Shown: one piece after another, positions 1 through 64,000 of the stretch
Layout: each line of letters opens with the position of its first letter
How positions within the stretch are numbered: the first letter of the stretch is position 1
Origin: Pseudomonadota bacterium
GTDB taxonomy: Bacteria > Verrucomicrobiota > Verrucomicrobiia > Limisphaerales > SXTU01
Direction of reading: 5' to 3'
Assembly: GCA_009924135.1 (NCBI GenBank)
Contig: RFSE01000004.1
Span: 12,893-76,892, forward strand
Length of the DNA: 64,000 bases
The notes under the pieces: model-generated
The model's database searches: none
The model's input: only the letters and a program-made list of their open reading frames with translations
Told to the model about the DNA's origin: nothing
Program-made: the position numbers and the translations under genes

Positions 1-1
1 C

Positions 2-265
2 GGCATTCACATTCTCAACCGTTTCGCCGAGGAGAAAAATCCGTCCATCCTGGCCCGCAGCACCGGACTGGCCGTCCTCGTCTCGGGCCTGAACACCATG
101 GCGGGCTTTGGCAGCCTCATGCTGGGCAAGCATCAGGGCATCCAGAGCCTGGGCTACGTCATGTCCGTAGGCACGGCCACCTGCATGATCGCCTCGCTGA
201 CTTTCCTCCCGGCGGTGTTGGACCTGCTCCTGAAACTGGGCTGGCGAAAAGAAAAGGCCCAGTGA
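2..265 (+). CDS. MMPL/RND-superfamily membrane transporter, C-terminal fragment (5' end outside window)
   Basis: Frame is open from the window edge to TGA at 263-265. Translation ...STGLAVLVSGLNTMAGFGSLMLGKHQGIQSLGYVMSVGTATCMIASLTFLPAVLDLL... looks like the terminal TM helices of MMPL/HpnN-type exporters. Confidence 0.6.
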   Translation, partial: GIHILNRFAEEKNPSILARSTGLAVLVSGLNTMAGFGSLMLGKHQGIQSLGYVMSVGTATCMIASLTFLPAVLDLLLKLGWRKEKAQ

Positions 266-490
266 CGATAATGCACCATCGCCACTGGGCTGTGAGGAAC
301 TGAGTTCAAATCGAACCTCAATCAACTAACGATTTACATTAACCAAGGCAGTAACCAATGTCAAATACGCAGTTTTAATTGAAACGCATCAATCTGTAAC
401 GTTAATCTATAACCCCACTTCATCCGCCCACCACGTGGTTCCGGCGGGTAAACTTGACCTCGCGCCCGGTCCACTTACCATTACGAACGC

Positions 491-1957
491 GTGATTCATG
501 GCGTTGCCAATCTATTGAAGCTTATCCGGCTGGGCGTGCTCGCAGGCCTCCTCGTCGGAGCTGCTGGCCTCAGCCTCGCCGCTGAATGGTCTGCGGGACC
601 ATTTGCACACGAGTTCTCCCTGACACTGGAGGCCGGTACGCGGGAAGAGTGGCTGGGGCCACTTTATTATCACGAAGTCACCGCCGAGAAGACCACCACG
701 GCGTTCCCACCTTTCTTCTCGCACCTGCAGAATCCCGGCGTCGGGGCGGAAGAATACGATTTTCTGTACCCGCTGCTCACGTACGACCGTTACGGGGCCG
801 AGTACCGCTGGCAGTTGATGCAGCTCCTGAGTTTTTCCGGCGGCCAAACGCAGTCGGAAAAGAAATCGGACAAATTCAGTTTGTTCCCTTTCTATTTTCA
901 GCGACGCAGTGCTGATCCGACCCAAAACTACACCGCGTTGCTGCCGTTCTGGGGCACGGTCAAGGGCCATCTGATGCGGGATGAAATCGAGGTACGCCTG
1001 TTCCCCCTCTACGCCCGCACCGTAAAAAAAGACGTCGTCACGCGGAACTACCTCGCCCCGTTTTTTCACCTGCGCGAGGGCACCCAGCTGGAAGGCTGGC
1101 AGTTCTGGCCCGTCGTCGGACACGAGCACCGCAACTCGTTCACCAGCACGAACTACCTCGGACTCGAAAAACTGAACGCGGGTCACGACAAGCTGTTCAT
1201 CGCGTGGCCCTTCTTCTTCAATGAAAACACCGGAATCGGCACCACCAATGCCGTCCACGAACAGACGTTCATCCCGTTCTACAACCTCTACCGCTCCCCG
1301 CTGCGGGACTCCACCAGTTACCTCTGGCCCTTTTTTACGTACACCGACGACCGGGAAAAGAAGTACCACGAATGGGGCGCGCCCTGGCCCTTCATCGGTT
1401 TCGCCCGCGGCGAGGGCAAGTACATGAACCGCGTCTGGCCCTTCTACAGCCACGCCACCAACGCGACGCTCACGAGCGACTTTGTCCTCTGGCCGCTCTA
1501 CAAGTACAACCTTGCCAAGACCGAGGCCCTCGAACGCGAGCGGACCCGCTTCCTGTTGTTCCTGTACAGCGATCTCGTGGACAAAAACACGGTCACCGGT
1601 GAAACGGCGACCCGGACTGATTTCTGGCCCTGGTTCACCGCCCGGAAGGAATTGGATGGCCGCGAGCGGTTCCAGCTTCTCGCCCCGTTCGAGACCATCG
1701 TCCCCCGCAGCAAATCCATCGAACGCAACTGGTCGCCGATCTGGTCCCTCTTTCGCTACGAGAAGAATCCCCGCACCGGCGCGGAAAGCCATTCGCTGCT
1801 CTGGAATCTCCTGCGGCTCGACTCCAGTCCGACCAACTCGCACGCCTCCTTCTTCTTAGGTGTGGCCAAGTGCGACAGTGATGCCAACCACACGAAGTGG
1901 CGATGGTTTGACTGGAACAAGCCGGCCACGAACGCTGCGCCACCGACGGCGAAGTGA
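491..1957 (+). CDS. Secreted/envelope repeat protein of unknown function (about 18 aromatic-Pro-aromatic repeats)
   Basis: 488-aa ORF. An in-frame TTG at 515 would give the signal peptide MKLIRLGVLAGLLVGAAGLSLA/AEW. Motifs recur every about 20-28 aa: LFPFY, LLPFW, LFPLY, LAPFF, AWPFF, FIPFY, LWPFF, PWPFI, VWPFY, LWPLY, FWPWF. Confidence 0.7.
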   Translation: MIHGVANLLKLIRLGVLAGLLVGAAGLSLAAEWSAGPFAHEFSLTLEAGTREEWLGPLYYHEVTAEKTTTAFPPFFSHLQNPGVGAEEYDFLYPLLTYDRYGAEYRWQLMQLLSFSGGQTQSEKKSDKFSLFPFYFQRRSADPTQNYTALLPFWGTVKGHLMRDEIEVRLFPLYARTVKKDVVTRNYLAPFFHLREGTQLEGWQFWPVVGHEHRNSFTSTNYLGLEKLNAGHDKLFIAWPFFFNENTGIGTTNAVHEQTFIPFYNLYRSPLRDSTSYLWPFFTYTDDREKKYHEWGAPWPFIGFARGEGKYMNRVWPFYSHATNATLTSDFVLWPLYKYNLAKTEALERERTRFLLFLYSDLVDKNTVTGETATRTDFWPWFTARKELDGRERFQLLAPFETIVPRSKSIERNWSPIWSLFRYEKNPRTGAESHSLLWNLLRLDSSPTNSHASFFLGVAKCDSDANHTKWRWFDWNKPATNAAPPTAK

Positions 1958-1972
1958 GCGCGAATGATCGAA

Positions 1973-2064
1973 AGGGAGTAAGAGCAAGATTGAGAGAACG
2001 AGACCACGCGGCCGAGGCCTCTTCGTGCTCGTAATCTGTCACTTAATCCTAATCCTTCCCTCCC
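1973..2064. repeat. Imperfect long hairpin element with low-complexity arms (TAAG/GATT type), abutting the GT4 start codon
   Basis: Left arm is AGGGAGTAAGAGCAAGATTGAGAGAACGAG. Right arm is CTCGTAATCTGTCACTTAATCCTAATCCTTCCCTCCC. The GC-rich loop contains GGCCGAGGCC. The right arm resembles the arms at 17325-17420. Confidence 0.55.
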
Positions 2065-2065
2065 G

Positions 2066-3223
2066 ATGAAAGTGCTCTTCGTGTCGAATCTGTTTCCCGA
2101 TGCCACCGCGCCGGGACATGGACAGATCAACGCCACGGTGCTGCATCAGCTCGCCCGTCACTGCGAAATCCGCGTCATCGCTCCGCGTCCGCAACTGCCC
2201 TTCAAAAGCTGGCGTGCCCGCGCGCCGCGCGAGGAGGACCAGCTTTTCAAGCCGCAGTACGTGCGCACCTTCTATGTGCCGAAGCTGGGCGGCCCCTGGA
2301 ACCATCGCCTCATGGCGCGGGCGCTCCACGAGCCTATCCGACGAATGCGGGCCGAGTTCCCGTTCGACGTCGTCCTCGGGGCCTGGGTCTATCCGGATGC
2401 CTGCGCGTTAGATCTGTTGGATGCCGACTTGCAGGCCCCCGTCGTTGCCATCGCCCAGGGCACCGACGTCCACAGCTACCTGCACATGCCGTTGCGCCGG
2501 CACATCATCGTGCAGGCCCTCAGCCGCGCCGCCGCCACGATCACCCGCAGCCGGGATCTGGCCAACCGCCTCCACCAGGCGGGCGTGCCCTTCATGAAGC
2601 TGCGGCCGATTTACAACGGCGTGGACACCGCCATGTTCCGGCCCGGCGATGCCGCTGCCCTGCGCCGCGAATTGGACCTGCCCACCGACCGCCAGGTCAT
2701 CCTCTACGTCGGCAACTTCCTGCCGGTGAAGAATCCGCTCCTGCTCATCAGCGCCCATGCCCGCCTGTGCCCCGCCATCGGCAAGCCGTACGAACTGGTC
2801 ATGATCGGCACCGGCCCGCTGGCGGCCAAGGCCCGGAAGCTCGCCGACGCCGGCGGCTTCGGCGCAAATGTGCGGCTCGTGGGCCGCAAGTCACCGGCGG
2901 AAGTCGCCCGCTACATGCAGGCGGCCGACGTACTGTGCGTCCCCAGCAAGCAGGAAGGCGTGCCCAACGTCATCCTCGAAGGCTTCGCCTGCGGCCTGCG
3001 CACCGTCGCCACCCGGGTTGGCGGCATTCCCGAAGTACTCGACAAGGACTGCCTCGGCCAATTGGTGCCCAGCGCTGATGTGGACGCCCTCAGCCAAGCC
3101 CTCGGACAGACCTTGCGGGCCACTCCCGACCGCGACGCCATCCTCCGCCACGCGGCCAATTTCTCGTGGGCGCGCACCACGGAGCGTTACCTGTCCGTGC
3201 TGGAAGAAGTCCGGGCGCGGTGA
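2066..3223 (+). CDS. Glycosyltransferase family 4 (GT-B, GT1/GT4 type)
   Basis: 385 aa. The N-terminus MKVLFVSNLFPD and the C-terminal EGVPNVILEGFACGLRTVATRVGGIPEVL (E-x7-E-like donor-binding region) are typical of GT4. Confidence 0.85.
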   Translation: MKVLFVSNLFPDATAPGHGQINATVLHQLARHCEIRVIAPRPQLPFKSWRARAPREEDQLFKPQYVRTFYVPKLGGPWNHRLMARALHEPIRRMRAEFPFDVVLGAWVYPDACALDLLDADLQAPVVAIAQGTDVHSYLHMPLRRHIIVQALSRAAATITRSRDLANRLHQAGVPFMKLRPIYNGVDTAMFRPGDAAALRRELDLPTDRQVILYVGNFLPVKNPLLLISAHARLCPAIGKPYELVMIGTGPLAAKARKLADAGGFGANVRLVGRKSPAEVARYMQAADVLCVPSKQEGVPNVILEGFACGLRTVATRVGGIPEVLDKDCLGQLVPSADVDALSQALGQTLRATPDRDAILRHAANFSWARTTERYLSVLEEVRAR

Positions 3224-3380
3224 TCCCCGCCGAGAGCACCGCAGAGGCGGGACAGCCGCAGAGATTCACCGCACAAATTCCGCAGGCATCCTCCTGCTCC
3301 GCCGGCCCAAAACCTTTGGTATCTGGAGTGTCCATCATTGGTGGACACGCCCAGGCGGGCCGTCGAATCGTCGAATCGTC

Positions 3381-3475
3381 GGGCGCAGCTTGACACTGCC
3401 CCCGGAGCGCGGCTGTGTCCCGCTCGGAGCGGGATCAGCCGCAGCAACGTCGGAATGAGGAGCGGTGGCGTAACG
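3381..3475 (+). repeat. Solo half-copy of the MITE family found complete at 51699-51894
   Basis: CTTGACACTGCCCCCGGAGCGCGGCTGTGTCCCGCTCGG(A/C)GCGGGATCAGCCGCAGCAACG is shared with 51707-51767 with one mismatch over 61 nt. Similarity ends after GGCGTAACG. Confidence 0.75.
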
Positions 3476-3586
3476 TCGCTTGACGGATGATGGGCAGTCA
3501 CTAGACTCGCCCTCCCTGACCCGGATCAGTCTGGCGGTTCGCCAGCAAACCCCGGGCAGCAGTTCCGGGAAGGAAGTGAAATAGTT

Positions 3587-3784
3587 TTGACCGAGATTAA
3601 GCTCAAAAAGGGCGAGCCGGTAGAAAAAGCGCTGCGGCGGTTGAAAAAGAAAATCGACCGCGAAGGCACGCTTAAAGAAGTGCGCAACCATCGCCGCTTC
3701 GAGAAGCCGAGCGAAAAGAAGCGCCGTAAGCTCAAGGTGGCCAAGTTCACCGCGATGCTCCGCGCCCGTTACGCCGACATGTAA
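3587..3784 (+). CDS. rpsU: 30S ribosomal protein S21
   Basis: 65 aa: MTEIKLKKGEPVEKALRRLKKKIDREGTLKEVRNHRRFEKPSEKKRRKLKVAKF... matches the S21 pattern. TTG start is preceded by GGAAGGAAG. Confidence 0.9.
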   Translation: MTEIKLKKGEPVEKALRRLKKKIDREGTLKEVRNHRRFEKPSEKKRRKLKVAKFTAMLRARYADM

Positions 3785-3803
3785 TCCATGTCTCTTCCTC
3801 CCC

Positions 3804-3838
3804 GCCGGACGCAGGCCCAGCCTGCGTCCGGCTTTTTC
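3804..3838 (+). terminator. Rho-independent terminator after rpsU
   Basis: Perfect 12-bp stem GCCGGACGCAGG / CCTGCGTCCGGC, loop CCCAG, followed by TTTTT (3833-3837). Confidence 0.65.
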
Positions 3839-3926
3839 ATTTCCCCGGCCTGGCAAGGATTTCAGGTTTGAACAAATGGTTGGCCCCGGTGCCTAATGTC
3901 CACGACGCGCGGCGCACCAAACTGGC

Positions 3927-4874
3927 ATGTATTCACTCTCCACCTGCTGGAACTCCCATCGACACACGGACGGTCGCGCCATGCTGCAGGAGATCGCGGC
4001 GCTCGGCTTCGAGTACGCGGAACTGAGCCACGGCATCCGCGTGAGCCTGGTGCCGGGCATCCTCGCGGCGGTGGACGCCGGCGAAATCCGCATCTCCACG
4101 CTGCACAACTTCTGCCCGCTGCCCATGGGCGTGACGCACGCCGCGCCGAACATCTACCAGTTCACCAGTGAGGATGCCCGCGAACGGGAGAACGCGCTGA
4201 AGCAGACTTTTAAGACGCTGGATTTCGCCGTGCGCGTGAAGGCCCGGCTGGTGGTGCTGCACATGGGCAGCCTCACGGCGATGAAGCCCAAGGCCTTCCT
4301 CGGCCTGTTCGGGCCGGAGGATTTCACGGACACGATGCTGGACTTGATCGCGGCCAAGCAGAACGAGACGCCAAAATTCTACCAGCTCCTGGCCGGCGTG
4401 TTCGAACAGCACGATTTGCACAAGCCGGCCCCGATGGAGCGCACTGCCGCAGCCTTGAAGGAGATCGCGACCCGCGCGGCGGAACTCGGTTTGCAGCTCG
4501 GGGTCGAGAACCGCGAGGCACTGGAAGAGGTCCCGCTGGACAACGACATGGCCGAGTTCCTGGCTGGTTTCCCCTCGGCCACGGTGCGTTACTGGCACGA
4601 CACCGGGCACGCGCAGATCAAGGAACACCTGGGCTTCCTGCAACACACGACGCACCTCGGCGCGCTCGCGGACCGGTTGGGCGGCCTGCACATTCACGAC
4701 GTGGAGTTTCCCGGCAAGGATCACCGTGAGCCGGGCACGGGCACGGTTGATTTCGCGGCGTTGAAACCGTTTGTGAAGCCCGAGCACATCAAGGTCTTCG
4801 AGTTCAGCCCCGGCATGACCGTGGAGGCATTGAAACGCGGGGTGGCCCATGTGAAGCGGGTCTGGGGACAATGA
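3927..4874 (+). CDS. Sugar phosphate isomerase/epimerase (xylose-isomerase-like TIM barrel)
   Basis: 315 aa. LGFEYAELSHG, VVLHMG, LGVENRE and WHDTGHAQ motifs are typical of the AP-endonuclease-2/TIM-barrel family. Confidence 0.75.
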   Translation: MYSLSTCWNSHRHTDGRAMLQEIAALGFEYAELSHGIRVSLVPGILAAVDAGEIRISTLHNFCPLPMGVTHAAPNIYQFTSEDARERENALKQTFKTLDFAVRVKARLVVLHMGSLTAMKPKAFLGLFGPEDFTDTMLDLIAAKQNETPKFYQLLAGVFEQHDLHKPAPMERTAAALKEIATRAAELGLQLGVENREALEEVPLDNDMAEFLAGFPSATVRYWHDTGHAQIKEHLGFLQHTTHLGALADRLGGLHIHDVEFPGKDHREPGTGTVDFAALKPFVKPEHIKVFEFSPGMTVEALKRGVAHVKRVWGQ

Positions 4875-5974
4875 AGTCCTCGAAATCATGGCTCAAGCAG
4901 CTCGTACAACTCGCCGTGTGCGGCCTGTTGCTGGCGTGGATTTTCCAAACCATTTTCTGGAAGGAAGGGAAGGAAGCCTGGGAACGCGGGAAGCGCACCC
5001 CAGCGTGGGATAACTTGACCCGGCTTGAACGGCTGCAGGTTTCCTGGACCCACGGACCAAGGGAAGTCTGGCAGGACATGTCCCGCGTACGACCCGAGGC
5101 GTTCGCCCTTTCGCTGGGACTGATGGGCGCGACCATCTTCCTGGGCATTGTGCGCTGGCGGCAGGTCTTGCGGGTACATGGATTGGACTTGTCCCTCGCG
5201 CGGGCGACGGAGATTTCGCTGGTGGCGCACTTCTTCAACTCCTTCCTCCTCGGTGCGGCCGGCGGTGACCTGATGAAGGCTTATTACGCGGCCCGGGAAA
5301 CTCACCATAAGAAAGCCGAAGCGGTGGGCACGGTGTTTGTTGATCGCATCGTGGGATTGTTCGCCCTGCTCTGCTTCACCATGGTGGCCATGGTGGTGAA
5401 CCTCCCGTTGCTGGCGGCGGACCGCCTGTTTCAAAAGCTCGCAGTCGTGATCACGGCGATGTTCGGTGGCTGCGCCGTGGTGCTGGTGCTCGCCTTCCGG
5501 GGCGGCGTTTCCAGGGGGCTGCCACAAGCGCGCGAGTGGTTGCGCAAATTGCCGAAAGGAGATTTTCTCGAACGGCTGCGCGAGTCCCTGAAACCCTTTG
5601 GACGTGACCCGGCGTTCCTGCTGAAGAGCTTTGCCGTGTCGCTGCTGCTCTGTGGCGTCTGCGTGCTGCACGTGCAATCACTCGTCTGGGGGCTGGGGCT
5701 GGAGATTTCGTTGCGCCACCTCTGCGCCGTGGTGCCGATGATCACCTGCATCGTGGTCCTGCCGCTGACGCCGAGTGGACTGGGCGTACGGGAGAACCTG
5801 TTTGTGCTGATGCTGGCCGTGCCATTGATCGGAGTGGAACACACCTCGGCCCTGTCACTCTCGCTGCTGTGTACGGCTGGCAGCCTGTTCTGGAGCGTGG
5901 TCGGCGGCGTGGTGTACGCCAGTCTCAAACACCAGCATCACCTGGCCGAGCTGGCTCAGGAAGAAAAGGAATGA
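4871..5974 (+). CDS. Flippase-like / lysylphosphatidylglycerol-synthase-TM-region family membrane protein (UPF0104)
   Basis: 367 aa, polytopic. GAAGGDLMKAYYAARETHHKKAEAVGTVFVDRIVGL is the family signature. There is a 4-nt ATGA overlap with the upstream gene. Confidence 0.7.
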   Translation: MKSSKSWLKQLVQLAVCGLLLAWIFQTIFWKEGKEAWERGKRTPAWDNLTRLERLQVSWTHGPREVWQDMSRVRPEAFALSLGLMGATIFLGIVRWRQVLRVHGLDLSLARATEISLVAHFFNSFLLGAAGGDLMKAYYAARETHHKKAEAVGTVFVDRIVGLFALLCFTMVAMVVNLPLLAADRLFQKLAVVITAMFGGCAVVLVLAFRGGVSRGLPQAREWLRKLPKGDFLERLRESLKPFGRDPAFLLKSFAVSLLLCGVCVLHVQSLVWGLGLEISLRHLCAVVPMITCIVVLPLTPSGLGVRENLFVLMLAVPLIGVEHTSALSLSLLCTAGSLFWSVVGGVVYASLKHQHHLAELAQEEKE

Positions 5975-7389
5975 CCCGCTGGAACCGGCGCGTCCGCACC
6001 CAGCGACAAGGTTTCGCCGGTGTCGGAGGCCCGCGCCCAGGCGTCGGCCAGCAGGGTGAAAAAATAGAGCCTGATGGAAACAATCTCGAGCGGGAAATCC
6101 CAGCGGGCATGTAACAGAACTGCCACCATCGCTGCACAACCGCAGAACCCCAGCATCCACTGGGTGCTGTCGCGGAGCATCGGCAAACGGAAGTGATCGC
6201 GCAGCCCCAGCATCAATCCACCCAGAATCAGGATGATCCACCACATGGACCCGCTCCAGCCCCATTCGATCAGGTATTGGTAGTAGTCATTGTGCGCGTT
6301 CCCCCAGAAGCCGTACTTCTCATCGGACATACCAAACATCTCCATATAAGGCGGCAGGGCGGTCTGAAAGCAATCAGCCCCGTTACCGAGCATATCCGTA
6401 TCCTTCGCCAGTTGTTCATACGCTTGGGCAGGATAGCGTTGCTCAATATTTTTGGTGACCGTCTTAAGGCGGACCAGATTCAGCTTCCAATTGGCATTCA
6501 GTCCCAGGACCACCAGCACGGCAACCACCCCCAGCAAAAGCCCTCCCTGAATCAAGCCCAGCCGCCAGTCGAATTGCTCCCGGGCCGTGCGCCACCAGGC
6601 CCAGCCGTATCGCCCGCCCACGAACAGCGCCAGGATCACCGCCAGCAGCCACCCGGCCCGTGAGGTGTTGATAAAGATGCCCACCAAAAGCCCCAGCACA
6701 ACCACCATCCAGCCCGCCTGTCGCATCGAATGGCGCTTTTGGGAAGCGGCCACCGCCATGTACCCAAGCGCCAAGGCCCAGCCGATACCCATCAATGTCG
6801 CTGCATTGCCATGGTAAAGGTACGTGCAAAACGCGGCCTCAACCTTGATGGCCGGCATGATCCAAAACCACTCCCAGGCCGGCGGGCCAGCCAGCTTCAA
6901 TGCGGTTCCCACCACGGCCACGGCCAGTGCGGTCATCGCCATGGTGAACCACACTCGCTTGCGCCAGACCGGCCGCACCATCAAGTCACAGGCAAACAGG
7001 AACAGCACCAAAACTCCGGTGACGTGCAGCATTGAGTCATGCGACAAATCCCGGTCGAGCGCCCCCGGCCACGTCGGATACGATGGATTTGCCCAGACCC
7101 GCCCAAGGCGCGTCCACGTCACGTAGTAATAGGTGAAATGGGCGTTCCCTGCCATCCACCACCCTTGCAACAGCAGCAAGGTGACGGGCCCCACCACCAA
7201 CCAGGAAACCGTAGGCCAGCGCCGCCGCCAGAGGCAGGCAACCGCCCAGGCGATCGCCAGGACGGCGGCAAACTGGTTAAACGTGACAATGGACTCAGTC
7301 GCGGCGCAGCCGTAGCCCAGCGGCGCATAGGCCAAGATGCAAAGAAACACCCAGCGGGGCACGTCGGTGATGGCACGATCCAGAGTCAT
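5956..7389 (-). CDS. O-antigen ligase-like (Wzy_C) membrane protein
   Basis: 477 aa with more than 10 TM segments. The periplasmic loop GNAHNDYYQYLIEWGWSG is typical of the O-antigen ligase/polymerase family. Confidence 0.75.
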   Translation of the reverse strand: MTLDRAITDVPRWVFLCILAYAPLGYGCAATESIVTFNQFAAVLAIAWAVACLWRRRWPTVSWLVVGPVTLLLLQGWWMAGNAHFTYYYVTWTRLGRVWANPSYPTWPGALDRDLSHDSMLHVTGVLVLFLFACDLMVRPVWRKRVWFTMAMTALAVAVVGTALKLAGPPAWEWFWIMPAIKVEAAFCTYLYHGNAATLMGIGWALALGYMAVAASQKRHSMRQAGWMVVVLGLLVGIFINTSRAGWLLAVILALFVGGRYGWAWWRTAREQFDWRLGLIQGGLLLGVVAVLVVLGLNANWKLNLVRLKTVTKNIEQRYPAQAYEQLAKDTDMLGNGADCFQTALPPYMEMFGMSDEKYGFWGNAHNDYYQYLIEWGWSGSMWWIILILGGLMLGLRDHFRLPMLRDSTQWMLGFCGCAAMVAVLLHARWDFPLEIVSIRLYFFTLLADAWARASDTGETLSLGADAPVPAGHSFSS

Positions 7390-7446
7390 GCAGTCAACTA
7401 GGCTGGCATCGTCGGGCCGCCCCCGCGTTTGGCTTCGACACCCGGC

Positions 7447-8922
7447 TCAATGGATGGACAGTTCGCGTTGGATCCCAAATTTTTCAATGCGTTTGCGGAG
7501 CGTGGCCCGGGTAATGCCGAGTAACTTGGCCGCCTGCACCTGATTTCCCTGCGTTTCAGCGAGTGCACAAATGACCAGTTCACGTTCCACCGCCGGCAGC
7601 ACCTTCAGCTTCGAGCTGGCGCGCGCCCAAGTGAAGAGGGTGCGAGCCATGGAGGCCACGTCACCGGCCGGCTCTTTCACCGCCTCGCTGGTGGCGAGGA
7701 CGGGGGGGGGCCTCTGAGCAAAAGTGGAAGGAAGGACCGGAGAAATACGCTCGGTCACGAACCCGGCCGGCAGATCCGCCGGCATGATGGTCGCTGATTT
7801 TCCGACCACGAGCGACCGTTGGATTACATTCTCCAATTCGCGCACGTTACCCGGCCAGTGATGGCTCTCCAGCAAGGCAAGTGTCTCGGGATCGATGCTG
7901 CTGAGCGGCCGCGCCTGTGACCGGGCGAATTTGCGGAGAAAATAATCCACCAACAGACGGATGTCCTCGCGGCGTTGCCGCAAGGCCGGCAGTTCGATGC
8001 GGATGACATTCAGCCGGTAGAACAAATCTTCGCGGAAGGACTTGGCCGCCATGGCCTCCTCAAGCGGTTTGTTGGTGGCGGCGATGACCCGCACATCTAC
8101 CTTCACCGGCTGGTTGCCGCCCACCCGTTCAAAAGCACCGTTTTGCAGCACCCGTAAAAATTTTGTCTGCGTTGGCGGACTCATGTCGCCGATTTCGTCG
8201 AGAAACAGCGTGCCTCCGTTGCACTGCTCGAACTTGCCAATCCGCTGGGAAGTCGCACCGGTAAAGGCACCTTTTTCATGCCCGAACAATTCGCTCTCCA
8301 GCAGATTTTCCGGGATCGCCGCACAATTGATGGCCAGAAAAGGCTGCTCGGCCCGCCGCCCATGGGTGTAAATGGCCCGGGCCACCAGTTCTTTGCCCGT
8401 ACCGCTTTCCCCGGTGATCAACACCGTGGCATCCGTCGCAGCGGTCTGGCCGATCAATTTGAAAACCTCCTGCATTGCCGGGCTACGGCCCACGATGCCG
8501 AGATCATAATCCTCCGACTCCAGCAGGGGCTGACAGGCAACGGTTTGCCGCATGGCCCGGGTCGCCTTCAACGCGTCCGTGACGAGCTGCTTCAACTTGG
8601 GTACGTCGAACGGCTTGAGCAGGTAATCATAGGCCCCCAGCTTCATCGCCTCGATGGCGGTCTGCGTGGTCCCATAGGCGGTCATCATGATTACCGGCAG
8701 CCGGGCATCCGTTTGACGGAGCCGCCGGAGGGTCTCGAGACCGTTCATGCCCGTCCCCATGCGAATGTCCATGAGCACGAGCGACGGCTTCACCTTGGGG
8801 AGCAACCGCAACCCCTCCTCGCCACTGGAGGCCGAGTGAATTTCGATTTCCGACGAGTTGAACAGACGCCGGAACGAATATTGCACGTCCGCCTCGTCAT
8901 CAATGAGTAACAGCTTTTCCAT
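7447..8922 (-). CDS. Sigma-54-dependent response regulator (REC + AAA+ + Fis-type HTH; NtrC family)
   Basis: 491 aa. Contains a REC domain (LLIDDE...DIRMG), Walker A GESGTGKE, the GAFTGA loop, and C-terminal QAAKLLGITRATLRKRIEKF. No adjacent histidine kinase. Confidence 0.9.
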   Translation of the reverse strand: MEKLLLIDDEADVQYSFRRLFNSSEIEIHSASSGEEGLRLLPKVKPSLVLMDIRMGTGMNGLETLRRLRQTDARLPVIMMTAYGTTQTAIEAMKLGAYDYLLKPFDVPKLKQLVTDALKATRAMRQTVACQPLLESEDYDLGIVGRSPAMQEVFKLIGQTAATDATVLITGESGTGKELVARAIYTHGRRAEQPFLAINCAAIPENLLESELFGHEKGAFTGATSQRIGKFEQCNGGTLFLDEIGDMSPPTQTKFLRVLQNGAFERVGGNQPVKVDVRVIAATNKPLEEAMAAKSFREDLFYRLNVIRIELPALRQRREDIRLLVDYFLRKFARSQARPLSSIDPETLALLESHHWPGNVRELENVIQRSLVVGKSATIMPADLPAGFVTERISPVLPSTFAQRPPPVLATSEAVKEPAGDVASMARTLFTWARASSKLKVLPAVERELVICALAETQGNQVQAAKLLGITRATLRKRIEKFGIQRELSIH

Positions 8923-9005
8923 CCGGTAAGTTTTTCAGGGTGCACCTGTGCTGCCGCAGTGTGCGCAGCATCTCCCTTGCCCCAGCCGGTGTCAACCAGC
9001 GTCAA

Positions 9006-11144
9006 TTACGCCTTGGAACCGTAAACTCCCTTGCTCCCGTAGTACTTGTTGCCGGAGTAGTAGTAATAATACCCCGTACCGGCACCTTGCGGGAGGAAAT
9101 TTAACACCAGACCAGAAGGCCGCGCGCCGGCACGCCGGAGCATTTCCAACGCGCGCATCACCACCCGCGTCGAGGTCTTCTTTGCGTGCATCACCAGACA
9201 AACTGTCTGGGCTTCTTTCACGATGAGCAGCGTGTCGCTCACGGCATTGATGGGCGCGTTATCCAGCACCACCTGGTCATATTTGCTGACCGCCTCGTGA
9301 ATCAGTTGCTTTGCCCATGGTCCGGACAGCAACTCGGCAGGGTTCGGCACCGGCCGGCCGGCCGTCAGCAGGAACAAGTTGTCAAACAGGGTCTTTTGCA
9401 CGCACGCATCCAATGGTTCCTTGCCCAACATCACATCGGTCGCCCCCGCCAAGTCTCCCTTGACGCCGAAGGTTTCCGACAAGCTGGGCTTGCGCAGATC
9501 CAGATCAATGACCAGCGTCCGCTTGCCCTGCTGGGCGTGCGAGACGGCATAGTTTACACAGCAGAACGATTTGCCTTCCGAAGGCACGGCACTGGTGAAC
9601 AGGACCACTTTGCGATCTGATTCCCGTCCCAGCAGCGCCAACGAGGCACGCAAACTACGAAATGCTTCAGCGCACAAGGAGGTGGGGTCATCGCTCATGA
9701 ACAAGCGGCTCCGGCCGTCCTTGACGAGCTTGTTCTTTGGCACCGCCCCCAGCACTGGCAAACCGAACACTCGCTCCGCCTGGTCCACCGATTTGATGGT
9801 CGTATCGAGCAAGTGAATGATCCACACCAGCCCAAAGCTCAAAGCCGTACCCAGAATCATGGCATACGCAAAAATCATCCGCTTGTTCGGGCGGATCGGC
9901 AGTTTGGGCAGATTGGCCGGCTCAATGATCTTGACGTTGTTTTTATTCTTCTCAATTCCACCCGTCACATCAATCTCGCGAATGCGCTTGACCACGCTGT
10001 CATGGAGGTTTTTTTCCAAGGCAACAGCCCCCTGCAACCGGTCATACTCGATCCGTTGCCGCGCTACTTCCCCGAGCTTGGATTCCGCTTCCTTGAGCTG
10101 GCGCATCAAGGTCTTTTCTTTGTCAATGGCGGCCATCAACTGCAATTTGATCCGCGCGGGCGCACGGCGGACTTCCTCTTCAAACGCCTTTCGAAAACTG
10201 GCGAGTTCATTCCGCGCCTGAATCATCGCGGGGTGCTTGTCCTTATAGCGCAGCTCAAGATTGCTTACATTGGCCTCCTGAGTCAGCAGCTTGTCCTTGA
10301 GCGTCACAACTTCCGCCGACTTGGCCACGGCTTCCAAGGTCAACAGTGTTTCGACCTTTCCATTCATGGCCTCTACCTGGCTCATTTCCCGCTCCCGCAA
10401 GCTGCGTTCATTCGTCGCCTCCAGCACCTGGGAACTCAGGCTCTTGTAATCTTCTGACACCGTGTCGGCGTTATTGAGCAGCGAAATATTGTTGGTCCGC
10501 ACGTACTCCTGAACCGCCCGCATGGCCTTCTCGAGGTTCTCCTTGATCCGTCTTTCTTCCACTATCAGCTGCTGTCCGGCGTTCTGCACTCCGCCCGTCC
10601 GGTCATCGCTGTTCTGCTTGATGTACTCCTCCACCACGGACTGGGCCATCAACCGGGCCATTTCCGGATTCTCGGCTTCAGCGGTTACATCAATCAAGCG
10701 CGTCATGCGGCGCAACCGGGAATCCACCGAAGCTGACAAAATCCGGACCAGTTGATCTTCGGACAGGATGTTGGTACCGCCCGTGAAATAGGGGTTATTG
10801 GTCAGACTGTTGGCGGCCACGACCCGCCGGAGAATTGCACTGCTCTTGACATTGTTGGCGATGGTATTGAGCAAATCCTGGCTGCCCTTATACTCACCCT
10901 TGGAGGACATGACCTCCTGAATGTTAATGACACTGGTTTCCGCTGTATCCAGCCAGAGGACGGACTTGCTCTGATACACTACCGGACTGTGCGCGCCCAC
11001 CCAGTAACCTAACGCGCCGGAAACAATCAAGATGGCCGCGACCAGCCACGATTTTTCGAGGAATGTCTGCCAGAGATCACGATTAATGGGGCTGTCACCA
11101 TCTGGGGACACTCCACCCGTCTGCAGCTTTTCTAACTGGTCCAT
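9006..11144 (-). CDS. Polysaccharide co-polymerase / tyrosine autokinase (Wzc/GumC-like)
   Basis: 712 aa. Contains an N-terminal Wzz-like TM plus coiled coil, a CpsD/CapB-type P-loop (SAVPSEGKSF), and the C-terminal Tyr cluster GYYYYYSGNKYYGSKGVYG. Confidence 0.85.
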   Translation of the reverse strand: MDQLEKLQTGGVSPDGDSPINRDLWQTFLEKSWLVAAILIVSGALGYWVGAHSPVVYQSKSVLWLDTAETSVINIQEVMSSKGEYKGSQDLLNTIANNVKSSAILRRVVAANSLTNNPYFTGGTNILSEDQLVRILSASVDSRLRRMTRLIDVTAEAENPEMARLMAQSVVEEYIKQNSDDRTGGVQNAGQQLIVEERRIKENLEKAMRAVQEYVRTNNISLLNNADTVSEDYKSLSSQVLEATNERSLREREMSQVEAMNGKVETLLTLEAVAKSAEVVTLKDKLLTQEANVSNLELRYKDKHPAMIQARNELASFRKAFEEEVRRAPARIKLQLMAAIDKEKTLMRQLKEAESKLGEVARQRIEYDRLQGAVALEKNLHDSVVKRIREIDVTGGIEKNKNNVKIIEPANLPKLPIRPNKRMIFAYAMILGTALSFGLVWIIHLLDTTIKSVDQAERVFGLPVLGAVPKNKLVKDGRSRLFMSDDPTSLCAEAFRSLRASLALLGRESDRKVVLFTSAVPSEGKSFCCVNYAVSHAQQGKRTLVIDLDLRKPSLSETFGVKGDLAGATDVMLGKEPLDACVQKTLFDNLFLLTAGRPVPNPAELLSGPWAKQLIHEAVSKYDQVVLDNAPINAVSDTLLIVKEAQTVCLVMHAKKTSTRVVMRALEMLRRAGARPSGLVLNFLPQGAGTGYYYYYSGNKYYGSKGVYGSKA

Positions 11145-11147
11145 CCC

Positions 11148-11837
11148 TTAAAATATAGTCTGCTTGACCACGATCACATCCCCCGGAGAAACAAGGAACG
11201 GTTTGGCATTTAGGTCCCGCATCATCGCTTTGACATCTTCGGTAAAAACCTTCTCCTGCCCACCCACCATCCGTTTAACGGTTACCTTTTCCTGATTGGC
11301 CAAGTTGGTGAAATCGCCTGCCAACGCGATGGCCTCCACCAAATTGACCTTCAGCCCTTCAGGAAGTTCCACCAGTCCCGGCTTTTTTACCTGGCCACTG
11401 ACCGTGATGCGGTCGAGTTTTTTTGCCACCACGACATTGGTCCGCGCTGTTTGCACCAATGTCACCGTAACGCCGGCCGATTTCAGATAGTACTGTTCGT
11501 AGAGTTCCTTGATGTGAAGATTGGCTTCCGCGATGGGCTTTCCCCCCAGTTTAACGGTCCCGATCAGATGCAAGGTGACCGTCCCGTCCTGATCCACTCG
11601 GGTTTCAGTCGTCAAATCAGGTTCACGATAAACGGCAACCCGGATTAAATCATTCGGCCCCAGCACATAACTGGCGTTGGTCGCCTGTCCTGCCACCTGG
11701 ACTGCAGCCGGAGCGGTTTGCGCGTGGAGAGTGTCGTTCAATCCTCGCCACGCGAAAGTGAAAAGAAATACGCAAGCAGCCGCCCACAGAATCCTGCAGG
11801 CGGCTGCTTTAATCGATTTGATAGATTTGCTTGCCAT
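11148..11837 (-). CDS. Polysaccharide export protein (Wza-like, Poly_export + SLBB)
   Basis: 229 aa with a signal sequence. YVLGPNDLIRVAVY... and DGTVTLHLIGTVKLGG are typical of the Poly_export domain. Confidence 0.8.
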   Translation of the reverse strand: MASKSIKSIKAAACRILWAAACVFLFTFAWRGLNDTLHAQTAPAAVQVAGQATNASYVLGPNDLIRVAVYREPDLTTETRVDQDGTVTLHLIGTVKLGGKPIAEANLHIKELYEQYYLKSAGVTVTLVQTARTNVVVAKKLDRITVSGQVKKPGLVELPEGLKVNLVEAIALAGDFTNLANQEKVTVKRMVGGQEKVFTEDVKAMMRDLNAKPFLVSPGDVIVVKQTIF

Positions 11838-11842
11838 CCCGA

Positions 11843-13081
11843 CTAGAAGCGATACGAGAGCTCAAGCCCAATCTGGTTGTTGACGAAATCATTCTGGTTC
11901 AGAGTCAGGTTGGACTCGTTCCGGCGGAACTGGTAGAAGGCAGTAGCCTGCGCCCGTTCCAGAAAGCGATAGGACAGAGACGGCTTAAGGTAGTAGTAAT
12001 TATCCTCACGCACCGCTCCCGGCGCGGTGGTGGTGGGAAGGTTCGCCGAGTAATGCGAAATCATGTAGCCACCCTCAAACTGGGCCGTCAAGTTATCCAT
12101 CAACCCGTGCTTAAGGGTCAAGCTGACGGAGGTTTCTTCGTTATTCAAATCACCAGCGGCGTTTGAAGGCTTGGTGCCACGGCTGGCGGCCAAAACCACC
12201 ATCGTCCGCTCAGCAAGCTTCCAGTCACCTTCAAGGCCGAAGATCAAGTTAAGGCGATCCTTGGCCGAGGCATCCTGCAAATGGCGCTCCTCGATACCGC
12301 CGTTGACCTTGACATTAAGCTTCTCAGTAGCCTGCCAATCCAACCGCACCTGACCGTTGTAGTACAAGGTGTTCGGATTGTGGCTCAGGGCATCACCATC
12401 AACCTGGAGGTAGCCGCCACCCACGCCTGCACCCATCTTGACTTTGGGCAACACCTGGTAATCAAGCCATGCATTCGCAGAGCGGTCCACAGAACTGACG
12501 AACCCAGCCGCCGGGTAATCGTTGATCGACTGGTTCAAATCCAAGCTGGTCGTCGTCTTATCACTGACCTCGTAGGTGCCGCCCGCCTTGGTGACCCACA
12601 GTTTGCGCTCCACACGGCCATTGGCAGCCAGATTGTGCGTATCCGCATCCGAGTAGGAATTCAAACTCTGCGACGCGTAGAGCGCCAAACGGTTCAGCTT
12701 ACCACCCAGTTCGATTTTCGCGTTGTGGTCAACGGAGTCCGAACCCGTGTGATTAAGGAAGCGGGTGATCGCCGCCTCGTAATTTGCGTCGAAATAGGCT
12801 GACTGGCGCTGGGCCGCATCACCAGCATTCAGGCGCAGACCCGGCGTGATAACATCAATCCAGTCATGATCACGGCCCGCATTGTTGTCGGGCGTCGCAA
12901 TTCCTTTGACCGTCTTGTGCTCCAAGAATATGTTGTCATCGTATAAGAACTGATTGTAGACGTGGGGACGAATGTCCACTCCGCCCACGTTAAAGAGCGG
13001 ACCAGCATCCTCAGCGGTTGCCCCCACAGCTCCAACCATCATGGTCGCTCCACCCAGTACTGCGATTTTCAGGTTACTCAT
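11843..13081 (-). CDS. Outer-membrane beta-barrel protein (EPS-locus associated)
   Basis: 412 aa with a signal peptide, an alternating beta-strand pattern, and the C-terminal ...GLELSYRF. It is the first gene of the Wza/Wzc operon. Confidence 0.6.
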   Translation of the reverse strand: MSNLKIAVLGGATMMVGAVGATAEDAGPLFNVGGVDIRPHVYNQFLYDDNIFLEHKTVKGIATPDNNAGRDHDWIDVITPGLRLNAGDAAQRQSAYFDANYEAAITRFLNHTGSDSVDHNAKIELGGKLNRLALYASQSLNSYSDADTHNLAANGRVERKLWVTKAGGTYEVSDKTTTSLDLNQSINDYPAAGFVSSVDRSANAWLDYQVLPKVKMGAGVGGGYLQVDGDALSHNPNTLYYNGQVRLDWQATEKLNVKVNGGIEERHLQDASAKDRLNLIFGLEGDWKLAERTMVVLAASRGTKPSNAAGDLNNEETSVSLTLKHGLMDNLTAQFEGGYMISHYSANLPTTTAPGAVREDNYYYLKPSLSYRFLERAQATAFYQFRRNESNLTLNQNDFVNNQIGLELSYRF

Positions 13082-13106
13082 AATCGTGTCAGTTTGTCTT
13101 CTTTTT

Positions 13107-13122
13107 AGCTAAATTCTTGCCT
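13107..13122 (-). promoter_or_regulatory. Candidate sigma-54 (-24/-12) promoter for the OMP-wza-wzc operon
   Basis: The minus strand reads aGGCAAGaattTAGCt. Against TGGCACG-N4-TTGCW, the GG and GC are correctly spaced. It lies about 25 nt upstream of the ATG at 13081, and a sigma-54 activator is encoded in the locus. Confidence 0.3.
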
Positions 13123-13162
13123 TATAATTTTTTGCGGATTCAGAAGTTCAAATACTTACTCA

Positions 13163-13762
13163 CTACTTCTTCGACGGGTTCGAGACGTTCTTCGACGGGT
13201 TCGAGACGTTCTTCGACGGGTTCGAGACGTTCTTCGACGGGTTCGAGACGTTGAGATTATTCAGATTGCCCGCCACCGGATTACCGAAATCACCTGCGGT
13301 GAGTGTAGGCACAAACGGCAGCAACACAGTGATAATGTTACTCTTCTGAGCAGAGGCACCCTCACTACCGCCCGCCGCAATCGCCTTTACGAGTTCAACC
13401 TTCATGCCCGGGTTGCCCGACGCAACACCATTAGCAGCCGCCAAGCAGATGGCAACGGACGAGTTGGGCAGCAGGGCGCAAGCCTGACGCACGGCTTCCT
13501 GCAGCTCTTCGCGGCCAACGCCCGGCTTGGAGCCGAGGTAGGCCACGATCTTCTTGGCCATGTCTTCCTTGTCAGCGGCAGGTGTGTTTTTCAGAATGTC
13601 CGCCACCTTCTGGCCGATTTTCTTGCCCTTGACGCCATCCAGCTCATTCTTGTGAGTGGTGGTCAGGTTAGCCTCGGCTGAAGCGTCGTAGGTGAAGCAC
13701 ACACCCGTGAGCAGGAGGGTTCCGAGGGCGAGGGACTTGATGATGTTGGCGGCAGTTTTCAT
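13163..13762 (-). CDS. Secreted protein of unknown function with C-terminal (NVSNPSK)x4 repeat
   Basis: ATG at 13762 gives the signal peptide MKTAANIIKSLALGTLLLTGVCF...A/EA. The ORF-track start at 13786 is TTG. The C-terminus is built from 4 perfect 21-bp repeats. Confidence 0.7.
   Translation of the reverse strand: MKTAANIIKSLALGTLLLTGVCFTYDASAEANLTTTHKNELDGVKGKKIGQKVADILKNTPAADKEDMAKKIVAYLGSKPGVGREELQEAVRQACALLPNSSVAICLAAANGVASGNPGMKVELVKAIAAGGSEGASAQKSNIITVLLPFVPTLTAGDFGNPVAGNLNNLNVSNPSKNVSNPSKNVSNPSKNVSNPSKK
13169..13252 (-). repeat. Perfect 21-bp tandem repeat x4 (coding VNTR)
   Basis: CTTCGACGGGTTCGAGACGTT is repeated four times without a mismatch at 13169-13189, 13190-13210, 13211-13231 and 13232-13252. 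Confidence 0.95.
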
Positions 13763-13846
13763 GTTCGTTTTTGAAAGTTTTTCCAAACTCTTTGCGACAC
13801 TAGGCGAAATGGCGGATTTGTGACAACACTTTTTTCATTTTCTTGA

Positions 13847-14641
13847 TCAATATCGCGCCACCGCTCCGCCGGGCTTTAACCCGAGCGCCGCCGTGTTCTC
13901 CCGCGCCTTGGTCAGCATCATGCCCAATTCGCTGGCCACGGCGATAAATTGGAAGCCTTCCGCAGCACGGCGCTTCGCCGATTCCACATCCGGCACGTGA
14001 ATGCCAGATGCGATGCCATACTTTTTCGCCGTCTCGCGCACGGCCTTCAGCGCATCCACAAACGGCTCGTAATTACTGTCGAAAGCTGGTTTGCGGCCCA
14101 TGCTTTTGTGCAGGTCATTGGGACCGATAAACACGCCGTCAATGCCGGGCACGCTGAGAATGGCGTCGAGATTTTCCACGCCCTTGACGTGCTCGATCAT
14201 CACCATCAACAGAATCTCGTCATTGGCCTTCTCGTAGTACGTGGCCGGGTCAGTGCCGAAGTTCGGCGCGTGCAACTGGCCGCCCACGGAGCGGTTGCCA
14301 ACGGGATGATAGCGCGTGTGCTGCACGGCTTCCTCGCACTCGGCGCGCGAGTTCACCATCGGCACCACCACGCCCCACGCGCCGATGTCCAGCACGCGCT
14401 TGATGTTTTCGCCGGTATTCCACGGCACACGCACAAGCGGCGCGCAGCCGCCAGCGGCTATGCCCATGAAGCTGTAGGACACGGTCTCGAAATTGTAGCC
14501 GGAGTGCTCCATGTCGCACGTGAGCCAGTCGAAGCCCAGGCCGGACATGAGGCGCGCCGCCGCAGGATCGGGCAGCGCCAGCCAAGTCCCGAAGCTGACT
14601 TCACCGCGTTTGAGTTTGGCACGGACGTGATTTTGTTTCAT
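13847..14641 (-). CDS. HpcH/HpaI-family aldolase (2-keto-3-deoxy-acid aldolase)
   Basis: ATG at 14641 gives MKQNHVRAKLKRGEVSFGTWLALPDPAAARLMSGLGFDWLTCDMEHS..., a typical family N-terminus. The longer ORF to 14848 overlaps the upstream gene. Confidence 0.85.
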   Translation of the reverse strand: MKQNHVRAKLKRGEVSFGTWLALPDPAAARLMSGLGFDWLTCDMEHSGYNFETVSYSFMGIAAGGCAPLVRVPWNTGENIKRVLDIGAWGVVVPMVNSRAECEEAVQHTRYHPVGNRSVGGQLHAPNFGTDPATYYEKANDEILLMVMIEHVKGVENLDAILSVPGIDGVFIGPNDLHKSMGRKPAFDSNYEPFVDALKAVRETAKKYGIASGIHVPDVESAKRRAAEGFQFIAVASELGMMLTKARENTAALGLKPGGAVARY

Positions 14642-14705
14642 GTGTTCGTAAATGGAAGCGACCAGGCGAAATTTTGCGAGCGGATTTTTTGGTGGAAAGC
14701 AGGTC

Positions 14706-14808
14706 GCGCGAAGGCTGCGAAGAGAGCGAAGGGGGAAGGAATCCACCGGAATAGAACCGCCAACAGCACGGCCTTCGCGGCTTTCACTGGCCTCCTCACT
14801 TCCCCTGC
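14706..14808. repeat. Tandem-repeat-armed hairpin element (9-nt GCGAAGNNN units)
   Basis: GCGAAG occurs at 14708, 14717 and 14726 (9-nt period), followed by GGGAAG. After a 30-nt spacer, complementary degenerate units CTTCGCGGC TTTCACTGG CCTCCTCAC TTCCCCTGC run from 14773. The right arm overlaps the stop codon of 14796..15686. Confidence 0.5.
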
Positions 14809-15686
14809 AACGCCCGGAACCGGGTCCGCATTTCACTGACCGTCCCAACCGTGAGGAACACGTCGTATTCCAGCTTGAAGCCGTTGGTGATGGCCAGCGT
14901 GCGAATCGGCGCGAAGTAGGAGCAGCCGCTGCCGGCGGGGCCGGGTTTGCCCCGGTTGCGGTAGAACGTCATTTCCGTCGTTCCGGGCACGCAGACACCC
15001 AGGCCCCAGTCGCTGGCATCCACGTAGGCGGCCCAGTTTTCCGCGAGTCCCCGGTCATATTCGTTCGGCGGCTGCTGGCCGGGCACGCGCCGCGTGAGCG
15101 CCGCCCCGGTCCATGGGGCAGTTCCCTTGTAGTAAACTAGATTCGTCAGCGCGTAGTCCGCAAAAACCGCCGGCAGTTCCTGATGGGCGGGCGGATGATT
15201 CGTCGCCCCGGCGTAAGTCATGCGGAACCGCAGGTGCGCCACGCGGTTGGTCAGGGTCAGCCACTCCTCCATCACCACGTCCGGCAGGTCCACGCCGGTC
15301 GCCCAGTGCTTGGGCAGGGTCTGCGCGTACAGTGTCTTTAAGGTGTTCGTAAAAGCCAGTATGCGCGCCGGTTCGCCGCGCCAGCCGCCGCCTTGAACGG
15401 GATTCCACCGCCACGGATTGCCGTTCCAATCCGAGCCATCCTTCACGCCGTAGTACGACTGCTGGATGAACCGGCCCTTGTCGTAATGGTTCAGCAGGTT
15501 CCGCCCCGTCGCGCTCTCACCGAAGTAGCCGATGCTTCCGCCCGCCGCCCGGTCCACGCCCAGGCGCACCTGGCCGTTGTCAAGGTAGAGCCAGTCGGCG
15601 GCCGGAACACCTGAAGTGAGCGTCTGAACCAAGAGGCCGGCAAAGACCGCTAACACGCACGCTTTCAAGGAACGGCACCTTTCCAA
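14796..15686 (-). CDS. Hypothetical secreted protein
   Basis: 296 aa with signal peptide MERCRSLKACVLAVFAGLLVQTLTSGVPA/AD. No motif I can assign. An alternative TTG start at 15668 overlaps the upstream stop. Confidence 0.6.
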   Translation of the reverse strand: MERCRSLKACVLAVFAGLLVQTLTSGVPAADWLYLDNGQVRLGVDRAAGGSIGYFGESATGRNLLNHYDKGRFIQQSYYGVKDGSDWNGNPWRWNPVQGGGWRGEPARILAFTNTLKTLYAQTLPKHWATGVDLPDVVMEEWLTLTNRVAHLRFRMTYAGATNHPPAHQELPAVFADYALTNLVYYKGTAPWTGAALTRRVPGQQPPNEYDRGLAENWAAYVDASDWGLGVCVPGTTEMTFYRNRGKPGPAGSGCSYFAPIRTLAITNGFKLEYDVFLTVGTVSEMRTRFRALQGK

Positions 15687-16183
15687 TCACCATATGCTTC
15701 AGCCATCATGGTTGCTGCGTCGCCAGCGGACACCATGCCAACCCCGGTGGCAAGGCCCGGACAAAAAACTTCACTGCCAACCTCGGCATTCGCACCTGCA
15801 ACCCTAAGCACGGCTCGCATGGCCCTGTAACAACTTCGCGGTTCCACCATTTCTGGCATTACCATTGTTGGAGCTACGATCAAGAATGGCACTCGCTGGT
15901 GTCCGGTACAAACAACCAGACTTGCTCCGACCGGCAAGCATCCTTCTGCCCTGCGGGCAATCGCCTCCTGAACTTTCCGTTCAATCTCCCCACCGAAGAA
16001 CTCGCGGTAACAGGCGTCAATGCCACCGTCCATGAAACCGTAACTGTTGGCAGGTGACACAACACTGTTCGCAGCAACGGCCAAGAGGTCACTTTGACGA
16101 ATCGTGACCTCTGGAAACTGCCTGAACGCCTTTGTCCAGGCCGCCACCAATTCGCCGTCATGATCAACGAGGCGTAGTCGCAT
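15665..16183 (-). CDS. Macro-domain (ADP-ribose binding/hydrolase) protein
   Basis: ATG at 16183 gives MRLRLVDHDGELVAAW...VVSPANSYGFMDGGIDACYREFFG, typical of stand-alone macro domains. Confidence 0.75.
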   Translation of the reverse strand: MRLRLVDHDGELVAAWTKAFRQFPEVTIRQSDLLAVAANSVVSPANSYGFMDGGIDACYREFFGGEIERKVQEAIARRAEGCLPVGASLVVCTGHQRVPFLIVAPTMVMPEMVEPRSCYRAMRAVLRVAGANAEVGSEVFCPGLATGVGMVSAGDAATMMAEAYGDWKGAVP

Positions 16184-16264
16184 GTTGAGTGCAGCACTCC
16201 GCCCGGGGAGCATCTCCACGCATCGGCCCCGTTCGTCGCTTGCGGAACGGGACTCGGTGGCAGT

Positions 16265-17266
16265 TCACTGCACCTGCGCCCGCAACGCCGGGGACTGGAA
16301 GACATCTCCGTTTACCACGTGCGTGGGCTTCTTCCCGTGCATCAGGTCCACGATGGCCTGGGCGGCAGCGAGGCTGACGCGCTCGCCGGTCTCGCGGCCG
16401 TTGAAGGCCTGGTGCGGTGTAAGCAGCACGTTCGGAGCGCGGCGCAGCGGATGATCGTTGGGCAGCGGCTCGGCGGTAAACGCGTCCACGGCGGCCCCGG
16501 CGATGGTCTTCTGCTCCAGCGCGCGGACCAGCGCGGCCTCGTCCACCAGCGCACCGCGTGCGGTGTTGATGAGGTAGCTGCTGGGCTTCATCAGCTTGAA
16601 CTGCGCCTCACCGATGAGGCCGCGGTTCTGCGGCGTGAGGGCGCAGTTAAGCGAGACGAAATCACTCTTGGCAAGCAGCTCTTCGAGGGAAACGAACTTG
16701 ACGCCCAAGGCCTCGGCGTAAGGGTTCGGCGCGATGTCGTGACCGAGGATCTGCATGTTGAAGCCGGCGGCGCGCTTCGCCACGGCCTGGCCGATGCGGC
16801 CGCAGCCGATGATGCCCAGCGTCTTGTTCGACACGTCATGACCCCACGCGACCGACCACTGGCTGTTGCGCATGACGAGGTGACCCTCATGCACGCGACG
16901 GGCGAGCGCAAAGAGCAAGGCCCATGTGTAATCCGCCACGGCGCCGTCCAACATGCCGGGCGTGAAGGCCACGACGATGCCCAGGCGGGTGGCCGTGGGA
17001 ATGTCAATCGAGTCATAGCCCACGCCCCAGCGTGAGAGGCACTTGATGCCGGCGGCGTTGGCGTGCTGAAGCACGGCGGGCGTGTACTTGTCCGCGCTGC
17101 ACAGCGTCGCGTCGCAGCCGGCCATGTAGGCCTGGACATCGTCGGCGCTGAGCGGGCCGAACTTGGGCGCGAGCACGACTTCGCAACCGGAGTCGCGCAG
17201 GAGTTGATAAGCAGGCTGGCCGACTTCTTCAGCGGCCCGGGCGGTGATAAGCACTTTCCACGACAT
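16265..17266 (-). CDS. D-isomer-specific 2-hydroxyacid dehydrogenase (PGDH-like)
   Basis: 333 aa. Contains the NAD fold GIIGCGRIGQAVAKRA and catalytic-region motifs (NTARG, HQAF). Confidence 0.85.
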   Translation of the reverse strand: MSWKVLITARAAEEVGQPAYQLLRDSGCEVVLAPKFGPLSADDVQAYMAGCDATLCSADKYTPAVLQHANAAGIKCLSRWGVGYDSIDIPTATRLGIVVAFTPGMLDGAVADYTWALLFALARRVHEGHLVMRNSQWSVAWGHDVSNKTLGIIGCGRIGQAVAKRAAGFNMQILGHDIAPNPYAEALGVKFVSLEELLAKSDFVSLNCALTPQNRGLIGEAQFKLMKPSSYLINTARGALVDEAALVRALEQKTIAGAAVDAFTAEPLPNDHPLRRAPNVLLTPHQAFNGRETGERVSLAAAQAIVDLMHGKKPTHVVNGDVFQSPALRAQVQ

Positions 17267-17324
17267 ATAGGGGGGTGATTGTGAAGAAACCGCCGCTGCG
17301 GTGCAAGCGCGCCGTCTGCCCTAG

Positions 17325-17420
17325 CTTGTAATCTTAATCTTTCTCTTAATCTTTCTCCCTTCGGACGGAGCGGAAGTGCGGGATTAAGATTACGAGCAGG
17401 AGGAAGAGTAAGATTAGCAG
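17325..17420. repeat. Hairpin element with tandem-repeat arms (CTTAATCTTTCT x2 / GATTAAGATTAC...)
   Basis: Left arm is CTTGTAATCTTAATCTTTCTCTTAATCTTTCTCCC. After a 20-nt loop, the right arm is GGGATTAAGATTACGAGCAGGAGGAAGAGTAAGATTAGCAG. Located in a divergent intergenic region. Confidence 0.6.
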
Positions 17421-17477
17421 ACCGGAAAATACCGGCGCCCCGTTGACACGCTTTGTATTCTAGGGGCAGAAGAACCC

Positions 17478-18890
17478 ATGTCCGTGCCTGCCAACCTCTA
17501 CGCCACCTGGCGCGCCACGCGTCCCGGCGCGACTCAGTTGCACGAGGACGGCCCTCCGCCCGAGCGCCTGTTGCAGGCCGTCTGGCAGCACCAGCGGGTG
17601 CTCCGGGACGCCCTCCAGCTCGCCGATGGCCGGGCCGTGCGCGTGCTGCATCCGGGCTTTCACAACCGCGAGCCGGGGCCGGATTTCCGCGACGCACTGG
17701 TGCAGTTCGGCAACGAAACCCCACTGCGCGGCGACATTGAAATCGATCTGGTGACCAGCGGCTGGCGCGCCCACAAGCACGATGTGAACCCCGGCTTCCG
17801 CGCCGTCGTGCTCCACGTCATCTGGGACGGGGCCGGAACAGACGGTCTGCCTACCCTTTCGCTCAAATCCCGGCTCGACGCCCCGCTGGGCGAACTGGCC
17901 GACTGGTTCGGCGGTGACGATGCCCTGCGCCCCGGCGGCCTCACCGGCCTGTGCTGCGGCCCGTTGAGCGAACTTCCCCGCGAACAGCTCGACGCCCTGC
18001 TGCAACAGGCCGCGCTGGTCCGGCTCCAGTTGAAGGCCGGCCAGCTCGCCGCCCGCGCACGGCAGGGCGGCTGGGAACGCGCGCTCTGGGAAGGCCTGTT
18101 CACGGCGCTGGGCTACAAGCACAACGTCTGGCCCATGCGCCGCCTCGCCGAATTGGCCGGCGCATGCACCGAGCCACTTTCCGTCGAACTGTGGCAGGCG
18201 CGTCTCTCGGGCTGGAGCGGCCTGCTGCCGGCTGAATTACCCCGTGGGCGCGGCGCCGATGCCGATTATTTACGGCGGCTCTGGGACGCCTGGTGGCGCG
18301 AACGCGAGCGCTTCGGCGACGTGATTTTGCCCCGCACAGCCTGGCGCATGAGCGGTCTGCGGCCGGCGAACCAGCCACTGCGACGCCTCGCGCTCGCCGC
18401 GCACTGGCTCGCGAGCCGCGATCTCCCGACGCGTTTGGAACGCTGGTTCACCCGCGAAGTGCCGGAGTCCGCGCTAGCCGGTTCCCTGCTTGAACTGCTG
18501 CAACCCGCCACTGATGAATTCTGGGGATGGCATTGGACCCTGAAATCCCCCCGCTTGAAGAAGGCCCAGCCCCCGCTTGGTGAAGCCCGCCTCACGGACC
18601 TCGCCGTGAATGTCGTGCTGCCATGGCTTTGGGCGCGCGCGGCCGCCGGGCGCAACGAAGCATTGCTCAAGACTGCGGAGGCACGTTACCTCGCCTGGCC
18701 GGCCGGCGAAGACAACGCCACGTTACGGCTCGCCCGCGAACGTCTCTTCGCCGGTCGCCCACCGCGCGGCCTCTTCCTGCATGCCGCGGCGCAACAGGGC
18801 GTGCTCCAGATCGTCCGCGACTTCTGCGAACACTCGAACGCGCTCTGTGAACACTGCCGCTTCCCCGAACTCGTCCGCCGCGTCAAGTAA
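17478..18890 (+). CDS. DUF2851 family protein
   Basis: 470 aa. LLQAVWQHQ...VLHPGFHNREPGPDFRDA...GDIEIDLVTSGWRAHKHD...VVLHVIWD matches my recollection of the DUF2851 signature. Confidence 0.7.
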   Translation: MSVPANLYATWRATRPGATQLHEDGPPPERLLQAVWQHQRVLRDALQLADGRAVRVLHPGFHNREPGPDFRDALVQFGNETPLRGDIEIDLVTSGWRAHKHDVNPGFRAVVLHVIWDGAGTDGLPTLSLKSRLDAPLGELADWFGGDDALRPGGLTGLCCGPLSELPREQLDALLQQAALVRLQLKAGQLAARARQGGWERALWEGLFTALGYKHNVWPMRRLAELAGACTEPLSVELWQARLSGWSGLLPAELPRGRGADADYLRRLWDAWWRERERFGDVILPRTAWRMSGLRPANQPLRRLALAAHWLASRDLPTRLERWFTREVPESALAGSLLELLQPATDEFWGWHWTLKSPRLKKAQPPLGEARLTDLAVNVVLPWLWARAAAGRNEALLKTAEARYLAWPAGEDNATLRLARERLFAGRPPRGLFLHAAAQQGVLQIVRDFCEHSNALCEHCRFPELVRRVK

Positions 18891-18917
18891 CCCGTTTCCC
18901 CCCATGAACCGGCGTGA

Positions 18918-19002
18918 GTAGGGCGCGTCTGTCCTCAGCGCGCCGCAGCACCACCCGGACGCCAATAGCTCTCGGCGGCGCGGTGAGGACACCGCGCCCT
19001 AC
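18918..19002. repeat. 27-28-nt inverted repeat (GTAGGGCGCG..CCTCA..GCGCCG type)
   Basis: GTAGGGCGCGTCTGTCCTCAGCGCGCCG (18918-18945) pairs with CGGCGCGGTGAGGACACCGCGCCCTAC (18976-19002). It lies downstream of DUF2851 in a convergent gap. Confidence 0.6.
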
Positions 19003-19196
19003 CCCCGCCAGTTCTGGGGCTCAAAGCACGAACTGCTCGTAGGGAGCATTCTCACCCTGACGCACAAAGGTTCCAATTTGAACCAACGCCACACGCTGGC
19101 ATCGTTCAGGCGGCGGCCAAGAGTGGCAGCCCCCACCCGCAGCAGCTCCCTTTGCGCCTTCTGTGCCTTTTTTGTGGCAAAAACGGGTTTCGCGGT

Positions 19197-21845
19197 TCAA
19201 ATCCACCGCTTCCGCAGCAGCCACATTTTAACGATCTGCGTGAGTCCCACGTAACACACCAGCGTCACCCCCAACAACGGCCAGAACTGCCACGGCAGCG
19301 GCACGAACCCGAGATACTGCGAGAAGGGTGAGTAGGGCAGCCACGCGCCGACACCCATGATGGCAAAGGTCGTCAGGGTCAACTGCCAGCTCGCGCGTGA
19401 TTGGATGAACGGAATCTGGTTGGTGCGGATGATGTGGACGATGAGGGTCTGGGTCATCAGGGACTCCACGAACCAGCCGGTGCTGAACAACGAGGCGGCG
19501 TAGGAATGATCCACGTCCGGAGCATTGGCGAAGCGCGCGGCCAGCTCCGGCGGTGCGGCCAGCAGAACGTCGTTGCACTTGAAGTAAAACCACATCAGCG
19601 CGTAGGTCGTGTAATCGAAGATGGAGCTGATCGGTCCAATGAAGAGGATGAACTTGGTGATCTCGCCCATGAGCCACGGGCGCGGCTTGGAAATCACGGC
19701 CGAGCCGACGTTGTCCGTCGGGATCGGCACCTGGGAGAAATCGTAGAGCAGGTTGTTCGTCAGCACCTGAATCGGCTGCATGGGCAGATAGGGCAACCAC
19801 GCGCTGGCGCCGAGCACGCTGAACATGTTGCCGAAGTTGGAACTCGCACCCATGCGGATGTATTTCAGGATGTTCACGAACACCTTGCGGCCTTCCAGCA
19901 CGCCTTCCTCCAGCACCATCAGGTTCTTCTCGAGCAGGATCATGTCAGCGGACTCCTTGGCGATGTCCACGGCGTTGTCCACAGAGATGCCCACGTCGGC
20001 GGCCCGCAGCGCAGGTGCGTCATTGATGCCGTCGCCCATGAAGCCCACGACATGCTGGTTGCGTTGGAGTGCCTGCACCACCCGCTTCTTGTGTGCAGGG
20101 GAGAGGCGGGCGAACACATTGGTCGTCTCGACTTCCTTCGCCAGTGCCTCGTCCGTGAGCTTTTCCACCTGGCTGCCCAGCAGGATTTTATCGGCCCGGA
20201 TGCCGACCTCGGTGCACACCTTGCGCGTGACGAGATCGTTGTCGCCGGTGAGGACCTTCACGGTCACGCCGTTCTGGCGGAGTGCATCGATGGCCTTGGA
20301 AGCCGATTCCTTCGGCGGATCAAGGAAGGCCAGGTAACCCGTCAGCACCAGCTCGCATTCGTCCGCTTTGGAAAAGGTGGTCTGGCTGCCGAGCTTCTTG
20401 GTGGCCACGGCCAGCACGCGGAAGCCGTCCTCGCTCAGGTCATTGACCTGTTCAATGAGATCACCGACCAGGATCGGTTCCATCGGGAGGATTTCCCCGT
20501 CGCTCTCGAAGTGGGTGCACTTGGCAAAGACCGCCTCTGGAGCCCCCTTGGTGAGCAACTGCCGTTCGCCGTTCGGGCCTTCCACGGCAACGGACATCAT
20601 GCGGCGCGAGAAGTCGAAGGGGATTTCATCCACCATCCGGTGCTGGTCGATGCCGATGGCCTGGTGCATCTCCTGATGCTTCAGCACGGCGCGGTCGAGG
20701 ACGTTCTTCAGGCCGGTCTGGAAATGGCTGATGAGATAGGCGTCCTGCAGCACCGCTTCGCTCTCCTTTTTGAACACATCCACATGCAGTTCGAGGATGA
20801 CGTGATCCATCGTCAGCGTGCCGGTCTTGTCCGTGCAGAGCACGTCCATCGCGCCGAAGTTCTGGATCGAGTTGAGCTTTTTGACGATGACTTTCTTCCG
20901 GGACATCGCCAGCGCCCCCTTGGACAGGCAGACTGACACGATCATCGGCAGCATCTCCGGGGTGAGGCCCACGGCCACGGCCATCGCGAAGAAAAACGCG
21001 TCGTGCCAGTTGTGCTTGAAGAGCCCGTTGATCAGAAAGACCAGCGGCACCATCACCAACATGAAGGTGAGCATCAGGTGGACGTATTTTTTTACGCCCT
21101 TGTCGAAGGCCGTCTCCACCTGCTGGCCCGCCAGGCTGCTGGCCATCTTGCCGAAATAAGTCTGCGTGCCGGTCGCCACTATGACGGCGGTGGCTGCACC
21201 GCTCTCCACACTCGTGCCGAGAAAACAGAGGTTGTGGTGCTCGATGGTGGAGACGTTGGGCCGGGCATCGCGGGCGTCTGATTTCTCCACCGGCAGGGAT
21301 TCGCCGGTGAGCGTGGCCTGGATGATGAACAGGTCCTTGGCCGCAAGCAGGCGGACATCGCCGGGGATCATGTCACCCGCCGAAAGTTTGACGATGTCCC
21401 CTGGCACCAAATCCCGAAGCGGGATTTCGCGAGCCTGACCGCCGCGCACGACGGTGGCGGTGACCTTGATCATCGCCTTGAGCTTGGCCGCCGCATTGTC
21501 GGCCTTCGTCTCCTGCACGAACCGCAATGAAACGCCGAGAATGACCATGAGCAGCATCACCGTGCCGGCCCGGACATCGCCCGTGGCAAACGAGATGACA
21601 GCCAGCACGGTCAGCAGGATCACCAACGGGTTGCGCACGGCGGTCCAGAACCGGTGCAGCCATTCGTGCTGCCTCTCCTGGGCGACTTCGTTCGGGCCGA
21701 AGACGTCGATCCGTTCCGCCGCCTCTTCCTCAGTAAGCCCATCGGGCGACGTCTCGAGGCGCTGCAAAACGGCGGCAGCCTCCAGATTTGCCGCATCCCG
21801 CAACAGGTCGGCCGCGCGTTTGCCGTCGGTGTTTTCCACTGGCAT
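19197..21845 (-). CDS. mgtA: Magnesium-translocating P-type ATPase
   Basis: Contains DKTGTLT, TGDN and GDGINDAPAL. The N-terminus ...GLTEEEAAERIDVFGPNEVAQERQHEWLHRFWTAVRNPLVILL and the overall length are MgtA-like. ATG at 21845; the track start at 21854 is TTG. Confidence 0.9.
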   Translation of the reverse strand: MPVENTDGKRAADLLRDAANLEAAAVLQRLETSPDGLTEEEAAERIDVFGPNEVAQERQHEWLHRFWTAVRNPLVILLTVLAVISFATGDVRAGTVMLLMVILGVSLRFVQETKADNAAAKLKAMIKVTATVVRGGQAREIPLRDLVPGDIVKLSAGDMIPGDVRLLAAKDLFIIQATLTGESLPVEKSDARDARPNVSTIEHHNLCFLGTSVESGAATAVIVATGTQTYFGKMASSLAGQQVETAFDKGVKKYVHLMLTFMLVMVPLVFLINGLFKHNWHDAFFFAMAVAVGLTPEMLPMIVSVCLSKGALAMSRKKVIVKKLNSIQNFGAMDVLCTDKTGTLTMDHVILELHVDVFKKESEAVLQDAYLISHFQTGLKNVLDRAVLKHQEMHQAIGIDQHRMVDEIPFDFSRRMMSVAVEGPNGERQLLTKGAPEAVFAKCTHFESDGEILPMEPILVGDLIEQVNDLSEDGFRVLAVATKKLGSQTTFSKADECELVLTGYLAFLDPPKESASKAIDALRQNGVTVKVLTGDNDLVTRKVCTEVGIRADKILLGSQVEKLTDEALAKEVETTNVFARLSPAHKKRVVQALQRNQHVVGFMGDGINDAPALRAADVGISVDNAVDIAKESADMILLEKNLMVLEEGVLEGRKVFVNILKYIRMGASSNFGNMFSVLGASAWLPYLPMQPIQVLTNNLLYDFSQVPIPTDNVGSAVISKPRPWLMGEITKFILFIGPISSIFDYTTYALMWFYFKCNDVLLAAPPELAARFANAPDVDHSYAASLFSTGWFVESLMTQTLIVHIIRTNQIPFIQSRASWQLTLTTFAIMGVGAWLPYSPFSQYLGFVPLPWQFWPLLGVTLVCYVGLTQIVKMWLLRKRWI

Positions 21846-21850
21846 AAATT

Positions 21851-22345
21851 TCAAGCCCGAATGGGCGGCTGGTTACGGATGATATGAAGCATGGCATCGG
21901 CATCGGCAGCCTGTTCGAGCATCCGGCGGAACGCCTCCTTGTGCAGCATCCTGGCGACGCTGGCCACAGTATGCAGGTGCTGTTGAAACTGGCCTTGGGG
22001 AACCAGCAGCAGGAGCACCAAACTCACCGGCTGGCCATCCAATGACTCGAAACTAATCCGTTTCCTCGACCGCCCAAGCACACCAACCACGGTGCTGGTG
22101 AACTCGGTCGAGGCGTGTGGCAGGGCGATGCCGAACCCGATGCCGGTGCTCATGGTGGATTCACGTTTGCGTACCGCCGCCGCCGTCGCTTCGCGGTGTT
22201 CCGCCCGCAGGGCTCCGACAGCGACCAGATTGCCGAGCAGTTCATCAATGGCCTCCCACCGGTTGCCGGCCTGCATATCGGCGATGATTTGGTTGCGCGT
22301 CAGCAGGTCACCCAGAGCGATGGATTGGGAGTGTGCCGGAATCAT
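21851..22345 (-). CDS. PTS EIIA-2 domain protein (PtsN/nitrogen-regulatory IIA-like)
   Basis: ATG at 22345 gives MIPAHSQSIALGDLL...TGIGFGIALPHA, containing the phosphorylatable His motif. There is a 5-nt gap to the upstream gene and a 5-nt gap to the mgtA ATG. Confidence 0.8.
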   Translation of the reverse strand: MIPAHSQSIALGDLLTRNQIIADMQAGNRWEAIDELLGNLVAVGALRAEHREATAAAVRKRESTMSTGIGFGIALPHASTEFTSTVVGVLGRSRKRISFESLDGQPVSLVLLLLVPQGQFQQHLHTVASVARMLHKEAFRRMLEQAADADAMLHIIRNQPPIRA

Positions 22346-22350
22346 AAGGG

Positions 22351-22647
22351 TCAGATGGCGTAACGCTTGAGGACGGTAAGCAACGAGCGCAGTTCCCGGC
22401 GTCCTTCTGACTGGTTCGTGGCCCCTTCGATACACTCAAGCATGTGGGACTCGATCATCTCCTCGCTGAATGATTTCAATGCCCGGCGGGCGGATACCAC
22501 CTGCATGAGCACATCAGAACAATCCTCGTCGGACTCCACCATTTTTTCGATGGCCTCAATCTGGCCTTTGATTCTGCGCAAGCGTACCACCAACGCCCTT
22601 TTTTCCAGTCCTGGCCGTACATGTTTCGTTTTCACGAAAACTTCCAT
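22351..22647 (-). CDS. CsoR/RcnR-family (DUF156) metal-sensing repressor
   Basis: LRRIKGQIEAIEKMVESDEDCSDVLMQVVSARRAL...ESHMLEC carries a C...H...C ligand fingerprint as in Cu(I)-sensing CsoR. ATG at 22647. Confidence 0.8.
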   Translation of the reverse strand: MEVFVKTKHVRPGLEKRALVVRLRRIKGQIEAIEKMVESDEDCSDVLMQVVSARRALKSFSEEMIESHMLECIEGATNQSEGRRELRSLLTVLKRYAI

Positions 22648-22694
22648 ACAACAAGGATGCTGCGAAGGCCACCTCAAAATGCAATTGACGGAGG

Positions 22695-22711
22695 ATAGGC
22701 CATGGGGGTAT
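22695..22711. promoter_or_regulatory. Candidate CsoR-type operator (G/C-tract pseudo-palindrome)
   Basis: ATAGGCCATGGGGGTAT lies 48 nt upstream of the csoR-like start in the divergent promoter region. It has an ATA...TAT frame around G/C tracts, as I recall for CsoR operators. Confidence 0.3.
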
Positions 22712-22757
22712 GCAGGATGCCGTTGGCCGGCCTCGTTTCACGACAAACACATTTCAC

Positions 22758-24074
22758 ATGAAGACCTTAATCCGTCTGGGATTGCTTGCCTCGCTCGGGG
22801 TTTCGGCAACGGCCCAGGAACCCGCCATAAACCGAGAAAGCCCGGATCAGTTCTGGAACTGGCACGTGCAGAACACCGACATCCTGCAATACCACCCGGG
22901 GTTTCACGCGCCATATTCCGGCCCCAACAGCCTGAATAGCGCGAGCGAGGTAAAGGAAACGGTTTCGTTTGACCTGACTGCAGGGGCGCGGCTGTGGGCC
23001 GGAGCCGGACTCTACGTGGATGGATTGATGTGGCAGGGTTTTGGATTCAGCAAGACGCTGGGAGCCGAAGGATTTCCCAACGGCGAGGCGTTCCGGCTTG
23101 GCACCGAGGTTCCCAATTTCAACTTCTCGCGGGTTTTCATTCGTCAAACAATTGGTTTGGGCGGCGAGCAGGAAACCGTCCCGGACGACGCGCTCCAACT
23201 GGCGAACCGGCGGGACATATCGCGCATCACAGTCACCGTGGGGCGGATGAGTGCCAAGGACATCTTCGACAACAACAGCTACGCAAACGACCCGCGCACG
23301 CAGTTCATGAATTGGAGCCTCATGGCGAATGAGGCCTGGGACTATCCGGCAGATAGTCTGGGGTATATGACCGGATTAGCCTTGGAATTGAACCAACCGG
23401 AGTGGGCCATCCGCTACGGGTTCTTCCAAATGCCACGTGTCTCCAATGGCACGGCGCTGGACGCGCATTTTACAGAAGCCTGGGGCATGGTGACGGAGTT
23501 TGAGCGTCGCTTTGCAATTGGCGGTCATCCCGGCGCCATTCGGCTGCTGGCCTTTTTGAACCGTGCCCACATGGGCAGCTATCAGGCTGCACTCGCCAAC
23601 GTGGCACGCCCGGCAGACCTCCAGTCCACCCGCGATTACCGCTACAAATACGGTTTTGGGTTCAACGCAGAACAGGAGATCATCAAGAATGTCGGGGTGT
23701 TCATGCGCCTGGGGTGGAGTGATGGGGCAACCGAAGGCTGGACGTTCGCGGACGTGGACCGCACAGCCACTTTGGGACTGAGCATCAAAGGGGAGCCATG
23801 GGGTCGATCAAACGATACATTCGGTCTGGCTGGTGTCTTCAACGGCGTTTCGCGGGTTCACCAGGATTTTCTTTCAGCCGGTGGCACTGGCATCCTGTCC
23901 GGCGACGGTAAGCTAAACTATGGTTGGGAGCGCGTCCTTGAAACCTACTACGATTTTCAGATCTGGAAAAACTTGCACGGTGCGGTCGACTACCAATTCA
24001 TCACCAACCCGGCTTTTAACCGCGACCGTGGTCCAGTCTCGATCGTCGGGGCAAGGATGCATTGGACCTATTGA
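22758..24074 (+). CDS. Carbohydrate-selective porin, OprB family
   Basis: ATG at 22758 gives signal peptide MKTLIRLGLLASLGVSATAQ. PGFHAPYSGPNSL, NWSLMANEAWDYPADSLGY and a C-terminal aromatic residue are consistent with OprB. Confidence 0.7.
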   Translation: MKTLIRLGLLASLGVSATAQEPAINRESPDQFWNWHVQNTDILQYHPGFHAPYSGPNSLNSASEVKETVSFDLTAGARLWAGAGLYVDGLMWQGFGFSKTLGAEGFPNGEAFRLGTEVPNFNFSRVFIRQTIGLGGEQETVPDDALQLANRRDISRITVTVGRMSAKDIFDNNSYANDPRTQFMNWSLMANEAWDYPADSLGYMTGLALELNQPEWAIRYGFFQMPRVSNGTALDAHFTEAWGMVTEFERRFAIGGHPGAIRLLAFLNRAHMGSYQAALANVARPADLQSTRDYRYKYGFGFNAEQEIIKNVGVFMRLGWSDGATEGWTFADVDRTATLGLSIKGEPWGRSNDTFGLAGVFNGVSRVHQDFLSAGGTGILSGDGKLNYGWERVLETYYDFQIWKNLHGAVDYQFITNPAFNRDRGPVSIVGARMHWTY

Positions 24075-24263
24075 GCTAAGGCTGGTTGAATAGGTGAGTA
24101 TTTCTGAAGCCAACCTCTTCCCGGCCTCCAGAGTCGCCCGTTTGAACGGTTGGATACGCGGATGTCAATCCTTAGGTGATTACCCGCGGCGAGTTTGACC
24201 GATGATGCCGGAAACGCTCCTGTTGCTCCATGCCGTCCGTCGGCGCTTATCGTCTTGACCGTT

Positions 24264-25754
24264 TCACTTCACTTCCAAAAACAGCAGCGAACTCGACAGC
24301 GTCAGCGTGGAACCTCCAGCCGCATGCTGGTGGACGGTGAGCACGTCCAGTGTCCGGGGTTTGGCGCTGAAGGTGGCTTCACCGCTGAACGTGGCCGGGC
24401 CGGTGCGCTTCATGGGCACGGATTCCCACGCGTCATATTCCATCGCCAGCGTGTAGTCGGGGTGACGATCCACGGACCACCAGAGGTCGTTCTGCTGCGG
24501 TTCGGCGTTATCCGGAAATTTCGCAGTCACTTGCAACCGGCGCGTGGCGGCGTCCCAATGGCTGGTGATTTTGGGCGGTGCAATCATTGGTCGCTTGCCA
24601 AAAAAGTGATGCAGCCCGAAGGCGTATAGGTTCTCGTCCACCTCCGGCAGCGAGCCGACTTGCTTCTTCATGCCGGCTTCCTTCGCCGCGCCGTGATGTC
24701 CACCCGGCACCACGTAGATGGGAAAGTCAGGAAAGCGCAGGCCCAGTTCGCGCAGGCCGGGGCTGACGGCGTCGTTCGAGCCCTGATTGTAAAAAATCTC
24801 CAGACCGCGCTTCTTCAGTTCCGGCAGGTAGCTCGTGGTGCGGCAGACTTCCCACGCCGCCGTGCAGGCGACTTTCATCTCGGCTTCGCTCCAACCGGCG
24901 TCGCGCGCCTCGCGCACGGTGATGCGTTCGTCGGCCCGGGCCTTCTGCCGGCTGATCAAGGGCGTACGCGCGGAAGCGGGGGCGTTGGGCACCTTGTCCG
25001 CGAGCAAGTCCGCGAGGAACTGCTCGTTCGCGCGCGTGATCTCGACCGGCATCATGCCTTCGACATACGGCCCGCCCGGACTGTCAATGATCGGGGCCAC
25101 TACCGGCAAAATGGCCGTGAAGCGGTCATCCGCGATGCCGGCCGCTGCCGCTCCGACGCCGCGCTTGGAACCGCCCGTGGCCAGCACCTTACCCGGTTGA
25201 AAAACGTCCTTCTCGGTCAAGGCCGCCGTAAGCGCGCGCATGTCGCTCATGCCCCAGATCCAGGCCGGGGTGAACCGCGCGTCCTTCGTCTTGAGAAAAT
25301 TCACCTTCATCCCCACGTCCAGTTTGCCCACCGGCTCCATCAGGTCGATGGACGTCATGCCGATCAGGACGATCCCGACGCCGTGATCCCGCAGCAGCCG
25401 CAACGTCGCCCCGGTCGGCACCGCCGGTTTCAACTGCACGCCCGTGTTGCCCAGCAGGAGGTTGCGGCACGGGCCACCTTTGGCGGGCGCGAGGAACGTC
25501 ACCGGCAGCCGCACCTTCTGCCCAGCCCACCACTCGCACACGGTGATTTCGACGAGCTTCCGGCGAAACTTGGTGTCCGCACCCCACTGTTGCCAGTCCT
25601 CGATGACGCGCGTTTCCAGCGTGGCGGGATCACGCACCTCGGCGAGGTTATAACGGCCTGGCCGGACCTCGGCCGTGGCCGTGAAGCTGACGACGAGCAG
25701 GCCCAGCAAAACCCGGAAGGCGCATTGAAGCATCAGGTTTGGACGCGTTTTCAC
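24264..25754 (-). CDS. Secreted alpha/beta-hydrolase-like protein (PhoPQ-activated pathogenicity-related family-like)
   Basis: 496 aa with a signal peptide. ATGGSKRGVGAAAAGIADDRFTAILPVV resembles the G-x-SKRG nucleophile region of the PqaA-type family. Confidence 0.5.
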   Translation of the reverse strand: MKTRPNLMLQCAFRVLLGLLVVSFTATAEVRPGRYNLAEVRDPATLETRVIEDWQQWGADTKFRRKLVEITVCEWWAGQKVRLPVTFLAPAKGGPCRNLLLGNTGVQLKPAVPTGATLRLLRDHGVGIVLIGMTSIDLMEPVGKLDVGMKVNFLKTKDARFTPAWIWGMSDMRALTAALTEKDVFQPGKVLATGGSKRGVGAAAAGIADDRFTAILPVVAPIIDSPGGPYVEGMMPVEITRANEQFLADLLADKVPNAPASARTPLISRQKARADERITVREARDAGWSEAEMKVACTAAWEVCRTTSYLPELKKRGLEIFYNQGSNDAVSPGLRELGLRFPDFPIYVVPGGHHGAAKEAGMKKQVGSLPEVDENLYAFGLHHFFGKRPMIAPPKITSHWDAATRRLQVTAKFPDNAEPQQNDLWWSVDRHPDYTLAMEYDAWESVPMKRTGPATFSGEATFSAKPRTLDVLTVHQHAAGGSTLTLSSSLLFLEVK

Positions 25755-25802
25755 TCCAAGAACATGGAATGATTTTCACTCACGCCAAACGCGCTGCGAC
25801 AG

Positions 25803-26127
25803 CCTAAGCCGGAACCATTCTTTAGCCACAGATGGAACACAGATGAAACACAGACAGGGACGCTCCTCTGTTGGGTTCTACGCGGGATGGACCGTTCACC
25901 CAAAGAGGCATCCAGTTGGGAAGCCTAGCAGCCTGTTCAAAAACTGTAGCGGCGCTCTGTGAGCGCCGAACGAAACGAGAGAACAGGCCCAAACTCGGCG
26001 GTCATAGACCGCCGCTACAGCGGGCAGGGCGTTTTTTTTAACGGACTGTTAGCTGGTGACCAAAGCTGCGGCCATCTGTGTTCAATCTGTGTTTCATCTG
26101 TGGCTCAAATGCATCGGTCCGGCTAAG
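25803..26127. mobile_element. Composite/nested MITE-like element (family A termini around a second palindromic element)
   Basis: Termini are TAAGCCGGAACCATTCTTTAGCCACAGATGGAACACAGATGAAACACAGA and the reverse complement of CCATCTGTGTTCAATCTGTGTTTCATCTGTGGCTCAAATGCATCGGTCCGGCTAAG. Flanked by direct TAAG. The inner inverted repeat is CTGTAGCGGCG...CGCCGCTACAG. Confidence 0.7.
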
Positions 26128-26154
26128 ATCGCCTCCGAACTGGCCAACCTTAGC

Positions 26155-27375
26155 CTACGTCCCGAGGAACACCTTGTGCACCGCGCGCATGGCGGCTTCG
26201 CCCTTGTCGAGGCCGATGACCACGGAGATCTTGATCTCGCTGGTGGAGATCATGTCGATGTTCACGCCCTCCTTGGCGAGGGTCTCGAACATCTTCGCCG
26301 CCACGCCGCTGTGGCTCTTCATGCCCACGCCCACGATGGAGAGCTTGCCGATGGTCTCGCTCACGGCGAGGTCCGCGTAGCCCACCTCGGCCTTGAGGCC
26401 GTCCATGACCTTGCGCGCCTTGACGAGGTCGGGCTTGTCCAGGGTGAAGGAGATGTCGGTGGTCGGCGATTTCGAACCGTGGCTGATGTTCTGCACGATC
26501 ATGTCCACGCCGATGGCCCCGTCGGCCAGGGCCTTGAAGATGCGGGCGGCCACGCCGGGCCGGTCGGGCACGCCGACGACGGTGACCTTGGCCTGGTTCT
26601 TGTCGAGCGCGACGCCGCGCACGACGACGCCTTCCATGCTTTGCGTTTCTTCTTTCACAATCGTTCCGGGGTTGTCGTTCAAACTGGAGCGGACTTCAAA
26701 CACCACGCCAAACTTCTTCGCAAACTCCACCGAGCGGAGCTGCATCACCTTCGCCCCCGCACCGGCGAGTTCGAGCATCTCGTCGTAGGCAATCTCCGGC
26801 AGCTTCTGCGCGCCGGGCACAATGCGCGGGTCGGCGGTGTAAACGCCGTCCACGTCGGTGTAAATCTGACAGAGGTCGGCCTTCACGGCGGCGGCGAGCG
26901 CGATGGCGGTCAAGTCTGAGCCGCCCCGGCCCAGAGTCGTGATCTGGCCTTCGGCGGTCTCGCCTTGAAAGCCGGCGACGATGACTACGTTACCGGCATC
27001 GAGCTGCGCGTGGACCTGCTTGGGCGTGATGTTCTTGATCTTCGCCTTGGTGTGCACGCCGTCGGTGACGATGCCCGCCTGTGCGCCGGTGAGCGAGGTG
27101 GCGGGGATGCCGAGCTGCTGGAGGGCGATGGCGGTGAGGGCAATGGTCTGCTGCTCGCCCGTCGCCAGGAGCATGTCCATTTCGCGCTCGCTGGGCAGCG
27201 CGGTGATCTCCTTGGCGAGCTTGATGAGGTTGTCCGTCACGCCGCTCATGGCGGACACGACGACGACGACCTGGTCGCCGCGGTTGCGGTACTCGGCCAC
27301 ACGCCGGGCGACGTTCTTGATGCGCTCGGGGTTGCCCACCGAGGTGCCGCCGTATTTTTGAACAATCAGAGCCAT
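26155..27375 (-). CDS. lysC: Aspartate kinase
   Basis: ATG at 27375 gives MALIVQKYGGTSVGNPERIKNVARRV..., followed by C-terminal ACT domains. Confidence 0.9.
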   Translation of the reverse strand: MALIVQKYGGTSVGNPERIKNVARRVAEYRNRGDQVVVVVSAMSGVTDNLIKLAKEITALPSEREMDMLLATGEQQTIALTAIALQQLGIPATSLTGAQAGIVTDGVHTKAKIKNITPKQVHAQLDAGNVVIVAGFQGETAEGQITTLGRGGSDLTAIALAAAVKADLCQIYTDVDGVYTADPRIVPGAQKLPEIAYDEMLELAGAGAKVMQLRSVEFAKKFGVVFEVRSSLNDNPGTIVKEETQSMEGVVVRGVALDKNQAKVTVVGVPDRPGVAARIFKALADGAIGVDMIVQNISHGSKSPTTDISFTLDKPDLVKARKVMDGLKAEVGYADLAVSETIGKLSIVGVGMKSHSGVAAKMFETLAKEGVNIDMISTSEIKISVVIGLDKGEAAMRAVHKVFLGT

Positions 27376-27464
27376 GTCAAAGGCGGGTGTTTTAGCAGGA
27401 GGCCCGTGGATTTGGCAATGCTGGTTCTGTGGCAAGGTGCCGCCAAGCGATGATGGCCCCGCCT

Positions 27465-27890
27465 TCATTCATCCGCGCGGCTCACCCGTTCCAGCAGCAA
27501 CTGCATTTCGGGACCAATGCGCTTCAGCTCGTCACGATGCACGGAGCTCAGCTCCTCCAGCAGGGTTTCGCCCCGGCTGGTGAGCTGGATCAGCACCTGC
27601 CGGCGGTCCTCGGCAGAGGGTGCACGGAAAACCAAATTCTCCGCCACGAGCCGGTCGATCAGCCCCACCGCGCTGTGGTGGCGCAACTGCAACCGCTCCG
27701 CCAGCTCGCCGACGGTGATCTGGTCGCGCCCGGGATACCCCTTGATGGCCAGCAAGCCCTGATGCTGCTGCGCGGTAATCCCAGCCGCCTGGGCCGCCTC
27801 CTCGCTGAAGCGGAGGAACTGCCGGAGGGCATAACGAAAGGCCGCCAGTGTTTCATACTGGGCCTTCGCGAGTTTTCGGGGACGGGCCAT
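27465..27890 (-). CDS. MarR-family transcriptional regulator
   Basis: 141 aa. Winged-helix region ITVGELAERLQLRHHSAVGLIDRLVAENLVFR...DRRQVLIQLTSRGE. Confidence 0.85.
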   Translation of the reverse strand: MARPRKLAKAQYETLAAFRYALRQFLRFSEEAAQAAGITAQQHQGLLAIKGYPGRDQITVGELAERLQLRHHSAVGLIDRLVAENLVFRAPSAEDRRQVLIQLTSRGETLLEELSSVHRDELKRIGPEMQLLLERVSRADE

Positions 27891-27970
27891 CGCGCCGATG
27901 AATTACCCCATCCGCCCCATGATTGTCATGCGATGTTTGACTTAATATCGTATCGCGATATAAATGCAGG

Positions 27971-29752
27971 GTGTTCTTGAAACCAAACGGATCTGGCATC
28001 CCCCCGGCAACGGTCCCGGAAAGCACGCTGGCTGACTTCAGCACCAACAGGCGCATGCTGCTGCTTTCGGTCATGGCCCTGGCCATCGGCGTGCTCAGCG
28101 CCTGCGTCGCCTGGGGGCTGCTCTGGCTGATTGCCAGCATCACCAACCTCGCCTTTTACCACCGGTTTTCGAGCGCATCGGTGACGCCGCAAGGTCATCA
28201 GCTCGGCTGGTGGATGGTCCTCGTGCCGGTGGCCGGCGCCCTCATCATCGGACTGATGGCACGCTTTGGGTCGGAGAAAATCCGCGGGCACGGCATCCCG
28301 GAGGCGCTGGAAGCCATTCTGCTGGGCCGTAGCCGGATTCAGCTCAAGGTGGCACTGCTCAAGCCGCTTTCTTCGGCCATTTCCATTGGTACGGGCGGCC
28401 CGTTCGGCGCGGAAGGCCCCATCATCATGACGGGTGGGGCCTTTGGTTCGCTCTTTGCCCAGCAGTTCCACCTCACCGCAGCGGAACGCAAAACCCTGTT
28501 GGTGGCGGGGGCGGCGGCGGGCATGTCCGCCGTGTTTGCGACACCGGTCGCTGCGGTGCTCCTCGCCGTGGAACTGCTGCTGTTCGAGTGGAAACCGCGC
28601 AGCTTCATTCCGGTGTCCGTCGCCGCCATCGTGGCGTCCGTCATGCGCGTGCCATTGCTGGGGGTCGGGCCGATTTTCGCCACTCTGCCGCATGCTCCAC
28701 CTTCCGGCGAACAACTGGCCTATGCGGCTGGAGTGGGCGTGCTGGCGGGCTTTGGGTCCGGGCTGCTCACAATGCTCGTCTATGCCTGCGAAGACCTGTT
28801 CCAGAAGCTCCCGCTGCACTGGATGTGGTGGCCGGCCATCGGTGCCGTGTCTGTCGGCGTAGGCGGCCTGCTGGATCCCCGGGTGCTGGGCGTGGGCTAT
28901 GAAACGATCCATGGTCTGTTGCGCGGCGAAATCCTCGGTGCCGCCCTCATCGGGCTGCTGGTGGCCAAGGCCTTGGTGTGGGCCATTGCCCTCGGTTCCG
29001 GCACTTCCGGCGGCGTGCTGGCACCGCTGCTCATCCTTGGCGGCGCGCTCGGGGCGCTGGCCGGCCGGTGGATCCCCGTGGGCGATCCCGGGCTATGGGC
29101 CTTGATCGGGATGGCGGCAATGATGGGTGGCACGATGCGATCACCTCTCACCGCCATGGTCTTTGCGGTCGAACTCACGCGCGATTTCAACCTCTTCCCT
29201 GCCCTGCTCACCGGCTCGGTAGCCGCGCTGGGTGTAACGGTGCTGCTCATGCGGCGGTCCATCCTGACCGAAAAACTTGCCCGTCGCGGTCATCACATCA
29301 CCCGAGAATACAGCATTGATCCCTTCGAGCTGGCGCGCGTCAGCGAGGTCATGGACCACGAAATCCCCTCCGCCCCGGCAGAAATGAAGCTGACGGAACT
29401 CGCCGACCGGCTGGCGGAGGGGGATACGCTGCTCCATCGACGCCAGGGCACGCTGATCATGAATGCGCAATACCGGCTCGTTGGCATCATTACCCAGGGC
29501 GACATCGTGCGGGGGTTGCGGCAAACGCTTAACGACGAGATCACCGAGGCCGGCAGCAGGGACCTCGTGGTCGCCTTTCCCGACGAACCACTCCACGACG
29601 CCCTCAGCAAGATGCTGGCCCGGGACGTGGGCCGGTTGCCCGTCGTCGAACGCGACGACCCCACCCGCGTGGTCGGTTACCTTGGGCGGGCATCCATTCT
29701 CTCGGCCCGCATGAAACTGCACGATGAGGAAAACCTTCGCCAGCGGGGCTGA
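27971..29752 (+). CDS. ClC-family voltage-gated chloride channel/antiporter with C-terminal CBS pair
   Basis: GHGIPE, GTGGPFGAEGP and GTSGGVLAPLL motifs, then CBS-like MDHEIP...LVGIITQGDIVRGL and GRLPVVERDDPTRVVGYL. Starts with GTG, so the true start is uncertain. Confidence 0.85.
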   Translation: MFLKPNGSGIPPATVPESTLADFSTNRRMLLLSVMALAIGVLSACVAWGLLWLIASITNLAFYHRFSSASVTPQGHQLGWWMVLVPVAGALIIGLMARFGSEKIRGHGIPEALEAILLGRSRIQLKVALLKPLSSAISIGTGGPFGAEGPIIMTGGAFGSLFAQQFHLTAAERKTLLVAGAAAGMSAVFATPVAAVLLAVELLLFEWKPRSFIPVSVAAIVASVMRVPLLGVGPIFATLPHAPPSGEQLAYAAGVGVLAGFGSGLLTMLVYACEDLFQKLPLHWMWWPAIGAVSVGVGGLLDPRVLGVGYETIHGLLRGEILGAALIGLLVAKALVWAIALGSGTSGGVLAPLLILGGALGALAGRWIPVGDPGLWALIGMAAMMGGTMRSPLTAMVFAVELTRDFNLFPALLTGSVAALGVTVLLMRRSILTEKLARRGHHITREYSIDPFELARVSEVMDHEIPSAPAEMKLTELADRLAEGDTLLHRRQGTLIMNAQYRLVGIITQGDIVRGLRQTLNDEITEAGSRDLVVAFPDEPLHDALSKMLARDVGRLPVVERDDPTRVVGYLGRASILSARMKLHDEENLRQRG

Positions 29753-30017
29753 CTGAATCACGCATGCAACTTCCCATTGAAGCCGTACTGCTCAAAGCAA
29801 TCCTGGCGAAGCTCGTGCTCGCGCTCGGCTTCGGCTGGATCATCATGAGCCTGCTGTAAATTCTGGCCAAGGTACTGCCTGACCGGTACTCCGTCGTGAC
29901 CTAATTCTCAATCCCGCACCCGCTCGGTCCTGCAGGCTCACGCGGTCAGCAGCCGGACGATGAAGGTGCTGCCACGAAGATTGGGGACGCCTCCGCAAGG
30001 CCATGACCGACGCACCT

Positions 30018-30150
30018 TCATTCTTCCGCGCGAGGCACGCGTCCCAGCAGCAACTGCATTTCGGGGCCGAGGTGCGGAGGAGGCTCAATGCTCTTGGTGG
30101 ATAGAAGCCCGGTTCGCCCGAGGAAGCTGTGGGCGCAGAGGAACCACGAG
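30018..30150 (-). pseudogene. Decayed 3' remnant of a second marR-like gene
   Basis: The minus-frame translation ...FLGRTGLLSTKSIEPPPHLGPEMQLLLGRVPRAEE* parallels the MarR C-terminus ...LTSRGETLLEELSSVHRDELKRIGPEMQLLLERVSRADE*. The DNA at 30014-30068 aligns with 27461-27515. Confidence 0.55.
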
Positions 30151-30395
30151 ACATGAGGGCAAGGCTGAAGCTAAAATGTCCTCAAAGGTGGAAAGCGGGC
30201 AACACTGGTCACACTGTCCCGGCTTTTGGTGTGCACTTCAGAAACGTCCCGTCCAGCGTAAACGCCATGGCAATCGTGGAACGACCCTGCGATCTCAACG
30301 CATCTTGGTGTTTCACATGACCGCTTCGCCTATTGCCGCCGTCAGCCAACGGCTGCCCCGGGAGCGACGTGGATTGTGAAGGATGACCGACAAGG

Positions 30396-31640
30396 CTACT
30401 CATATCGCAACGCATCGATTGGATTTAATGCGGCGGCTTTGTGCGCTGGATAAAATCCAAAAAATATCCCGATCACTGAACTGACCCCGAACGCGAGTAT
30501 GATCGACCCGGTCGAAACCACCGCTTTGAAATCCGCGACCATGCCGACCAGTTGTGACGCGCCGACGCCGCAAAGCACGCCGATCAATCCGCCCAGCAAA
30601 CTCAGCGTAACCGCCTCGATCAGGAATTGCAGCCGGATGTCGCCCGGTTGCGCGCCGACGGCGATGCGGATGCCGATCTCACGCGTGCGCTCGGTCACGC
30701 TGACGAGCATGATGTTCATGATGCCGATGCCACCAACGACCAGTGAGATGCTGGCAATCGAGCCGAGCAGCAAGGTGATGATTTTGGAAATCGAATTCAC
30801 GGTGTCGGCGATTTCCTTCTGATTAAAAATGTTAAAGTCATCGTCGTGGCCCGCAGTCAACCGGTGCCGCTGGCGGAGCAAGCTGGTGATCTGCTGTTGC
30901 GCGACTTCCATCCGCTCAGTGCTGGCGATCTGCACGTTCACGGAGCGCAGGAATTTATCGCCCGTGATGCGCTTCATCGCGGTGGTGTATGGGATGATGA
31001 TCTTGTCGTCCTGGTTTTGACCACCCATGCCCGCGCCCTTGCTTTCGAGCAGCCCGATGATGACGAACGGAATGTTTTTGACCCGCACGCTCTGGCCGAC
31101 GGGATTCAGCGGGCCGAACAATTCATTCGCGGGCTTCGAACCGATAACGGCCACCTTGGCGGCGCTGCGCACTTCGCGTTCGGTGAACATCGAACCGGCG
31201 GCGAGTTTCCAGTCGCGGATTTTCAAATACGCCGAGGATTCACCGGCGATGGTGGTGGACCAGTTGCGTCCGTTGGCGATGGCTTGCGCGGTGGAGGAGA
31301 CTTCCGGGCTGACTGCGGCAACATCGGTCACTTCGCGCGCGATGGCCTCGGCGTCGGCAAGGGTGATCGTGCTGGCGCTGCCGAGGCCGGAACTCACGCC
31401 GCCGGAGCGTTTGCTGCCCGCGAACACCGTGAGCAGGTTCTCGCCGAGCGCGGAAACCTGGCTGGTGATGCGGGCCTGCGCGCCGTTCCCGACGGCGACC
31501 ATTGCCACGACGGAGGCAACGCCGATGATGATGCCGAGCGCGGTGAGCAGGGAACGCATTTTGTTCCGCCGCAATGCGCGCAGGGCAATCAATGACGTTT
31601 GCCAGATGCGGGCGACCAGGATGGAAAACAGCGTAAACAC
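30396..31640 (-). CDS. ABC transporter permease, MacB/FtsX type
   Basis: 414 aa: N-terminal TM, large periplasmic domain, and a C-terminal FtsX 3-TM bundle ending DALRYE. Confidence 0.85.
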   Translation of the reverse strand: MFTLFSILVARIWQTSLIALRALRRNKMRSLLTALGIIIGVASVVAMVAVGNGAQARITSQVSALGENLLTVFAGSKRSGGVSSGLGSASTITLADAEAIAREVTDVAAVSPEVSSTAQAIANGRNWSTTIAGESSAYLKIRDWKLAAGSMFTEREVRSAAKVAVIGSKPANELFGPLNPVGQSVRVKNIPFVIIGLLESKGAGMGGQNQDDKIIIPYTTAMKRITGDKFLRSVNVQIASTERMEVAQQQITSLLRQRHRLTAGHDDDFNIFNQKEIADTVNSISKIITLLLGSIASISLVVGGIGIMNIMLVSVTERTREIGIRIAVGAQPGDIRLQFLIEAVTLSLLGGLIGVLCGVGASQLVGMVADFKAVVSTGSIILAFGVSSVIGIFFGFYPAHKAAALNPIDALRYE

Positions 31641-31643
31641 GAT

Positions 31644-32417
31644 TTAGGCGAGACTGGCTTTCGCTTCCACTTGATTAAGCCGCGCAATTTCCTCGCGGGC
31701 CGAGCGGCGATCGTCCGGGCGGGTGTCGCTGGTCACCTGGCCATCGCGCATCACGACGATGCGTTTGCAGTAAGCGGCGATGTCGAGTTCGTGCGTGACC
31801 ATGACGACGGTGATGCCGGACTCGTTCAGCTCTTGAAAGAGGCCCATGATTTCGATGCTCGTGCGCGTGTCGAGATTGCCGGTCGGCTCGTCGGCAAGCA
31901 GGACCTCAGGGCGGCTGACCAGCGCGCGGGCGATGGCCACGCGCTGTTGTTGTCCGCCTGACAACTGGCTGGGAAAATGGTCGCCGCGCTTGCCCAGCCC
32001 GACTTTTTCCAACGCCTGCACCGCGCGCTCACGACGGTCGCGCAGCGTAACCAGCGGCTGGCTGTAGAACAGCGGCAGTTCGATGTTTTCCAGGGCCGAG
32101 GTGCGGGCAAGCAAGTTGAAGTTTTGGAAAACGAAACCAAGCTTTTTGTTCCGCAACTTTGCCAGTTCCTTGCGGTTCAAACCGGCAACGGCGACGCCAT
32201 CAAGGAGGTAGTCTCCGCTCGTTCGCTGATCCAGGCAGCCGAGCGTGTTCATCAACGTGGACTTGCCCGATCCGCTTGCACCCATGACGGCGACGAACTC
32301 GCCGCGCTGGATTTCGAGCGTGACGCCGCATACGGCCTTCACCTCGACTTCGCCGGTCTGATACGTCTTGGCGAGCTCGCGGAGCTGGATGACGGGCGTA
32401 CGGGGCGCGTTGCTCAT
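31644..32417 (-). CDS. ABC transporter ATP-binding protein (MacB/LolD-like)
   Basis: [27 protein letters not shown] and [11 protein letters not shown]. Confidence 0.9.
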
Positions 32418-33576
32418 GGCGTTTGTTGCTGGGGGGGCGGGCCAAAGCCGCCGCCTTTGACTGCGGTTGCCAGGGTCGAAGTGACAACGGTTGCACCCTC
32501 GGCGAGGCCGTCGACGATTTCCGTATCCACGCCATCGGTGATGCCTGGTTTGACGATGACCGGCCTGAGTTTCACGCCGTCAGCACTGAGGGAATAGAGC
32601 AGCCGCTGATTGCGCTGCAATTTCACAGGGGGGGGGTCGCTTCAAACTTAGCTCCGTCCGGCGGCGTGTAGCGCAACGCGGTGTTGGGAATTTTGACAAC
32701 ATTTTTGTGCTCGGCGACGAGAACGGAAACATCCGCCGTCATGCCCGGAAACAATTTTTGCTCCGGGTTGTCCACGGTGATGATCGTTTCGTAAGTAACG
32801 ACGTTCTGCGTCGTCGTAGGTGATTTCCGAACCTGCCTTACCTGGCCGTGAAAAACCTCTTCGGGGAAGGCATCCACCGTGAAGTCCACGGGCTGGCCGT
32901 CCTTCACCTGGCCGATGTCCGCCTCCGAAACGGCGGCGCTGATGTTCATCTTGCTGATGTCCTGTGCAATGGTGAACAGCACGGGCGTGCTCATGGCGGC
33001 GATGACCGTCTGGCCGGTGTCCACCTTGCGCGAAATGACGATGCCGTCCACCGGAGCGGTGATCTTGCAAAAGCCAAGGTTGGCCTTGGCACTTTCCAGC
33101 GTCGCTTCCTTGACCACCACGGTCGCCTCGGCCTGGGCCAGTTCGGCGACGGCTTGATCCAGGTCCAATTGCGATGCGGCCTTCAGGGGCACGAGCAACT
33201 TCTTCCGCCCCAGATTTTGGCGCTTGAGCGTGACCGTTGCCATGGCGCTGGTGAGTTCGCCTTCGGCCTGACGCAGGTTCGCCGCGTAAACGGTCGGGTC
33301 AATCTCCGCAACCAACTGGCCTTTCTTCACCGGCGAGTTGAAGTCCACAAGCAACGCGAAAATCTTTCCCGAAACCTGGCTGCCCACGTCCACGCTTACC
33401 ACCGCGCCCAAGGTACCGCTCGCCGTGACGTGTTGCGCGATGTCCCCGCGCGAGCCGGACGCCGTTTCGTATCTGGCAGCGCCGCCACCGGACGGTTTGC
33501 AGCCATAGATTGGCAGGAATGCCAGTGCCACAATTACCAAGACTGCTGACCGTGCAAAGGGAGGGTTGGATTTCAC
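32414..33576 (-). pseudogene. HlyD/MacA-type periplasmic adaptor split by a frameshift in a C9 (G9 on +) tract
   Basis: ORFs 32623..33576 (lipoprotein signal, coiled-coil hairpin, beta-barrel) and 32414..32626 (C-terminal ...VKLRPVIVKPGITDGVDTEIVDGLAEGATVV) are consecutive parts of one adaptor. One extra C in the run at 32628-32636 would fuse them. Confidence 0.7.
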
Positions 33577-33595
33577 TGTTGCTTGGGGGTTGATG

Positions 33596-34972
33596 CTATT
33601 TCCATCCCCCGCCGAGCGCCTTGTAGAGGGAGATTTGGCTCGAGAGTTTGCGGAATCGGGCCTGCAGCAAATCCTGCTGCGCGTTGTAGAGATCCTGCTG
33701 CGCTGAAAGGACGTTCAGGTAGGAGTCTTCACCCTGTCGATAGCGGAGGTCGGCCAGTTCGTAACGACGTCGCTGCGCGCTGATGAGCTTGAGTTCTTCC
33801 TCTATCTGGCTGGCATAACTGGTGGCGGCAACGAGTGCATCGGCCACTTCACGAAACGCGGTTTCGATGGTTTTCTGGTAATTGATTACCTCAATCCGCT
33901 GGCGGACTTTGGCGGCATCCAAGTCGGCACTGTTTTGACCGCCGGTAAAAATCGGCAGGGTGATCTGCGGGGCAAAACTCCATACGCCCGTTCCTGAGCC
34001 GAAAAGTTTTGCAAGCTGGGCACTGGTCGAGCCAACCGATGCGGTCAGGCTGATCGTTGGGAAAAACGCCGCCCGCGCCGCCCCGATGTTCGCGTTGGCC
34101 GCCTTCAAGTCATGCTCGGCTTCGAGGATGTCCGGACGGCGCTGCACCAATTCGGACGGCAGGCCCGGCGAAACCTCGGCCACGAGGTTGGAGGCGCTGA
34201 ACGGACTGACCGCCGGCAAGTTCGTCGGCCAGGACTGGCCAATAAGAAGCACGAGGGAGTTCACCGCCTGCGCCCGGTTGCGCTCGTAGGTGCGCAGGTT
34301 GATTTTCGCGGTCTGCACCTGGCCCTCGGCCGTGCGCAAATCGAGTTCACTCGCCGCGCCCGCCTCAAAAACTGCTTTGTTCAGCGCGTAGGACTCCTCC
34401 ACGGCTTTCAAGGTTTCCGCCGCGAGGGTGATCTGCTCTTCGGCCTGACGGAGAACGAAGTATTCCGTGGCGGTCTCCGCAACCAGCGAGATTTTGGCGC
34501 TGCGCTGCGCTGCGGTGGTGGAAAAATACTTTTCCAAAGCCTGTTGGTTCAAGCTGCGCACGCGCCCCCACAAATCCAGCTCATACGAGGTCGTGCCAAG
34601 ACTGGCGCTCCACGAATCTGAAGCCGTGGACAAGCTGCCTGAACGCGAATAACCACCGCCGGCGGAAACCGAGGGAAATGAAGCCGACCGCGTGATGCGA
34701 TACTGCGCACGGCTTTGTTCGACATTCATCACTGCGACCTGGTAATCGGCGTTGTTGGTCAAAGCCAGCCTGACCAGCTGTTTCAGGCGGTCATCAGTGA
34801 ACACCGATTCCCAGCCAAGATCGGCGGCGTTACCGGCGTTGGCCTGGCCGCCCCCAGGATATTCCGCCGCCACTGGCGTGGCCGGGCGTTCGTAGGTGGG
34901 AACCACCGCGCAACTGGAAGCGGCGAGCGCGGCGCAGAGAACGGCAAGGTGGCGAAAGGGTGTCCCCGCCAT
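33596..34972 (-). CDS. Efflux outer-membrane lipoprotein, NodT family
   Basis: ATG at 34972 gives MAGTPFRHLAVLCAALAASSC (lipobox), followed by two OEP repeats. The C-terminus is ...LYKALGGGWK. Confidence 0.85.
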   Translation of the reverse strand: MAGTPFRHLAVLCAALAASSCAVVPTYERPATPVAAEYPGGGQANAGNAADLGWESVFTDDRLKQLVRLALTNNADYQVAVMNVEQSRAQYRITRSASFPSVSAGGGYSRSGSLSTASDSWSASLGTTSYELDLWGRVRSLNQQALEKYFSTTAAQRSAKISLVAETATEYFVLRQAEEQITLAAETLKAVEESYALNKAVFEAGAASELDLRTAEGQVQTAKINLRTYERNRAQAVNSLVLLIGQSWPTNLPAVSPFSASNLVAEVSPGLPSELVQRRPDILEAEHDLKAANANIGAARAAFFPTISLTASVGSTSAQLAKLFGSGTGVWSFAPQITLPIFTGGQNSADLDAAKVRQRIEVINYQKTIETAFREVADALVAATSYASQIEEELKLISAQRRRYELADLRYRQGEDSYLNVLSAQQDLYNAQQDLLQARFRKLSSQISLYKALGGGWK

Positions 34973-35119
34973 GAAGCTGACAAGCCATGCATCTCTGGGC
35001 GCGTCGCTTGTGTGTGCGGCGATGCGGTTCATGACCCGCCGCTTTCCTGGTTCATGGCCACCGGGGTGCCCATATTTTTGGAAATGATCAATCACGGCCG
35101 TATCGCATCGTCGCATATA

Positions 35120-36589
35120 TTAGCGGGATAATGGTGGATTTGGTAATCCCGCTGCCGCGCAGTCGCCAGCTTGCACGGTTGGCAATCGGACGGTGAAAGT
35201 GCTGCCTTGTCCCGGCGTGCTGGTGACGGTCATGGTGCCACCGTGGGCATCCACAATGGCTTTGCAAATGGCGAGACCGAGTCCTGTGTGACCCTCTCCA
35301 AGGTCACGGGCCTTGTCGGCCCGGTAGAACCGTTCGAAGAGGTGGGGCAAATCCTCCGCAGCAATGCCCTGCCCAGTGTCGCTGACTTCCATCAGTACGG
35401 CGTCCTTCGTTGTGACAGTATGCAGGCGGACTTCGCCACCGGCCCGGTTGTAGGTGATGGCGTTGGTCAGCAGGTTGGTGACGACCTGCCCCAAGCGCTG
35501 CGCGTCGCCGAGGCAAGGGGCCGGGCCGGCCTCGTTGAAAAGTTTGATTCGACGTTGCCCGGCGAGCGGGCGGACGAGCGCGAGGGAGTCTTTTGCCACG
35601 GCGGCAAGGTCCACCGGTTTGCGCTCCAGTGCTTCGTGGCCAGAATCGAAGCGGCTCAGGTCGAGCAGTGATTCCGTGAGCCGCCGCATTTGCTGCGCGA
35701 CGACGAGGCATTCCTGTACCGTTTCGCGGTATTCACCCGGGGAGCGCTCGCGCGCAAGCGTGGTCTGGGCCTCGGAGATCAGCACGGCCAGCGGGGTACG
35801 CAACTCGTGCGCGGCATCGGCGGTAAACTGCTTCTGCTGGACGAAGGCGCTTTCCAGGCGGGTGACGGGAATGCGCTCGGCCAGGTTGCCGCCCGCGATC
35901 TTCACGGCCGTCTGGCTGATGTTTTCAATGGGCCGGATGGCGCGGCTGGTGAGCCACCAGCCGCCCACCAGGCCCAGTCCAAGCACGCCGGCACCCGAGA
36001 AGGTCAGCAACCACCTGAGCCGGTGGAATTCCAAAACGTCCGGCGTAATGTCATGGCCGACCAGCAACAGGCTGCCGGTGCGGGTGCGGACCGAGAATTC
36101 GCGAAACGCCCCACGGGTCCGCAGGAGCGTGCTGTCGGCCGCCTCCCCCAGCACGGGTGGGGTGACGTCAGGTGGCGCATTCGTGGATCGCCCCAGTTCC
36201 TGCCCCCCTTGCGCCCACGCAACGAAAAAATAACCGTTGGCTGCCAATTCCTCGAACGGCGATGGCATGTCGGGCGGCGACCGGAACCGACCGGAGAACA
36301 GTTTCTTCTCAAAATCGAGAAGGAACTCCGGTCCACCCGTATGCCTCGGGGCTTCATCCGGCACTGCCGCGCGAAAAAATTCCGGGGGTTTATCCCACCC
36401 TCCGGCCCGGTGAGTCCGACCCAATCCGCCGGCCAACGGGAGTGCCCGGAACTGCAGCTCGCGGTCAATGCGGTGCAGTCGGTTGTCTTGCACCAAAAAA
36501 TACGCCGTGCAGCCAAACGTGACCAGGACGACCAGCAGCAGCAACCCGTGCCAGGCCTGCAACTGCCAGCGGAGAGAACGTGTGAACAT
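35120..36589 (-). CDS. Sensor histidine kinase (HisKA + HATPase_c)
   Basis: Two TM segments, the H-box AAHELRTPL, and N/G boxes (NAITYN, DTGQGI, GTGLGLAI). Confidence 0.85.
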   Translation of the reverse strand: MFTRSLRWQLQAWHGLLLLVVLVTFGCTAYFLVQDNRLHRIDRELQFRALPLAGGLGRTHRAGGWDKPPEFFRAAVPDEAPRHTGGPEFLLDFEKKLFSGRFRSPPDMPSPFEELAANGYFFVAWAQGGQELGRSTNAPPDVTPPVLGEAADSTLLRTRGAFREFSVRTRTGSLLLVGHDITPDVLEFHRLRWLLTFSGAGVLGLGLVGGWWLTSRAIRPIENISQTAVKIAGGNLAERIPVTRLESAFVQQKQFTADAAHELRTPLAVLISEAQTTLARERSPGEYRETVQECLVVAQQMRRLTESLLDLSRFDSGHEALERKPVDLAAVAKDSLALVRPLAGQRRIKLFNEAGPAPCLGDAQRLGQVVTNLLTNAITYNRAGGEVRLHTVTTKDAVLMEVSDTGQGIAAEDLPHLFERFYRADKARDLGEGHTGLGLAICKAIVDAHGGTMTVTSTPGQGSTFTVRLPTVQAGDCAAAGLPNPPLSR

Positions 36590-36592
36590 GGT

Positions 36593-37249
36593 TCAAGCTT
36601 CGATGCAATACCCTTGCCCGCGGCGGGTGGTGATGAGGTCGCGGCCCAGCTTCTTCCGGATGCTGAAGATGTGGACATCCAGGAGGTTGGAAAGCGTGTC
36701 CTCGTTTTCGTCAAACAAGTGTTCATACAGGGCGGACCGGGTGACCACTTCGCCCCGGTGCAGGGCCAGGTATTCGAGGATGGCAAACTCCCGGGCCGTC
36801 AGCGTGACCGCCACACCGGCCCGCGACACCAAGCGGGTCGGAAGGTTGATGACCACATCACCCAGGATCAGCTCCGGCTTGGGCTGGCCATTGGAGCGGC
36901 GAATCAACGCCCGCACCCGCGCAAGCAGTTCCGCCAGGTCAAAGGGCTTCACCAGATAGTCGTCCGCGCCGGTATCCAGCCCGCGCACCCGGTCACTGCT
37001 GCTGTCGCGTGCGGTCAGCAGCAGTACCGGTGTGCGTTTCGTCGCCCGAAGCTGTGCCAGAACTCCCCAGCCGTCCAATTTGGGCAGCATCACGTCCAGG
37101 ACGATGGCATCGTAGTCGTGGTCCGCCGCCTTCAAGGCCCCATCATCGCCATCACTTGCTGTGTCCACGGCATAGCCTTCTTCACGCAGGGCCTTGGCCA
37201 GGTTGCGCTGGAGACGTGGTTCGTCTTCGATCACCAGGATTCTCATCAT
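36593..37249 (-). CDS. OmpR-family response regulator
   Basis: REC domain (MMRILVIEDE...DVMLPKLDG) plus a winged-helix C-terminus (LTAREFAILEYL...TRRGQGY). Confidence 0.9.
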   Translation of the reverse strand: MMRILVIEDEPRLQRNLAKALREEGYAVDTASDGDDGALKAADHDYDAIVLDVMLPKLDGWGVLAQLRATKRTPVLLLTARDSSSDRVRGLDTGADDYLVKPFDLAELLARVRALIRRSNGQPKPELILGDVVINLPTRLVSRAGVAVTLTAREFAILEYLALHRGEVVTRSALYEHLFDENEDTLSNLLDVHIFSIRKKLGRDLITTRRGQGYCIEA

Positions 37250-37313
37250 CAGGTTGTGCCGGCCGGGGTCTGTACTGTCACCGGATTTTGTACCGCGTGC
37301 TTTACGCGACTAG

Positions 37314-38621
37314 TCATGGTGTGACGGCTCGGTAGAATCGCTGCGAAGGCACCGGAGAGACAAGATAATCAGAGAAAGCATACGTGCCACTCGTGCCTAC
37401 GACGTGGGTCAGGTCGGTCCAGTTTTTAAGGTCGCCCGAAGCTTGAATCCGATAGTTGACGGAGTTGGTCAGCACAACGTTTACCGTGAATCCGTCTGAG
37501 AGGATGGTTGCCACCGTCTGCCCAAGCGTGGTTGAGAGCGTAACCACGGGCGGGACCACGGTTGCCATGCGGATCAAGTTGTTGTTGCTGTCGGCGACAT
37601 ACAGGTTTCCATTGCTTCCCACCGCGATGCCCGTTGGTCGGTTGAAGCCCGCCGCCGTACCGACTCCATCACCGCTGGAGAGATTGGGATTGCCGCCCAA
37701 GGTGGTCACCACTCCCGCCGAGGTGATCTTGCGAATGGCGTTGTTGTAGGTGTCGCCGACGTAAACATTGCCGGTGGCATCCACCGCCACGCCAATGGGA
37801 TAGTAAAACTGGGCCGCTTGTCCGGTGCCATCGATGAAACCGCGTTGCTGGGGTTTGCCCGCCAGCGTGGATACAACTCCGCCGGGCGTCACCTTGCGGA
37901 TGCTGGAGTTCAAGCAGTCCGCCACGTACAGGTTGCCTGCGAGATCCAAAGCCGCCCCCTGCGGGCTGTTGAATCGCGCGTTGCTGCCAGTGGCATCGGC
38001 GACGCCCGTGTTCTGCGGGTAGCCCGCGAGCGTGGTCACCACACCATATCCCGAGACGACGCGGACCGTGTGGTTGCCGCTGTCCACCACATAAATATTG
38101 TTTCCATTCCGGTCCACGGCAATTCCGTTTGGCTTGTTGAAATAGGCGTAATAGCCCGTTCCGTCCGAACTGCCGGCATAGCCCGGGTAGCCAGCCAGGG
38201 TGGAAACGTAACCTCCCGGCGTGATAACCCGGATGGTGTGGTTGAACGTGTCGGTCACATAGACATTACCGGCTCCGTCCACCGCGACGCCCTCTGGATA
38301 GTAGAACGACGCGGCACTTCCCCGTCCGTCGGCCGAACCAGCACTGCCGCTGCCCGCGAATACCGACACCGTGCCTGCCGGAGTGACCTTTCGAATCACA
38401 TGATTGTAGGTGTCCGCCACATAAACATTGGTCGAGCCATCCACCGCGACGCCGATAGGACCGTAGAGACCGGTACTGCTGCTCACCAGGGTCGAGAAGG
38501 AGTAGGTTTGCGCCCTCAGTTCGGACCAGACACCAAGGAGGAGGAAGAAGGCCGAGACTCCACCGAGTGAGAATGCCCCGAACTGCGAGCGGAATTGGGA
38601 GGGAATTTTTGAAAATTGCAT
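37314..38621 (-). CDS. NHL-repeat beta-propeller protein with C-terminal beta-sandwich (..RFYRAV) domain
   Basis: Six units of the type P-x-GVAVD-x-GN-(V/L)YVAD-x-N-x-IRK(V/I)T. Has a signal/TM at the N-terminus. Confidence 0.8.
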   Translation of the reverse strand: MQFSKIPSQFRSQFGAFSLGGVSAFFLLLGVWSELRAQTYSFSTLVSSSTGLYGPIGVAVDGSTNVYVADTYNHVIRKVTPAGTVSVFAGSGSAGSADGRGSAASFYYPEGVAVDGAGNVYVTDTFNHTIRVITPGGYVSTLAGYPGYAGSSDGTGYYAYFNKPNGIAVDRNGNNIYVVDSGNHTVRVVSGYGVVTTLAGYPQNTGVADATGSNARFNSPQGAALDLAGNLYVADCLNSSIRKVTPGGVVSTLAGKPQQRGFIDGTGQAAQFYYPIGVAVDATGNVYVGDTYNNAIRKITSAGVVTTLGGNPNLSSGDGVGTAAGFNRPTGIAVGSNGNLYVADSNNNLIRMATVVPPVVTLSTTLGQTVATILSDGFTVNVVLTNSVNYRIQASGDLKNWTDLTHVVGTSGTYAFSDYLVSPVPSQRFYRAVTP

Positions 38622-38660
38622 GCGCGTGTGCTTGTTGAGCGGAGGCAGGGTAGCACGGCA

Positions 38661-38799
38661 GCATTAAGATAAGATTAAGCCTGCAATCACGTTGCCAACG
38701 CAGGCAACCCGGCGGCAGCATCTGGCCGGCATTTCGTTTGCCGGCGCTGGTGAACGCGGAACGAGGCGGCTTCATTTTCGCTTAACCTCACCTTAATGC
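38661..38799. repeat. Inverted repeat GCATTAAGATAAGATTAAGC / GCTTAACCTCACCTTAATGC around a structured spacer
   Basis: 17 of 20 positions are complementary by my hand alignment. The arms use the same TAAGATTA-type low-complexity sequence as 17325-17420. Confidence 0.5.
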
Positions 38800-38901
38800 G
38801 AGCCATGCCAAAGTAGCGGCATGAGAAGCACAACGCATCTCCTACCGCGCAGACTCACCGTGATCGGCCGGTCATTCGTGGTTAACTGAAACTGACATAT
38901 C

Positions 38902-39492
38902 ATGAAAGCACACCCCAAGTTCGGCATCATTGGCACGCTCGCGGTCGCCATACCGCTCGCCCTCGGAACCCTCGGCGCACTCGCGACGGCGCTCACGCTC
39001 ACCCTCGGCACCGGTCAGTTACGTGCCCAGGAACCACCTGAGCTAGGACGCTTTAACCCGGAGCAGATGCGCGAGCAAATCATGGAAAGGCTCCGCGAAC
39101 TTTTTGAAGTGAAAGGCGACGTGGAATGGAAGCTGATTGCCGCGCGGCTCCAGAAAGTGATGGAGGCCAGCCGAGCGCTGGGCCGGCCGGAAGCAGGTCC
39201 AGCCTTCGGCGCTGGGAGGCCGGGTGGCTTCGGAGCCGGCCAAGGCGGGGTGTTCCCGCCCATGGGCCGCGCCCCTGCCGGATTCGGAATGCGGCCCGAT
39301 CCCGAGGCGGAGGCATTGCAGAAAGCGCTCGAAGCCAAGGCGTCCACCGAAGACATCAAACGCAAGCTCGCAGCTTTGCGCGACGCACGGCTTGCCAAAG
39401 AAGCTGAACTGGCCAAGGCGCAGGAGGCATTTCGCGAGGTGCTCAGCGTGCGGCAGGAGGCCATCGCCGTATCAGCGGGGCTGCTGAAATGA
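38902..39492 (+). CDS. Hypothetical secreted helical protein
   Basis: 196 aa with a signal/TM segment. Charged helical segments (RFNPEQMREQIMERLRELF..., ...KLAALRDARLAKEAELAKAQEAFREVL) flank a Gly/Pro-rich middle. Confidence 0.55.
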   Translation: MKAHPKFGIIGTLAVAIPLALGTLGALATALTLTLGTGQLRAQEPPELGRFNPEQMREQIMERLRELFEVKGDVEWKLIAARLQKVMEASRALGRPEAGPAFGAGRPGGFGAGQGGVFPPMGRAPAGFGMRPDPEAEALQKALEAKASTEDIKRKLAALRDARLAKEAELAKAQEAFREVLSVRQEAIAVSAGLLK

Positions 39493-39566
39493 CCGGGGTG
39501 CTCGCGGCTGTTATCGATAGCGATCCAACTGGCGGCTGCGGTGCCGGCATCACCCAAACTCCGACC

Positions 39567-41156
39567 ATGCGCACGCGCCACTTTGGCATCCTTCCGCTGT
39601 TCGCCGCGCTCGTCACTGTTGCAGACGTACAAGCGGAGCCATCACCGGCTGAAACTGGTTACCCGGCGCGTGTCGTCACGGAAGCAGCATCCGTGACCGC
39701 CAAGGTTTTGCGGTTGAACTTTCGCAGCGTGGCGCTGGAGCAGGTACTTGATTACCTCGGCGAAGCCGCCGGGTTCATCATCATTCCCAAAACCGAAATT
39801 GGCGGGCGCGTGACGGTTTGGTGCGAGGAACTGCTCACCCGCGAGGAGGCGTTGACCGTGCTGCACTCCGCACTGGCCCACAACGGGCTTGGAATGATCC
39901 GCGCCGGACGCACGCTGACCATCGTGCGACTTGATGAAGCAAGCCGGCACGCTATGCCGGTCCGGCGCGGTGGCAACCCGGAGGCCATCACGCCCACCGG
40001 TGATCTCGTCACCCAGATCATCCCCGTGAAGTACATCAATGCCCAACAACTGATCGCAAATCTCGGGCCGCTTTTGAGAACCACTTCCGGGCTCAGTGCG
40101 AACGAAGGGGCGAACGCGCTCGTGCTCACTGACACGCAGTCCAGCGTTCGGCGCATTGTGGAGATCGTAAAAGCGTTGGACACACCGCTGCTCATCTTCT
40201 CCACCGTAAAAGTTTTCGCGCTCAAGTTCGCGGACGCCAAGCTGCTTGCTTCGGTACTCAAAGACTTGTTCGCGCCGCAGGATGGTGTCCGGAATGGCTC
40301 CGGTGGGGCCCAGATTCAACAGTCCTTCACTGACGGACCCGGTGGATTCAGTGGCGGGCCGGGCGGCTTTGGTCCCGGCGCCTTCGGCAATGATGGCAAT
40401 GGTGACATCGGCTTCCGCAACAGTGGCTCCGGGCGCGTCGCCAAACCGCGGGTCGTCGCCGCGGCGGACGAGCCGAGCAACACGCTCATTGTCACCGCCC
40501 CTGACGAGCAGATGCCGCTCATCGAAAACCTGCTCCGGCAGGTGGACGTGCCTGACCGTGACGTCGCGGAACTGCGCGTGTTCAAGCTCCAATATGCGCA
40601 CCCGGAGGACCTGGCAGAGGTGTTGAAAACCCTGTTCCCAGATACGACAAGCGGCGGCGGGAATAACTGGAGTGATCCACAGTTTCCCAGCCCGTTTGGA
40701 GATTCTCTCGGGGTCGGACCAAACGGCGGAAACTCTGGTCCTGGTGAAAGCGGAGGTGCGGCTCCTGACGCCGGCGGACGCCGGCTCAAACAGGGCCGCG
40801 TCAATGTCGTGGCGGACCTGCGCACCAGTTCACTGCTCGTCAGCGCAACTCCGGTCTTGATGGGACAAATCGTCGGCATCGTCACCAAGCTTGACTCCGA
40901 CCCGGCTCGCAAGCTGAAGACCTTTATCATTCCCATTGAGAACAGCGACCCGGCGCAGATTCAAACGATCCTCAAAGGACTCTTCCCCGCCCTGAACGGC
41001 AGCGGATCAGCGTCGCGACAGAGCACGAGCGTCAACGGCACGGCCACGCGAACCACGACGATTCCCGGCGCGCAAGGCACGGGGAACAGCGGGTTCGGCT
41101 CGACGGGGGGCAATGCCGGCAGCGGTGCGAACGGTTCAGGCACAGGTGGACGCTGA
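39567..41156 (+). CDS. Secretin-N (GspD N0/N1-like) domain protein lacking a C-terminal secretin pore domain
   Basis: ATG at 39567 gives a signal peptide. LNFRSVALEQVLDYLGEAAGFIII..., IIPVKYINAQQLIANL...LVLTDTQSSVRRIVEIVKALD and VFKLQYAHPEDLAEVLKTLF are secretin-N repeats. The tail is Gly/Ser/Asn-rich. Confidence 0.65.
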   Translation: MRTRHFGILPLFAALVTVADVQAEPSPAETGYPARVVTEAASVTAKVLRLNFRSVALEQVLDYLGEAAGFIIIPKTEIGGRVTVWCEELLTREEALTVLHSALAHNGLGMIRAGRTLTIVRLDEASRHAMPVRRGGNPEAITPTGDLVTQIIPVKYINAQQLIANLGPLLRTTSGLSANEGANALVLTDTQSSVRRIVEIVKALDTPLLIFSTVKVFALKFADAKLLASVLKDLFAPQDGVRNGSGGAQIQQSFTDGPGGFSGGPGGFGPGAFGNDGNGDIGFRNSGSGRVAKPRVVAAADEPSNTLIVTAPDEQMPLIENLLRQVDVPDRDVAELRVFKLQYAHPEDLAEVLKTLFPDTTSGGGNNWSDPQFPSPFGDSLGVGPNGGNSGPGESGGAAPDAGGRRLKQGRVNVVADLRTSSLLVSATPVLMGQIVGIVTKLDSDPARKLKTFIIPIENSDPAQIQTILKGLFPALNGSGSASRQSTSVNGTATRTTTIPGAQGTGNSGFGSTGGNAGSGANGSGTGGR

Positions 41157-41341
41157 ACGGAGCGTCAGCGCTGGAGCGCGGCGTTCACACCGCAGAAGGC
41201 TTGGCTGGGATAGTGCGCTTCGAAGCTCGCGGAACCCCGTACGCTTTTGCGGCCCGAAGGCCGCGCGCCGCGCCGTTGGTTTCCGACGACTTCGGAGTTC
41301 GGGCTGAGAAGATTGAATCTATCGGGAAACGTGTCGGCAAC

Positions 41342-42712
41342 TCACGATGAAGCGTGCGATTTCAGCAGATAGGCACGGAAGGCTTCATAGTCCGCACCCA
41401 TGTGGTCGTAATCCTCCGGCTGATGCAAACCGGTGTTCATGGCAGCGGGGACGTCCGGAGCCCAGCCGACGACCTTCTCCACTTCCTCGGGGAACTTGGC
41501 GGGGTTCGCCGTCTCGATAATGACGGCGGGCGTGGAGCCGATGGACTCGGCGGCGCACCAGTCGAGGAAGCCCTGCCACGCCACGACCCCATGCGGCTCG
41601 AGCAGGATTTGATACTTGTTCCAAAAGTCCCGCAGCGACGTGCGCGTACGCTCATCGGTGATGGAGGTGGAGAAGACATCGCGGCGCATCGCCACGAGGT
41701 CGGGCGGCCGGTGAATCTTGCCGGTCTCGTCCATCTGGCCACCGTAAACGGCCACGAGGCGGGCGAGGTTGCTGGGATGGCCCACATTCATCGCGTTGGA
41801 GACGGAGTTGCGCGAGGGGGAGATCTTTTCGTAAACGCCGCTGTGGAGGTAGCGCGGGAAGGAGTCGTTGTCGTTGACCGAGGCGATGATTTTCCGCACG
41901 GGCAGGCCCATCTCGCGCGCGACCACGGCGCCCATCATGTCGCCGAAGTTGCCGCTGGGAATGGAGAAGACGATGGGTTCACCGGGCCGTGCGAGGCGCG
42001 AGGCGGCGTAGAAGTAGTAAACGCTCTGCGGCAGGAGCCGGCCGATGTTGATGGAGTTGGCGGAGGACAGGTGGATGTGCGCCAGCGCAGGGTCGGTGAA
42101 CGCACGTTTGACCATCGCCTGGCAGTCGTCGAACTTGCCGTCCACGGCCACGGTGCGGACGTTCTCCTTGAGCGTGGTCATGAGCTTGCGCTGGCTCTCG
42201 CTGACCTCGGCGAGCGGGAAGAGGACGATGACCCGCACCCCGGGAATCTCATGGAAGGCATGTGCGACGGCCGCGCCGGTATCACCGCTGGTGGCCGTGA
42301 GGATGGTGACCTCGCGATGTTCCTCCTTCAGGAACCGGCCAAACATCTGCGCCATCATCTGGGCCGCGAAATCCTTGAAAGACGCCGTGGGGCCCTGATC
42401 CAGGCGCATCAGGTAGATGCCGCGCTGAATGACCTCCAGCGGGACGCCAAAGTCATACGCCTTGCGGCACATCTCGGCGAGGGCGTCGTCGGGAATGATG
42501 CCCTCGGTGAATTTGCGGAGCACGCGGAAGGCGACTTCGCGATACGGCAGCTCGGCGAACTCGGCGATTTCCAACGACGTGAGCTGCGGGAAGCGCTCGG
42601 GCAGATACAGGCCGCGATCCGGGGCCTGCCCGGCGAGGAAGGCTTCCCGGAGGTTGACGGCGGGGGACTGGCCGTTGGTGCTGCGAAACAAAAGCGCGCT
42701 CATCTTACTCAA
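41342..42712 (-). CDS. thrC: Threonine synthase
   Basis: 456 aa. Contains the PLP-lysine motif TASFKDFAAQ and the N-terminus ...GLYLPERFP, typical of the long ThrC form. Confidence 0.9.
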   Translation of the reverse strand: MSKMSALLFRSTNGQSPAVNLREAFLAGQAPDRGLYLPERFPQLTSLEIAEFAELPYREVAFRVLRKFTEGIIPDDALAEMCRKAYDFGVPLEVIQRGIYLMRLDQGPTASFKDFAAQMMAQMFGRFLKEEHREVTILTATSGDTGAAVAHAFHEIPGVRVIVLFPLAEVSESQRKLMTTLKENVRTVAVDGKFDDCQAMVKRAFTDPALAHIHLSSANSINIGRLLPQSVYYFYAASRLARPGEPIVFSIPSGNFGDMMGAVVAREMGLPVRKIIASVNDNDSFPRYLHSGVYEKISPSRNSVSNAMNVGHPSNLARLVAVYGGQMDETGKIHRPPDLVAMRRDVFSTSITDERTRTSLRDFWNKYQILLEPHGVVAWQGFLDWCAAESIGSTPAVIIETANPAKFPEEVEKVVGWAPDVPAAMNTGLHQPEDYDHMGADYEAFRAYLLKSHASS

Positions 42713-44072
42713 AGCTTTCTACCCGGATCATGACGGGGGCTGATTTTACAACCGGCAGTTTGGCAATCGCCGACAGCGCGCGTTTCATCGCGGCGTTCGG
42801 TGCGTCGTGGATCATCAGGATGACCGGGACGGTTTCCCCGGCATGGCCCTCCGGCTGGATGATGGAAGAGATGCCGATCTTCGCCTTCGCCAGAATGTCC
42901 GCGATCTTCGCGAACACTCCGGGCCGGTCCTCGACGGTCAGCCGCACGTAATAGCGGGAGACCACGTCATCCATGGGCAGGACCGCGCCGTCGCGCTCGT
43001 GCGGGATGAACGGCGGGATGCGGTTTTTGGTGCCGCACTTGAGGTCCAGCGCGGCATCTGCGAGATCGCTCAAGACCGCGCTGGCCGTGGCGTCCTGGCC
43101 CGCGCCGCGCCCGTAGTAAAGCGTGTCGCCCACGACATCGCCGCGCACATAGACGGCGTTGAAGACGCCGTTGACGTTGGCGAGGACGTGGGAGTTGGGG
43201 ACGAGTGCGGGATAGACGCTGACTTGAATTGCGAATTGCGAATTGCGAATTGCGAATTTGGTACCGCGCGCCGGCCGCCCATTCCCCATTCGCAACTCGC
43301 CATTCGACATTGTCTTTACGCAACCCAGCAAACGGATCGTATAGCCCAGCTTCGCGGCAAACTCGATGTCCTGCTTCGTGATGTTGCGGATGCCCTCGGT
43401 GTAAATCTGCTTCGGGTTCACCCAGAAACCGTGCGCGAGGCTGGCGAGAATGCCGGTCTTGTGCGCCGCGTCGTGGCCGTCGATGTCCAAGTCCGGCGGC
43501 GTTTCCGCGTAGCCCAGACGCTGGGCGTCGGCGAGCACGGCGTCGAAGTCCGCGCCCTCATCCTTCATGCGCGAGAGGATGTAGTTGCATGTGCCGTTGA
43601 CGATGCCGAAGAGCCGGGTGATGCGGTTGCCGATCAAGCCTTCGCGCAGCACCTTGATGATCGGGATGCCGCCCGCCACGCTCGCCTCGTAATACAGGTT
43701 CGTCCCGTGCTGCTGGGCTGCGGCGAACAGTTCTTCGCCGTGCGCGGAGAGCAAGGCCTTGTTCGCGGTGACGACGGGCTTGCCGAGTTTGAGCGCCGCG
43801 AGCACGACCTGCCGGGCGGTGGTGGTGCCACCCATCAACTCGACGACTAGGTTCACCTCGGGGTCCGCAACGACGCTCTGCCAGTCCGTGGTGAGCAGCC
43901 CGGCCGGGATGTTCACCGCGCGGGCTTTCTTCAAATCGCGCACGGCGACGCGCGCGATGGTCAACGACACGCCAAGACGCGACGCCATCAAAGCGCCGTT
44001 TCGCCGGATGGCTTCGTAAACGCCGCCACCGACGGTGCCGCCACCAATCATGCCCAGATTCACCTGCCGCAT
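42705..44072 (-). CDS. hom: Homoserine dehydrogenase (with an about 25-30-aa repeat-derived insertion) plus ACT domain
   Basis: GMIGGGTVGGGV, NAVYVRGDVVGDTLYYGRGAGQDATASAVLSDL, and a C-terminal ACT domain. There is an 8-nt overlap with thrC. Confidence 0.9.
   Translation of the reverse strand: MRQVNLGMIGGGTVGGGVYEAIRRNGALMASRLGVSLTIARVAVRDLKKARAVNIPAGLLTTDWQSVVADPEVNLVVELMGGTTTARQVVLAALKLGKPVVTANKALLSAHGEELFAAAQQHGTNLYYEASVAGGIPIIKVLREGLIGNRITRLFGIVNGTCNYILSRMKDEGADFDAVLADAQRLGYAETPPDLDIDGHDAAHKTGILASLAHGFWVNPKQIYTEGIRNITKQDIEFAAKLGYTIRLLGCVKTMSNGELRMGNGRPARGTKFAIRNSQFAIQVSVYPALVPNSHVLANVNGVFNAVYVRGDVVGDTLYYGRGAGQDATASAVLSDLADAALDLKCGTKNRIPPFIPHERDGAVLPMDDVVSRYYVRLTVEDRPGVFAKIADILAKAKIGISSIIQPEGHAGETVPVILMIHDAPNAAMKRALSAIAKLPVVKSAPVMIRVESFE
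43224..43312. repeat. Intragenic tandem-heptamer hairpin element (GAATTGC x4 / spacer / degenerate complement)
   Basis: Four perfect GAATTGC units at 43226-43253, a 20-nt GC spacer, then ATTCCCC ATTCGCA ACTCGCC ATTCGAC at 43281-43308. Confidence 0.85.
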
Positions 44073-44179
44073 AGGGCGCGGAGACTATGCGATGGCGGCG
44101 GCCAGACAATTCCTTTTTGACCTTTGGGATTCCTCATTTCGCTGCTGACGAGGCCGCCGCCCTGGGTTTCACTGCCCGC

Positions 44180-45334
44180 ATGAAGCCTCGCCTTACCCGC
44201 CGCAACGTCATGAAAGGCACCGTCGCCTTTGCCGCCTACGCCTTCTCGCAGGTGCCCATGTCCGTCTTTGGCTTCGCCGAGTTGGAAGAAGGGGCGACGC
44301 TGGTGCCGTTTCTCTCGCCGCAGTTGCGCAATCCCAACCGCCCCATGATCCAGTGGGACGAACTGACCAACTGGGTCACGCCCAACGAACAGGTTTACGT
44401 CGTCAGCCATTACAACAAGCCCGAACTCAAGGCCGACGAGTGGAAGCTGGAAATTGGCGGCATGGTCGAGCGGCCGGTGACCCTCACGCTCGCCGAGCTG
44501 AAGCAGCGGTCCAAGCAGGAGATCATGGCCACACTCGAATGCGGTGGGAACGGGGCCAGCGCGTCGTTCATGGGGGCGGTGGCCAACGTCCGCTGGACTG
44601 GCACGCCCCTGGCGCCGCTGCTCCGTGAGCGCGGCCTGCTCAAACGCGGCACGGAAGTCCTCTTCTTCGGCGCGGATGAAAAATCCGAAAAGGTGCGCGA
44701 GCAGGACTTTGACATGCGCTTCTCCCGCAGCCTTTCCCTCCCGGACGCGCTTCAGGACAAGGTGCTGCTGTGCTGGGAAATGAACGGCCTGCCGCTACCC
44801 CGCGAGCACGGCTTCCCGCTGCGCCTCGTCGTGCCCGGCTGGTACGGCATCGCCTGGGTGAAATGGCTCACGCGCATCGAAGTGCTCGACCGCCGGCTCA
44901 TGAGCAAATACATGGCCCGCGAATACGTGACCATTCGCGGCGAGACGCAAAACGGCAAAACCCTCTGGCGGGAAACCTCCGTGAGCTGGATGAATGTTAA
45001 GAGCGTCGTGGCCCGCGTGGCGAAGCTGAAGAACGGCACCCTCCGCGTCAGCGGTGCGGCCTGGAGTGATGGCACCCCGATCAAGTCGGTGGAACTCAAG
45101 CTGGACGACGGCGCATGGCAGTCCGTGAAGCTCGATACGGCCAACCGCGCGGAATACTCGTGGACGTTCTGGTCCTTCGACCTGCCGGAAGTCCCCGCCG
45201 GTGAACACACCCTCGTGTCCCGCGCCACCGATGCCGACGGCCGCGTGCAACCCGCCGCCGACGACCCCACGATCAAGCTCAAGAAGACTTACTGGGAAGC
45301 CAACCAGCAGTGGACGCGCAAGATCAAGGTTTAG
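44180..45334 (+). CDS. Molybdopterin-dependent oxidoreductase (sulfite-oxidase family, with dimerisation domain)
   Basis: ATG at 44180 gives the Tat-like MKPRLTRRNVMKGTVAFAAYAF. LECGGNGASASF, FPLRLVVPGWYG and a C-terminal Ig-like dimerisation domain are present. Confidence 0.8.
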   Translation: MKPRLTRRNVMKGTVAFAAYAFSQVPMSVFGFAELEEGATLVPFLSPQLRNPNRPMIQWDELTNWVTPNEQVYVVSHYNKPELKADEWKLEIGGMVERPVTLTLAELKQRSKQEIMATLECGGNGASASFMGAVANVRWTGTPLAPLLRERGLLKRGTEVLFFGADEKSEKVREQDFDMRFSRSLSLPDALQDKVLLCWEMNGLPLPREHGFPLRLVVPGWYGIAWVKWLTRIEVLDRRLMSKYMAREYVTIRGETQNGKTLWRETSVSWMNVKSVVARVAKLKNGTLRVSGAAWSDGTPIKSVELKLDDGAWQSVKLDTANRAEYSWTFWSFDLPEVPAGEHTLVSRATDADGRVQPAADDPTIKLKKTYWEANQQWTRKIKV

Positions 45335-45387
45335 ACTTTTGAGGCGGCCGGAAACGGGTGCGCTGCCGGGTTGCAAATTCGCGAAAA

Positions 45388-45415
45388 TTGACACACATTC
45401 TTGTGCGGGTATATT
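45388..45415 (+). promoter_or_regulatory. Candidate sigma-70-type promoter of the ars operon
   Basis: TTGACA (45388-45393), a 16-nt spacer, then TATATT (45410-45415), 12 nt upstream of the arsR ATG. Confidence 0.4.
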
Positions 45416-45427
45416 CCCGCAACGGGT

Positions 45428-45835
45428 ATGAAGCCGCCGCACCTCATCGAAGTTTACAACTGTCTCTGCGACGAGACCCGGCTGCGCATCGTCCACCTGC
45501 TCGCGCAGTCGCCGCTCTGTGTCTGCCACCTTCAGGACATCCTGGGACTGACGCAGGTGGGGGCTTCGAAGCACCTCGCCTATCTGCGCCAGCGCGGGCT
45601 CGTGCAATCGCAGCGGCATGAACAGTGGATGATCTACTCGCTGCCCGCCGAACGGCCCCGCGAACTGGACTGGCAGTTGCGCTGCCTGCAGGACTGCCTG
45701 CCCACGCACCCGGTGTTCCGTGATGACCTCCGCGAGCTGAAGACCCGGCAGGCGGACTGCTGCTGGGTGGCCGACGTGGCCGTCACGCCGGCCCGATCCC
45801 GCCCCCTTTCCAAAACCAAACGCACTGTCAAATGA
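45428..45835 (+). CDS. arsR: ArsR/SmtB-family metalloregulator
   Basis: ATG at 45428 gives ...[45 protein letters not shown], containing the CVC metal site and a wHTH. Confidence 0.85.
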
Positions 45836-46296
45836 CAACCAAACCCTCCGTACTGATTCTTTGCACCGGCAACTCCTGCCGCAGCCATCTCGCTGAAGGC
45901 ATCCTGCGCTCCGTCGCGGGCGACATCCTCGAGGTTCACAGCGCCGGCTCGAAGCCCGCCGGCTACGTGCATCCGCTCGGCATCCAGGTCATGCACGAGA
46001 TCGGCATCGACATCTCGGCGCACTGCTCCAAGCACATGAACGACTTCCTCCAGCAGGACATCGAGACCGTCATCACCGTCTGCGGCAACGCCGATCAGGC
46101 GTGCCCGCTGTTTCCTGGGCAACTGAACCGGCACCACTGGGGTTTCGACGACCCGGCGCACGCCACGGGCAGCGAGGCGGAAAAGCTCGCGGTGTTCCGG
46201 CGCGTGCGGGACGAAATCCGCCGGGTGTTCACCGCGTACGCCGAGGGTCGCCGTGACCAGCTCAAGGCGGCGAAATCGGGTGGCCAAGCATCTTAG
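45832..46296 (+). CDS. arsC: Arsenate reductase, LMW-PTP (thioredoxin-coupled) type
   Basis: P-loop [14 protein letters not shown]. There is a 4-nt overlap with arsR. The stop TAG (46294-46296) lies in the MITE target duplication. Confidence 0.85.
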
Positions 46297-46492
46297 CCGG
46301 ACCGATTCATTAGCCACGGATGAAACACGGACGGAACACGGATGGGAACGCGATGAACACGCGTTTTGTCGCAGTTGCCTGCCTGGACCAAATGGTGCGG
46401 GTCAAAAAAGCGGGGCAAGGCGGTCCTTGCACAGTTGGTTCTGTGTTTAATCCGTGTTCCATCCGTGGCTCAACTGCATCGTCCCGGCTTAG
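46292..46492 (+). mobile_element. MITE, family A (about 200 bp), between arsC and arsD
   Basis: TIRs are GCCGGACCGATTCATTAGCCACGGATGAAACACGGA and the reverse complement of TCCGTGTTCCATCCGTGGCTCAACTGCATCGTCCCGGC. Flanked by direct TTA(G). The core shares CACGCGTTTTGTCGCAGTTGCCTG and GGTGCGGGTCAA with the inverted copy at 63053-63249. It has no coding capacity. Confidence 0.8.
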
Positions 46493-46622
46493 TCAAACTG
46501 TTATGGGTGGTTCACCCCATTCCCGTCTGCGCCCGCGGAGGCCAGCTTTGGCCAAGGCCGGGTGGGCGAACCGCAACCAGACAACCTAGTTTCAACTCAC
46601 CGATCCAACCGGCGACCCCCCC

Positions 46623-46955
46623 ATGAAAACCATCCAAGTTTACGACCCGCCGATGTGCTGCTCGACCGGCCTCTGCGGCAACGAGATCGACCCCGCGCTG
46701 GTAAGCTTCGCCGCACTCCTCACGCAGTTGAGCCAACAGGGCGTGACCGTGGAACGGTACAACCTCGGCCAGCAGCCGATGGCGTTTATCCAAAACCCGG
46801 TGGTGAAGGCGTTGCTCGACGCGGAAGGCGTGGCAGTCCTGCCGCTCCTCTTCGTGGACGGTGAGGTCCGTCTGAAAGGCCGCTACCTGAACGAGGCGGA
46901 ACGTGAAACGCTTTCCCGCAGTGCGCGCGGTGCAAGCGTCGAGGTGCCCTCGTGA
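46623..46955 (+). CDS. arsD: Arsenic metallochaperone/repressor ArsD
   Basis: MKTIQVYDPPMCCSTGLCG... (Cys12-Cys13-Cys18 motif), 110 aa. Confidence 0.9.
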   Translation: MKTIQVYDPPMCCSTGLCGNEIDPALVSFAALLTQLSQQGVTVERYNLGQQPMAFIQNPVVKALLDAEGVAVLPLLFVDGEVRLKGRYLNEAERETLSRSARGASVEVPS

Positions 46956-48751
46956 ACCTGCCGCCCTACGAGCCCGATCCCGCGACCACCACGCGCTACC
47001 TGTTCTTCACCGGCAAGGGCGGCGTGGGCAAGACCTCGCTCTCATGTGCGACCGCGTTGAAGTTGGCCGAAGCGGGCCGGCGGGTGTTGCTGGTCAGCAC
47101 GGACCCGGCCTCGAATCTCGACGAGGTGCTGGAATTCCCGCTCACCAACCAACCCCAACCCATCCCCGGCGCCCCAGGTCTGCAAGCCTTGAACATCAAT
47201 CCCGTGGCCGCTGCGGAAGCGTATCGCGAGCGGGTCATCGGGCCGATGCGCGGCCTGCTGCCCGAGGCGGCCTTGCGCAGCATGGCCGAGCAGCTCTCCG
47301 GTTCCTGCACGGTGGAGATCGCAGCCTTCGATGAGTTTTCCGGCCTGATCGGCAATCCCGAAACCACCACGGCTTACGACCACGTCATCTTTGACACCGC
47401 GCCGACCGGTCACACGCTGCGGCTCATGAGCCTGGCCAAGGCGTGGGACCAGTTTCTCGACCAGAACACCAGCGGCACGTCCTGTCTCGGGCCGCTGGCC
47501 GGTCTGGCAAAGCAGCGCACGATCTACGAAGGCACGGTCACGACGCTGGCCGATGCGACGGCGACGACACTGGTGCTGGTGAGCCGTCCGCAGTTGGCCG
47601 CGCTGACGGAGGCGGAGCGGACCTCGGCGGAGTTGCGCGCCCTGGGCGTAGGCAACCAACAACTGGTCATCAACGGCATCTTTGCCACGAACTGTCCCGC
47701 CGATGTGACCGCACAGGCCATGCAACGTCGCGGTCTGGCGGCCCTGACGGCGGCGCAGGCATTCATCGGCCGGTTGCCGAGTTTTATCGTGCCGCTGAAA
47801 CCCATCAACATTCTCGGTCTCGGCGGTCTCCGCGTGCTGCTGCAACGGGACGGGGGGACAACCTGCGCCTCAACCCCGGTCAATGACTGGACGGCTCCGG
47901 CCATGGAGAGCCTCGAAACCCTCGTGGCTGACCTTGAACGCCAGGGCAGCGGGGTCGTCATGACGATGGGCAAAGGGGGCGTGGGCAAGACGACCGTGGC
48001 GGCGGCGATCGCGGTGATGCTGGCGCGGCGCGGCCATGCGGTGCATTTGAGCACGACTGATCCCGCCGCGCATGTGGCCAAGACCCTGGCGGGGCAGGTG
48101 GTCGGTCTGACGCTCAGCAAGATTGATCCCGCCCTCGAGACGGCTGCCTATCAGGCCGAAGTCATGGCAGCCCAGGGTGGTAAAATGGATGCCGCCGGCC
48201 GGGCGTTGCTGGCCGAAGATTTACGGTCCCCCTGCACGGAGGAGATCGCGGTGTTTCGCGCCTTTGCCCGCGAGGTGGGGCACGGAGCCAACCGGTTCGT
48301 CGTGCTCGACACCGCCCCCACTGGACACACGCTCCTGCTGCTGGATGCCAGCGAGGCGTACAACCGCGAGTTGCAGCGGCAGACGCGCAGCACGCAGCCC
48401 GAGTCGGTGATGCGCCTGTTGGAGCGGCTGCGCGACCCGGTCTTCACACGCATCCTGCTGGTGACCTTGCCGGAGGCGACGCCGGTGCATGAGGCGGCGG
48501 CGTTGCAGGAAGATTTGCGCCGCGCGCACATCGAGCCGTTCGCGTGGGTCATCAACCAAAGCCTGCTCCACAGCGGTTCGTGCGATCCGCTCCTGCAATG
48601 TCGCGAGGAATCGGAACATCGCTACCTGCGGGAAGTGGTGCAGAAGCACGCCACCCGGACGGCCTGGCTGCCGTGGCAACCGGAAGAACCCACCGGCCCG
48701 GATGCCCTGGCCCGCCTGGCTGCCACGGGACTTAAAACAACAAGCAGATGA
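46952..48751 (+). CDS. arsA: Arsenite-stimulated ATPase ArsA (two homologous halves)
   Basis: GKGGVGKTS appears twice (N- and C-terminal halves) and DTAPTGHTL appears twice. There is a 4-nt overlap with arsD. Confidence 0.9.
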   Translation: MNLPPYEPDPATTTRYLFFTGKGGVGKTSLSCATALKLAEAGRRVLLVSTDPASNLDEVLEFPLTNQPQPIPGAPGLQALNINPVAAAEAYRERVIGPMRGLLPEAALRSMAEQLSGSCTVEIAAFDEFSGLIGNPETTTAYDHVIFDTAPTGHTLRLMSLAKAWDQFLDQNTSGTSCLGPLAGLAKQRTIYEGTVTTLADATATTLVLVSRPQLAALTEAERTSAELRALGVGNQQLVINGIFATNCPADVTAQAMQRRGLAALTAAQAFIGRLPSFIVPLKPINILGLGGLRVLLQRDGGTTCASTPVNDWTAPAMESLETLVADLERQGSGVVMTMGKGGVGKTTVAAAIAVMLARRGHAVHLSTTDPAAHVAKTLAGQVVGLTLSKIDPALETAAYQAEVMAAQGGKMDAAGRALLAEDLRSPCTEEIAVFRAFAREVGHGANRFVVLDTAPTGHTLLLLDASEAYNRELQRQTRSTQPESVMRLLERLRDPVFTRILLVTLPEATPVHEAAALQEDLRRAHIEPFAWVINQSLLHSGSCDPLLQCREESEHRYLREVVQKHATRTAWLPWQPEEPTGPDALARLAATGLKTTSR

Positions 48752-48867
48752 ACCCCCGGTGTGAGAACTCGAAACGGCCCAGTTTGGTCGGCTGGGCCTA
48801 TACCTGCTATGCCATCAGTGTGGAGTAACCGCATGACTCCATCCTTATCGGGCCAAAGAATTCCATT

Positions 48868-49086
48868 ATGACCTATCTCTACGAAACCATCCCTCTCCGC
48901 ACGGGTGACAAGCCTCGGCACTACGAAATCCAGCAGGGCATGAATGACGCCCCGCTCACCCGCCATCCCACCACCGGCGAAGCAATCCGGCGGGTCATAC
49001 TCGGCGGCTGGGGCCTGGTCACGCCCAAGCCGGGCGGCCCCACCAACTCGGGGAACTGCGGCTGCGGACCGGGCGATTGTTGCTGA
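48868..49086 (+). CDS. Small FmdB-like protein lacking the zinc-ribbon cysteines, with Cys-rich tail
   Basis: 72 aa. MTYLYETIP...HYEIQQGMNDAPLTRHPTTGEAIRRVILGG follows the FmdB/CxxC_CxxC_SSSS layout but with both CxxC pairs replaced. It ends GNCGCGPGDCC. Confidence 0.5.
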   Translation: MTYLYETIPLRTGDKPRHYEIQQGMNDAPLTRHPTTGEAIRRVILGGWGLVTPKPGGPTNSGNCGCGPGDCC

Positions 49087-49138
49087 TGCCCATTCGTAGA
49101 GGCCAGGAGGCCGGCCAAATCCTCGCCGCCAGCCCGGC

Positions 49139-50611
49139 TCAAACAAACGCTTCGCGGATGGCCTTGCCCGTGCCGGCCACGCCGGTGAGGCGTTCGGGCC
49201 GGCCGTTGTGCTCGAAGAAGAGGTCGTCATTCGCGAGGCCCATCGCATGGAGAATGGTCGCGTGAAAATCTTTCACTGATTTCGGGTCCTGCTCCGCCCG
49301 GAGGCCGATGGCATCCGTCGCGCCGATGCTCTGGCCGCCCTTCACGCCACCCCCGGCGAGCCAACCGGTAAAACCGTAGGGGTTGTGGTTTCGTCCCGCG
49401 CCGCCCTGCAACATCGGCGTGCGTCCGAATTCACCCGCCCAGATCACCAGCGTGTCATCAAGCAGGCCTCGCTGCTTCAAATCCGTGAGCAGCGCGCCCG
49501 TGGCCTGGTCGGTCTGATGCGCGTTGCGCTCGGCGTAGTCCTTGTTGTTGTCGTGGCCGTCCCACCCGTATTTGTCCACGCCCTGATAGACCTGCACCAC
49601 GCGCACCCCGCGTTCGAGCAGACGCCGCGCGAGCAGGCACTGGCGACCGTATTGGGCCTTGATGCGTTTCGGATCGTTCACGCCGTAAAGCTCAAGCGTC
49701 GCCGGTGTCTCACCGGACAAGTCCCCGACGTCCAACGCCTCGGACTGCATCCGGTAGGCCAGTTCGTAGCTCGCGATGCGCCCGTCGAGATCCAGCAGTC
49801 CCGGCCGCGCGTCGCGGTGCGTCTTGTTGAAGGACTGGATCAAGTCCAGCGTGTCGCGCTGCGTGCCGGCGAGTTCGGCGGGCGGCTTCAAGTTGAAGAC
49901 CGGCTCGCCCTCGTGCCGGAACTTCGTCGCCTGGAACGCCGCCGGGAGAAACGCGTTCGACCAGTTGGCCGTGCCGCCGAAGCCGCCCACTTGGAACAGC
50001 ACCACGAAGCCCGGCAGATTCTGGTTCTCCGAGCCGAGGCCGTAGGTCAGCCACGAGCCGACGCTGGGCCGGTCGCCCAGGATGACGCCGGTGTTCATCT
50101 GGTAGGTCGCGGGGGCGTGGTTCGACGAATCGCAGTGCAGCGACTTGATGAAGCAGAGTTCGTCCACGTGTTTCGCCGTGTGCGGCATCAGCTCGCTCAC
50201 CCACGCGCCGCACCGGCCGTGCTGCGCCCATTTCCAAGGGCCGGCCAGCAGCTCGTTCTTCGACGAGTTGAACACCCCGCCGACTTTGTCCTTGATGTTC
50301 CTGATGCTGTCCGGCACGGGCTTGCCGTGGAGCTTGAGCAGGTCGGGCTTGTAGTCAAACAGGTCCATGCCCGGCGGTGCGCCGTACTGGAAGAGCCAGA
50401 TCACGCGCTTGGCCCGGGCCGCGAAATGCGGCTGGCGCGGCGCGAGCGGGTTCATCAGGTCAATGCGCCGGTTCTGATTAAAATTCTGTCCGCGCGCGGA
50501 ATCCGCGAGCAGCGCGGACAACGCGAGCGCGCCGGCACCGCCACCGCACCGGAGCATGAAGTCACGGCGGGAGTATGGCACCGTATTGGGGTCTGGTATG
50601 AACGGGCTCAT
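49139..50611 (-). CDS. DUF1501 (sulfatase-fold) protein with Tat signal
   Basis: 490 aa. SRRDFMLRCGGGAGALALSALL (twin-arginine) and WLAGGGVKGG are typical of DUF1501. Confidence 0.85.
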   Translation of the reverse strand: MSPFIPDPNTVPYSRRDFMLRCGGGAGALALSALLADSARGQNFNQNRRIDLMNPLAPRQPHFAARAKRVIWLFQYGAPPGMDLFDYKPDLLKLHGKPVPDSIRNIKDKVGGVFNSSKNELLAGPWKWAQHGRCGAWVSELMPHTAKHVDELCFIKSLHCDSSNHAPATYQMNTGVILGDRPSVGSWLTYGLGSENQNLPGFVVLFQVGGFGGTANWSNAFLPAAFQATKFRHEGEPVFNLKPPAELAGTQRDTLDLIQSFNKTHRDARPGLLDLDGRIASYELAYRMQSEALDVGDLSGETPATLELYGVNDPKRIKAQYGRQCLLARRLLERGVRVVQVYQGVDKYGWDGHDNNKDYAERNAHQTDQATGALLTDLKQRGLLDDTLVIWAGEFGRTPMLQGGAGRNHNPYGFTGWLAGGGVKGGQSIGATDAIGLRAEQDPKSVKDFHATILHAMGLANDDLFFEHNGRPERLTGVAGTGKAIREAFV

Positions 50612-51405
50612 GCAAGGCTATTCAAAACACCCTCCAGAGAATCGCGTAGAAACGCGAGGAAATTGGGGCTTTGCAGGCGTTTCGGCAGCATCGCAATTGC
50701 AGCCACAAGCAGGACAACCCCAAAGGTGAGATAATTGGCCCGGATGACGCTGGTCAAAAAGCTGGCATCTGGATGCTGTCGGCGAGCAAGCGCAGCAACC
50801 ACACGTTCTTCCCATACCGAAGTCAGACCGATGCCTATCGCCAGTCCAGTTACGATGTATCCAAATTTTAGAATCCAATAGAGGGCGAAGTGACGGGTTT
50901 CCAGTTGGTACGCGGAGACGGTAAAAAGAATCGTGCTTACCACTACCAAGGTGACCATGCCCCAGGCGACGTGATCCGGCTGCAGGCGGCTTGCCCATCG
51001 CCAGCGGCTGATTTGCACGACCCGTGCAGCTGGGATGCGGGAGAGAAAGTACACCAACGGAAATATCGCGAGGCCAAAGACCGGGATCGTAGGTGGAATT
51101 AAGAGCAGTATCCCTATGACCGTGGTGACAACATTACCAAGGCACAGATAGCCAATCGCCTCAAACCAGCGTAACCGCCGCTCGAGAAATGCAAACGCTA
51201 CGCTCTTAAACAAGACAGTTGCCCCGAGCGAAGCGATGGCAACAACCCCGGGTCCCGCGTATATGACGGCAAGTTGGACAACGGGGGTGCAAGCAGCCGC
51301 CGACATCGGCAGGCCGACGACTAGCACCGTCAAAAACAACAGCTTCACACCGAAGAGTAATCCCTTCGGAATTGTCGCTGGCTGTCTCTCAGTCCACATA
51401 CACAA
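50608..51405 (-). CDS. Polytopic membrane protein of unknown function (translationally coupled to DUF1501)
   Basis: About 6-7 hydrophobic helices. The stop overlaps the DUF1501 start (ATGA). The start is uncertain: TTG 51405, ATG 51399 or GTG 51348, the last giving MKLLFLTVLVVGL. Confidence 0.6.
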   Translation of the reverse strand: MCMWTERQPATIPKGLLFGVKLLFLTVLVVGLPMSAAACTPVVQLAVIYAGPGVVAIASLGATVLFKSVAFAFLERRLRWFEAIGYLCLGNVVTTVIGILLLIPPTIPVFGLAIFPLVYFLSRIPAARVVQISRWRWASRLQPDHVAWGMVTLVVVSTILFTVSAYQLETRHFALYWILKFGYIVTGLAIGIGLTSVWEERVVAALARRQHPDASFLTSVIRANYLTFGVVLLVAAIAMLPKRLQSPNFLAFLRDSLEGVLNSLA

Positions 51406-51448
51406 ACGCGTTTACGTTCACCGGCGCGCTACGAAATTTCAGCATGGC
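51389..51448 (-). pseudogene. Remnant of a DUF1553-protein C-terminus
   Basis: The minus frame reads AMLKFRSAPVNVNAFVYVD*, compared with the genuine C-terminus at 51899, ...LPEFCRALLNVNEFVYVD*. The DNA is alignable over about 57 nt. Confidence 0.5.
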
Positions 51449-51648
51449 CGGCGTTCCAGCTCTTCGATCAGTTTCTCGATCCGTTGCAAGGCGGCCTGTG
51501 ACGATTTGCTCCTTCGCTCCCAACGTTTGTCGCGCTCCGCCATCTCCTTCTGAATTACGGCAACGTGCCGGTCATATTCGCGCAGTGCCGTGAGGAAATC
51601 GGCCTCGGTAACTTCCCCCTTCGCAAGGGGTGGAGGTTTGGTCTGCAT
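51439..51648 (-). CDS. Small hypothetical coiled-coil protein
   Basis: 69-aa ORF MQTKPPPLAKGEVTEADFLTALREYDRHVAVIQKEMAERDKRWERRSKSSQAALQRIEKLIEELERRPC with non-shadow composition. No family assigned. Confidence 0.4.
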   Translation of the reverse strand: MQTKPPPLAKGEVTEADFLTALREYDRHVAVIQKEMAERDKRWERRSKSSQAALQRIEKLIEELERRPC

Positions 51649-51698
51649 AGTCTAGAAATTAGTCCTGGCGATGGAACTGGTCAATGCGCTGATTCAAT

Positions 51699-51894
51699 GG
51701 GCGCATCTTGACACTGCCCCCGGAGCGCGGCTGTGTCCCGCTCGGCGCGGGATCAGCCGCAGCAACGACAGAAGGCTGAGCGGGGGCGTAACGCCGCACC
51801 GCCTCCTGCCAGGCGCAGCCGCTGCGGCTGGTCTCCGCGACACAGCCGCGCTCCGGAAGTGTTCGTTCCTCGGGGGCAGTGGCAAGATGCGCCC
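51699..51894. mobile_element. MITE, family B (196 bp) with about 65-bp TIRs and a perfect 9-bp target-site duplication
   Basis: The left end is GGGCGCATCTTGACACTGCCCCCGGAGCGCGGCTGTGTC... The right end, reverse-complemented, is GGGCGCATCTTGCCACTGCCCCCGAGG..CCGGAGCGCGGCTGTGTC... Direct TGATTCAAT occurs at 51690-51698 and 51895-51903. Confidence 0.85.
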
Positions 51895-51898
51895 TGAT

Positions 51899-54800
51899 TC
51901 AATCCACATACACAAACTCGTTCACATTCAGCAGCGCGCGGCAGAACTCCGGCAGGGCGGTCGGGCCGTGCTTGGCGAGGAACGCGCCCGCCTGCTCACG
52001 CTCGGCAGCACTCGGGGCACGGCCGAGGGTGAGCCACACGGCGCGTTCGATTTGTTTGGCGGCATCGTTGCCCGCTTCGGTCGTGACCCGTGCGGCAAGG
52101 GCTTTGGCCGCGCGCAGGGAAAACTCACTGTTCAACAGGTTCAGTGCCTGCGGGGCGACGGTCGTCACGTCGCGCCGGGCGCAGGAGAACGAGGTGTCCG
52201 GCAGGTCGAAGGCTTGCAGGAACGGCAACGGCACGCAGCGCTTCTGGATGAGGTAGAGCGAACGCACGTCGCACTCCTCCTCCTTGTCCGCGTACCAGCC
52301 CTGGCGACGGCCGCTGTCCTTGCCTTCAAGCCCCTCCAGCACGCCAGGCTGGGCCCGCAAAATCTCCTCGGGCAATGGCGGCCACAACGGCTTGCCCCCG
52401 GCGTAGGGTCGCAGCTTGCCGGAAACGGCCAGCAGGGTGTCGCGCATCGTTTCCGCATCGAGACGGCGCGGGTTTTGCCGCCAGAGGAGGTGGTTGTCGG
52501 GGTCGAGGGTCGAGGGTCGAGGGTCGAGAGCGCGTGCGCTCGACGCCTTCCGGCCTTCGGCTCTCGACTCTCGACTCTCGGCCACACTCACCTGCCGATA
52601 CGCCGCGGTCGTGACCATCAGCCGGTGCATCGCCTTGATGGACCAGCCGCGCGCGACGAACTCCGTGGCCAGCCAGTCCAGCAGTTCGGGGTGCGTGGGC
52701 TTGGCCCCGGCGTAGCCGAGGTCGTTCGGATTCGCGAAGAGCGCCGCACCGAAATGGTGCTGCCAGAGGCGGTTCACGAGCACGCGGGCAGTGAACGGAT
52801 TCTGCGGCGTGGCGATCCATTCAGCCAGCGCGAGCCGGCGTCCGGTCGTGCCGGAAGGCGGGGCTTTCACCTTGGCGGGATTCGGGTCCAGCACGGAGAT
52901 GAAACCAGGCTGAACTTCGTCGCGCGGTTCGGTGAAGTCGCCTTGGTAGAAAAGCTTCGTCGGCTCCACGCCGCCCTCGCTCACGGCCATCGCGACGGTG
53001 TACGCGCGCTTCTGCTTCTTGAGTTCGTCCACCTTGGCAGTGGCTTCGGAGTGACGCTTCTTGCCGGCTTCGTCGAGGGCCGCGAGTGCGTCCTTGTCGC
53101 TGACCTTCAGCTTTTCCAACTGCGGTTCGAGTTTCTTCTTCGTGGCCTCGTCGCGCTTGGCCTCGTCGGTCTTGAGCAGCTCCTGAACGTCAGCGGGCAG
53201 CTTCGCGATGCGCTCGGCGCGCAGCTTCTGGCGACCGGGGGCGAGCGCCTCCTCCACGGCCTTTTGCGCGTCGATGACCCGCTTGTCCACGCCGGCATTG
53301 TGCGCCTTGATGGCTTCCTGTTCGGGCGCGAGATCAATGGGCTGGTCGTCGCGTGATTTCACGGCGGCGAAGAAGGCGCGGAAGCGGAAATGATCCGCCT
53401 GCGAGAGCGGGTCGTACTTGTGATCGTGGCAGTTGCAGCAGGAGAAGGTGAGGCCGAGGAACGCGCTGCCCGTCGTGTTGACGAGATCGGCCATCAGATC
53501 GTTCCGCAGCTTGCGATCCTCCTGGAAGATGCTCGCCGTGCTGTCGTACGTGCCGAGCCGCAGGAAACCGGTGGCGATGAGCGCGTCCGCCTCGGCCGGC
53601 GATTTCGGCGGACCACTCAACGACTCGTCCCCCGCCAACTGCTCGCGGATGAAACGGTCGTAGGGTTTGTCTTCGTTCAAGGAACGCACGACGTAATCGC
53701 GATAGCGCCACATCTCCGGGCGGAACTCATCGCGTTCGTGGCCGTTGGTGTCAGCGTAGCGCACCACATCGAGCCAGTGACGCGCCCAGCGTTCGCCGTA
53801 GCGCGGGGATGCCAGCAGCTTGTCCACGAGCTTTTCGATGGCCGGTTGCCGATTGGCGACGGAGGAACACTCACGCTCGAAGGCCGCGATCTCCTCGGGC
53901 GTCGGCGGCAGGCCGATGAGGTCGAAGTAAAGGCGGCGGATGAGCGTGCGCGGGTCGGCTTCGGGAGAATAAGTGAGGTTCTTCTCGGCGAGCTTCGCCA
54001 GGAGGAAGCGATCGATGGGGTTGGAAGTGTTCAGTTTCCAGTTTTCAGTTTTCAGTTGGGAAACGTTGCCGCCGCCCGCCTTTTTGGTTTCACCGCTGCC
54101 TTTGGCCGACTGAACACTGGACACTGAATACTGAACACTTTCCCCGGGCACACGCGGACGCACGGGTTGTTTGAGCGACCACAGGTCCAGGCGTTCGCCG
54201 CGCCAGATTTTGCGGATGGGATTTTCCGGGTCGGTCCAGGCGTCGCCGAGCGGTTTGGCGGGGGCGGCGATCTTCAGGGCAAGCTGGCCGTTGCCGGGGG
54301 CGTAGGCATCGAGACTTACCACATCCGGGCCTAGAATGACGCTGTCGAAGAGGGCTTCCTCGCCCTTGTCGCAAGTGGGTGCCAGGCCGGTGAGCGTGCA
54401 ATTACCAAGGTCCTTCCACAGATCCACCGTCACGACCGTCCAGGCCGTCGGCGCGGTGTCGCTCACGGAGATGGCGGCCCAGCCGGTGGTGTTCGGCCCC
54501 GCGACGTAACGACCCTTGGGGTCTTTCGCGTCCGGCCAGGCACCGCTGCGGGCCAGCTCGAACATCACGCTGCCACCGCCGCGCTTCTTCCACGCGAACC
54601 GCATGAAGCGCACCTGTCCCGCCGCCGGCTGCTCGCGCACTTCGAAGTTCCAGCCCGGCACCTTCGGCGCTTCGCGTTGAAGCGGCGTCATGCCCAACGC
54701 GGCCTTGCCGCGAAACACGTCATCGGTCACCAGCCGCGCCCGACCATTGCCGCTGGTCAGCACACTGAGAAATTCCACCTCATCTTCGAAGAGCACCGCC

Positions 54801-55162
54801 ACCGGCTCCGGCCACGGTGCGCCGGCCTGTACCCACGCTTCGAGCGCGGCGATGTCCTTGGCGGGCAGTTTTTCCTTCGGCGGCATCGCGAGGTCTTTCG
54901 TCGCGTGGCGGACGGCCTGGAGCAGGAGGCTCTTCTTCACGTCACCGGGGACAAACGCCGGGCCTTGCTCACCGCCCTTGAGCGCAGCGGCCTTGGAATC
55001 CAGCCGCAGACCACCCTTCTGCTTGTCCGGGCCGTGACAGGAAACGCATTTTTGATCGAGGAGCGGCTTGATCTGGTCGCGGAAATTCCCCACCTCGGCG
55101 CGTGCGGCACGGCACAGCAGAAGTGCGCCGAGGCAGAGCAAAAAAGTTCGCAGCCGGATCAT
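51899..55162 (-). CDS. PSCyt1 / DUF1549 (PSCyt2) / DUF1553 (PSD1) multidomain protein
   Basis: 1087 aa. Contains the heme-like motif CVSCHGPDKQKGGLRLD, NPIDRFLLAKL...LIRRLYFDLIGLPPTPEEI (DUF1549), and FLGLTFSCCNCHDHKYDP (DUF1553). Confidence 0.9.
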   Translation of the reverse strand: MIRLRTFLLCLGALLLCRAARAEVGNFRDQIKPLLDQKCVSCHGPDKQKGGLRLDSKAAALKGGEQGPAFVPGDVKKSLLLQAVRHATKDLAMPPKEKLPAKDIAALEAWVQAGAPWPEPVAVLFEDEVEFLSVLTSGNGRARLVTDDVFRGKAALGMTPLQREAPKVPGWNFEVREQPAAGQVRFMRFAWKKRGGGSVMFELARSGAWPDAKDPKGRYVAGPNTTGWAAISVSDTAPTAWTVVTVDLWKDLGNCTLTGLAPTCDKGEEALFDSVILGPDVVSLDAYAPGNGQLALKIAAPAKPLGDAWTDPENPIRKIWRGERLDLWSLKQPVRPRVPGESVQYSVSSVQSAKGSGETKKAGGGNVSQLKTENWKLNTSNPIDRFLLAKLAEKNLTYSPEADPRTLIRRLYFDLIGLPPTPEEIAAFERECSSVANRQPAIEKLVDKLLASPRYGERWARHWLDVVRYADTNGHERDEFRPEMWRYRDYVVRSLNEDKPYDRFIREQLAGDESLSGPPKSPAEADALIATGFLRLGTYDSTASIFQEDRKLRNDLMADLVNTTGSAFLGLTFSCCNCHDHKYDPLSQADHFRFRAFFAAVKSRDDQPIDLAPEQEAIKAHNAGVDKRVIDAQKAVEEALAPGRQKLRAERIAKLPADVQELLKTDEAKRDEATKKKLEPQLEKLKVSDKDALAALDEAGKKRHSEATAKVDELKKQKRAYTVAMAVSEGGVEPTKLFYQGDFTEPRDEVQPGFISVLDPNPAKVKAPPSGTTGRRLALAEWIATPQNPFTARVLVNRLWQHHFGAALFANPNDLGYAGAKPTHPELLDWLATEFVARGWSIKAMHRLMVTTAAYRQVSVAESRESRAEGRKASSARALDPRPSTLDPDNHLLWRQNPRRLDAETMRDTLLAVSGKLRPYAGGKPLWPPLPEEILRAQPGVLEGLEGKDSGRRQGWYADKEEECDVRSLYLIQKRCVPLPFLQAFDLPDTSFSCARRDVTTVAPQALNLLNSEFSLRAAKALAARVTTEAGNDAAKQIERAVWLTLGRAPSAAEREQAGAFLAKHGPTALPEFCRALLNVNEFVYVD
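52496..52581. repeat. Intragenic tandem-heptamer hairpin element (GTCGAGG units / CTCTCGA units)
   Basis: GTCGGGG GTCGAGG x3 GTCGAGA (52496-52530), a 30-nt spacer, then CTCTCGA CTCTCGA CTCTCGG (52561-52581). Confidence 0.8.
54028..54138. repeat. Intragenic tandem-heptamer hairpin element (TTCAGTT units / ACTGAAC units)
   Basis: TTCAGTT TCCAGTT TTCAGTT TTCAGTT (54030-54057), a 51-nt spacer, then ACTGAAC ACTGGAC ACTGAAT ACTGAAC (54109-54136). Confidence 0.8.
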
Positions 55163-55259
55163 GGTGGCATGAGAAAGACGCCGGTCGGGGCCGGTCGCTT
55201 CAGTCAGTCAATCACCGCTTGCCAGTCCACGCGCGTGACCTATGCTCGGCCAGTCTCAC

Positions 55260-55619
55260 ATGAAAACCCTCGCCGTCTGTCTGGCTGTCTTGGTTTGTCT
55301 CCCGGGCTGCAAGCGTCGTACGCCCGCCCCGGTCGCCGTGCCCGCTCCCGCGCCGACGCCACCGACGAACGCCCCGGCGAGCATCCCGCCGCCGCCCCAG
55401 CCGGGCACCGCCAAGATCATCACCGGGGATCAAAACTTGCCCAAGCTCAACGCGGCGCTCCAAGCCTATCTGGCCAAGTACAAAAAAGCTCCTGCCCGTC
55501 TGGATGAACTGGCCAAGGAAGGCTTGATCCCGTTCATCCCCATGGCTCCGCCGGGCCAGCGCTACGAACTCGACGCGGCCCGTGGTGAAGTAAAGCTGGT
55601 CAATCCCATGGTCAAATAA
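55260..55619 (+). CDS. Small lipoprotein of unknown function
   Basis: ATG at 55260 gives MKTLAVCLAVLVCLPGC (lipobox), a Pro/Ala-rich linker, then ...LIPFIPMAPPGQRYELDAARGEVKLV. Confidence 0.6.
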   Translation: MKTLAVCLAVLVCLPGCKRRTPAPVAVPAPAPTPPTNAPASIPPPPQPGTAKIITGDQNLPKLNAALQAYLAKYKKAPARLDELAKEGLIPFIPMAPPGQRYELDAARGEVKLVNPMVK

Positions 55620-56265
55620 TACCGAGTACTGGAATACTCTGGCCGAATCCCCGATTTGAACCAACGAACGTTTTCTCCCTCACCATAAACCGAAGAGGAT
55701 CAGAAAGATGGGGAAGGACCTGAGTTGAAATTTTTCTGACCCCATTTTTCTGACCCATGCAGCTGTCATACCAACTGCGGGAATAGTTTGGTAAAATGGG
55801 GGCGAGTTGTGGCTTGCGTAGCCGTTCTCCCCACCCCGGCCCTCTCCCGCTGGGAGAGGGAGAATCTTCGGCTGTCTTCAATCAAGCGCTGCCGCTTGCT
55901 AACCAGGCCGGGCTTGGTGGCCCCCTCTCCCAGCGGGAGAGGGCCGGGGTGAGGGAGGAAACGTTCGGTGGTTCAAATCGGGGATTCGGCCAGAGTATTC
56001 CAGTAATTGGTATTAAACAGTCCGAAATCGAGCAGCGGCGAAAGTCCCTGAACTGGACCGCGGCCCTCCGGGCCGCAGCGGCAACTTGCGCAAGTGGGGC
56101 GAAAGGAAACCTGCGACCGTTCATTAGCACGGTAACCGCTGCGGGTGGGACGCCTGCGGTCCGGTTCATGGGAATGGGTGGCGTGCGTGGGCGAGGGTGG
56201 CCGCACCCCTCATCCGGCCTCCGGCCACCTTCTCCCCTCGCTCCGCGAAGGGAGAAGGCTCCCAA
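55618..56265. repeat. Repeat nest: 67-bp inverted repeat pair plus three CCCTCTCCC..GGGAGAGGG-type hairpins and a 13-14-bp tandem duplication
   Basis: 55618-55684 is the near-exact reverse complement of 55948-56014. Hairpins are CCCTCTCCCGCTGGGAGAGGG (55840-55860), CCCTCTCCCAGCGGGAGAGGG (55923-55943) and CCTTCTCCCCTCGCTCCGCGAAGGGAGAAGG (56228-56258). ATTTTTCTGACCC occurs twice at 55730-55756. Confidence 0.8.
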
Positions 56266-56358
56266 TGTGGCACCCCGGAATGCAAGATACTGAGATGCGT
56301 CCTGCCGTCCCTGGCAGACAGCATTGGAAATTGAAAGGCCGTGTCCTCCAGCGGAAGA

Positions 56359-57948
56359 TCACTTCTTCTTCCCCTGCCCCAGAAATTCCTCGCGCGAGAT
56401 AAAGCCGTCCTTGTTGCTGTCGAACAACTCGAACCGGGCTTTGGCCCCGGCCTTGTCGGCGGCGGTGGCAATGAATTCCTCCAGGCTGATTTTGCCATCG
56501 TGGTTGAGGTCGCGCTCATCGAAGCGCGCGGACCGGGGGTCGGCCTTCTTCGTGGTGGCGTCGGGGGCCGGCACGCCCTGCTTACCTGCGGGAGTGGGAA
56601 CCTTGTTGCCCTCGGGGTCTTCGCCTTTTTCGCCGCCGAAGGGCTGGGTCTGCTTCACGAATTGTTCGGGACGCGGGCCCTCAAACTGTTTCAGGGCGGC
56701 CTGAAGCTTGACCTTCACCGCTTTCGCATCGGCGTTGAGTGCCGGGTCGGCCAGCGGGGACTTTTCCAGTTCGTCCTGATCCACGGCGTAGAAGCGACCG
56801 TCCGTGTAGAGCTTGAAGCGTGCGTCATGCGCGAACTCGGCCTTGGCCGTCGCACCGCCGCTCGGGTTGTACCACGCGTAAAGCCAGTCGCGCGGATTCC
56901 CCCGCTCGCCCCGCAACTGCGGGAGGAAGCTGCGGCCGTCGAGCTTCAACTCCGCCGGCACGGTCACGCTCGTCGCCTCGCAGATCGTCGGCAGGAAATC
57001 CGTCGCGTCGATGAAATCGGTGTAAACCTTCCCGCTGGCGAAGTGCCCGGGCCAGTTGCCAATCGCAGGCACATGTGTGCCCCAGATCGTCGTCGTGCCC
57101 TTGCCTCCGACCACGTCGCGGCCCTTGAACCGCGACGGGGTGCCGCGTCCAGTGCCGTTGTCGCCGAGGATCAGGAGCACCGTGTTGTCGCGCAGTTTTA
57201 GTTCTTCGAGCTTCGCGACGAGTTTGCCGATGAGCTTGTCCGTGTAGGCGACCATGTCGGGGAAATGGCCCAGACGTCCGCCGGCCTGGCCCTTGCCTTT
57301 GCCCGACTTCGCTTCGAGATAGTCTGGGCTGTCCGGCGTGGCGTCGTACGGGTCGTGCGTGAGCATCATCGGGTAGTAGAGGAAAAACGGCTGGTCCTTT
57401 TTGCGGGTGATGAAGTCGAGCGCGTAATCGCTCACGATGTCCGGCCCGTATTCGTTCATCGTGTAGTCATGGAGCTTGCCGTTGATCTCGAGGCCGGGGT
57501 TCTTGTAACGGCCGGGCCGGCGGGTGAGCTGCCAGAGCGCGTATTCGTCGAAACCGAAATGCGCCGGTCCCTCGAAGCCGTTGCTCAACTGCCATTTGCC
57601 CGTGATGCACGTCGCGTAGCCGGCCTGCTTGAGCAGGTTGCCGAACGTCTTCTGGGAAGGATCAAGGTGGCCGAAACGCGTGTAATTGCGGCGGTTGCTC
57701 AGGCCCGTCATCAACTGCGCGCGTGTGGGCGTGCAGAGCGGCTGCACGTGGCACTGCTCGAAGCGCACCCCCGTGGCCGCGAGCCGGTCCATGACCGGCG
57801 TCTTATAACTCTCGCCCCCGTTGGCGGTGACGCACTCATAGCCGAAGTCATCGATGAGGATGAGCACGACGTTGGGCCGGCGCTCGGCGGCAGGCAGGGT
57901 GATGAGCGGGGTCAACAGCAGGGCGGCAATCAGGATCAAATGCTTCAT
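56359..57948 (-). CDS. Sulfatase (arylsulfatase-A type) fused to a C-terminal EF-hand pair
   Basis: ATG at 57948 gives a signal peptide. The active-site motif is PLCTPTRAQLMTG. The C-terminus carries DLNHDGKISLEEF and DSNKDGFISREEF. Confidence 0.85.
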   Translation of the reverse strand: MKHLILIAALLLTPLITLPAAERRPNVVLILIDDFGYECVTANGGESYKTPVMDRLAATGVRFEQCHVQPLCTPTRAQLMTGLSNRRNYTRFGHLDPSQKTFGNLLKQAGYATCITGKWQLSNGFEGPAHFGFDEYALWQLTRRPGRYKNPGLEINGKLHDYTMNEYGPDIVSDYALDFITRKKDQPFFLYYPMMLTHDPYDATPDSPDYLEAKSGKGKGQAGGRLGHFPDMVAYTDKLIGKLVAKLEELKLRDNTVLLILGDNGTGRGTPSRFKGRDVVGGKGTTTIWGTHVPAIGNWPGHFASGKVYTDFIDATDFLPTICEATSVTVPAELKLDGRSFLPQLRGERGNPRDWLYAWYNPSGGATAKAEFAHDARFKLYTDGRFYAVDQDELEKSPLADPALNADAKAVKVKLQAALKQFEGPRPEQFVKQTQPFGGEKGEDPEGNKVPTPAGKQGVPAPDATTKKADPRSARFDERDLNHDGKISLEEFIATAADKAGAKARFELFDSNKDGFISREEFLGQGKKK

Positions 57949-57980
57949 GAGGGGGAAGGCGGGTGGAGGAGGTGAACCGC

Positions 57981-59423
57981 TCAATTCGCGTCGGCGTTCT
58001 TGGCCTTGGCTTTGCCCTTGGCGGGACGGGGCATTCCGCTGGGCATGTTTTGCAACGCCTCGACCGGGGAACCGCCGACTTCCTTTTGCAGTGCGGCCAT
58101 CCGGGTGCGCAGGCGCTGCAGCTCGGCGGCATGGGCCGGGTCCTGGCTGAGATCGCGTTTTTCGCGCGGATCAGCCCGCAGGTCAAACAGCTCTTCGGTG
58201 GGACCGGTCAGCCAGCGGATGTATTTCCAGTCCTTGCTGCACACGCCCTCCGACGCCGGGATGATCTCCGAGGACCATTTGAACTGGTAGAGGAAGTCCG
58301 TGCGCCAGTCGGCCGGGGTCTGGCCGCGCAGGAGCGGCGTGAAATCGCGGCCCTGCATGAGCGCTGGCGGCTTGAGGCCGGCGAGGGTGCAGAAGGTCGG
58401 CGCGAAATCCACATTGAGCACCCAGTCATCACAGCGTTGCCCGCGCCGGGCCGCCGGCAGCCGGGGATCATACACGACCAGCGGGACGCGCAGGCTCTCT
58501 TCGTAGGCGTACCATTTGTCCGCCAGGCCATGCTCCCCGAGGAAGTATCCGTTGTCCGCCGTGAACACGACCACGGTGTTCCCGGCCAGCCCCTGAGTTC
58601 GCAGGTGGTCCAGGATCACGCCGATGCTGCGGTCCATGCCGCTGATCAGGCGGAAGTAGTCCTTGGTGTAGGACTGGTATCTCTCCGGGGTGTCAAACCG
58701 CCACTGCCAGCGGCGGCGGCTCTCGTTCTTGGTATCGCGGAAGAACGCAGGAAGTTTCTGCCAGAACTCTTCCGTGGCGGTTTCGGGCGGCTTCACGTGA
58801 TCACTGGTGTAAAGCGGCTGCTCGGCCGGCATCGGGAGATATTGCTTCGGGTCGCCGTCCTCGGCGTGCGGCACCGTGTAGGCGACCTGGAGGAAGAAGG
58901 GCTTGTCCTTCGGGCGCGTGTTGAGAAAGCGCAGGGCTTCGTCGGTGTCCTTCTGGAGGCTGTGAATCTTCCCGCCCATCCCGTCATTGAGCCACGCATA
59001 GCCGCCGCGGCCCGCCCAGAAATCATAACGCTCCGCCGTCTGGCCGGTCACATGCACCTTGCCGATGTGTCCGCCATGATAACCGGCGGCCCGCAACTGC
59101 GCGGGCCAGGTGTGTGGCCAGGTCTCCGGCGTCACGCGCGAGCCACCCATCTGCGTCAGCCAGCGGCCGGTGAGGAAATTCGCACGACTGACCATGCAGA
59201 TGGACGTGGTGACCGCCGCGCGCGTGAACTGGACGCCCACGCTCGCGAGCTGGTCGAGGTTGGGCGTCTTCACCACGGGATCACCCGCAAACGCTGCCGA
59301 GTGCCAGCTCATGTCATCGGCGATCAGGAAGAGGATGTTCGGGCGGTTGGACGCAGGCTCGGCCGCCGCCAACGGTCCGCCCAACAGTCCAATTACGAAC
59401 AAGCCCAGATACCAGGTCTTCAT
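57981..59423 (-). CDS. Sulfatase-family protein with non-canonical CMVSR active-site motif
   Basis: Signal peptide, then NILFLIADDMSW. SICMVSRANFLTGR sits where C-x-(P/A)-x-R is expected. Confidence 0.8.
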   Translation of the reverse strand: MKTWYLGLFVIGLLGGPLAAAEPASNRPNILFLIADDMSWHSAAFAGDPVVKTPNLDQLASVGVQFTRAAVTTSICMVSRANFLTGRWLTQMGGSRVTPETWPHTWPAQLRAAGYHGGHIGKVHVTGQTAERYDFWAGRGGYAWLNDGMGGKIHSLQKDTDEALRFLNTRPKDKPFFLQVAYTVPHAEDGDPKQYLPMPAEQPLYTSDHVKPPETATEEFWQKLPAFFRDTKNESRRRWQWRFDTPERYQSYTKDYFRLISGMDRSIGVILDHLRTQGLAGNTVVVFTADNGYFLGEHGLADKWYAYEESLRVPLVVYDPRLPAARRGQRCDDWVLNVDFAPTFCTLAGLKPPALMQGRDFTPLLRGQTPADWRTDFLYQFKWSSEIIPASEGVCSKDWKYIRWLTGPTEELFDLRADPREKRDLSQDPAHAAELQRLRTRMAALQKEVGGSPVEALQNMPSGMPRPAKGKAKAKNADAN

Positions 59424-59443
59424 GTTGCTTCGGTGGCGACGCG

Positions 59444-60283
59444 CTATTTACCAGTCCCCTCGGTCTTCGGCGCACCCGGCGCGGCGGCCTTCGCCTTGCC
59501 TTTCGGTGCCCCCTTCGGAGCCTTCTCCAGGGGCTTCGCCGTGGCGGGCAAGGCGGCCTTGTCGAACGCCGTGACGCCACCTTCGGGCAGTTCCTTGAGC
59601 ATTACGTCCTTGATCTGCACGCTCATCGCCGGTCCACGGTGAATCTGGAAGGCGAGGATGCCGGCCAGTGAACGTTTCGCCTCCTCGTGGTCCACGAGAT
59701 CGATCGTCACCTTGCCGTCCACCTTGTGGATGAGATGGCTGCCCTGCGCGATGACCGTGTATTCGTGCCACTCGGCGATGTCCACCTTCACCGGCTCGCG
59801 CTCGGCGACGAGCCAGCGTTTGCCTTCGGGGTCGATGACCACGCTCTGGCCGTTCTGCACGATGATCCCGCGTGCCCGCTCCTCATAAACCATCCCGTTG
59901 TTGGCGGGGGCAGGATGAATGTCACACTGGTAGCCGCCGACGGACCACTTGCCGACCTCGGCGAGTTCCCTGCTGCGATACTGGATGCCCGAGTTGTTGC
60001 CGCTCTCCTTGACCTTCGCCCGCAGCTCGAAGTTCTTCAGCACGCCGCCGCGCCAGATGAGAAACTGATTGTAGCTCAACTGCTCCGGTCCCTTCGTCTT
60101 GCCGCTGATGCAGCCGTCCTCGACGGTCCACAATTCGGAATTGCCGTCCCAGCCCGTGAGGTCCTTTCCGTTGAACAGCGGACGGAAGCCGTCCTGGGCT
60201 AAGGACGAGTTCAGGAGGACAAAGGACGCGAACAGCAACGGGAGCAGCGGTTTCATGATTGTGGTTGGACGGACTGGTTTCAT
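59444..60283 (-). CDS. DUF1080 (3-keto-disaccharide hydrolase-like) protein with Lys/Ala/Pro-rich tail
   Basis: GFRPLFNGKDLTGWDGNSELWTVEDGCISGKT... An alternative ATG at 60256 gives a cleaner signal peptide, MKPLLPLLFASFVLL. Confidence 0.8.
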   Translation of the reverse strand: MKPVRPTTIMKPLLPLLFASFVLLNSSLAQDGFRPLFNGKDLTGWDGNSELWTVEDGCISGKTKGPEQLSYNQFLIWRGGVLKNFELRAKVKESGNNSGIQYRSRELAEVGKWSVGGYQCDIHPAPANNGMVYEERARGIIVQNGQSVVIDPEGKRWLVAEREPVKVDIAEWHEYTVIAQGSHLIHKVDGKVTIDLVDHEEAKRSLAGILAFQIHRGPAMSVQIKDVMLKELPEGGVTAFDKAALPATAKPLEKAPKGAPKGKAKAAAPGAPKTEGTGK

Positions 60284-60456
60284 TTGGACTTCTTTTTGTT
60301 TTTGGGGGCAGCGCCGGCTGGAGGGGGCGTCCATTTGGCAGGTTGGGGTTGGGCGACCGTGAGCGGGAAGGGATCGGCGTGCGCGGGCAGCTCGGCGAGC
60401 TTCGCTTGGTGCTCGGGCTGGGCAACAAGAAGAATTTCAGCGCGTTTCACAGGCGG

Positions 60457-62091
60457 TTATTTTCTTTTCCTCTTCGCCGGACTGTCCGGCCCGGCCGGAA
60501 AACGACGCACCTCGACATCGTTCGTCTGGGGAGCGCCCGGCGTGCTGCGGCCATCGGTGATTAACTTCTCCAGCTGCACCCTCATCTCCGCGACTTTTTC
60601 CGGCATCGCGGCGGCGAGGTTCTTGGTTTCGCCGAGGTCGTCCGCGAGATTGTAGAGCTGCACGGGCTGCGACTGATCGCCGCCTTTGCCCCAGCCGCCC
60701 GAGCCGGGCGCGGGGATGTATTTCCACGAACCGCTGCGCACCGCCGGGGTGCCGCCGATGGAGGCACTCACGGCGTTTTCGCGGATGGGCTTGTCGCCGC
60801 CTTTAAGCAAGGGCATGAGGCTGAAGCTGTCCTCACCCGCAGTGTCAGGAAGCTTCACGGCAAACACATCGGCGAAGGTGCGGAGGAAGTCGGCCTGATA
60901 GACGAGCTGGCCGCACACGGTGCCCGGTTTCACCACGCCGGGCCAACGTACGATGAAGGGCACTCGATGGCCGCCTTCCCAGGCGTCCGCCTTGTAGCCG
61001 CGCAAGGGACCGCTCGGATAGTGCCCCATTTGTTCGAGCTCCTGCACCCCGATGTAGGGCGCGCAACCGTTGTCGGCGGTGAAGATGACGAGCGTATTAT
61101 CCGCCGCGCCGCTTTTCTCCAGCGCGTCGAGCACGCGCCCCACCACGGCATCGGTCTCCATCACGAAGTCGGCGAAGAGATTGAGGTGGCTCTTGTCCTT
61201 CCACTGCGGATTCACCGCGAGCGGCGTGTGCGGCGAGGTGAGCGGCAGGTAAACGAGGAAAGGTTCCTTCTTCTGCGCGGACTCTTTGATGAACTGGATC
61301 GTGCGGTCACCCAGCGCGGGCAAAATGCCTTCGAGTTTCCAATCCTTGACGGCCGGCCCCTGCTGGCTCGCCTGATTATTTCCCATCAATTGCGCGGGCA
61401 GGAATTCCGTGGGAATACCGACGGTGTGATCGTTTTCGATGAAACAAAACGGCGGCCAGTTGGGAACGCTGGTGCCGAAGTAGAGATCAAAGCCGCGCGT
61501 GGTCGGCCCGCCCGCGATGGGCTTGGAGAAGACGTCGCGCCAAACCGCGAGCTGCTGCTCGGTGGCGACGGCAGCGGCAGCGGCGGCCTTCTTTGCCTTC
61601 TTTGATGCCTGGCTAACCTCGTCATCGGGCTGCCTGGCAGGTGAAAGCAACGCCCGCTGCTCCTTTGTCATGGGCCAATCCATGCCCAGGTGCCATTTCC
61701 CGATGCACGCGGTGCGATAGCCCTGCTGCTTCGCCAGCGTGCCGATGGTCATGCGGTCCGGCGAGATCAAAGGCTCGCCAAACGCGCTGACGATTCCGCT
61801 CTGCAACCGCGTGCGCCAATGATAGCGCCCGGTGAGCAAGGTATAGCGCGAAGGCGAACACACCCCGGAGGACGAATGCCCGTCGGTGAAGCGCATGCCC
61901 TGCGCGGCGAGCTTGTCGATGTTCGGTGTGGGAATCTTCCCGCGCTGCGGGTTGTTGCACTGCACATCGCCGTAGCCGAGGTCGTCCGCGAGGATGACGA
62001 GGATGTTTGGCCGCTCCGGGGTCGCGGCGGGGAGCAGGACCTGCGAGACGAACCACAACGCGGCGAGCAGGGTGACTGGGAACTTCAGCAT
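60457..62091 (-). CDS. Sulfatase (arylsulfatase-A type)
   Basis: ATG at 62091 gives MLKFPVTLLAALWFVS... Contains NILVILADDLGYGD and GVCSPSRYTLLTGR. Confidence 0.9.
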   Translation of the reverse strand: MLKFPVTLLAALWFVSQVLLPAATPERPNILVILADDLGYGDVQCNNPQRGKIPTPNIDKLAAQGMRFTDGHSSSGVCSPSRYTLLTGRYHWRTRLQSGIVSAFGEPLISPDRMTIGTLAKQQGYRTACIGKWHLGMDWPMTKEQRALLSPARQPDDEVSQASKKAKKAAAAAAVATEQQLAVWRDVFSKPIAGGPTTRGFDLYFGTSVPNWPPFCFIENDHTVGIPTEFLPAQLMGNNQASQQGPAVKDWKLEGILPALGDRTIQFIKESAQKKEPFLVYLPLTSPHTPLAVNPQWKDKSHLNLFADFVMETDAVVGRVLDALEKSGAADNTLVIFTADNGCAPYIGVQELEQMGHYPSGPLRGYKADAWEGGHRVPFIVRWPGVVKPGTVCGQLVYQADFLRTFADVFAVKLPDTAGEDSFSLMPLLKGGDKPIRENAVSASIGGTPAVRSGSWKYIPAPGSGGWGKGGDQSQPVQLYNLADDLGETKNLAAAMPEKVAEMRVQLEKLITDGRSTPGAPQTNDVEVRRFPAGPDSPAKRKRK

Positions 62092-62136
62092 GGATTTCAG
62101 CGGTGGGGAGGTTTTCACACTTGCGGCCAAAGAGGT

Positions 62137-62976
62137 TCAAGACTTGGACAACGTTGCCGGCTCCGGGAGTTGCGGCGGCTCCTCAGACAGAACCTTCATT
62201 GGGTAGGTGTGTTTCGGACCCTGCTCCGATTTCAGGCCCAGGCCGAGTTCGAGATACACTACGCCGTCGCGCTGGGAGAACCTTGCGTTCTCCGGGTCCT
62301 TCACGCTGGCTTCGGCCGTGGTGCAGGCGTGCCAGCGTTGACCGTCGTGAACCCACGCGGGGCCGTAACCGGCGCGGCGCGGGATCTGCATGTCCTTGGT
62401 GCCGGCGTGTTCGAGGAAACCGCCGGCGTGACCGAGATAATGCGTGCCTTCCTTGCGCGTGCGGCCCGCGAGCAGCCACTCGTGCTGGTCCGCCGCGCCA
62501 AACCACGCGCTGAAAACGGTATGACCCTCCTCGTGTTTCACGTGGACATAAACCTGGTAGCGCGTCCCCACCTTCCACGGGTAGGCCAGCCGTCCCGCCC
62601 AGCCTGTGCCTTCGTGCGTGAACTGCCGGGTCTTGATCGAGCCAAACTTCTGGTCCGCCGGTTCGAGTTCCTTCGCGTCCTTGCCCCAGATGGAGAAGTT
62701 GATCGTGTCCCCGCCGGTGCCATCGTGATTTCCCGCCAGTCCCACGTACCCACCCGCGAATGCCACCGTCGTGTAGCTGCCGGACGGCGCAGCGACCGGG
62801 ATGATTTCACGATAAATCGCGGTGACCTGCTTCACCTTGACTGCCGGGCTGGCCCCGCAAAACGCCGCCAGCAGATGCCCGCGTGCGATGTGCGCCGGCA
62901 CCTCTGCGGCATCCAGCGCGCCGGCTAAAGGCAGGAGCCACAGCATCAAGGCAACGGCATGAAGCGGTTTGGTCAT
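62137..62976 (-). CDS. Secreted DUF3472-like protein
   Basis: 279 aa with a signal peptide. The FAGGYVGLAGN...NFSIWG...FTHEGTGWAGRLAYPWKVGTRYQVYV pattern resembles DUF3472, judged from memory only. Confidence 0.5.
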   Translation of the reverse strand: MTKPLHAVALMLWLLPLAGALDAAEVPAHIARGHLLAAFCGASPAVKVKQVTAIYREIIPVAAPSGSYTTVAFAGGYVGLAGNHDGTGGDTINFSIWGKDAKELEPADQKFGSIKTRQFTHEGTGWAGRLAYPWKVGTRYQVYVHVKHEEGHTVFSAWFGAADQHEWLLAGRTRKEGTHYLGHAGGFLEHAGTKDMQIPRRAGYGPAWVHDGQRWHACTTAEASVKDPENARFSQRDGVVYLELGLGLKSEQGPKHTYPMKVLSEEPPQLPEPATLSKS

Positions 62977-63052
62977 TCGGTTTACTCACACCGCCAGACG
63001 CTGCCAACCGATGGAAGGTTGCCACCGAACGGTCGGAAGCCGAATCGTGCAT

Positions 63053-63249
63053 TTAGCCGGACCGATTCAGTTGAGCCACGGATGGAACACGGATTAAACA
63101 CGGAGCCAACGGTGCCAGGACCGCTTCGCACCGCTGCTTGACCCGCACCGTTTGGTGCCGACAGGCAACTGCGACAAAACGCGTGCTCACCCATCCCCAT
63201 CCGTGTTCCATCCGTGTTTCTTCCGTGGTTAAAGAATCAGTCCGCTTAG
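63053..63249 (-). mobile_element. MITE, family A, inverted relative to the 46292-46492 copy
   Basis: TIRs are GCCGGACCGATTCAGTTGAGCCACGGATGGAACACGGA and the reverse complement of ...CCGTGTTTCTTCCGTGGTTAAAGAATCAGTCCGC. Flanked by direct TTAG. The core is the reverse complement of the arsC-arsD copy's core. Confidence 0.8.
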
Positions 63250-63404
63250 GCAACCTGCGCTCAACGGGGCACGCTGCTACCAAGCCCTGACCGTGACTCT
63301 TATGGCTTATTTCATCGGCGGCCGCTCTCAGGGAGCGGGACTCGATGACGGGAGGCCTGTTCGCTCGCCATCAATTGGAGACTCGTCACCTCGTCTCCTA
63401 CGAG

Positions 63405-63998
63405 TCATTTGGCCGCCTTCAGCTTCGCGATCAGGTAGTCCTCGGTCTTCGGGTGCTTCACGTCGGGCGCACCGGGATAGACGAGTTCGCATTCGACGCC
63501 GATGGCCTTGCACTTTTCCTGGAGTTTCACGCCGTAGTTGGCGGTGTGCGTGGGGTCCTTCTGCTCCTGGCCCAGCGCGGGTGCCGTGGAGTAGATCATC
63601 CAAATGGGGGGATCATCGGCAGTGACGTGCTCGATGGGCGAGTATTCCTTGATCCACGGCAACACGGACTCGCGCCCGGCGAGGAACGCGGCGAACTGGG
63701 TGTCGCGCGTCTTGTTGTCCTTGGGGTCCGGCATGAAACCGAAGGCATGACCACCGTAACGGCTGTTGGGCGTCCATTCCTTGAGCTGGATCGGGTCGAG
63801 CGACGTCTGGGCGCCAATGACGGCGGCGCACCAGAGGCGGGTGGATTCACGGGCGACGGGGTCCGCGCTCTTTGGGTCGGCGAGGTCGTTGTGGAAGGCG
63901 AGCCAGAGGCTGGAGCAAGCGCCCGCGCTGCCGCCCGTCGCACCGATGCGCTGCTTGTCGAGGTTCCATTCCTTGGTCTTGCTGCGGACGAACTGGAG
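63405..63998 (-). CDS. Alpha/beta-hydrolase (esterase-like), N-terminus outside window
   Basis: The minus frame is open to the window edge. My own translation reads ...LDKQRIGATGGSAGACSSLWLAFHNDL... (G-x-S-x-G nucleophile elbow), continuing into the track ORF 63405..63734. Confidence 0.65.
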   Translation of the reverse strand, partial: LQFVRSKTKEWNLDKQRIGATGGSAGACSSLWLAFHNDLADPKSADPVARESTRLWCAAVIGAQTSLDPIQLKEWTPNSRYGGHAFGFMPDPKDNKTRDTQFAAFLAGRESVLPWIKEYSPIEHVTADDPPIWMIYSTAPALGQEQKDPTHTANYGVKLQEKCKAIGVECELVYPGAPDVKHPKTEDYLIAKLKAAK

Positions 63999-64000
63999 CG

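Follow-up and report, generated by a model that had tools for sequence, protein, structure and literature searches.

How does an array of seven-nucleotide units, followed by an array of its own reverse complement, come to lie in frame inside the gene for an essential enzyme? The question is raised by the homoserine dehydrogenase gene, hom, in a window of 64,000 nucleotides, which is the whole stretch of bacterial DNA analysed here. The initial annotation of this window read the block as a structured DNA or RNA element that had colonised the gene.

The host is a freshwater bacterium assigned to Limisphaerales, Verrucomicrobiota, and the relatives of its Hom protein come from freshwater and soil MAGs of the Verrucomicrobiota, order Limisphaerales / Pedosphaera. 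The hom gene shares an operon with thrC. The parts of the gene that matter here are the following.

42705–44072, minus strand: hom, encoding homoserine dehydrogenase (455 aa) with NAD-binding, Homoserine_dh and ACT domains
43226–43258, read on the plus strand: arm 1, (GAATTGC)x4.7 (TRF: period 7, 4.7 copies, 100% matches)
43261–43280: spacer GTACCGCGCGCCGGCCGCCC, 20 nt, GC-rich, which forms the hairpin loop and is translated G-R-P-A-R-G-T
43281–43312, read on the plus strand: arm 2, a degenerate complementary array, with ATTCCCC ATTCGCA ACTCGCC ATTCGAC at 43281–43308

The hairpin in hom and its counterparts in the window

Arm 1 opens with four error-free copies of GAATTGC (43226–43253, plus strand) followed by GAATTTG, the degenerate fifth unit of the initial annotation; both the sequence and TRF place them there. 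The GC-rich spacer and the degenerate reverse-complement array behind it are likewise borne out. Compared without gaps, arm 1 matches the reverse complement of arm 2 at 22 of 26 positions, a score that 1000 shuffles never gave, and arms paired with those of the window's other elements did no better than noise.

On the mRNA (minus) strand, arm 1 becomes the 3' arm (AATTCGC)n, translated KFAIRNSQFAI, and arm 2 becomes the 5' arm TCGAATG GCGAGTT GCGAATG GGGAATG, translated MSNGELRMGN. As had been claimed, the block lies inside the minus-strand hom reading frame and preserves it. It is translated KTMSNGELRMGNGRPARGTKFAIRNSQFAIQ, and one predicted tryptic peptide across the insert is NSQFAIQVSVYPALVPNSHVLANVNGVFNAVYVR. 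The claim that the pattern originated at the nucleotide level is upheld by the translation of the 7-nt period in all three frames. The proposed folding of the region gave a long imperfect stem for the mRNA strand (-42.5 kcal/mol, z = -4.2, with none of 200 shuffles equally stable) and a weaker fold for single-stranded DNA (-19.1 kcal/mol, z = -2.1).

In the protein, the element sits between the strands at residues 244–253 and 283–292. An AlphaFold2 model built from 24 close homologues was poor (mean pLDDT 57.7) and gave only the strand-coil-strand topology around the insert. At this position only a short turn of 5–10 residues is found in the solved Hom structures (3mtj, 6dzs) and in the shortest orthologues, so that the block is indeed extra sequence in a beta-hairpin loop, as first supposed. 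The spacer takes the place of native turn codons (GVRRK in orthologues). The last unit of arm 1 overlaps the conserved A-I-Q codons on the right side (AIQ = GCAATTCAA), and arm 2 is seeded on the native A-N-G-E codons on the left (ANG = GCGAATGGC).

An assembly artefact, or chance, was considered and rejected, since the same type of insert is present in the independent assemblies L001, L002, L201, L202 and P0002–P0013. A Hom protein identical to that of the window is also found in NCBI and ENA. A phmmer search with the 31-aa insert peptide against 1.84 billion representatives returned six matches, all of them short ORFs of long FAIRNSQ/YAIRNTQ arrays, and is therefore uninformative on in-frame copies.

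The initial annotation expected a class of elements with the same architecture and with arm sequences that differ between copies. Two more members occur in the window, both in frame in one gene.

51899–55162, minus strand: gene for a 1087-aa PSCyt1/PSCyt2/PSD1 protein (PSD1/DUF1553 gene), host of the next two features
52494–52584: second heptamer hairpin, PSD1 "site 2"; (GTCGAGG)x4.9, 28-nt spacer, (TCGACTC)x3.4; in frame, translated ESRESRAEGRKASSARALDPRPSTLDP
54020–54145: third heptamer hairpin, PSD1 "site 1"; (AGTTTTC)x4.6, 51-nt spacer, (ACTGAAC)x4.4; in frame, translated SVQYSVSSVQ...KTENWKLNT

TRF reports four arrays beyond hom, at 52496, 52557, 54026 and 54109, and the arms of the second and third hairpins are complementary at 20/23 and 29/35 positions. 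All three hairpins of the window are located in ORFs. In the third, one unit has TGG where a perfect repeat would give an in-frame TGA, and therefore selection has acted on the translated product.

The scan against shuffled controls that the annotation had proposed was run on the window. It holds five period-7 arrays, whereas dinucleotide shuffles give an expected 0.27. Two strict inverted pairs, together with the hom pair and its degenerate second arm, stand against 0.0 expected. Many further members of the class are found in related and metagenomic DNA. The window also contains a separate, genuine MITE-like family with 11-nt subrepeats.

Turnover at orthologous sites and recurrence at unrelated ones

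The Hom loop was measured between LLGxVK and IQVSVYP in 80 Limisphaerales orthologous loci. Its length ranges from 15 to 90 nt (5–30 aa). At least 22 of the 80 loci have TRF-detectable period-7 arrays at exactly this loop, and many lineages have an array on a single arm. At least 10 different units occur, among them AATTCGC, CATTCGC, AATCGGC, AAATCGC, AAATCCG/GATTGCC, ATTGACG, GTCGAGG, GTCCAAG, AAAGCAG and CCGGCCG. The proposed check, whether orthologues lack the block, thus finds only 5–10 residues in the shortest of them, and arrays of these many types in the same loop across the order.

Comparison of close relatives shows how the arrays change. Loci L014 and L013 have one and four copies of ATCGGCA, a difference of 21 nt, and are otherwise identical; the 438-aa and 445-aa forms of Hom differ by exactly the corresponding 7 aa. 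In other loops, (AAAGCAG)n extends native K-A-E codons and (GTCGAGG)n extends native V-E-G. The Hom proteins of the window and L002 are 92% identical, and their arrays show one and the same A/C difference in each of the four units, a case of concerted evolution. The left arm of L009 has undergone homogenisation, with ATGTCGA turned into GGGTCGA.

Hom length does not vary inside any of six 90%-identity clusters: 455 aa in 9+4 members, 457 in 4, 444 in 5/6 and 438 in 6/6 full-length members. The odd members of 441–442 aa and the truncated partials do not correspond to array steps of ±7 aa. It follows from this constancy that the repeat is not phase-variable.

A second example of turnover is the PSD1 gene. 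Hypervariability among its orthologues (72–83% identity) coincides exactly with the two element sites, where planctomycete orthologues have a linker of about 9 aa. Site 1 is occupied either by a hairpin of the GTTCAGT type, 105 nt long, or by one (AATCGGC)4 array, and variants differing by 7-aa steps occur. At site 2, four arm families occur in six syntenic relatives. The hairpin is kept in all six, with z from -0.85 to -4.3 (five at or below -2.6, and L202 at -0.85), and the spacer peptide is homologous in L201, L202 and L205 (VTDR/VTGR/AADR). The arms at this site therefore diverge in place and yet stay complementary, which may reflect template switching from arm to arm. A (CCTCGAC)n array in PSD1 terminates in native L-D-P.

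Such arrays are spread well beyond these two genes. Period 7 is the commonest in 597 kb comprising the window and 80 related loci, with 34 arrays against 16 of period 6 and 6 of period 9. A metagenome scan with (GAATTGC)x3 found at least 120 loci, on contigs of 34–70% GC. Among the matches listed, these loci have 258 period-7 arrays against 17 of period 6 and 9 of period 9, the units fall into 105 families that include classical cyanobacterial STRR (short tandemly repeated repetitive sequence) units, and 34 of 76 adjacent array pairs are inverted complements, while 3 are direct. Some metagenomic loci, L131 among them, have the classical STRR unit TTGGTCA in an inverted pair.

Many metagenomic (GAATTGC)n arrays lie in frame within single Pfam domain matches, such as ArgJ, HATPase_c (histidine kinase), CN_hydrolase (Lnt) and GlyS, where they are translated FAIRNSQ or ELRIANC. 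In one HemN-type radical-SAM ORF the array is just upstream of the domain. The same hairpin architecture also turns up across many taxa, both in unrelated genes and in non-coding DNA.

The units themselves recur. The families AATTCGC, AATCGGC, GGTCGAG and GTTCAGT appear at unrelated sites: SIGNRQSAI (AATCGGC) is common to the Hom loop and PSD1 site 1, ELRM..FAIRNSQ to Hom and PSD1 site 2 of P0127 and P0132, and GGTCGAG to the Hom loops of L009, L057 and L061 and PSD1 site 2 of the window. Avoidance of stop codons was rejected as the cause of this recurrence. Among heptamer necklaces (unit classes counted up to rotation), 50% are free of stops in six frames, and among random heptamers at 62% GC the share is 67%.

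Longer, imperfect stretches are shared as well. The 20-mer CATTCGCAACTCGCCATTCG occurs exactly in hom of the window, in PSD1 site 2 of L201, where it belongs to the other arm and is read in another frame, and in a bioA-like ORF of an unrelated contig (L165). An exact 24-mer with two variant units is common to PSD1 sites 1 and 2. These matches suggest copying between loci. By a rough estimate, the probability of a chance match is about 0.1 or less for the 24-mer, and is not negligible for the 20-mer, given the many arm pairs compared.

The arms also have a preferred orientation. Counting short-spacer pairs of every family, 25 have the G/T-rich arm on the 5' side and 5 have it on the 3' side. 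In the AATTCGC family, all 16 pairs with spacers of 11–48 nt, and one with a spacer of 126 nt, are arranged 5'-(GCGAATT)n..(AATTCGC)n-3' (17 to 0); seven pairs of opposite polarity have gaps of 63–203 nt. Both polarities have the same hairpin thermodynamics, and coding gives no preference. Spacer lengths show a narrow mode at 19–23 nt, and the units are 29–57% GC in a genome of 62% GC.

Little else is constant between copies. No consensus is conserved beyond the heptamer unit, and the array ends are fuzzy, merging into host codons. At 29 GAATTGC-type hairpins, no target-site duplication was recognisable by eye, and among the copies of this type that were compared no conserved terminal motif was seen beyond the repeat. 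Spacers of copies in different genes are unrelated (median local score 5; 8–10 for hom against the PSD1 and bioA copies, where the 95th percentile is 8). Homology of spacers between genes seemed convincing by eye but is only marginal against the distribution of all pairs, and for this reason no paralogy of whole elements is claimed.

Explanations for the origin of the hairpins

The explanation judged best, and with moderate likelihood, is that the hom block is an inverted pair of heptanucleotide microsatellites, of the STRR or long simple sequence repeat type, that grew in place around the codons of a beta-hairpin turn. The process starts from native heptamer seeds on either side of the turn (GCGAATG-GCGA for A-N-G-E; TCGGCAA or TTCGCAA-TTC for S/F-A-I-Q), which expand through replication slippage, as the comparison of orthologues shows. 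Only changes that keep the frame survive, typically three units gained or lost (21 nt or 7 aa), and the array is translated through all three frames as a peptide with a 7-aa period (FAIRNSQ or ELRM.N). Unit variants then sweep the arrays by concerted evolution, as seen for AATCGGC, AATTCGC and CATTCGC on one arm and for ATGTCGA to GGGTCGA on the other.

In a third step, intrastrand template switching from one arm of the quasi-palindrome to the other may preserve or create their complementarity, perhaps helped now and then by ectopic templating from similar arrays at other loci. Lastly, selection would act as a filter only, requiring that there be no stop codon, a length divisible by three and a solvent-exposed loop tolerant of length. 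Translation of the insert would add about 23 residues to Hom as a basic loop of low complexity, and the mRNA hairpin would be a by-product. The hairpin element probably does nothing for Hom.

Several findings are counted for growth in place: the variation of the Hom loop, the step between L014 and L013, the continuity with native codons, the unit-wide change between the window and L002, the excess of period 7, the inverted pairs, the turnover at PSD1 site 2, the unconserved spacers between genes and the constant Hom length in 90% clusters. Others are counted against it. Unit families recur at unrelated sites, which stop avoidance does not explain; an exact 20-mer and an exact 24-mer are shared between loci; the units are low in GC for their genome; and the polarity of the arms is predicted neither by slippage nor by arm-to-arm templating. 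Expansion that keeps the frame also requires jumps of three units or compensated intermediates. On the whole, the weight of evidence favours heptanucleotide growth and concerted turnover at permissive loops over the arrival of a discrete element or a selected structure.

An alternative that is possible, if rather unlikely, takes the block for a very small, non-autonomous mobile element akin to a MITE, REPIN or RPE, with the heptamer arrays as terminal inverted repeats, and holds that hom was colonised. It would be copied between sites by a trans-acting factor, or by directional addition of repeats, and would survive in frame only in permissive loops. Terminal inverted repeats are present (the 22/26, 20/23 and 29/35 arm matches), and the low unit GC, the spacer mode and the metagenomic loci, many of them in frame inside Pfam domains, all fit such an element. 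So do the presence of one family in different genes and, among close relatives, of different families at a single site. What keeps mobility in contention is that imperfect unit orders are common to hom, PSD1 site 2 and the bioA-like gene, and to the two PSD1 sites, and that the arm polarity is consistent. Any mobile or directional mechanism is kept in consideration, as a minority view, mainly on account of the polarity.

Against mobility, no target-site duplication or conserved terminal motif was recognised in the copies compared, and the spacers are unrelated between copies that share only the unit orders of their arms. The outer units run on into native codons, single-arm arrays and stepwise growth by 21 nt are found at the same sites, and at PSD1 site 2 the arms diverge in place around a conserved spacer. 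The colonisation of an essential gene, as first proposed, is therefore at most weakly supported. Shared unit orders and polarity speak for it, but growth from one unit to four, the variety of unit types in a single loop, the unconserved spacers and the run of outer units into native codons do not.

A broader version of this reading is more doubtful. The heptamer hairpins might be previously unrecognised, phylogenetically widespread minimal selfish elements that are made or copied directionally and spread between genes across phyla. G/T-rich repeats might be added to both 3' ends of a break before joining, or a transposase might read the repeat. If true, this would account for the shared imperfect arms, the few recurrent families, the spacer mode and the polarity.

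It is highly improbable that the hairpin is a selected cis-acting structure of the hom mRNA or DNA, for instance a processing site, a translational pause or a stability element. The folds of the window (z = -4.1 in the comparison of orthologues), L001 (-5.2) and L002 (-6.3) are strong, and at PSD1 site 2 the arms are still complementary after a change of family. Strong hairpins in hom, however, are confined to this subclade and a few other loci: the 80 orthologues average z = -0.23, with just 9 below -2. RNAalifold on nine copies gave 20 pairs with a covariation term of +0.5 and two-sided changes in 2/20 pairs, and so no supporting covariation. An Rfam search of 42000–56000 at a permissive E-value returned only sub-threshold, miRNA-like noise on the hairpins. 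A conserved structure specific to hom is unsupported on these grounds and because many lineages have a single arm, and the identical architecture in unrelated genes and non-coding DNA of many taxa argues the same way. Selection for the structure of the element that the initial annotation had proposed thus finds no support.

Least credible of all is that the insert is adaptive at the protein level, or a contingency repeat that switches hom on and off: a perfect repeat of 4.7 units with a length that is not a multiple of 3 is formally capable of frameshifting in an ORF, and the loop peptides are consistently basic, but the peptide is set by the DNA unit and differs wholly between lineages, Hom length is invariant in every 90% cluster examined, no frameshifted alleles were seen, and hom, which shares an operon with thrC, serves a housekeeping function.

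Comparison with known repeat systems

The nearest known system is the STRR of heterocyst-forming cyanobacteria, reportedly described by Mazel et al. in 1990; inverted STRR arrays are said to lengthen helix P12 of RNase P RNA (Vioque, 1997). Like the hom hairpin, STRR consist of tandem 7-nt units with several families per genome at dispersed loci, and their inverted pairs can form a long hairpin inside a functional gene without destroying its function. Unlike STRR, the copies described here belong to Limisphaerales (Verrucomicrobiota), lie in protein-coding sequence and are translated in frame. No description of turnover at orthologous sites or of arm polarity was found for STRR in the literature.

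In many bacteria heptanucleotides outnumber every other kind of long simple sequence repeat, and polymerase slippage has been put forward to explain them (PMC4679880 and PMC4692102, citing Mrazek 2007). Most such arrays are described as lying between genes, and ORFs are said to disfavour units whose length is not divisible by 3 (Mrazek, Guo and Shah 2007, as summarised in PMC4679880 and PMC4692102). Xanthomonas GGGAATC arrays are given there as an example, some of them forming inverted pairs, and arrays at one locus are said to vary in length and sequence between close relatives (PMC4679880, PMC4692102). The excess of period 7, the several unit families, the variation at a locus and the occasional inversion are all shared with the hairpins of the window. 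The difference is in location, since conserved protein domains contain all three window copies and many of the metagenomic ones.

Geobacter metallireducens has 49 copies of elements of four heptanucleotides, with the consensus GGACCGG, some inside genes (PMC2700814). They form one conserved unit family, found by BLAST and interpreted as regulatory RNA elements (PMC2700814). They resemble the hom arrays in having about four tandem heptamers and many copies; unlike the hom hairpin, no paired inverted arm is described for them.

The hom insert is also a palindromic in-frame insert in a conserved protein, as in the Rickettsia palindromic elements. RPEs are families with a conserved consensus of about 100–150 bp, which preserve the frame and add a surface peptide to essential genes. 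The palindromy at the nucleotide level, the preserved frame of an essential gene and the added peptide are common to both. In hom, by contrast, the arms are tandem heptamers continuous with host codons, the spacers are unrelated and the host is not Rickettsia. MITEs and REPINs likewise have two inverted arms, a short spacer, many copies and hairpin potential; the heptamer class differs from them in its single-arm arrays and in an internal sequence that is not shared by copies, and no conserved ends were recognised in it.

Quasi-palindrome template switching is a mechanism and not an element. It is reportedly known from short imperfect palindromes in E. coli, through the work of Ripley and of Lovett and co-workers, and it would explain the complementarity of the arms without selection on structure.

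Genes would be expected to lose any repeat with a unit length that three does not divide. In this case inverted 7-nt pairs persist in an essential enzyme and in conserved domains of numerous housekeeping proteins, where they give loop peptides with a period of seven residues and fast turnover between close relatives. If this is general, such pairs have been overlooked as a cause of variable loop length and of low-complexity inserts in bacterial proteins. They would also complicate annotation and alignment, and would offer a natural setting in which to study 7-nt polymerase slippage and how quasi-palindrome symmetry is kept up. Should the arm polarity hold genome-wide, it would indicate a mechanistic step that is absent from current slippage models.

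The initial annotation did not recognise the architecture as a described one. It is not undescribed, since tandem heptanucleotide arrays, with inverted pairs and copies inside genes among them, have been reported from cyanobacteria (STRR), Xanthomonas and Geobacter. Neither the exact arrays nor the peptides turned up in a literature search, and no description was found of paired in-frame heptamer hairpins in essential genes, or of any in Verrucomicrobia. The hom hairpin class is a variant of the known heptanucleotide STRR and long simple sequence repeats, rather than a wholly new kind of element. What is new is the host phylum, the paired in-frame occurrence in essential genes and conserved domains, the turnover of arm families with complementarity kept, and the polarity of the arms.

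Arm polarity of the heptamer hairpins

The heptamer hairpins are inverted pairs of 7-nt tandem arrays. Across all loci examined, 25 short-spacer pairs have a G/T-rich 5' arm and an A/C-rich 3' arm, and 5 have the opposite order. Where the gap exceeds 60 nt, the polarity is reversed (2 versus 8). Neither hairpin stability nor coding accounts for the polarity of the short-spacer pairs.

Further arrays are found in relatives:
L205, 11199-11225: (CAATCGG)x3.9, perfect, at a third site within the PSD1 gene
L018, 5716-5748 / 6109-6141: inverted pair (AGAATCC)/(ATTCTGG), perfectly complementary, 360 nt apart

The AGAATCC unit of the latter recurs in another relative, L039, directly after the homoserine dehydrogenase gene (hom).

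A separate MITE-like family and the hom neighbourhood

The window also carries three copies of a MITE-like element, a family that is distinct from the heptamer hairpins:
~25820-26135
~46293-46495
~63055-63255

Each copy has terminal inverted repeats of ~60 nt (TTAGCCGGACCGATTCA..GCCACGGATGAAACACGGA), within which lie 11-nt tandem subrepeats, CACGGATGAAA, and which enclose an internal region of 100-220 nt.

In three relatives (L201, L202, and L204), the gene order is PSD1, DUF1501, hom, thrC. Compared with this order, the DUF1501 region is separated from hom in the window by ~6 kb of additional DNA, and the MITE-like copy at ~46300 lies within it. The stop codon of hom overlaps the start of thrC (42705-42712).

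Other repeats in the window and in a metagenomic ORF

Two intergenic inverted repeats lie upstream of the PSD1 gene, and Rfam returned only sub-threshold miRNA-like matches for them (55829-55954 and 56046-56171):
55829-55860 / 55923-55954: 32-nt arms CCCCACCCCGGCCCTCTCCCGCTGGGAGAGGG, 97% complementary, 62-nt loop
56046-56171: 36-nt arms, 78%

Another tandem repeat is found in coding sequence:
13167-13252: 21-nt unit TTCTTCGACGGGTTCGAGACG, perfect, x4.1

It encodes four C-terminal copies of NVSNPSK in a 207-aa ORF (13163..13786, minus strand) whose N-terminus is signal-peptide-like. A metagenomic MurB-like ORF (L101) contains an in-frame ELRIANC heptamer array and, in mid-protein, a second, different repeat insert of 4-5 PLSGGEYKDNF-like copies.

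Mosaic heptamer blocks

At three of the compared loci, three or four different heptamer arrays lie end to end, 2-11 nt apart:
L114, 884-1052
L178, 10466-10558
L155, 14508-14616

These blocks of abutting arrays resemble the mosaic STRR regions of cyanobacteria.

Follow-up and report, generated by a model that had tools for sequence, protein, structure and literature searches.

An in-frame, translated inverted heptamer repeat in a permissive linker of a Verrucomicrobiota DUF1553 gene

A pair of inverted, G-rich heptamer arrays lies wholly inside a gene for a DUF1553 protein, where it is best read as a repeat at the level of DNA and as neither a protein motif nor a dedicated RNA gene. More specifically, we place the probability at a little over one half (roughly 0.55) that it is an inverted heptamer repeat driven by slippage, tolerated and translated within a permissive loop of the protein. 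The best reading also has this Verrucomicrobiota lineage making and keeping many convergent G-rich heptamer arrays. The element is an insertion by comparison with distant homologues, and the reading frame passes through it unbroken. The close clade is specifically rich in heptamer arrays, whose copy number varies in nature with frameshift effects and whose units homogenise within one arm independently of the partner arm. All positions below refer to the window, i.e. the whole stretch of 64,000 nucleotides that was analysed.

The element and its host gene

The features of the window are as follows.

51899..55162, minus strand: host gene, 1087 amino acids, PSCyt1, PSCyt2 (DUF1549) and PSD1 (DUF1553), with Pfam E-values of 1e-20, 2e-81 and 1e-82
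52490..52590, no strand assigned: entire hairpin or cruciform-capable element, outer closing pairs included
52496..52529, plus strand: 5' arm, G-rich heptamer array, GTCGGG + GTCGAGG x3 + GTCGAGA, the sense strand of which codes for LDPRPSTLDP
52530..52553, plus strand: spacer or loop, with one further CTCGAC motif and a small internal stem, little conserved across lineages
52554..52581, plus strand: 3' arm, CCTTCGG + CTCTCGA x2 + CTCTCGG, coding for ESRESRA on the sense strand
52505..52591, minus strand: 29 codons, residues 858-886, VSVAESRESRAEGRKASSARALDPRPSTL, standing in place of the 11-residue linker of distant homologues
54026..54139, no strand assigned: site 1, a sister element in the same gene, AGTGTTC/AGTTTTC x4.6 ... 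ACTGAAC x4.4
53836..53855, minus strand: site 3, a decayed CAATCGG array (VANRQPAIE), with intact arrays in orthologues (SIGNRQSAIE)
43226..43311, no strand assigned: hom element, GAATTGC x4.7 with a degenerate inverse

The 5' arm is 34 nt long (52496-52529) and presents on the plus strand four G3-4 tracts with TCGA between them; in GGGTCGA register it consists of four such units and one degenerate unit. The in-frame tandem-heptamer hairpin had been recognised by an earlier, sequence-only reading, and the sequence itself, TRF and an inverted-repeat search all confirm it, a miscount of one nucleotide aside. In this regard, the right arm had been placed exactly (52561-52581, CTCTCGA CTCTCGA CTCTCGG), whereas the first unit of the left arm has six nucleotides (GTCGGG) rather than seven and the arm ends at 52529 rather than 52530. 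The spacer, given as 30 nt, is in fact 31 nt long because the left arm is 1 nt shorter (52530-52560, if the degenerate unit CCTTCGG at 52554-52560 is counted in). In TRF the two arms appear as arrays of period 7, one at 52496-52528 with 4.9 copies and 96% matches and the other at 52557-52580 with 3.4 copies, and the repeat search returns inverted arms at 52508-52531 and 52560-52583 with 88% complementarity. Two perfect period-7 arrays of at least three copies occur in the window as against 0.0 in 20 dinucleotide shuffles, so that they are not due to chance; the GTCGAGG array is present as a single copy in these 64 kb.

The element is translated as part of a single, stop-free 1087-residue open reading frame, and the minus-strand translation previously given for it (...YRQVSVAESRESRAEGRKASSARALDPRPSTLDPDNHLLW...) is correct. 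From W-S-x-K to RRLDAE the window protein has 65 residues and distant homologues have 47, the net gain at the linker being 18 residues (29 versus 11); the earlier supposition of a lineage-specific in-frame insertion is thereby upheld. Comparison with DUF1553 homologues, as that supposition had proposed, finds the block not to be conserved in distant proteins. AlphaFold gives residues 860-885 a pLDDT below 50 and the flanking blocks values of 79-95; in other words, the encoded segment is unstructured in the model. The ESRESR...LDPRPSTLDP block is repeat-derived filler in a permissive loop and not a DUF1553 motif.

The focal linker is one of three permissive linkers in the host gene. Site 1 has 35-nt arms of 83% complementarity and codes for SVQYSVSSVQS...KTENWKLNT; its loop (residues 342-378) also has a pLDDT below 50, and its presence or absence varies across orthologues. 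At site 3, the orthologue L040 has one CAATCGG unit fewer, and the resulting frameshift of -7 nt splits its gene into 407 + 667 amino acids. Outside the host gene, the hom element lies in frame within a homoserine dehydrogenase gene (42705-44072, minus strand). The likeness in architecture that had been drawn between the focal element and the hom element is borne out, and extends to site 1 at 54026-54139. The accompanying claim that the two heptamers are unrelated fails, since the hom-element orthologue in L017 has an arm of GTCGAGG x3.5: one arm there has turned to GTCGAGG while the other is still ATTCGCC-like. In L003, hom carries a plain array anchored on native AAATCGGCAATCCAAG sequence.

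Orthologues at the same linker

Close orthologues (n = 12) were compared from Verrucomicrobiota MAGs, and all 12 carry an in-frame insert at the focal linker, with 60-78 residues over the stretch from W-S-x-K to RRLDAE; distant orthologues, at 55-66% identity, have no insert there. By sequence, the inserts fall into four or more families, among them a 7-mer, an 8-mer, a GTAG-tagged palindrome and short hairpins, and most of them fold as hairpins. Hairpin quality, calculated for the sense strand with DNA parameters, ranges from z = -9.9 to -0.65, a spread such as birth and decay would be expected to give. For further carriers, a protein search with the 64-residue segment around the insert produced no candidates, and a search with the C-terminal 348 residues added only four close partial proteins.

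The type of element found in the window is common to three lineages, in which the arms are 91-100% identical and the spacers 47-77%, the host gene averaging 81.7% nucleotide identity (63.5% at third codon positions). This ordering, in which arms exceed the gene average and the gene average exceeds the spacer, is, together with the A.C/G.T register kept in the three lineages, what marks either the stem or the ESRESR/LDPRPST peptide as being under constraint. There is no copy-number variation among the three carriers, each of which has 29 codons. A run of 31 identical nucleotides shared by the window and L003 was considered as an outlier and rejected as one on its own, since the gene contains two longer such runs, of 35 and 33.

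Folding and strand asymmetry

As RNA, the plus strand of 52490..52590 is predicted to form one near-continuous stem of -76.4 kcal/mol (z = -7.0, equalled by 0 of 200 shuffles), compared with -53.2 kcal/mol (z = -3.8) for the minus strand, which is the mRNA sense; with DNA parameters the corresponding values are -30.8 and -25.0 kcal/mol. The gap in energy exists because the focal stem contains eight G.U pairs on the plus strand and one on the sense strand. In the units of the 3' arm a T occupies the position at which the perfect complement has C, and the uniform mismatch described earlier, with G opposite T on the plus strand, therefore holds. On the sense strand the same arm reads (GAGAGTC)n, from which the G3 tract is absent. 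Across all five tandem-repeat families at the linker, the antisense strand has 3-8 G.U pairs and the sense strand 0-3. Moreover, the focal asymmetry and its A.C/G.T register are preserved in the three lineages, so that a strand-specific constraint may act on the focal element.

The asymmetry is not shared by the other elements of the window. Site 1 lacks the plus-strand wobble asymmetry (-53.4 versus -55.1 kcal/mol), and so does the hom element, whose more stable fold is that of the sense strand. At neither of them is the weaker fold that of the sense strand, so relief of mRNA structure does not hold generally.

For the isolated 5' arm, folding predicts a three-tier G-quadruplex (-11.1 versus -8.9 kcal/mol), a potential that is, by prediction, present in the antisense arm and absent from the sense arm. 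As the main fold of the intact element the quadruplex is rejected, given that the full hairpin of -72.7 kcal/mol is unaltered when G4 folding is allowed.

An antisense transcript had been suggested on the grounds of the wobble pairs. A scan of 51600-53400 on either strand for sites resembling promoters or terminators was empty near the element, and Rfam at its gathering threshold returned no match in the whole window; the two together provide no evidence for antisense RNA at the element. An intrinsic terminator is likewise discounted, as a T-run is absent from both strands and the terminator scan is empty at the element. The suggestion is thus unsupported, both on these results and from the lack of plus-strand wobble asymmetry at site 1 and hom.

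A dispersed class of arrays and its known relatives

In 227 kb of the close clade there are 16 perfect period-7 arrays, as against 1 in the 306 kb that come from distant loci; other periods give 0-2 perfect arrays in this comparison. Arrays of (GTCGAGG)~3 occur at more than 120 metagenome loci, with a modal length of four units (87 metagenome arrays). Inverted GTCGAGG pairs are found at about 20 metagenome loci, with spacers unrelated in sequence and length, and their polarity is strict: the partner lies downstream in 24 cases and upstream in 0, such that the G-rich arm is always 5'. At independent loci the partner arm is homogenised within itself, as CTCTCGA, CCTTCGA, CGCTCGA or CCCTAGA. Homogenisation within an arm is therefore routine, and a uniform mismatch does not call for several independent events. 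The perfect G-rich array is antisense in 15 of 20 candidate intragenic copies, where genic calls are long stop-free frames only.

The focal repeat belongs to a known class, the G-rich heptamer repeats, and palindromic repeats within genes are also already known. The (GGGAATC)n repeats of Xanthomonas and the (GGGGAYT)n repeats of Nostoc are G-rich heptameric repeats that include convergent inverted pairs, and those of Xanthomonas, with about four units in convergent pairs, have been shown by CD spectroscopy to form G-quadruplexes (Rehm et al. 2015, PMC4692102). The element shares with them the tandem 7-nt unit with a G3 tract, the preference for about four units, and the convergent arrangement of two nearby arrays, one per strand, the G-rich arm being the 5' one on either strand. 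Stem-loop or cruciform and G4 structures are possible in both (the G4 here being a thermodynamic prediction for the isolated arm only), as are many dispersed loci with unrelated intervening sequence, a minority of them inside genes. It differs in its unit, GGGTCGA, which does not match the GGGAATC/GGGANTN consensus, in its Verrucomicrobiota host, in that the focal copy is wholly intragenic, in frame and translated with one arm uniformly without G-tracts, and in that different families replace each other at one linker among orthologues.

Intragenic REPs, which are GTAG/CGTC-tagged palindromes, are known in genes that include those of the verrucomicrobium Opitutus terrae (Di Nocera et al. 2013, PMC3733652). 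Like these and the Rickettsia palindromic elements (RPE), the focal element is in-frame palindromic DNA that adds some 20-30 residues and is tolerated, its stem is rich in G.T pairs, and, in the manner of an RPE or in-frame MITE, it is a stop-free insertion translated with its host, the frame being kept in 12/12 orthologues. The L006 and L009 inserts at the same linker are GTAG-tagged and of true REP type. By contrast, neither a GTAG nor a CGTC tag stands at either end of the focal element (52490-52590), for which REP membership is rejected on that ground, and tandem heptamers make up its arms where those elements have a unique palindrome. Nor does it have an RPE or in-frame MITE family consensus over its whole length, there being none beyond the arms: spacers are unrelated, and even among orthologues are only 47-77% identical.

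A third comparison is with the long simple-sequence repeats of cyanobacteria and large genomes and the STRR heptanucleotide repeats (Mrazek et al. 2007 and Mazel et al. 1990, as cited in PMC4679880 and PMC4692102). Among long simple-sequence repeats, heptamers are described as the commonest, and slippage of the polymerase has been put forward as their cause (Mrazek 2007, as cited in PMC4679880). Over-representation of heptamers, lineage-specific enrichment and a proposed slippage origin are common ground; such repeats, unlike the focal element, are mostly intergenic direct arrays, for which inverted pairing and in-frame coding are not defining.

Origin and maintenance

On the slippage reading, arrays would grow and turn over by replication slippage, with the heptamer as the favoured unit, and the inverted layout would result from a process by which each strand receives its G-rich array on the 5' side. 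The uniform G:T mismatch could then derive from a single sense-strand G-to-A transition, GAGGGTC to GAGAGTC, which spread through one arm. Such a transition may have been retained because it cuts a perfect mRNA duplex of about 30 bp into 6-bp segments and strips all G3 tracts from the mRNA strand, in which case the G.T geometry on the untranslated strand would be a by-product. Against this, a purely neutral repeat would not give conserved arms with a free spacer, the three carriers show no variation in unit number, and slippage alone leaves the inverted layout and the 24 to 0 polarity unaccounted for. The part of the reading that concerns mRNA relief also meets the difficulty that the sense strand is not weaker at site 1 or hom.

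An origin as a small, non-autonomous mobile element (REP/REPIN, RPE or MITE type) is unlikely; on that view a transposase would have inserted the element into a tolerant or targeted site, in a linker struck repeatedly by different families. Such an origin would suit the presence of at least four families in one linker, with a distribution that departs from the gene tree, although this neighbour-joining tree is star-like and not bootstrapped, so that the incongruence is only suggestive. It would also suit the 25-bp GTAG-tagged palindrome in the linker of L006 and L009, with another copy elsewhere in L012, the occurrence of a CAGT-type heptamer family at site 1 and at site 2 in different orthologues, the dispersal of GTCGAGG hairpins in metagenomes, and the documented intragenic REPs that code for 20-30 residues, in Opitutus terrae among others (PMC3733652). 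However, the focal ends bear neither tag, the arms can switch unit in situ (hom in L017), the 64-kb window has one array copy only, and the unrelated spacers of the ~20 GTCGAGG hairpins rule out a MITE with a conserved core. A target-site duplication is not definable, because the insert takes over the entire ancestral linker.

In phase-variable contingency loci, repeats within a gene have a unit length not divisible by 3, and the focal element resembles such loci in having a 7-nt unit inside an open reading frame, where a change of one unit shifts the frame, as the natural loss at the sister array of L040 illustrates. A role as a switch through slippage of +/-7 nt, or in the mRNA, whereby the sense hairpin would pause ribosomes or direct RNase cleavage within PSD1, is nevertheless improbable. 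In its favour, P0124 shows an apparent deletion, or misassembly, between its site 1 and site 2 repeats, and the sense hairpin still reaches -46 to -57 kcal/mol across the three lineages sharing the element. On the other hand, each array is short, at 3-5 units, no phase-variation length variants were found at the focal element in the three lineages, which are equal in length, and the regular mismatches leave just 6-bp perfect segments in the mRNA stem. Furthermore, the frameshifted L040 gene is perhaps a pseudogene or an assembly consensus, phase variation has no known benefit for this protein family, the host is an environmental, non-pathogenic organism, and paired inverted arrays lie outside the contingency-locus model.

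A functional plus-strand nucleic acid, either an antisense RNA hairpin or a template-strand ssDNA hairpin or G-quadruplex that tunes transcription or replication, is very unlikely. The far more stable plus-strand fold, in which all mismatches are G.U, the retention of asymmetry and register in three lineages whose arms are conserved while the spacer is free, and a 5' arm that is a canonical G3N4 x4 motif would all accord with it, as would the modal four units shared with the G4-forming Xanthomonas repeats (PMC4692102) and the fact that G.T pairs in REP stems have been taken to indicate transcription (PMC3733652). Set against these are the empty promoter, terminator (51600-53400) and Rfam searches, the lack of asymmetry at site 1 and hom, the unrelated or decayed hairpins of other orthologues, the uncompensated A-to-C changes in the L162 stem, and a hairpin that outcompetes G4 in the full element. 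Moreover, orthologues at 55-66% identity are without the insert, and the gene therefore does not need it.

Equally unlikely is a dedicated mutational process, as opposed to transposons or ordinary slippage, that would make the tandem-repeat hairpins of this clade and perhaps those of Xanthomonas too. One candidate is a process in which G/T-rich heptamers are added from a template, or expanded, at the two 3' ends of a DNA break before these are joined, which would account for the 24:0 polarity, the unrelated spacers and the repeated rewriting of the permissive linkers with new units; if true, it would provide a steady supply of new disordered protein loops.

Implications

Convergent G-rich heptamer repeats of the Xanthomonas and Nostoc kind exist in Verrucomicrobiota too, where they can be carried in frame in genes. 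Repeat-derived segments account for most of the length variation among the orthologues considered here, and can split genes (L040) or mislead assemblers (P0124).

The hairpin and its host protein

The element is an in-frame pair of inverted heptamer arrays within a gene whose product has PSCyt1, PSCyt2/DUF1549 and PSD1/DUF1553 domains:

51899-55162, minus strand: host open reading frame, 1087 aa
52496-52529, plus strand: 5' arm, GTCGGG, GTCGAGG x3, GTCGAGA
52561-52581, plus strand: 3' arm, CTCTCGA CTCTCGA CTCTCGG, with a degenerate CCTTCGG just before it

The sequence-only reading had placed the right arm correctly; the first left unit is of 6 nt, however, and the spacer of 31 nt, not 30. TRF returns period-7 arrays at 52496-52528 and 52557-52580, and an inverted-repeat search gives arms of 24-27 nt that are 81-88% complementary. 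The plus-strand RNA, antisense to the gene, folds at -76.4 kcal/mol (z = -7.0; equalled by 0 of 200 shuffles) into a nearly unbroken stem, and the sense RNA at -53.2 kcal/mol (z = -3.8). As had been claimed, all arm mismatches are G opposite T on the plus strand, such that the stem contains eight G.U pairs there versus one on the sense strand. The element is a genuine, non-random feature. An independent ENA assembly contains an identical host protein, which rules out a single-assembly artefact.

Residues 858-886 of the protein are encoded by the element. The AlphaFold model is of moderate quality (mean pLDDT 64), and two segments, exactly residues 342-378 and 860-885, drop below pLDDT 50 with confident blocks on both sides, from which the inserts are predicted to be unstructured loops in the translated protein. 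The closest relatives of the protein are from Verrucomicrobiota MAGs labelled Limisphaerales or Pedosphaera. Several MAG records with this verrucomicrobial or planctomycete gene (among them L001, L002, L010, L017 and L023) bear the titles Akkermansia muciniphila, Klebsiella pneumoniae or Kuenenia stuttgartiensis, and are probably mislabelled bins.

Insertions at the linker

From W-S-x-K to RRLDAE, every homologue at 45-66% identity has 47 aa, the YRQ-DPxN linker therein being 11 residues; the window has 65 aa, and the close orthologues for which DNA is available (12 of 12, at 70-84% identity) have 60-78 aa. The earlier description of an in-frame tandem-heptamer hairpin insertion is thus borne out, and the linker is an insertion hot spot in these alignments. 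The added DNA is mostly hairpin-forming, with a sequence that varies between orthologues.

Inserts at the linker, by locus (L numbers are orthologue-bearing loci)
GTCGAGG heptamers: window, L003, L162
CAGTNNT heptamers: L001, L008
GTGCGAGG octamers: L002, L012, L017
GAGTTTC heptamers: L004, L005
25-bp perfect palindrome, GTAG-tagged: L006, L009
Short hairpins based on CTCGAC/GTCGAG: L007, L010

Hairpin z-scores range from -9.9 to -0.65 (sense strand, DNA parameters), a spread which shows that some copies are in decay. Close orthologues have internal indels at just two further sites, site 1 (54026-54139) and site 3 (53836-53855), and these too contain heptamer arrays or hairpins. Different hairpin families stand in for one another at this one linker.

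Site 1 is the second in-frame heptamer hairpin of the gene (AGTGTTC/AGTTTTC ... ACTGAAC, encoding SVQYSVSSVQS...KTENWKLNT); some orthologues have it and others carry SIGNRQSAI, from a CAATCGG array, instead. In the alignment of one 398-aa protein, P0124, a direct junction at ...VISS..QSLITNHSSAQRLDPDN fuses the N-terminal PSCyt1 region with the C-terminal part. This looks like a deletion or misassembly between site 1 and the linker, whose heptamer elements are related.

Constraint and origin

Three lineages (window, L003 and L162) have the same element at equal length, with arms 91-100% identical and spacers only 47-77%; across the whole gene 81.7% of nucleotides are identical, or 63.5% when third codon positions are taken alone. 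Each of the three has a sense 5' arm composed mainly of GAGAGTC, and an antisense fold stronger than the sense fold (-66.9, -63.9 and -56.3 versus -46.0, -56.7 and -46.1 kcal/mol). The L162 stem contains uncompensated A-to-C changes. The comparison suggests that the arms are under some constraint, be it on structure, peptide or repeat dynamics.

We favour, with a probability of roughly 0.55, a slippage-driven inverted heptamer repeat that is translated and, lying in a permissive loop, tolerated. The sense-arm change from G to A would split a perfect mRNA duplex of ~30 bp into 6-bp segments, and would strip all G3 tracts from the mRNA strand; the template-strand arm retains a G3N4 x4 motif. Where strong mRNA structure is selected against and transitions are the common mutation, sense A.C mismatches, equivalent to antisense G.T, would be expected, such that an antisense RNA is unnecessary to account for them.

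A mobile element of REP- or MITE-like type is a distinctly less probable origin, as tests revealed neither a REP tag nor a MITE consensus. A role at the mRNA level, or in phase variation, is more doubtful again. Least probable is a function of the plus strand as RNA, ssDNA or G4: the antisense RNA that had been read from the G.T mismatches is unsupported, with no promoter-like or terminator-like site and no Rfam family, the insert is wholly absent from more distant orthologues, and the strand asymmetry is missing in site 1 and in the hom element, the heptamer hairpin of the homoserine dehydrogenase gene (43226-43311).

Other repeats lie in the window. Three MITE-like elements (25820-26110, 46300-46475 and 63060-63240) have terminal inverted repeats of about three tandem 11-mers each (CACGGATGAAA / CACAGATGAAA), adjoining a common TTAGCCGGACCGATTCA flank, and the first also contains a palindrome with a GTAG tag (25944-26020). 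On either side of the DUF1553 gene lie long inverted repeats in intergenic DNA (55829-55954, 56046-56171 and 51720-51856), with RNA folds as low as -106 and -98 kcal/mol; the arms at 55829-55954 (32 nt, 97% complementary) are made of a self-palindromic CCCTCTCCCGCTGGGAGAGGG unit. A perfect 21-nt tandem repeat (TTCTTCGACGGGTTCGAGACG, x4.1) occupies 13167-13252.

The repeat in metagenomes and known systems

An exact scan found GTCGAGGGTCGAGGGTCGAG in at least 120 metagenome contigs. Among the matches listed, the modal length of 87 arrays is four units, and at least 24 arrays (~20 distinct) have an inverted partner, always in the order (GGGTCGA)n-spacer-(TCGACCC)n (24 versus 0 reversed), with spacers unrelated to each other. 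The partner arm, among the same matches, often has one variant in all units (CTCTCGA, CCTTCGA, CGCTCGA or CCCTAGA). The uniform mismatch of the focal element thus recurs independently, which indicates that it arises by homogenisation and not by several separate events. About 20 of 83 listed arrays lie in long stop-free frames, with the perfect G-rich array antisense in 15 of the 20. In every tandem-repeat hairpin (the L041-L120 metagenome matches, 52496-52581, 54026-54139 and 43226-43311) the 5' arm is formed, on both strands, by the G(+T)-rich array, a strict polarity; plain palindromes in the same DNA have no 5'-arm bias.

The GGGAATC heptamer repeats of Xanthomonas also have a mode of four units, with 70-75 cases of two convergent arrays on opposite strands, 7-11% of copies intragenic, and G4 formation (Rehm et al. 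2015, PMC4692102). The focal element shares this architecture and the structural characteristics of the class, but differs in host, unit and unit consensus. Palindromic repeats within genes, including those of the verrucomicrobium Opitutus terrae, encode 20-30 aa with frequent G.T pairing (Di Nocera et al. 2013, PMC3733652). Heptamers are the commonest long simple-sequence repeat, for which polymerase slippage has been proposed (Mrazek et al. 2007, as summarised in PMC4679880).

Heptamer turnover in the lineage

In the L040 orthologue (73-kb contig, 3990-4040) site 3 is one CAATCGG unit short, and the resulting -7 nt frameshift splits the gene into ORFs of 407 and 667 aa; this is either heptamer slippage in nature or a variant from the population that the assembly captured. 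Orthologues of the hom gene span 33 to 52 aa across one conserved stretch, and that of L003 has a plain CAATCGG array anchored on native AAATCGGCAATCC. In L017 (11456-11545) one hom arm is GTCGAGG x3.5 and the other still ATTCGCC-like, which shows that units are homogenised per arm with the other arm unaffected; the two heptamers, earlier called unrelated, are connected. As L017 and the window copy at 43226-43311 show, arms turn over separately and can lose complementarity.

Similar hairpins are found between genes too, with examples at L004 3700-3800 and within the loop of an L012 palindrome that is GTAG-tagged. This palindrome (3780-3876, GTAGGTGCCGACGTGAGGAGGCTC...) has a GAATGCG x3 array in its loop, combining both repeat types.

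In the close clade, 227 kb contain 16 perfect period-7 arrays of three or more copies; 306 kb of distant loci contain 1, and shuffled sequence none. Perfect arrays of period 4-6 or 8-12 number 0-2. Heptamer arrays are, in other words, a property of the lineage.

Follow-up and report, generated by a model that had tools for sequence, protein, structure and literature searches.

The window, a stretch of 64,000 nucleotides, carries on its minus strand an open reading frame of 1087 amino acids (51899–55162) in which Pfam recognizes a PSCyt1 domain (residues 39–97), a PSCyt2/DUF1549 domain (residues 382–602) and a PSD1/DUF1553 domain (residues 775–1061). The PSD1 domain occupies 287 residues, compared with the 243 positions of its profile. 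The ORFs scanned in the neighborhood encode DUF1501, sulfatases, a 3-keto-disaccharide hydrolase and a homoserine dehydrogenase. Within the 1087-residue frame lies a 116-base palindrome (54025–54140) that covers about residues 341–380, just N-terminal of PSCyt2, and that is translated in the minus-strand frame as ...GESVQYSVSSVQSAKGSGETKKAGGGNVSQLKTENWKLNTS NPIDRFLLAKL. The first-pass annotation had placed it in frame in an inter-domain linker directly before DUF1549, and both the ORF translation and the start of PSCyt2 at residue 382 agree with this placement. The linker is variable: the hairpin contributes ~31 extra residues, and distant orthologues span the same linker with 8–10 residues only. 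The orthologous proteins are 80–87% identical, and their lengths differ at three indel-rich sites. In an AlphaFold model computed from a 19-sequence alignment, residues 341–379 form a coil with pLDDT below 50, which weakly suggests a disordered linker in a model that is poor overall (mean pLDDT 47).

The palindrome has the general form (NNTCAGT)n-loop-(ACTGANN)n, in which each arm consists of about 4–4.5 tandem heptamers. Repeat finding delimits two 35-nt arms, 54025–54059 and 54106–54140, which are 83% complementary and separated by 46 nt. On the plus strand, arm 1 reads AAGTG, then the heptamers TTCAGTT, TCCAGTT, TTCAGTT and TTCAGTT (54030–54057), then GG; arm 2 reads CCG, then ACTGAAC, ACTGGAC, ACTGAAT and ACTGAAC (54109–54136), then ACTT, with 51 nt between the two heptamer arrays. 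Since the gene lies on the minus strand, arm 1 is the 3′ arm of the coding strand, where its units are ACTGAAA, ACTGAAA, ACTGGAA and ACTGAAC followed by ACTT, and it encodes LKTENWKLNT. Arm 2 is the 5′ arm (AGTGTTC, AGTATTC, AGTGTCC, AGTGTTC, AGTC) and encodes SVQYSVSSVQS; its ACTGA-type units are read on the opposite strand. The G+C-rich loop (54060–54105) encodes SAKGSGETKKAGGGNVSQ. The arms themselves are 40–47% G+C in a gene of 62–70% G+C. TRF reports a period of 7 in both arms, with 4.6 and 4.4 copies. Four TCAGT cores spaced 7 nt apart with at most three mismatches occur at this locus only in the 64-kb window and in 0/100 dinucleotide shuffles; this is the single ACTGA-type copy in the window. 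The predicted folds of the two strands have energies of −53.4 and −55.1 kcal/mol (z = −4.3 and −4.4), and none of 200 shuffles is as stable. Repeat finding, TRF, shuffling and folding thus agree on the tandem-heptamer hairpin described in the earlier annotation.

The first-pass annotation also read the single variant unit in each arm as a compensatory pair, and this reading does not hold. Unit 2 of the left array opposes unit 3 of the right array, and the variants are unpaired in the predicted fold of the window copy; pairing between them requires a slipped register, such as the one used in the orthologous locus L010. No compensatory pairs are found in the arms across five orthologues (covariation term +4.68). 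The variant unit of arm 1 is accounted for by the reading frame. ACTGGAA is the sole unit of this arm whose TGR triplet falls in frame, where TGA would be a stop codon. Across the units counted, the triplet is TGG in 7/7 in-frame cases and TGA in 19/19 out-of-frame cases, and the A-to-G change still pairs in RNA, as G-U. The open frame had been attributed either to selection or to a targeted mechanism. Purifying selection suffices, because the indels within the arms measure 21 nt, or three units, and copies outside the clade loci are almost all intergenic, and the targeted mechanism is unnecessary.

The DUF1553 gene contains two hairpins and one degenerate array. The second hairpin (52496–52583, minus strand) is also in frame, lies inside PSD1, is built from (GGGTCGA)x4.9 and (TCGACTC)x3.4 and encodes SRESRAEGRKASSARALDPRPSTLDP; almost every orthologue carries a different palindrome at this site. 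The array, a degenerate (GCAATCG)-type heptamer repeat at 53834–53860 on the minus strand, encodes VANRQPAIE and is represented in orthologues either by perfect arrays encoding IGNRQSAIE or by an unrelated hairpin. The earlier count of three hairpins in this gene included the element encoding FAIRNSQF, which belongs instead to the homoserine dehydrogenase gene (42708–44084). This related hairpin (43223–43312, minus strand) pairs (GAATTGC)x4.7 with a degenerate array in inverted orientation and encodes ...FAIRNSQFAIQ. An ORF over a further hairpin at 17329–17395 was rejected as a real gene, because the translated sequence resembles an artefact of reading out of frame.

Tandem arrays with a period of 7 are strongly enriched in the close, Limisphaerales-like clade, and the enrichment is limited to it. 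In 271 kb of clade sequence, we find 43 arrays of period 7, 16 of period 6, 9 of period 8 and 8 of period 9; a strict detector returns 24 period-7 arrays and 0–7 at each other period from 5 to 12. Planctomycete loci (321 kb) contain six period-7 arrays, and distant Verrucomicrobia (88 kb) contain none. More than 12 distinct heptamer units share one common architecture in ~350 kb of the clade. The trinucleotide AGT/ACT was considered as the common core of the units and discarded: periodic runs of TCG, ATC, AAT and CAA are equally frequent, and AGT/ACT is absent from the GCAATCG and GAATTGC families.

Comparison of the orthologues, in which W denotes the copy in this window and L-numbers the other loci compared, reveals alternative alleles at the linker site. 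A hairpin is present in W, L010/L284, L013, L162 and L161, and the remaining orthologues carry non-hairpin (GCAATCG)n or (ATTCGCA)n arrays at the same position. No orthologue has a clean empty site; the alternative allele is another repeat. The distribution of hairpin and array conflicts with the gene tree. Length changes are confined to 21 nt, as in the three-unit deletions in the arms of L013 and L161, and no orthologue carries a frameshifted allele. Evidence of allele exchange comes from the second hairpin site: the near-identical strains L010 and L284 are ~99.7% identical except for a tract of 170–210 nt, in which a REPIN-like palindrome is exchanged for an ACTGA hairpin together with diverged flanking codons. 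The difference is recombination-like and marks a short imported tract. The patchy distribution of the hairpin can be explained by such swapping of alleles through short-tract recombination. When the identity of W to the orthologues is followed in sliding windows, no sign of recent introgression appears around the linker hairpin.

ACTGA-type hairpins also occur well beyond this site. In the clade, they are present at the second hairpin site of the DUF1553 gene in L002, L284 and L285 and within the UvrA gene of L109; the L002 copy stands next to remnants of an older arm, as if it had replaced it. We find 32 further hairpins in unrelated metagenome contigs and 46 detections in viral contigs, where a phage carries several, downstream of head and tail genes. 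Outside the clade loci, nearly all copies are intergenic; the type is frequent in phages and in many G+C-rich bacteria of other lineages. Its usual place there is a short gap separating two genes of the same direction, 0–9 nt after a stop codon and ~1–25 nt before the next start. The polarity 5′-(NNTCAGT)n...(ACTGANN)n-3′ holds for 35/35 metagenome and 46/48 viral detections, and the ACTGA cores are conserved while the NN positions vary. Neither the loops, which are unrelated even inside one contig, nor the outer tips are conserved among the copies, and no mobilising enzyme was found. A search of five multi-copy phage and metagenome loci against Rfam at E up to 0.1 returned only sub-threshold chance matches to eukaryotic miRNAs. 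Strict polarity and tight placement after stops suggest a function or a directional mechanism. The linker hairpin is, by its architecture, an example of a widespread, poorly understood and normally intergenic class of paired heptamers, and not a new kind of element. Neither a lack of further copies nor a linker conserved without repeats in relatives, which the first-pass annotation had named as evidence against its reading, is what we find: the class is a repeated one, and the relatives retain repeats.

We give a probability slightly above one half (about 0.55) to the reading that the hairpin is a REP-like heptamer-repeat palindrome, a tolerated in-frame passenger whose alleles spread by short-tract recombination. 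The hairpin would occupy a permissive linker just before PSCyt2, where the other allele is a simple (GCAATCG)n array. Purifying selection acting on the protein would purge frameshifts, so that arm length moves in 21-nt steps only, and would purge stops, so that the sole ACTGA unit with an in-frame TGA becomes ACTGG. The arms would otherwise evolve through 7-nt slippage, and whole hairpin alleles would pass among related lineages by short-tract homologous recombination, giving rise to the patchy distribution. In this scheme, we infer the lack of a function of this copy for the host gene, the building of its arms by slippage and its mode of first arrival at the site.

One challenge to a passenger comes from arm 2, which is identical at 33/33 nt in W, L010/L284 and L162, while the fourfold degenerate sites of the gene are only 64–71% identical. 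By simple arithmetic, the chance of such a frozen arm is 0.65^33, or ~7e-7. Arm 1, chiefly at unit positions 6–7, the upstream flank and the loop have all diverged; in the loop, about half of the columns vary among the hairpin-bearing orthologues. One arm frozen at the nucleotide level while the rest diverged looks like nucleotide-level constraint, which is unexpected for a pure passenger. The hairpin may be a functional cis-acting element within the ORF, with ACTGA heptads bound by a factor or an RNA stem-loop that modulates expression of the multidomain protein through the stability or processing of its mRNA, the passage of ribosomes or translational coupling. The copies of W, L010 and L162 retain a very stable fold, with z values between −4.3 and −7.8. 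The class-wide polarity with its kept cores, the tight placement of intergenic copies between the stop and the next start of co-directional genes, and the position of phage copies after major head, major tail, adaptor and terminator genes fit such a role, as does the translational role that MacGregor proposed for TAACTGA repeats upstream of start codons (PMC4679880). However, L013 and L161 carry decayed versions of the hairpin (z = −2.1 and −2.8), the arms of the five orthologues lack compensatory changes, and most orthologues have a non-hairpin array instead. The array is ORF-internal with no start codon downstream of it, a scan of 53700–54500 detects no promoter-like or terminator-like site at the hairpin, and Rfam 15 families have no match in the window at the gathering threshold; the absence of a terminator-like site and the A+T-rich arms also speak against an intrinsic terminator. 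Taken together, a cis-acting role in this gene appears unlikely. A broader version, in which ACTGA-heptad hairpins with 3–5 units per arm form a hitherto unrecognised cis-acting element that different phyla and phages have in common, and the intragenic copies are exapted rather than passengers, seems to us distinctly unlikely. Its mechanism could conceivably be a factor with 7-nt periodicity, by analogy with HutP, which binds UAG triplets every 7 nt, or an enzyme that appends heptamer repeats to 3′ ends.

The arms could instead be of purely local origin, arising by 7-nt slippage together with fold-back or template switching between the arms of a palindrome already in place, and never transferred between sites. 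The diversity of heptamer units within one architecture in the clade fits a process that is independent of sequence. The right arm of the second hairpin, (CCTCGAC)n, passes directly into CTC GAC CCC GAC, which are native codons, and has the appearance of an expansion of them. In L018, a variant unit has overrun one arm of the homoserine dehydrogenase hairpin, and arrays change in concert elsewhere, for example to GCCATCG in L005. The idea of Mrazek that polymerase slippage generates heptamers, as cited in PMC4679880 and PMC4692102, points in the same direction. At the linker hairpin, however, the ACTGAAN unit is dissimilar to the native flanks and the low G+C content of the arms departs from that of the gene. 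The recurrence of the ACTGA unit and its polarity across sites, genes, phyla and phages is not expected from independent birth, and the ACTGA hairpin of L002 adjoins remnants of an older arm as if after a replacement. We consider a wholly local origin improbable.

Inverted terminal arms of a single polarity resemble transposon ends, and the clade does contain larger elements that end in heptamer or 11-mer repeats (L285, 2905–3215; window, 25821–26108, 46312–46472 and 63071–63233). A classical MITE, derived by deletion from a DDE transposon, inserted by cut-and-paste and bounded by inverted repeats of tandem transposase-binding heptamers, is nevertheless very improbable. Target-site duplications of 3–6 nt flank 0/32 copies, with 0.2–1.9 expected by chance, and no direct repeats occur at the junctions of the linker hairpin; the terminal repeats are the only MITE trait found, and the duplication test rejects the reading. 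The tips are not conserved, the loops are unrelated, and at the DUF1553 linker the element substitutes for an array rather than interrupting a sequence. No more credible is a role of the encoded peptide as a selected linker, or one in phase variation, with contingency repeats that switch the gene on and off by 7-nt slippage. The position is interdomain, a one-unit slip would change the frame, and the introductions of PMC4679880 and PMC4692102 describe simple-repeat switching as established in other bacteria. However, the peptide is missing from most orthologues, which have unrelated sequences instead, the residue after the TGG codon is free to vary (K, T, S or P), and the arrays are short and imperfect, change by 21 nt only and include no frameshifted allele.

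Paired heptamers are known from Xanthomonas, Geobacter, cyanobacteria and Beggiatoaceae, and the present locus is an unusually informative instance. Three sites in one conserved gene, with palindromes that differ from orthologue to orthologue, make rates, allele turnover and constraints readable. The heptamer repeats make and remodel protein linkers, with Trp codons derived from TGA and with the peptides IGNRQSA and TENWKLN found in unrelated proteins too. A search of a large protein database with the peptide encoded by the linker hairpin gave no match, as no candidate had three 5-residue words in common with it, and carries no weight for or against such recurrence. The polarity of the ACTGA type and its intercistronic placement, phage structural operons included, bring its function or mechanism within reach of simple experiments.

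Among systems with in-frame palindromes, the Rickettsia palindromic elements (RPE) are selfish sequences of ~100–150 bp that reside in frame at permissive positions of ORFs and add a peptide segment to the protein. The linker hairpin shares this trait, an in-frame palindrome at a permissive coding site. RPE families are set by a conserved sequence and belong to Alphaproteobacteria, whereas the arms here are tandem heptamers, and the likeness is one of description. The cyanobacterial STRR sequences of Calothrix, Anabaena and Nostoc are tandem heptamers dispersed in the genome, mainly as intergenic direct arrays, and are used for fingerprinting; two of the three classic STRR units contain CAGT. 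The report of the Calothrix heptanucleotide repeat is among those cited in PMC4692102.

REP and REPIN sequences (Bertels and Rainey, 2011, PMC3116915; Di Nocera et al., 2013, PMC3733652) are mobilised by RAYT transposases. They are short, dispersed palindromes whose arms are conserved and whose spacers vary, and they lack target-site duplications. In contrast to them, the linker hairpin has arms of tandem heptamers and ends (GGGGAAAGTG...CACTTCCAACCCC) without the GTAG or CGTC tag that closes a REP palindrome of 20–40 bp. A REPIN-like palindrome (GTAG/GTGG...CTAC), which recurs elsewhere, occupies the second hairpin site in L007, L010 and L161.

The unit itself is closest to the TAACTGA repeats (MacGregor, 2015, PMC4679880), since TAACTGA is ACTGANN with NN = TA. 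TAACTGA arrays occur in Beggiatoaceae, Cyanobacteria and Bacteroidetes, directly upstream of start codons; the forward arrays place stops in all three frames, so that few arrays are found inside ORFs, and those few at positions that tolerate them (PMC4679880). Strains are distinguished by 7-nt indels, and no transfer mechanism is known (PMC4679880). The linker hairpin contains the head-to-tail ACTGA heptamer of this class, but its array does not lie upstream of a start codon. The TAACTGA repeats belong to other phyla and are almost all direct arrays with one indirect repeat, and the hairpin architecture and its polarity are not described in that report (PMC4679880). In Geobacter metallireducens, multicopy elements of four heptanucleotides lie within and between genes (Aklujkar et al., 2009, PMC2700814); the consensus of one class is MTYCTGA. 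The Geobacter units differ from ours (GGACCGG); that report interprets them, without testing the idea, as regulatory RNA or as binding sites, and describes their pairing only in part (PMC2700814).

The closest architectural parallel is provided by the GGGAATC arrays of Xanthomonas campestris and X. axonopodis, which mostly contain 4 units and form 70–75 convergent inverted pairs (Rehm et al., 2015, PMC4692102). Common to both systems are a 7-nt unit, about four units per array, nearby inverted arrays capable of forming a stem-loop and a single orientation, given there as 'always' convergent; in Xanthomonas, array length differs between related species while the single or paired type is kept (PMC4692102). 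The Xanthomonas unit is G-rich, has been studied for G-quadruplexes and is hosted by Gammaproteobacteria, in contrast to the ACTGA-type unit described here (PMC4692102). Of the GGGAATC repeats, 89–93% are intergenic and 7–11% overlap ORFs (PMC4692102). The linker hairpin has the period-7 array and the inverted partner of this type but not the intergenic location, and its in-frame residence in a linker and its avoidance of stop codons are features that the excerpted Xanthomonas account does not include (PMC4692102).

The focal hairpin (site 1) is formed by two heptamer arrays that read, on the + strand, TTCAGTT TCCAGTT TTCAGTT TTCAGTT (54030–54057) and, 51 nt farther on, ACTGAAC ACTGGAC ACTGAAT ACTGAAC (54109–54136), as the first-pass annotation had written them. 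Tandem Repeats Finder (TRF) assigns period 7 to both arms, with copy numbers of 4.6 and 4.4, and the extended inverted repeat (54025–54059/54106–54140) has 35-nt arms that are complementary at 29 of 35 positions and spaced 46 nt apart. Four TCAGT cores spaced by 7 nt occur only here in the window and in 0 of 100 dinucleotide-preserving shuffles. A hairpin is predicted on either strand (−53.4 and −55.1 kcal/mol, z ~ −4.3), and 0 of 200 shuffles are equally stable. The host ORF (51899–55162, minus strand) encodes a 1087-aa protein with PSCyt1 (residues 39–97), PSCyt2 (DUF1549; residues 382–602) and PSD1 (DUF1553; residues 775–1061) domains assigned by Pfam. Its translation runs ...GESVQYSVSSVQSAKGSGETKKAGGGNVSQLKTENWKLNTS and continues at once with NPIDRFLLAKL, which confirms the earlier placement right before this motif; given the Pfam limits, with PSCyt2 starting at residue 382, the hairpin-encoded part corresponds to approximately residues 341–380, at the edge of PSCyt2. 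In an AlphaFold model built from 19 sequences, which is poor overall (mean pLDDT 47), residues 341–379 are coil with pLDDT < 50, which hints at a disordered linker. The arms of the ACTGA unit are A+T-rich and foreign to the gene.

The first-pass annotation, right about the feature and in part about its interpretation, had taken the variant unit in each arm for a compensatory change that maintains pairing, which is not supported. The A-to-G change still permits a G-U pair in RNA, and the complementary CC of the other arm forms a G-C pair only when the register slips by one unit, as adopted by the fold of the orthologue L010 (L-numbers designate the other contigs and loci compared) but not by the window fold. 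Across five orthologues the hairpin has no compensatory covariation (RNAalifold covariation term +4.68). The proposed compensation is therefore at most a relic, not evidence of selection for pairing. Successive ACTGANN units bring TGA into every reading frame by turns, so an array that is read in frame has to give up one TGA once it reaches three units. In the coding-embedded arrays tabulated (the window gene, L010, L013, L162, L161, L002, L284 and L285), TGA is out of frame in every one of the 19 ACT-core units that retain it, and all seven ACT-core units with a TGR triplet in frame have TGG; simple arithmetic gives this split an exact probability of 1/657,800. The peptide T-E-N-W recurs because the in-frame TGA is TGG. 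The UvrA gene of an unrelated metagenome contig (L109 501–3713, minus strand), which contains an in-frame ACTGA-type hairpin (CSVFSVQSGESAPNAKLKTDSLNTEH), resets the phase by one 8-nt unit instead of TGG. Further upstream in this other essential gene, the segments SVQSSVISSQ and AIGNRQSQI represent the same repeat families.

The same host protein is also encoded on a 4-kb ENA metagenome scaffold, and the nearest homologues (80–87% identity) belong to metagenome-assembled genomes of Verrucomicrobiota, Limisphaerales and Pedosphaera. An alignment of 19 homologues contains three indel-rich sites: site 1 before PSCyt2, site 3 within PSCyt2 (53834–53860) and site 2 within PSD1 (52496–52583), directly ahead of the conserved DPxNxLLWRQ motif; homologues at 57–62% identity have short stretches without repeats at all three. 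At the DNA level, site 1 exists in two alternative states between the shared anchors GTGCC... and ...CCCATCGAC. The hairpin allele is present in the window, L010/L284, L162, L013 and L161, while L002–L006, L009 and L285 have a plain (GCAATCG)2–5 array translated as IGNRQSAI, which in L005 is the concerted variant (GCCATCG)n; (ATTCGCA)-type or degenerate arrays occupy the site in L008, L011, L007 and L018. The array allele of L006 is 93 nt shorter than the hairpin allele. Comparison of the orthologue DNA reveals no target-site duplication at site 1, which indicates that the hairpin replaces the array and does not interrupt a sequence. The presence of the hairpin conflicts with the gene tree: it is present in the window but absent from the sister L004, present in L162 but absent from L009, and present in the deep-branching L161.

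At site 2, L010 and L284, which are ~99.7% identical across the rest of the gene, differ in one tract of roughly 170–210 nt. Within this tract (L010 12556–12700, L284 12556–12730), L010 contains a REPIN-like palindrome and L284 an ACTGA-type heptamer hairpin, and ~30 nt of flanking codons bearing several substitutions are also included. Such a pattern points to the import of a short tract rather than to transposition, and it looks like short-tract recombination or a within-population dimorphism. By extension from site 2, imported tracts would be a simple explanation for the patchy alleles at site 1 too. The best-supported reading, with a probability of roughly 0.55, takes the site 1 hairpin for an in-frame passenger, a REP-like palindrome of heptamer repeats that the gene tolerates. 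The hairpin would be shaped by purifying selection on the host protein and its arms by 7-nt slippage, and homologous recombination would shuffle whole alleles among lineages. Two points are at odds with a pure passenger: one arm is invariant at the nucleotide level, and the class keeps a strict polarity and placement.

On the coding strand, the window, L010 and L162 agree at 33 of 33 positions of the 5´ arm (AGTGTTCAGTATTCAGTGTCCAGTGTTCAGTC), whereas 7 of 34 columns vary in the 3´ arm, chiefly at unit positions 6–7, and variation reaches about half the columns of the loop. Because the four-fold degenerate sites of the host gene share merely 64–71% identity between these lineages, the invariance is far from the neutral expectation (0.65^33 ~ 7e-7 by simple arithmetic). 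Exactly 21 nt (3 units) are missing from one arm in L013 and 21 nt from the opposite arm in L161; the fold is still very stable in L010 (z = −5.5) and L162 (z = −7.8) and has decayed in L013 (z = −2.1) and L161 (z = −2.8).

An exact-pattern scan of metagenome contigs with ACTGAANACTGAANACTG detected at least 120 stretches. Among the matches listed, an inverted partner array lies no more than 100 nt away in at least 32 non-redundant cases, the polarity is 5´-(NNNCAGT)n-loop-(ACTGNNN)n-3´ in 32 of 32 paired cases, and a single hairpin, that of L109 UvrA, lies deep inside a long ORF. In the metagenome copies listed, target-site duplications are absent and neither the tips nor the loops are conserved, and no Rfam family matches in the window or at five multi-copy loci. 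One contig (L111, 42% G+C) carries an array of 44 CAGT-core heptamers (CTTCAGT/CCTCAGT/CTCCAGT) and then another array with ACTG-core units (212–669), an extreme member of the CAGT/ACTG motif class. In viral contigs scanned with the same pattern, at least 46 detections among the matches listed have the same polarity versus 2 reversed, with up to 7 hairpins on one contig, 3–5 units an arm (mode 4) and loops of 4–96 nt. Units in these viral matches consist of the ACTGA core and two variable bases, and among the matches listed the variable bases are complementary to their own partner in 69% versus 57% (sd 2%) with shuffled partners. Of the hairpins with callable neighbours among the matches listed, 21 of 25 lie between co-directional ORFs, on G+C-rich contigs; intercistronic hairpins start 0–9 nt past the stop and end ~1–25 nt ahead of the next start. 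Phage contigs of 57–69% G+C carry 4–7 ACTGA-type hairpins each (L192 1864–4954; L272 19–12626; L206; L190; L261) in the gaps between co-directional structural genes, and in two phage contigs the hairpins follow the head-tail adaptor, tail terminator, major head and major tail genes. Since this polarity and placement, together with the invariant arm, misfit a pure passenger, a functional cis-element is retained as the main rival, at a clearly lower probability.

Heptamer periodicity is widespread in the clade. TRF detected 43 period-7 arrays of at least 2.8 copies, versus 16, 9 and 8 for periods 6, 8 and 9, in 271 kb comprising the window and close-relative loci; it detected 6 period-7 arrays in 321 kb of planctomycete loci and none in 88 kb of more distant Verrucomicrobia. 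A stricter detector yields 24 arrays for period 7 and 0–7 for the other periods among 5–12. More than 12 distinct units are built on one architecture, genic as well as intergenic. Inside the Homoserine_dh domain (Pfam) of the homoserine dehydrogenase gene (42708–44084), (GAATTGC)x4.7 faces a degenerate partner (43223–43312); the orthologous site has a similar full hairpin in L162, a single re-expanded arm in L004, an arm converted to another unit, (GTCGAGG)n, in L018, and degenerate remnants only in L002 and L013. The site 2 palindrome differs in nearly every orthologue. In the window it is an in-frame (GGGTCGA)x4.9/(TCGACTC)x3.4 hairpin (52496–52583), in which the + strand (antisense to the gene) gives a far more stable fold than the minus strand (−76.4 versus −53.2 kcal/mol) because all right-arm units share a C-to-T change that leaves G-U pairs. 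The coding-strand (CCTCGAC)n continues into native CTC GAC CCC GAC codons, of which it looks like an expansion. The REPIN-like palindrome (GTAG/GTGG...CTAC), whose arms GGAGCCGACGTGAGGAGGCTC enclose a variable ~23-nt spacer, is in frame at site 2 in L007, L010 (12560–12632) and L161 (2792–2862) and is found again at other places in L007 (copies at 2715–2785 and 9670–9740) and in L013 (3783–3870), where the spacer holds an (AATGCGG)n array. The cytochrome c biogenesis cluster of L285 contains a 310-bp intergenic element with heptamer inverted ends AACGTTC/CGTTGRR and a nested palindrome (2905–3215), and an intergenic hairpin of ~9 CAATGAC units opposite CATTGGN units (4861–4999).

An origin entirely in place, through slippage and template switching, would account for this diversity of units but is rather doubtful, as the same foreign A+T-rich unit recurs at other sites, in other genes and phyla and in phages. 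A classical MITE, disfavoured by the target-site duplication test, and a protein-level or phase-variation role, opposed by a freely varying peptide and the lack of 7-nt variants, are both very improbable.

The window contains further repeats. A MITE-like element of 160–290 bp is present in three copies (25821–26108, 46312–46472 and 63071–63233), with inverted ends of roughly 34–45 nt that hold three tandem 11-mers CACGGATGAAA, and CACAGATG in both ends of the first copy; no ORF spans the first two copies, and the third has only short stop-free stretches (≤105 codons). Just upstream of the DUF1553 gene, a ~400-bp composite inverted repeat (55617–56015) has 68-nt outer arms (94% complementary) and a nested 32-nt pair (55829–55860/55923–55954, 97%). 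Directly 3´ of the DUF1553 stop, a 24-nt inverted repeat (51699–51722/51871–51894) is 96% complementary, 148 nt apart. A perfect 21-nt tandem repeat, TTCTTCGACGGGTTCGAGACG x4.1 (13167–13252, 100% identical), adjoins an A+T-rich stretch, and an A+T-rich TAATCT-repeat hairpin, GTAATCTTAATC ... GATTAAGATTAC, lies at 17329–17395, where the sole long ORF looks like an out-of-frame artefact. Among the records compared, the GTDB entries L002, L003, L011, L018, L024, L026 and L039, with verrucomicrobial or planctomycete DUF1553 loci, bear titles (Akkermansia muciniphila, Klebsiella pneumoniae or Candidatus Kuenenia stuttgartiensis) that are at odds with their nearest relatives and look like placeholder mislabels.

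In-frame palindromes within genes are known in Rickettsia. As described by Rehm et al. (PMC4692102), Xanthomonas GGGAATC arrays have mostly four units, form 70–75 pairs in convergent inverted orientation, are 89–93% intergenic, and preserve their type while length differs by species. TAACTGA arrays of Beggiatoaceae, Cyanobacteria and Bacteroidetes lie mostly right upstream of start codons, enter ORFs only where tolerated, differ between strains by 7-nt indels and have no known transfer mechanism (MacGregor, PMC4679880). Geobacter metallireducens has genic and intergenic four-heptamer elements (PMC2700814), and Mrazek proposed that polymerase slippage favours heptamers (cited in PMC4679880 and PMC4692102). 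Given these precedents, the paired-heptamer architecture is not new, and TAACTGA is ACTGANN with NN = TA, the same core as the site 1 units. What is new is that an ACTGA-type hairpin occurs in Verrucomicrobiota, that it resides in frame within domain linkers under the TGA-to-TGG rule, that alleles turn over at orthologous sites, and that the polarity is strict and the type also occurs in phages. To our knowledge, none of these four points has been described before, with Elhai et al. 2008 outside the comparison. The site 1 hairpin thus belongs to a known but poorly understood kind; the locus alone does not reveal a new mechanism, but it provides a good natural experiment for the long-standing puzzle of what paired heptamer repeats are.
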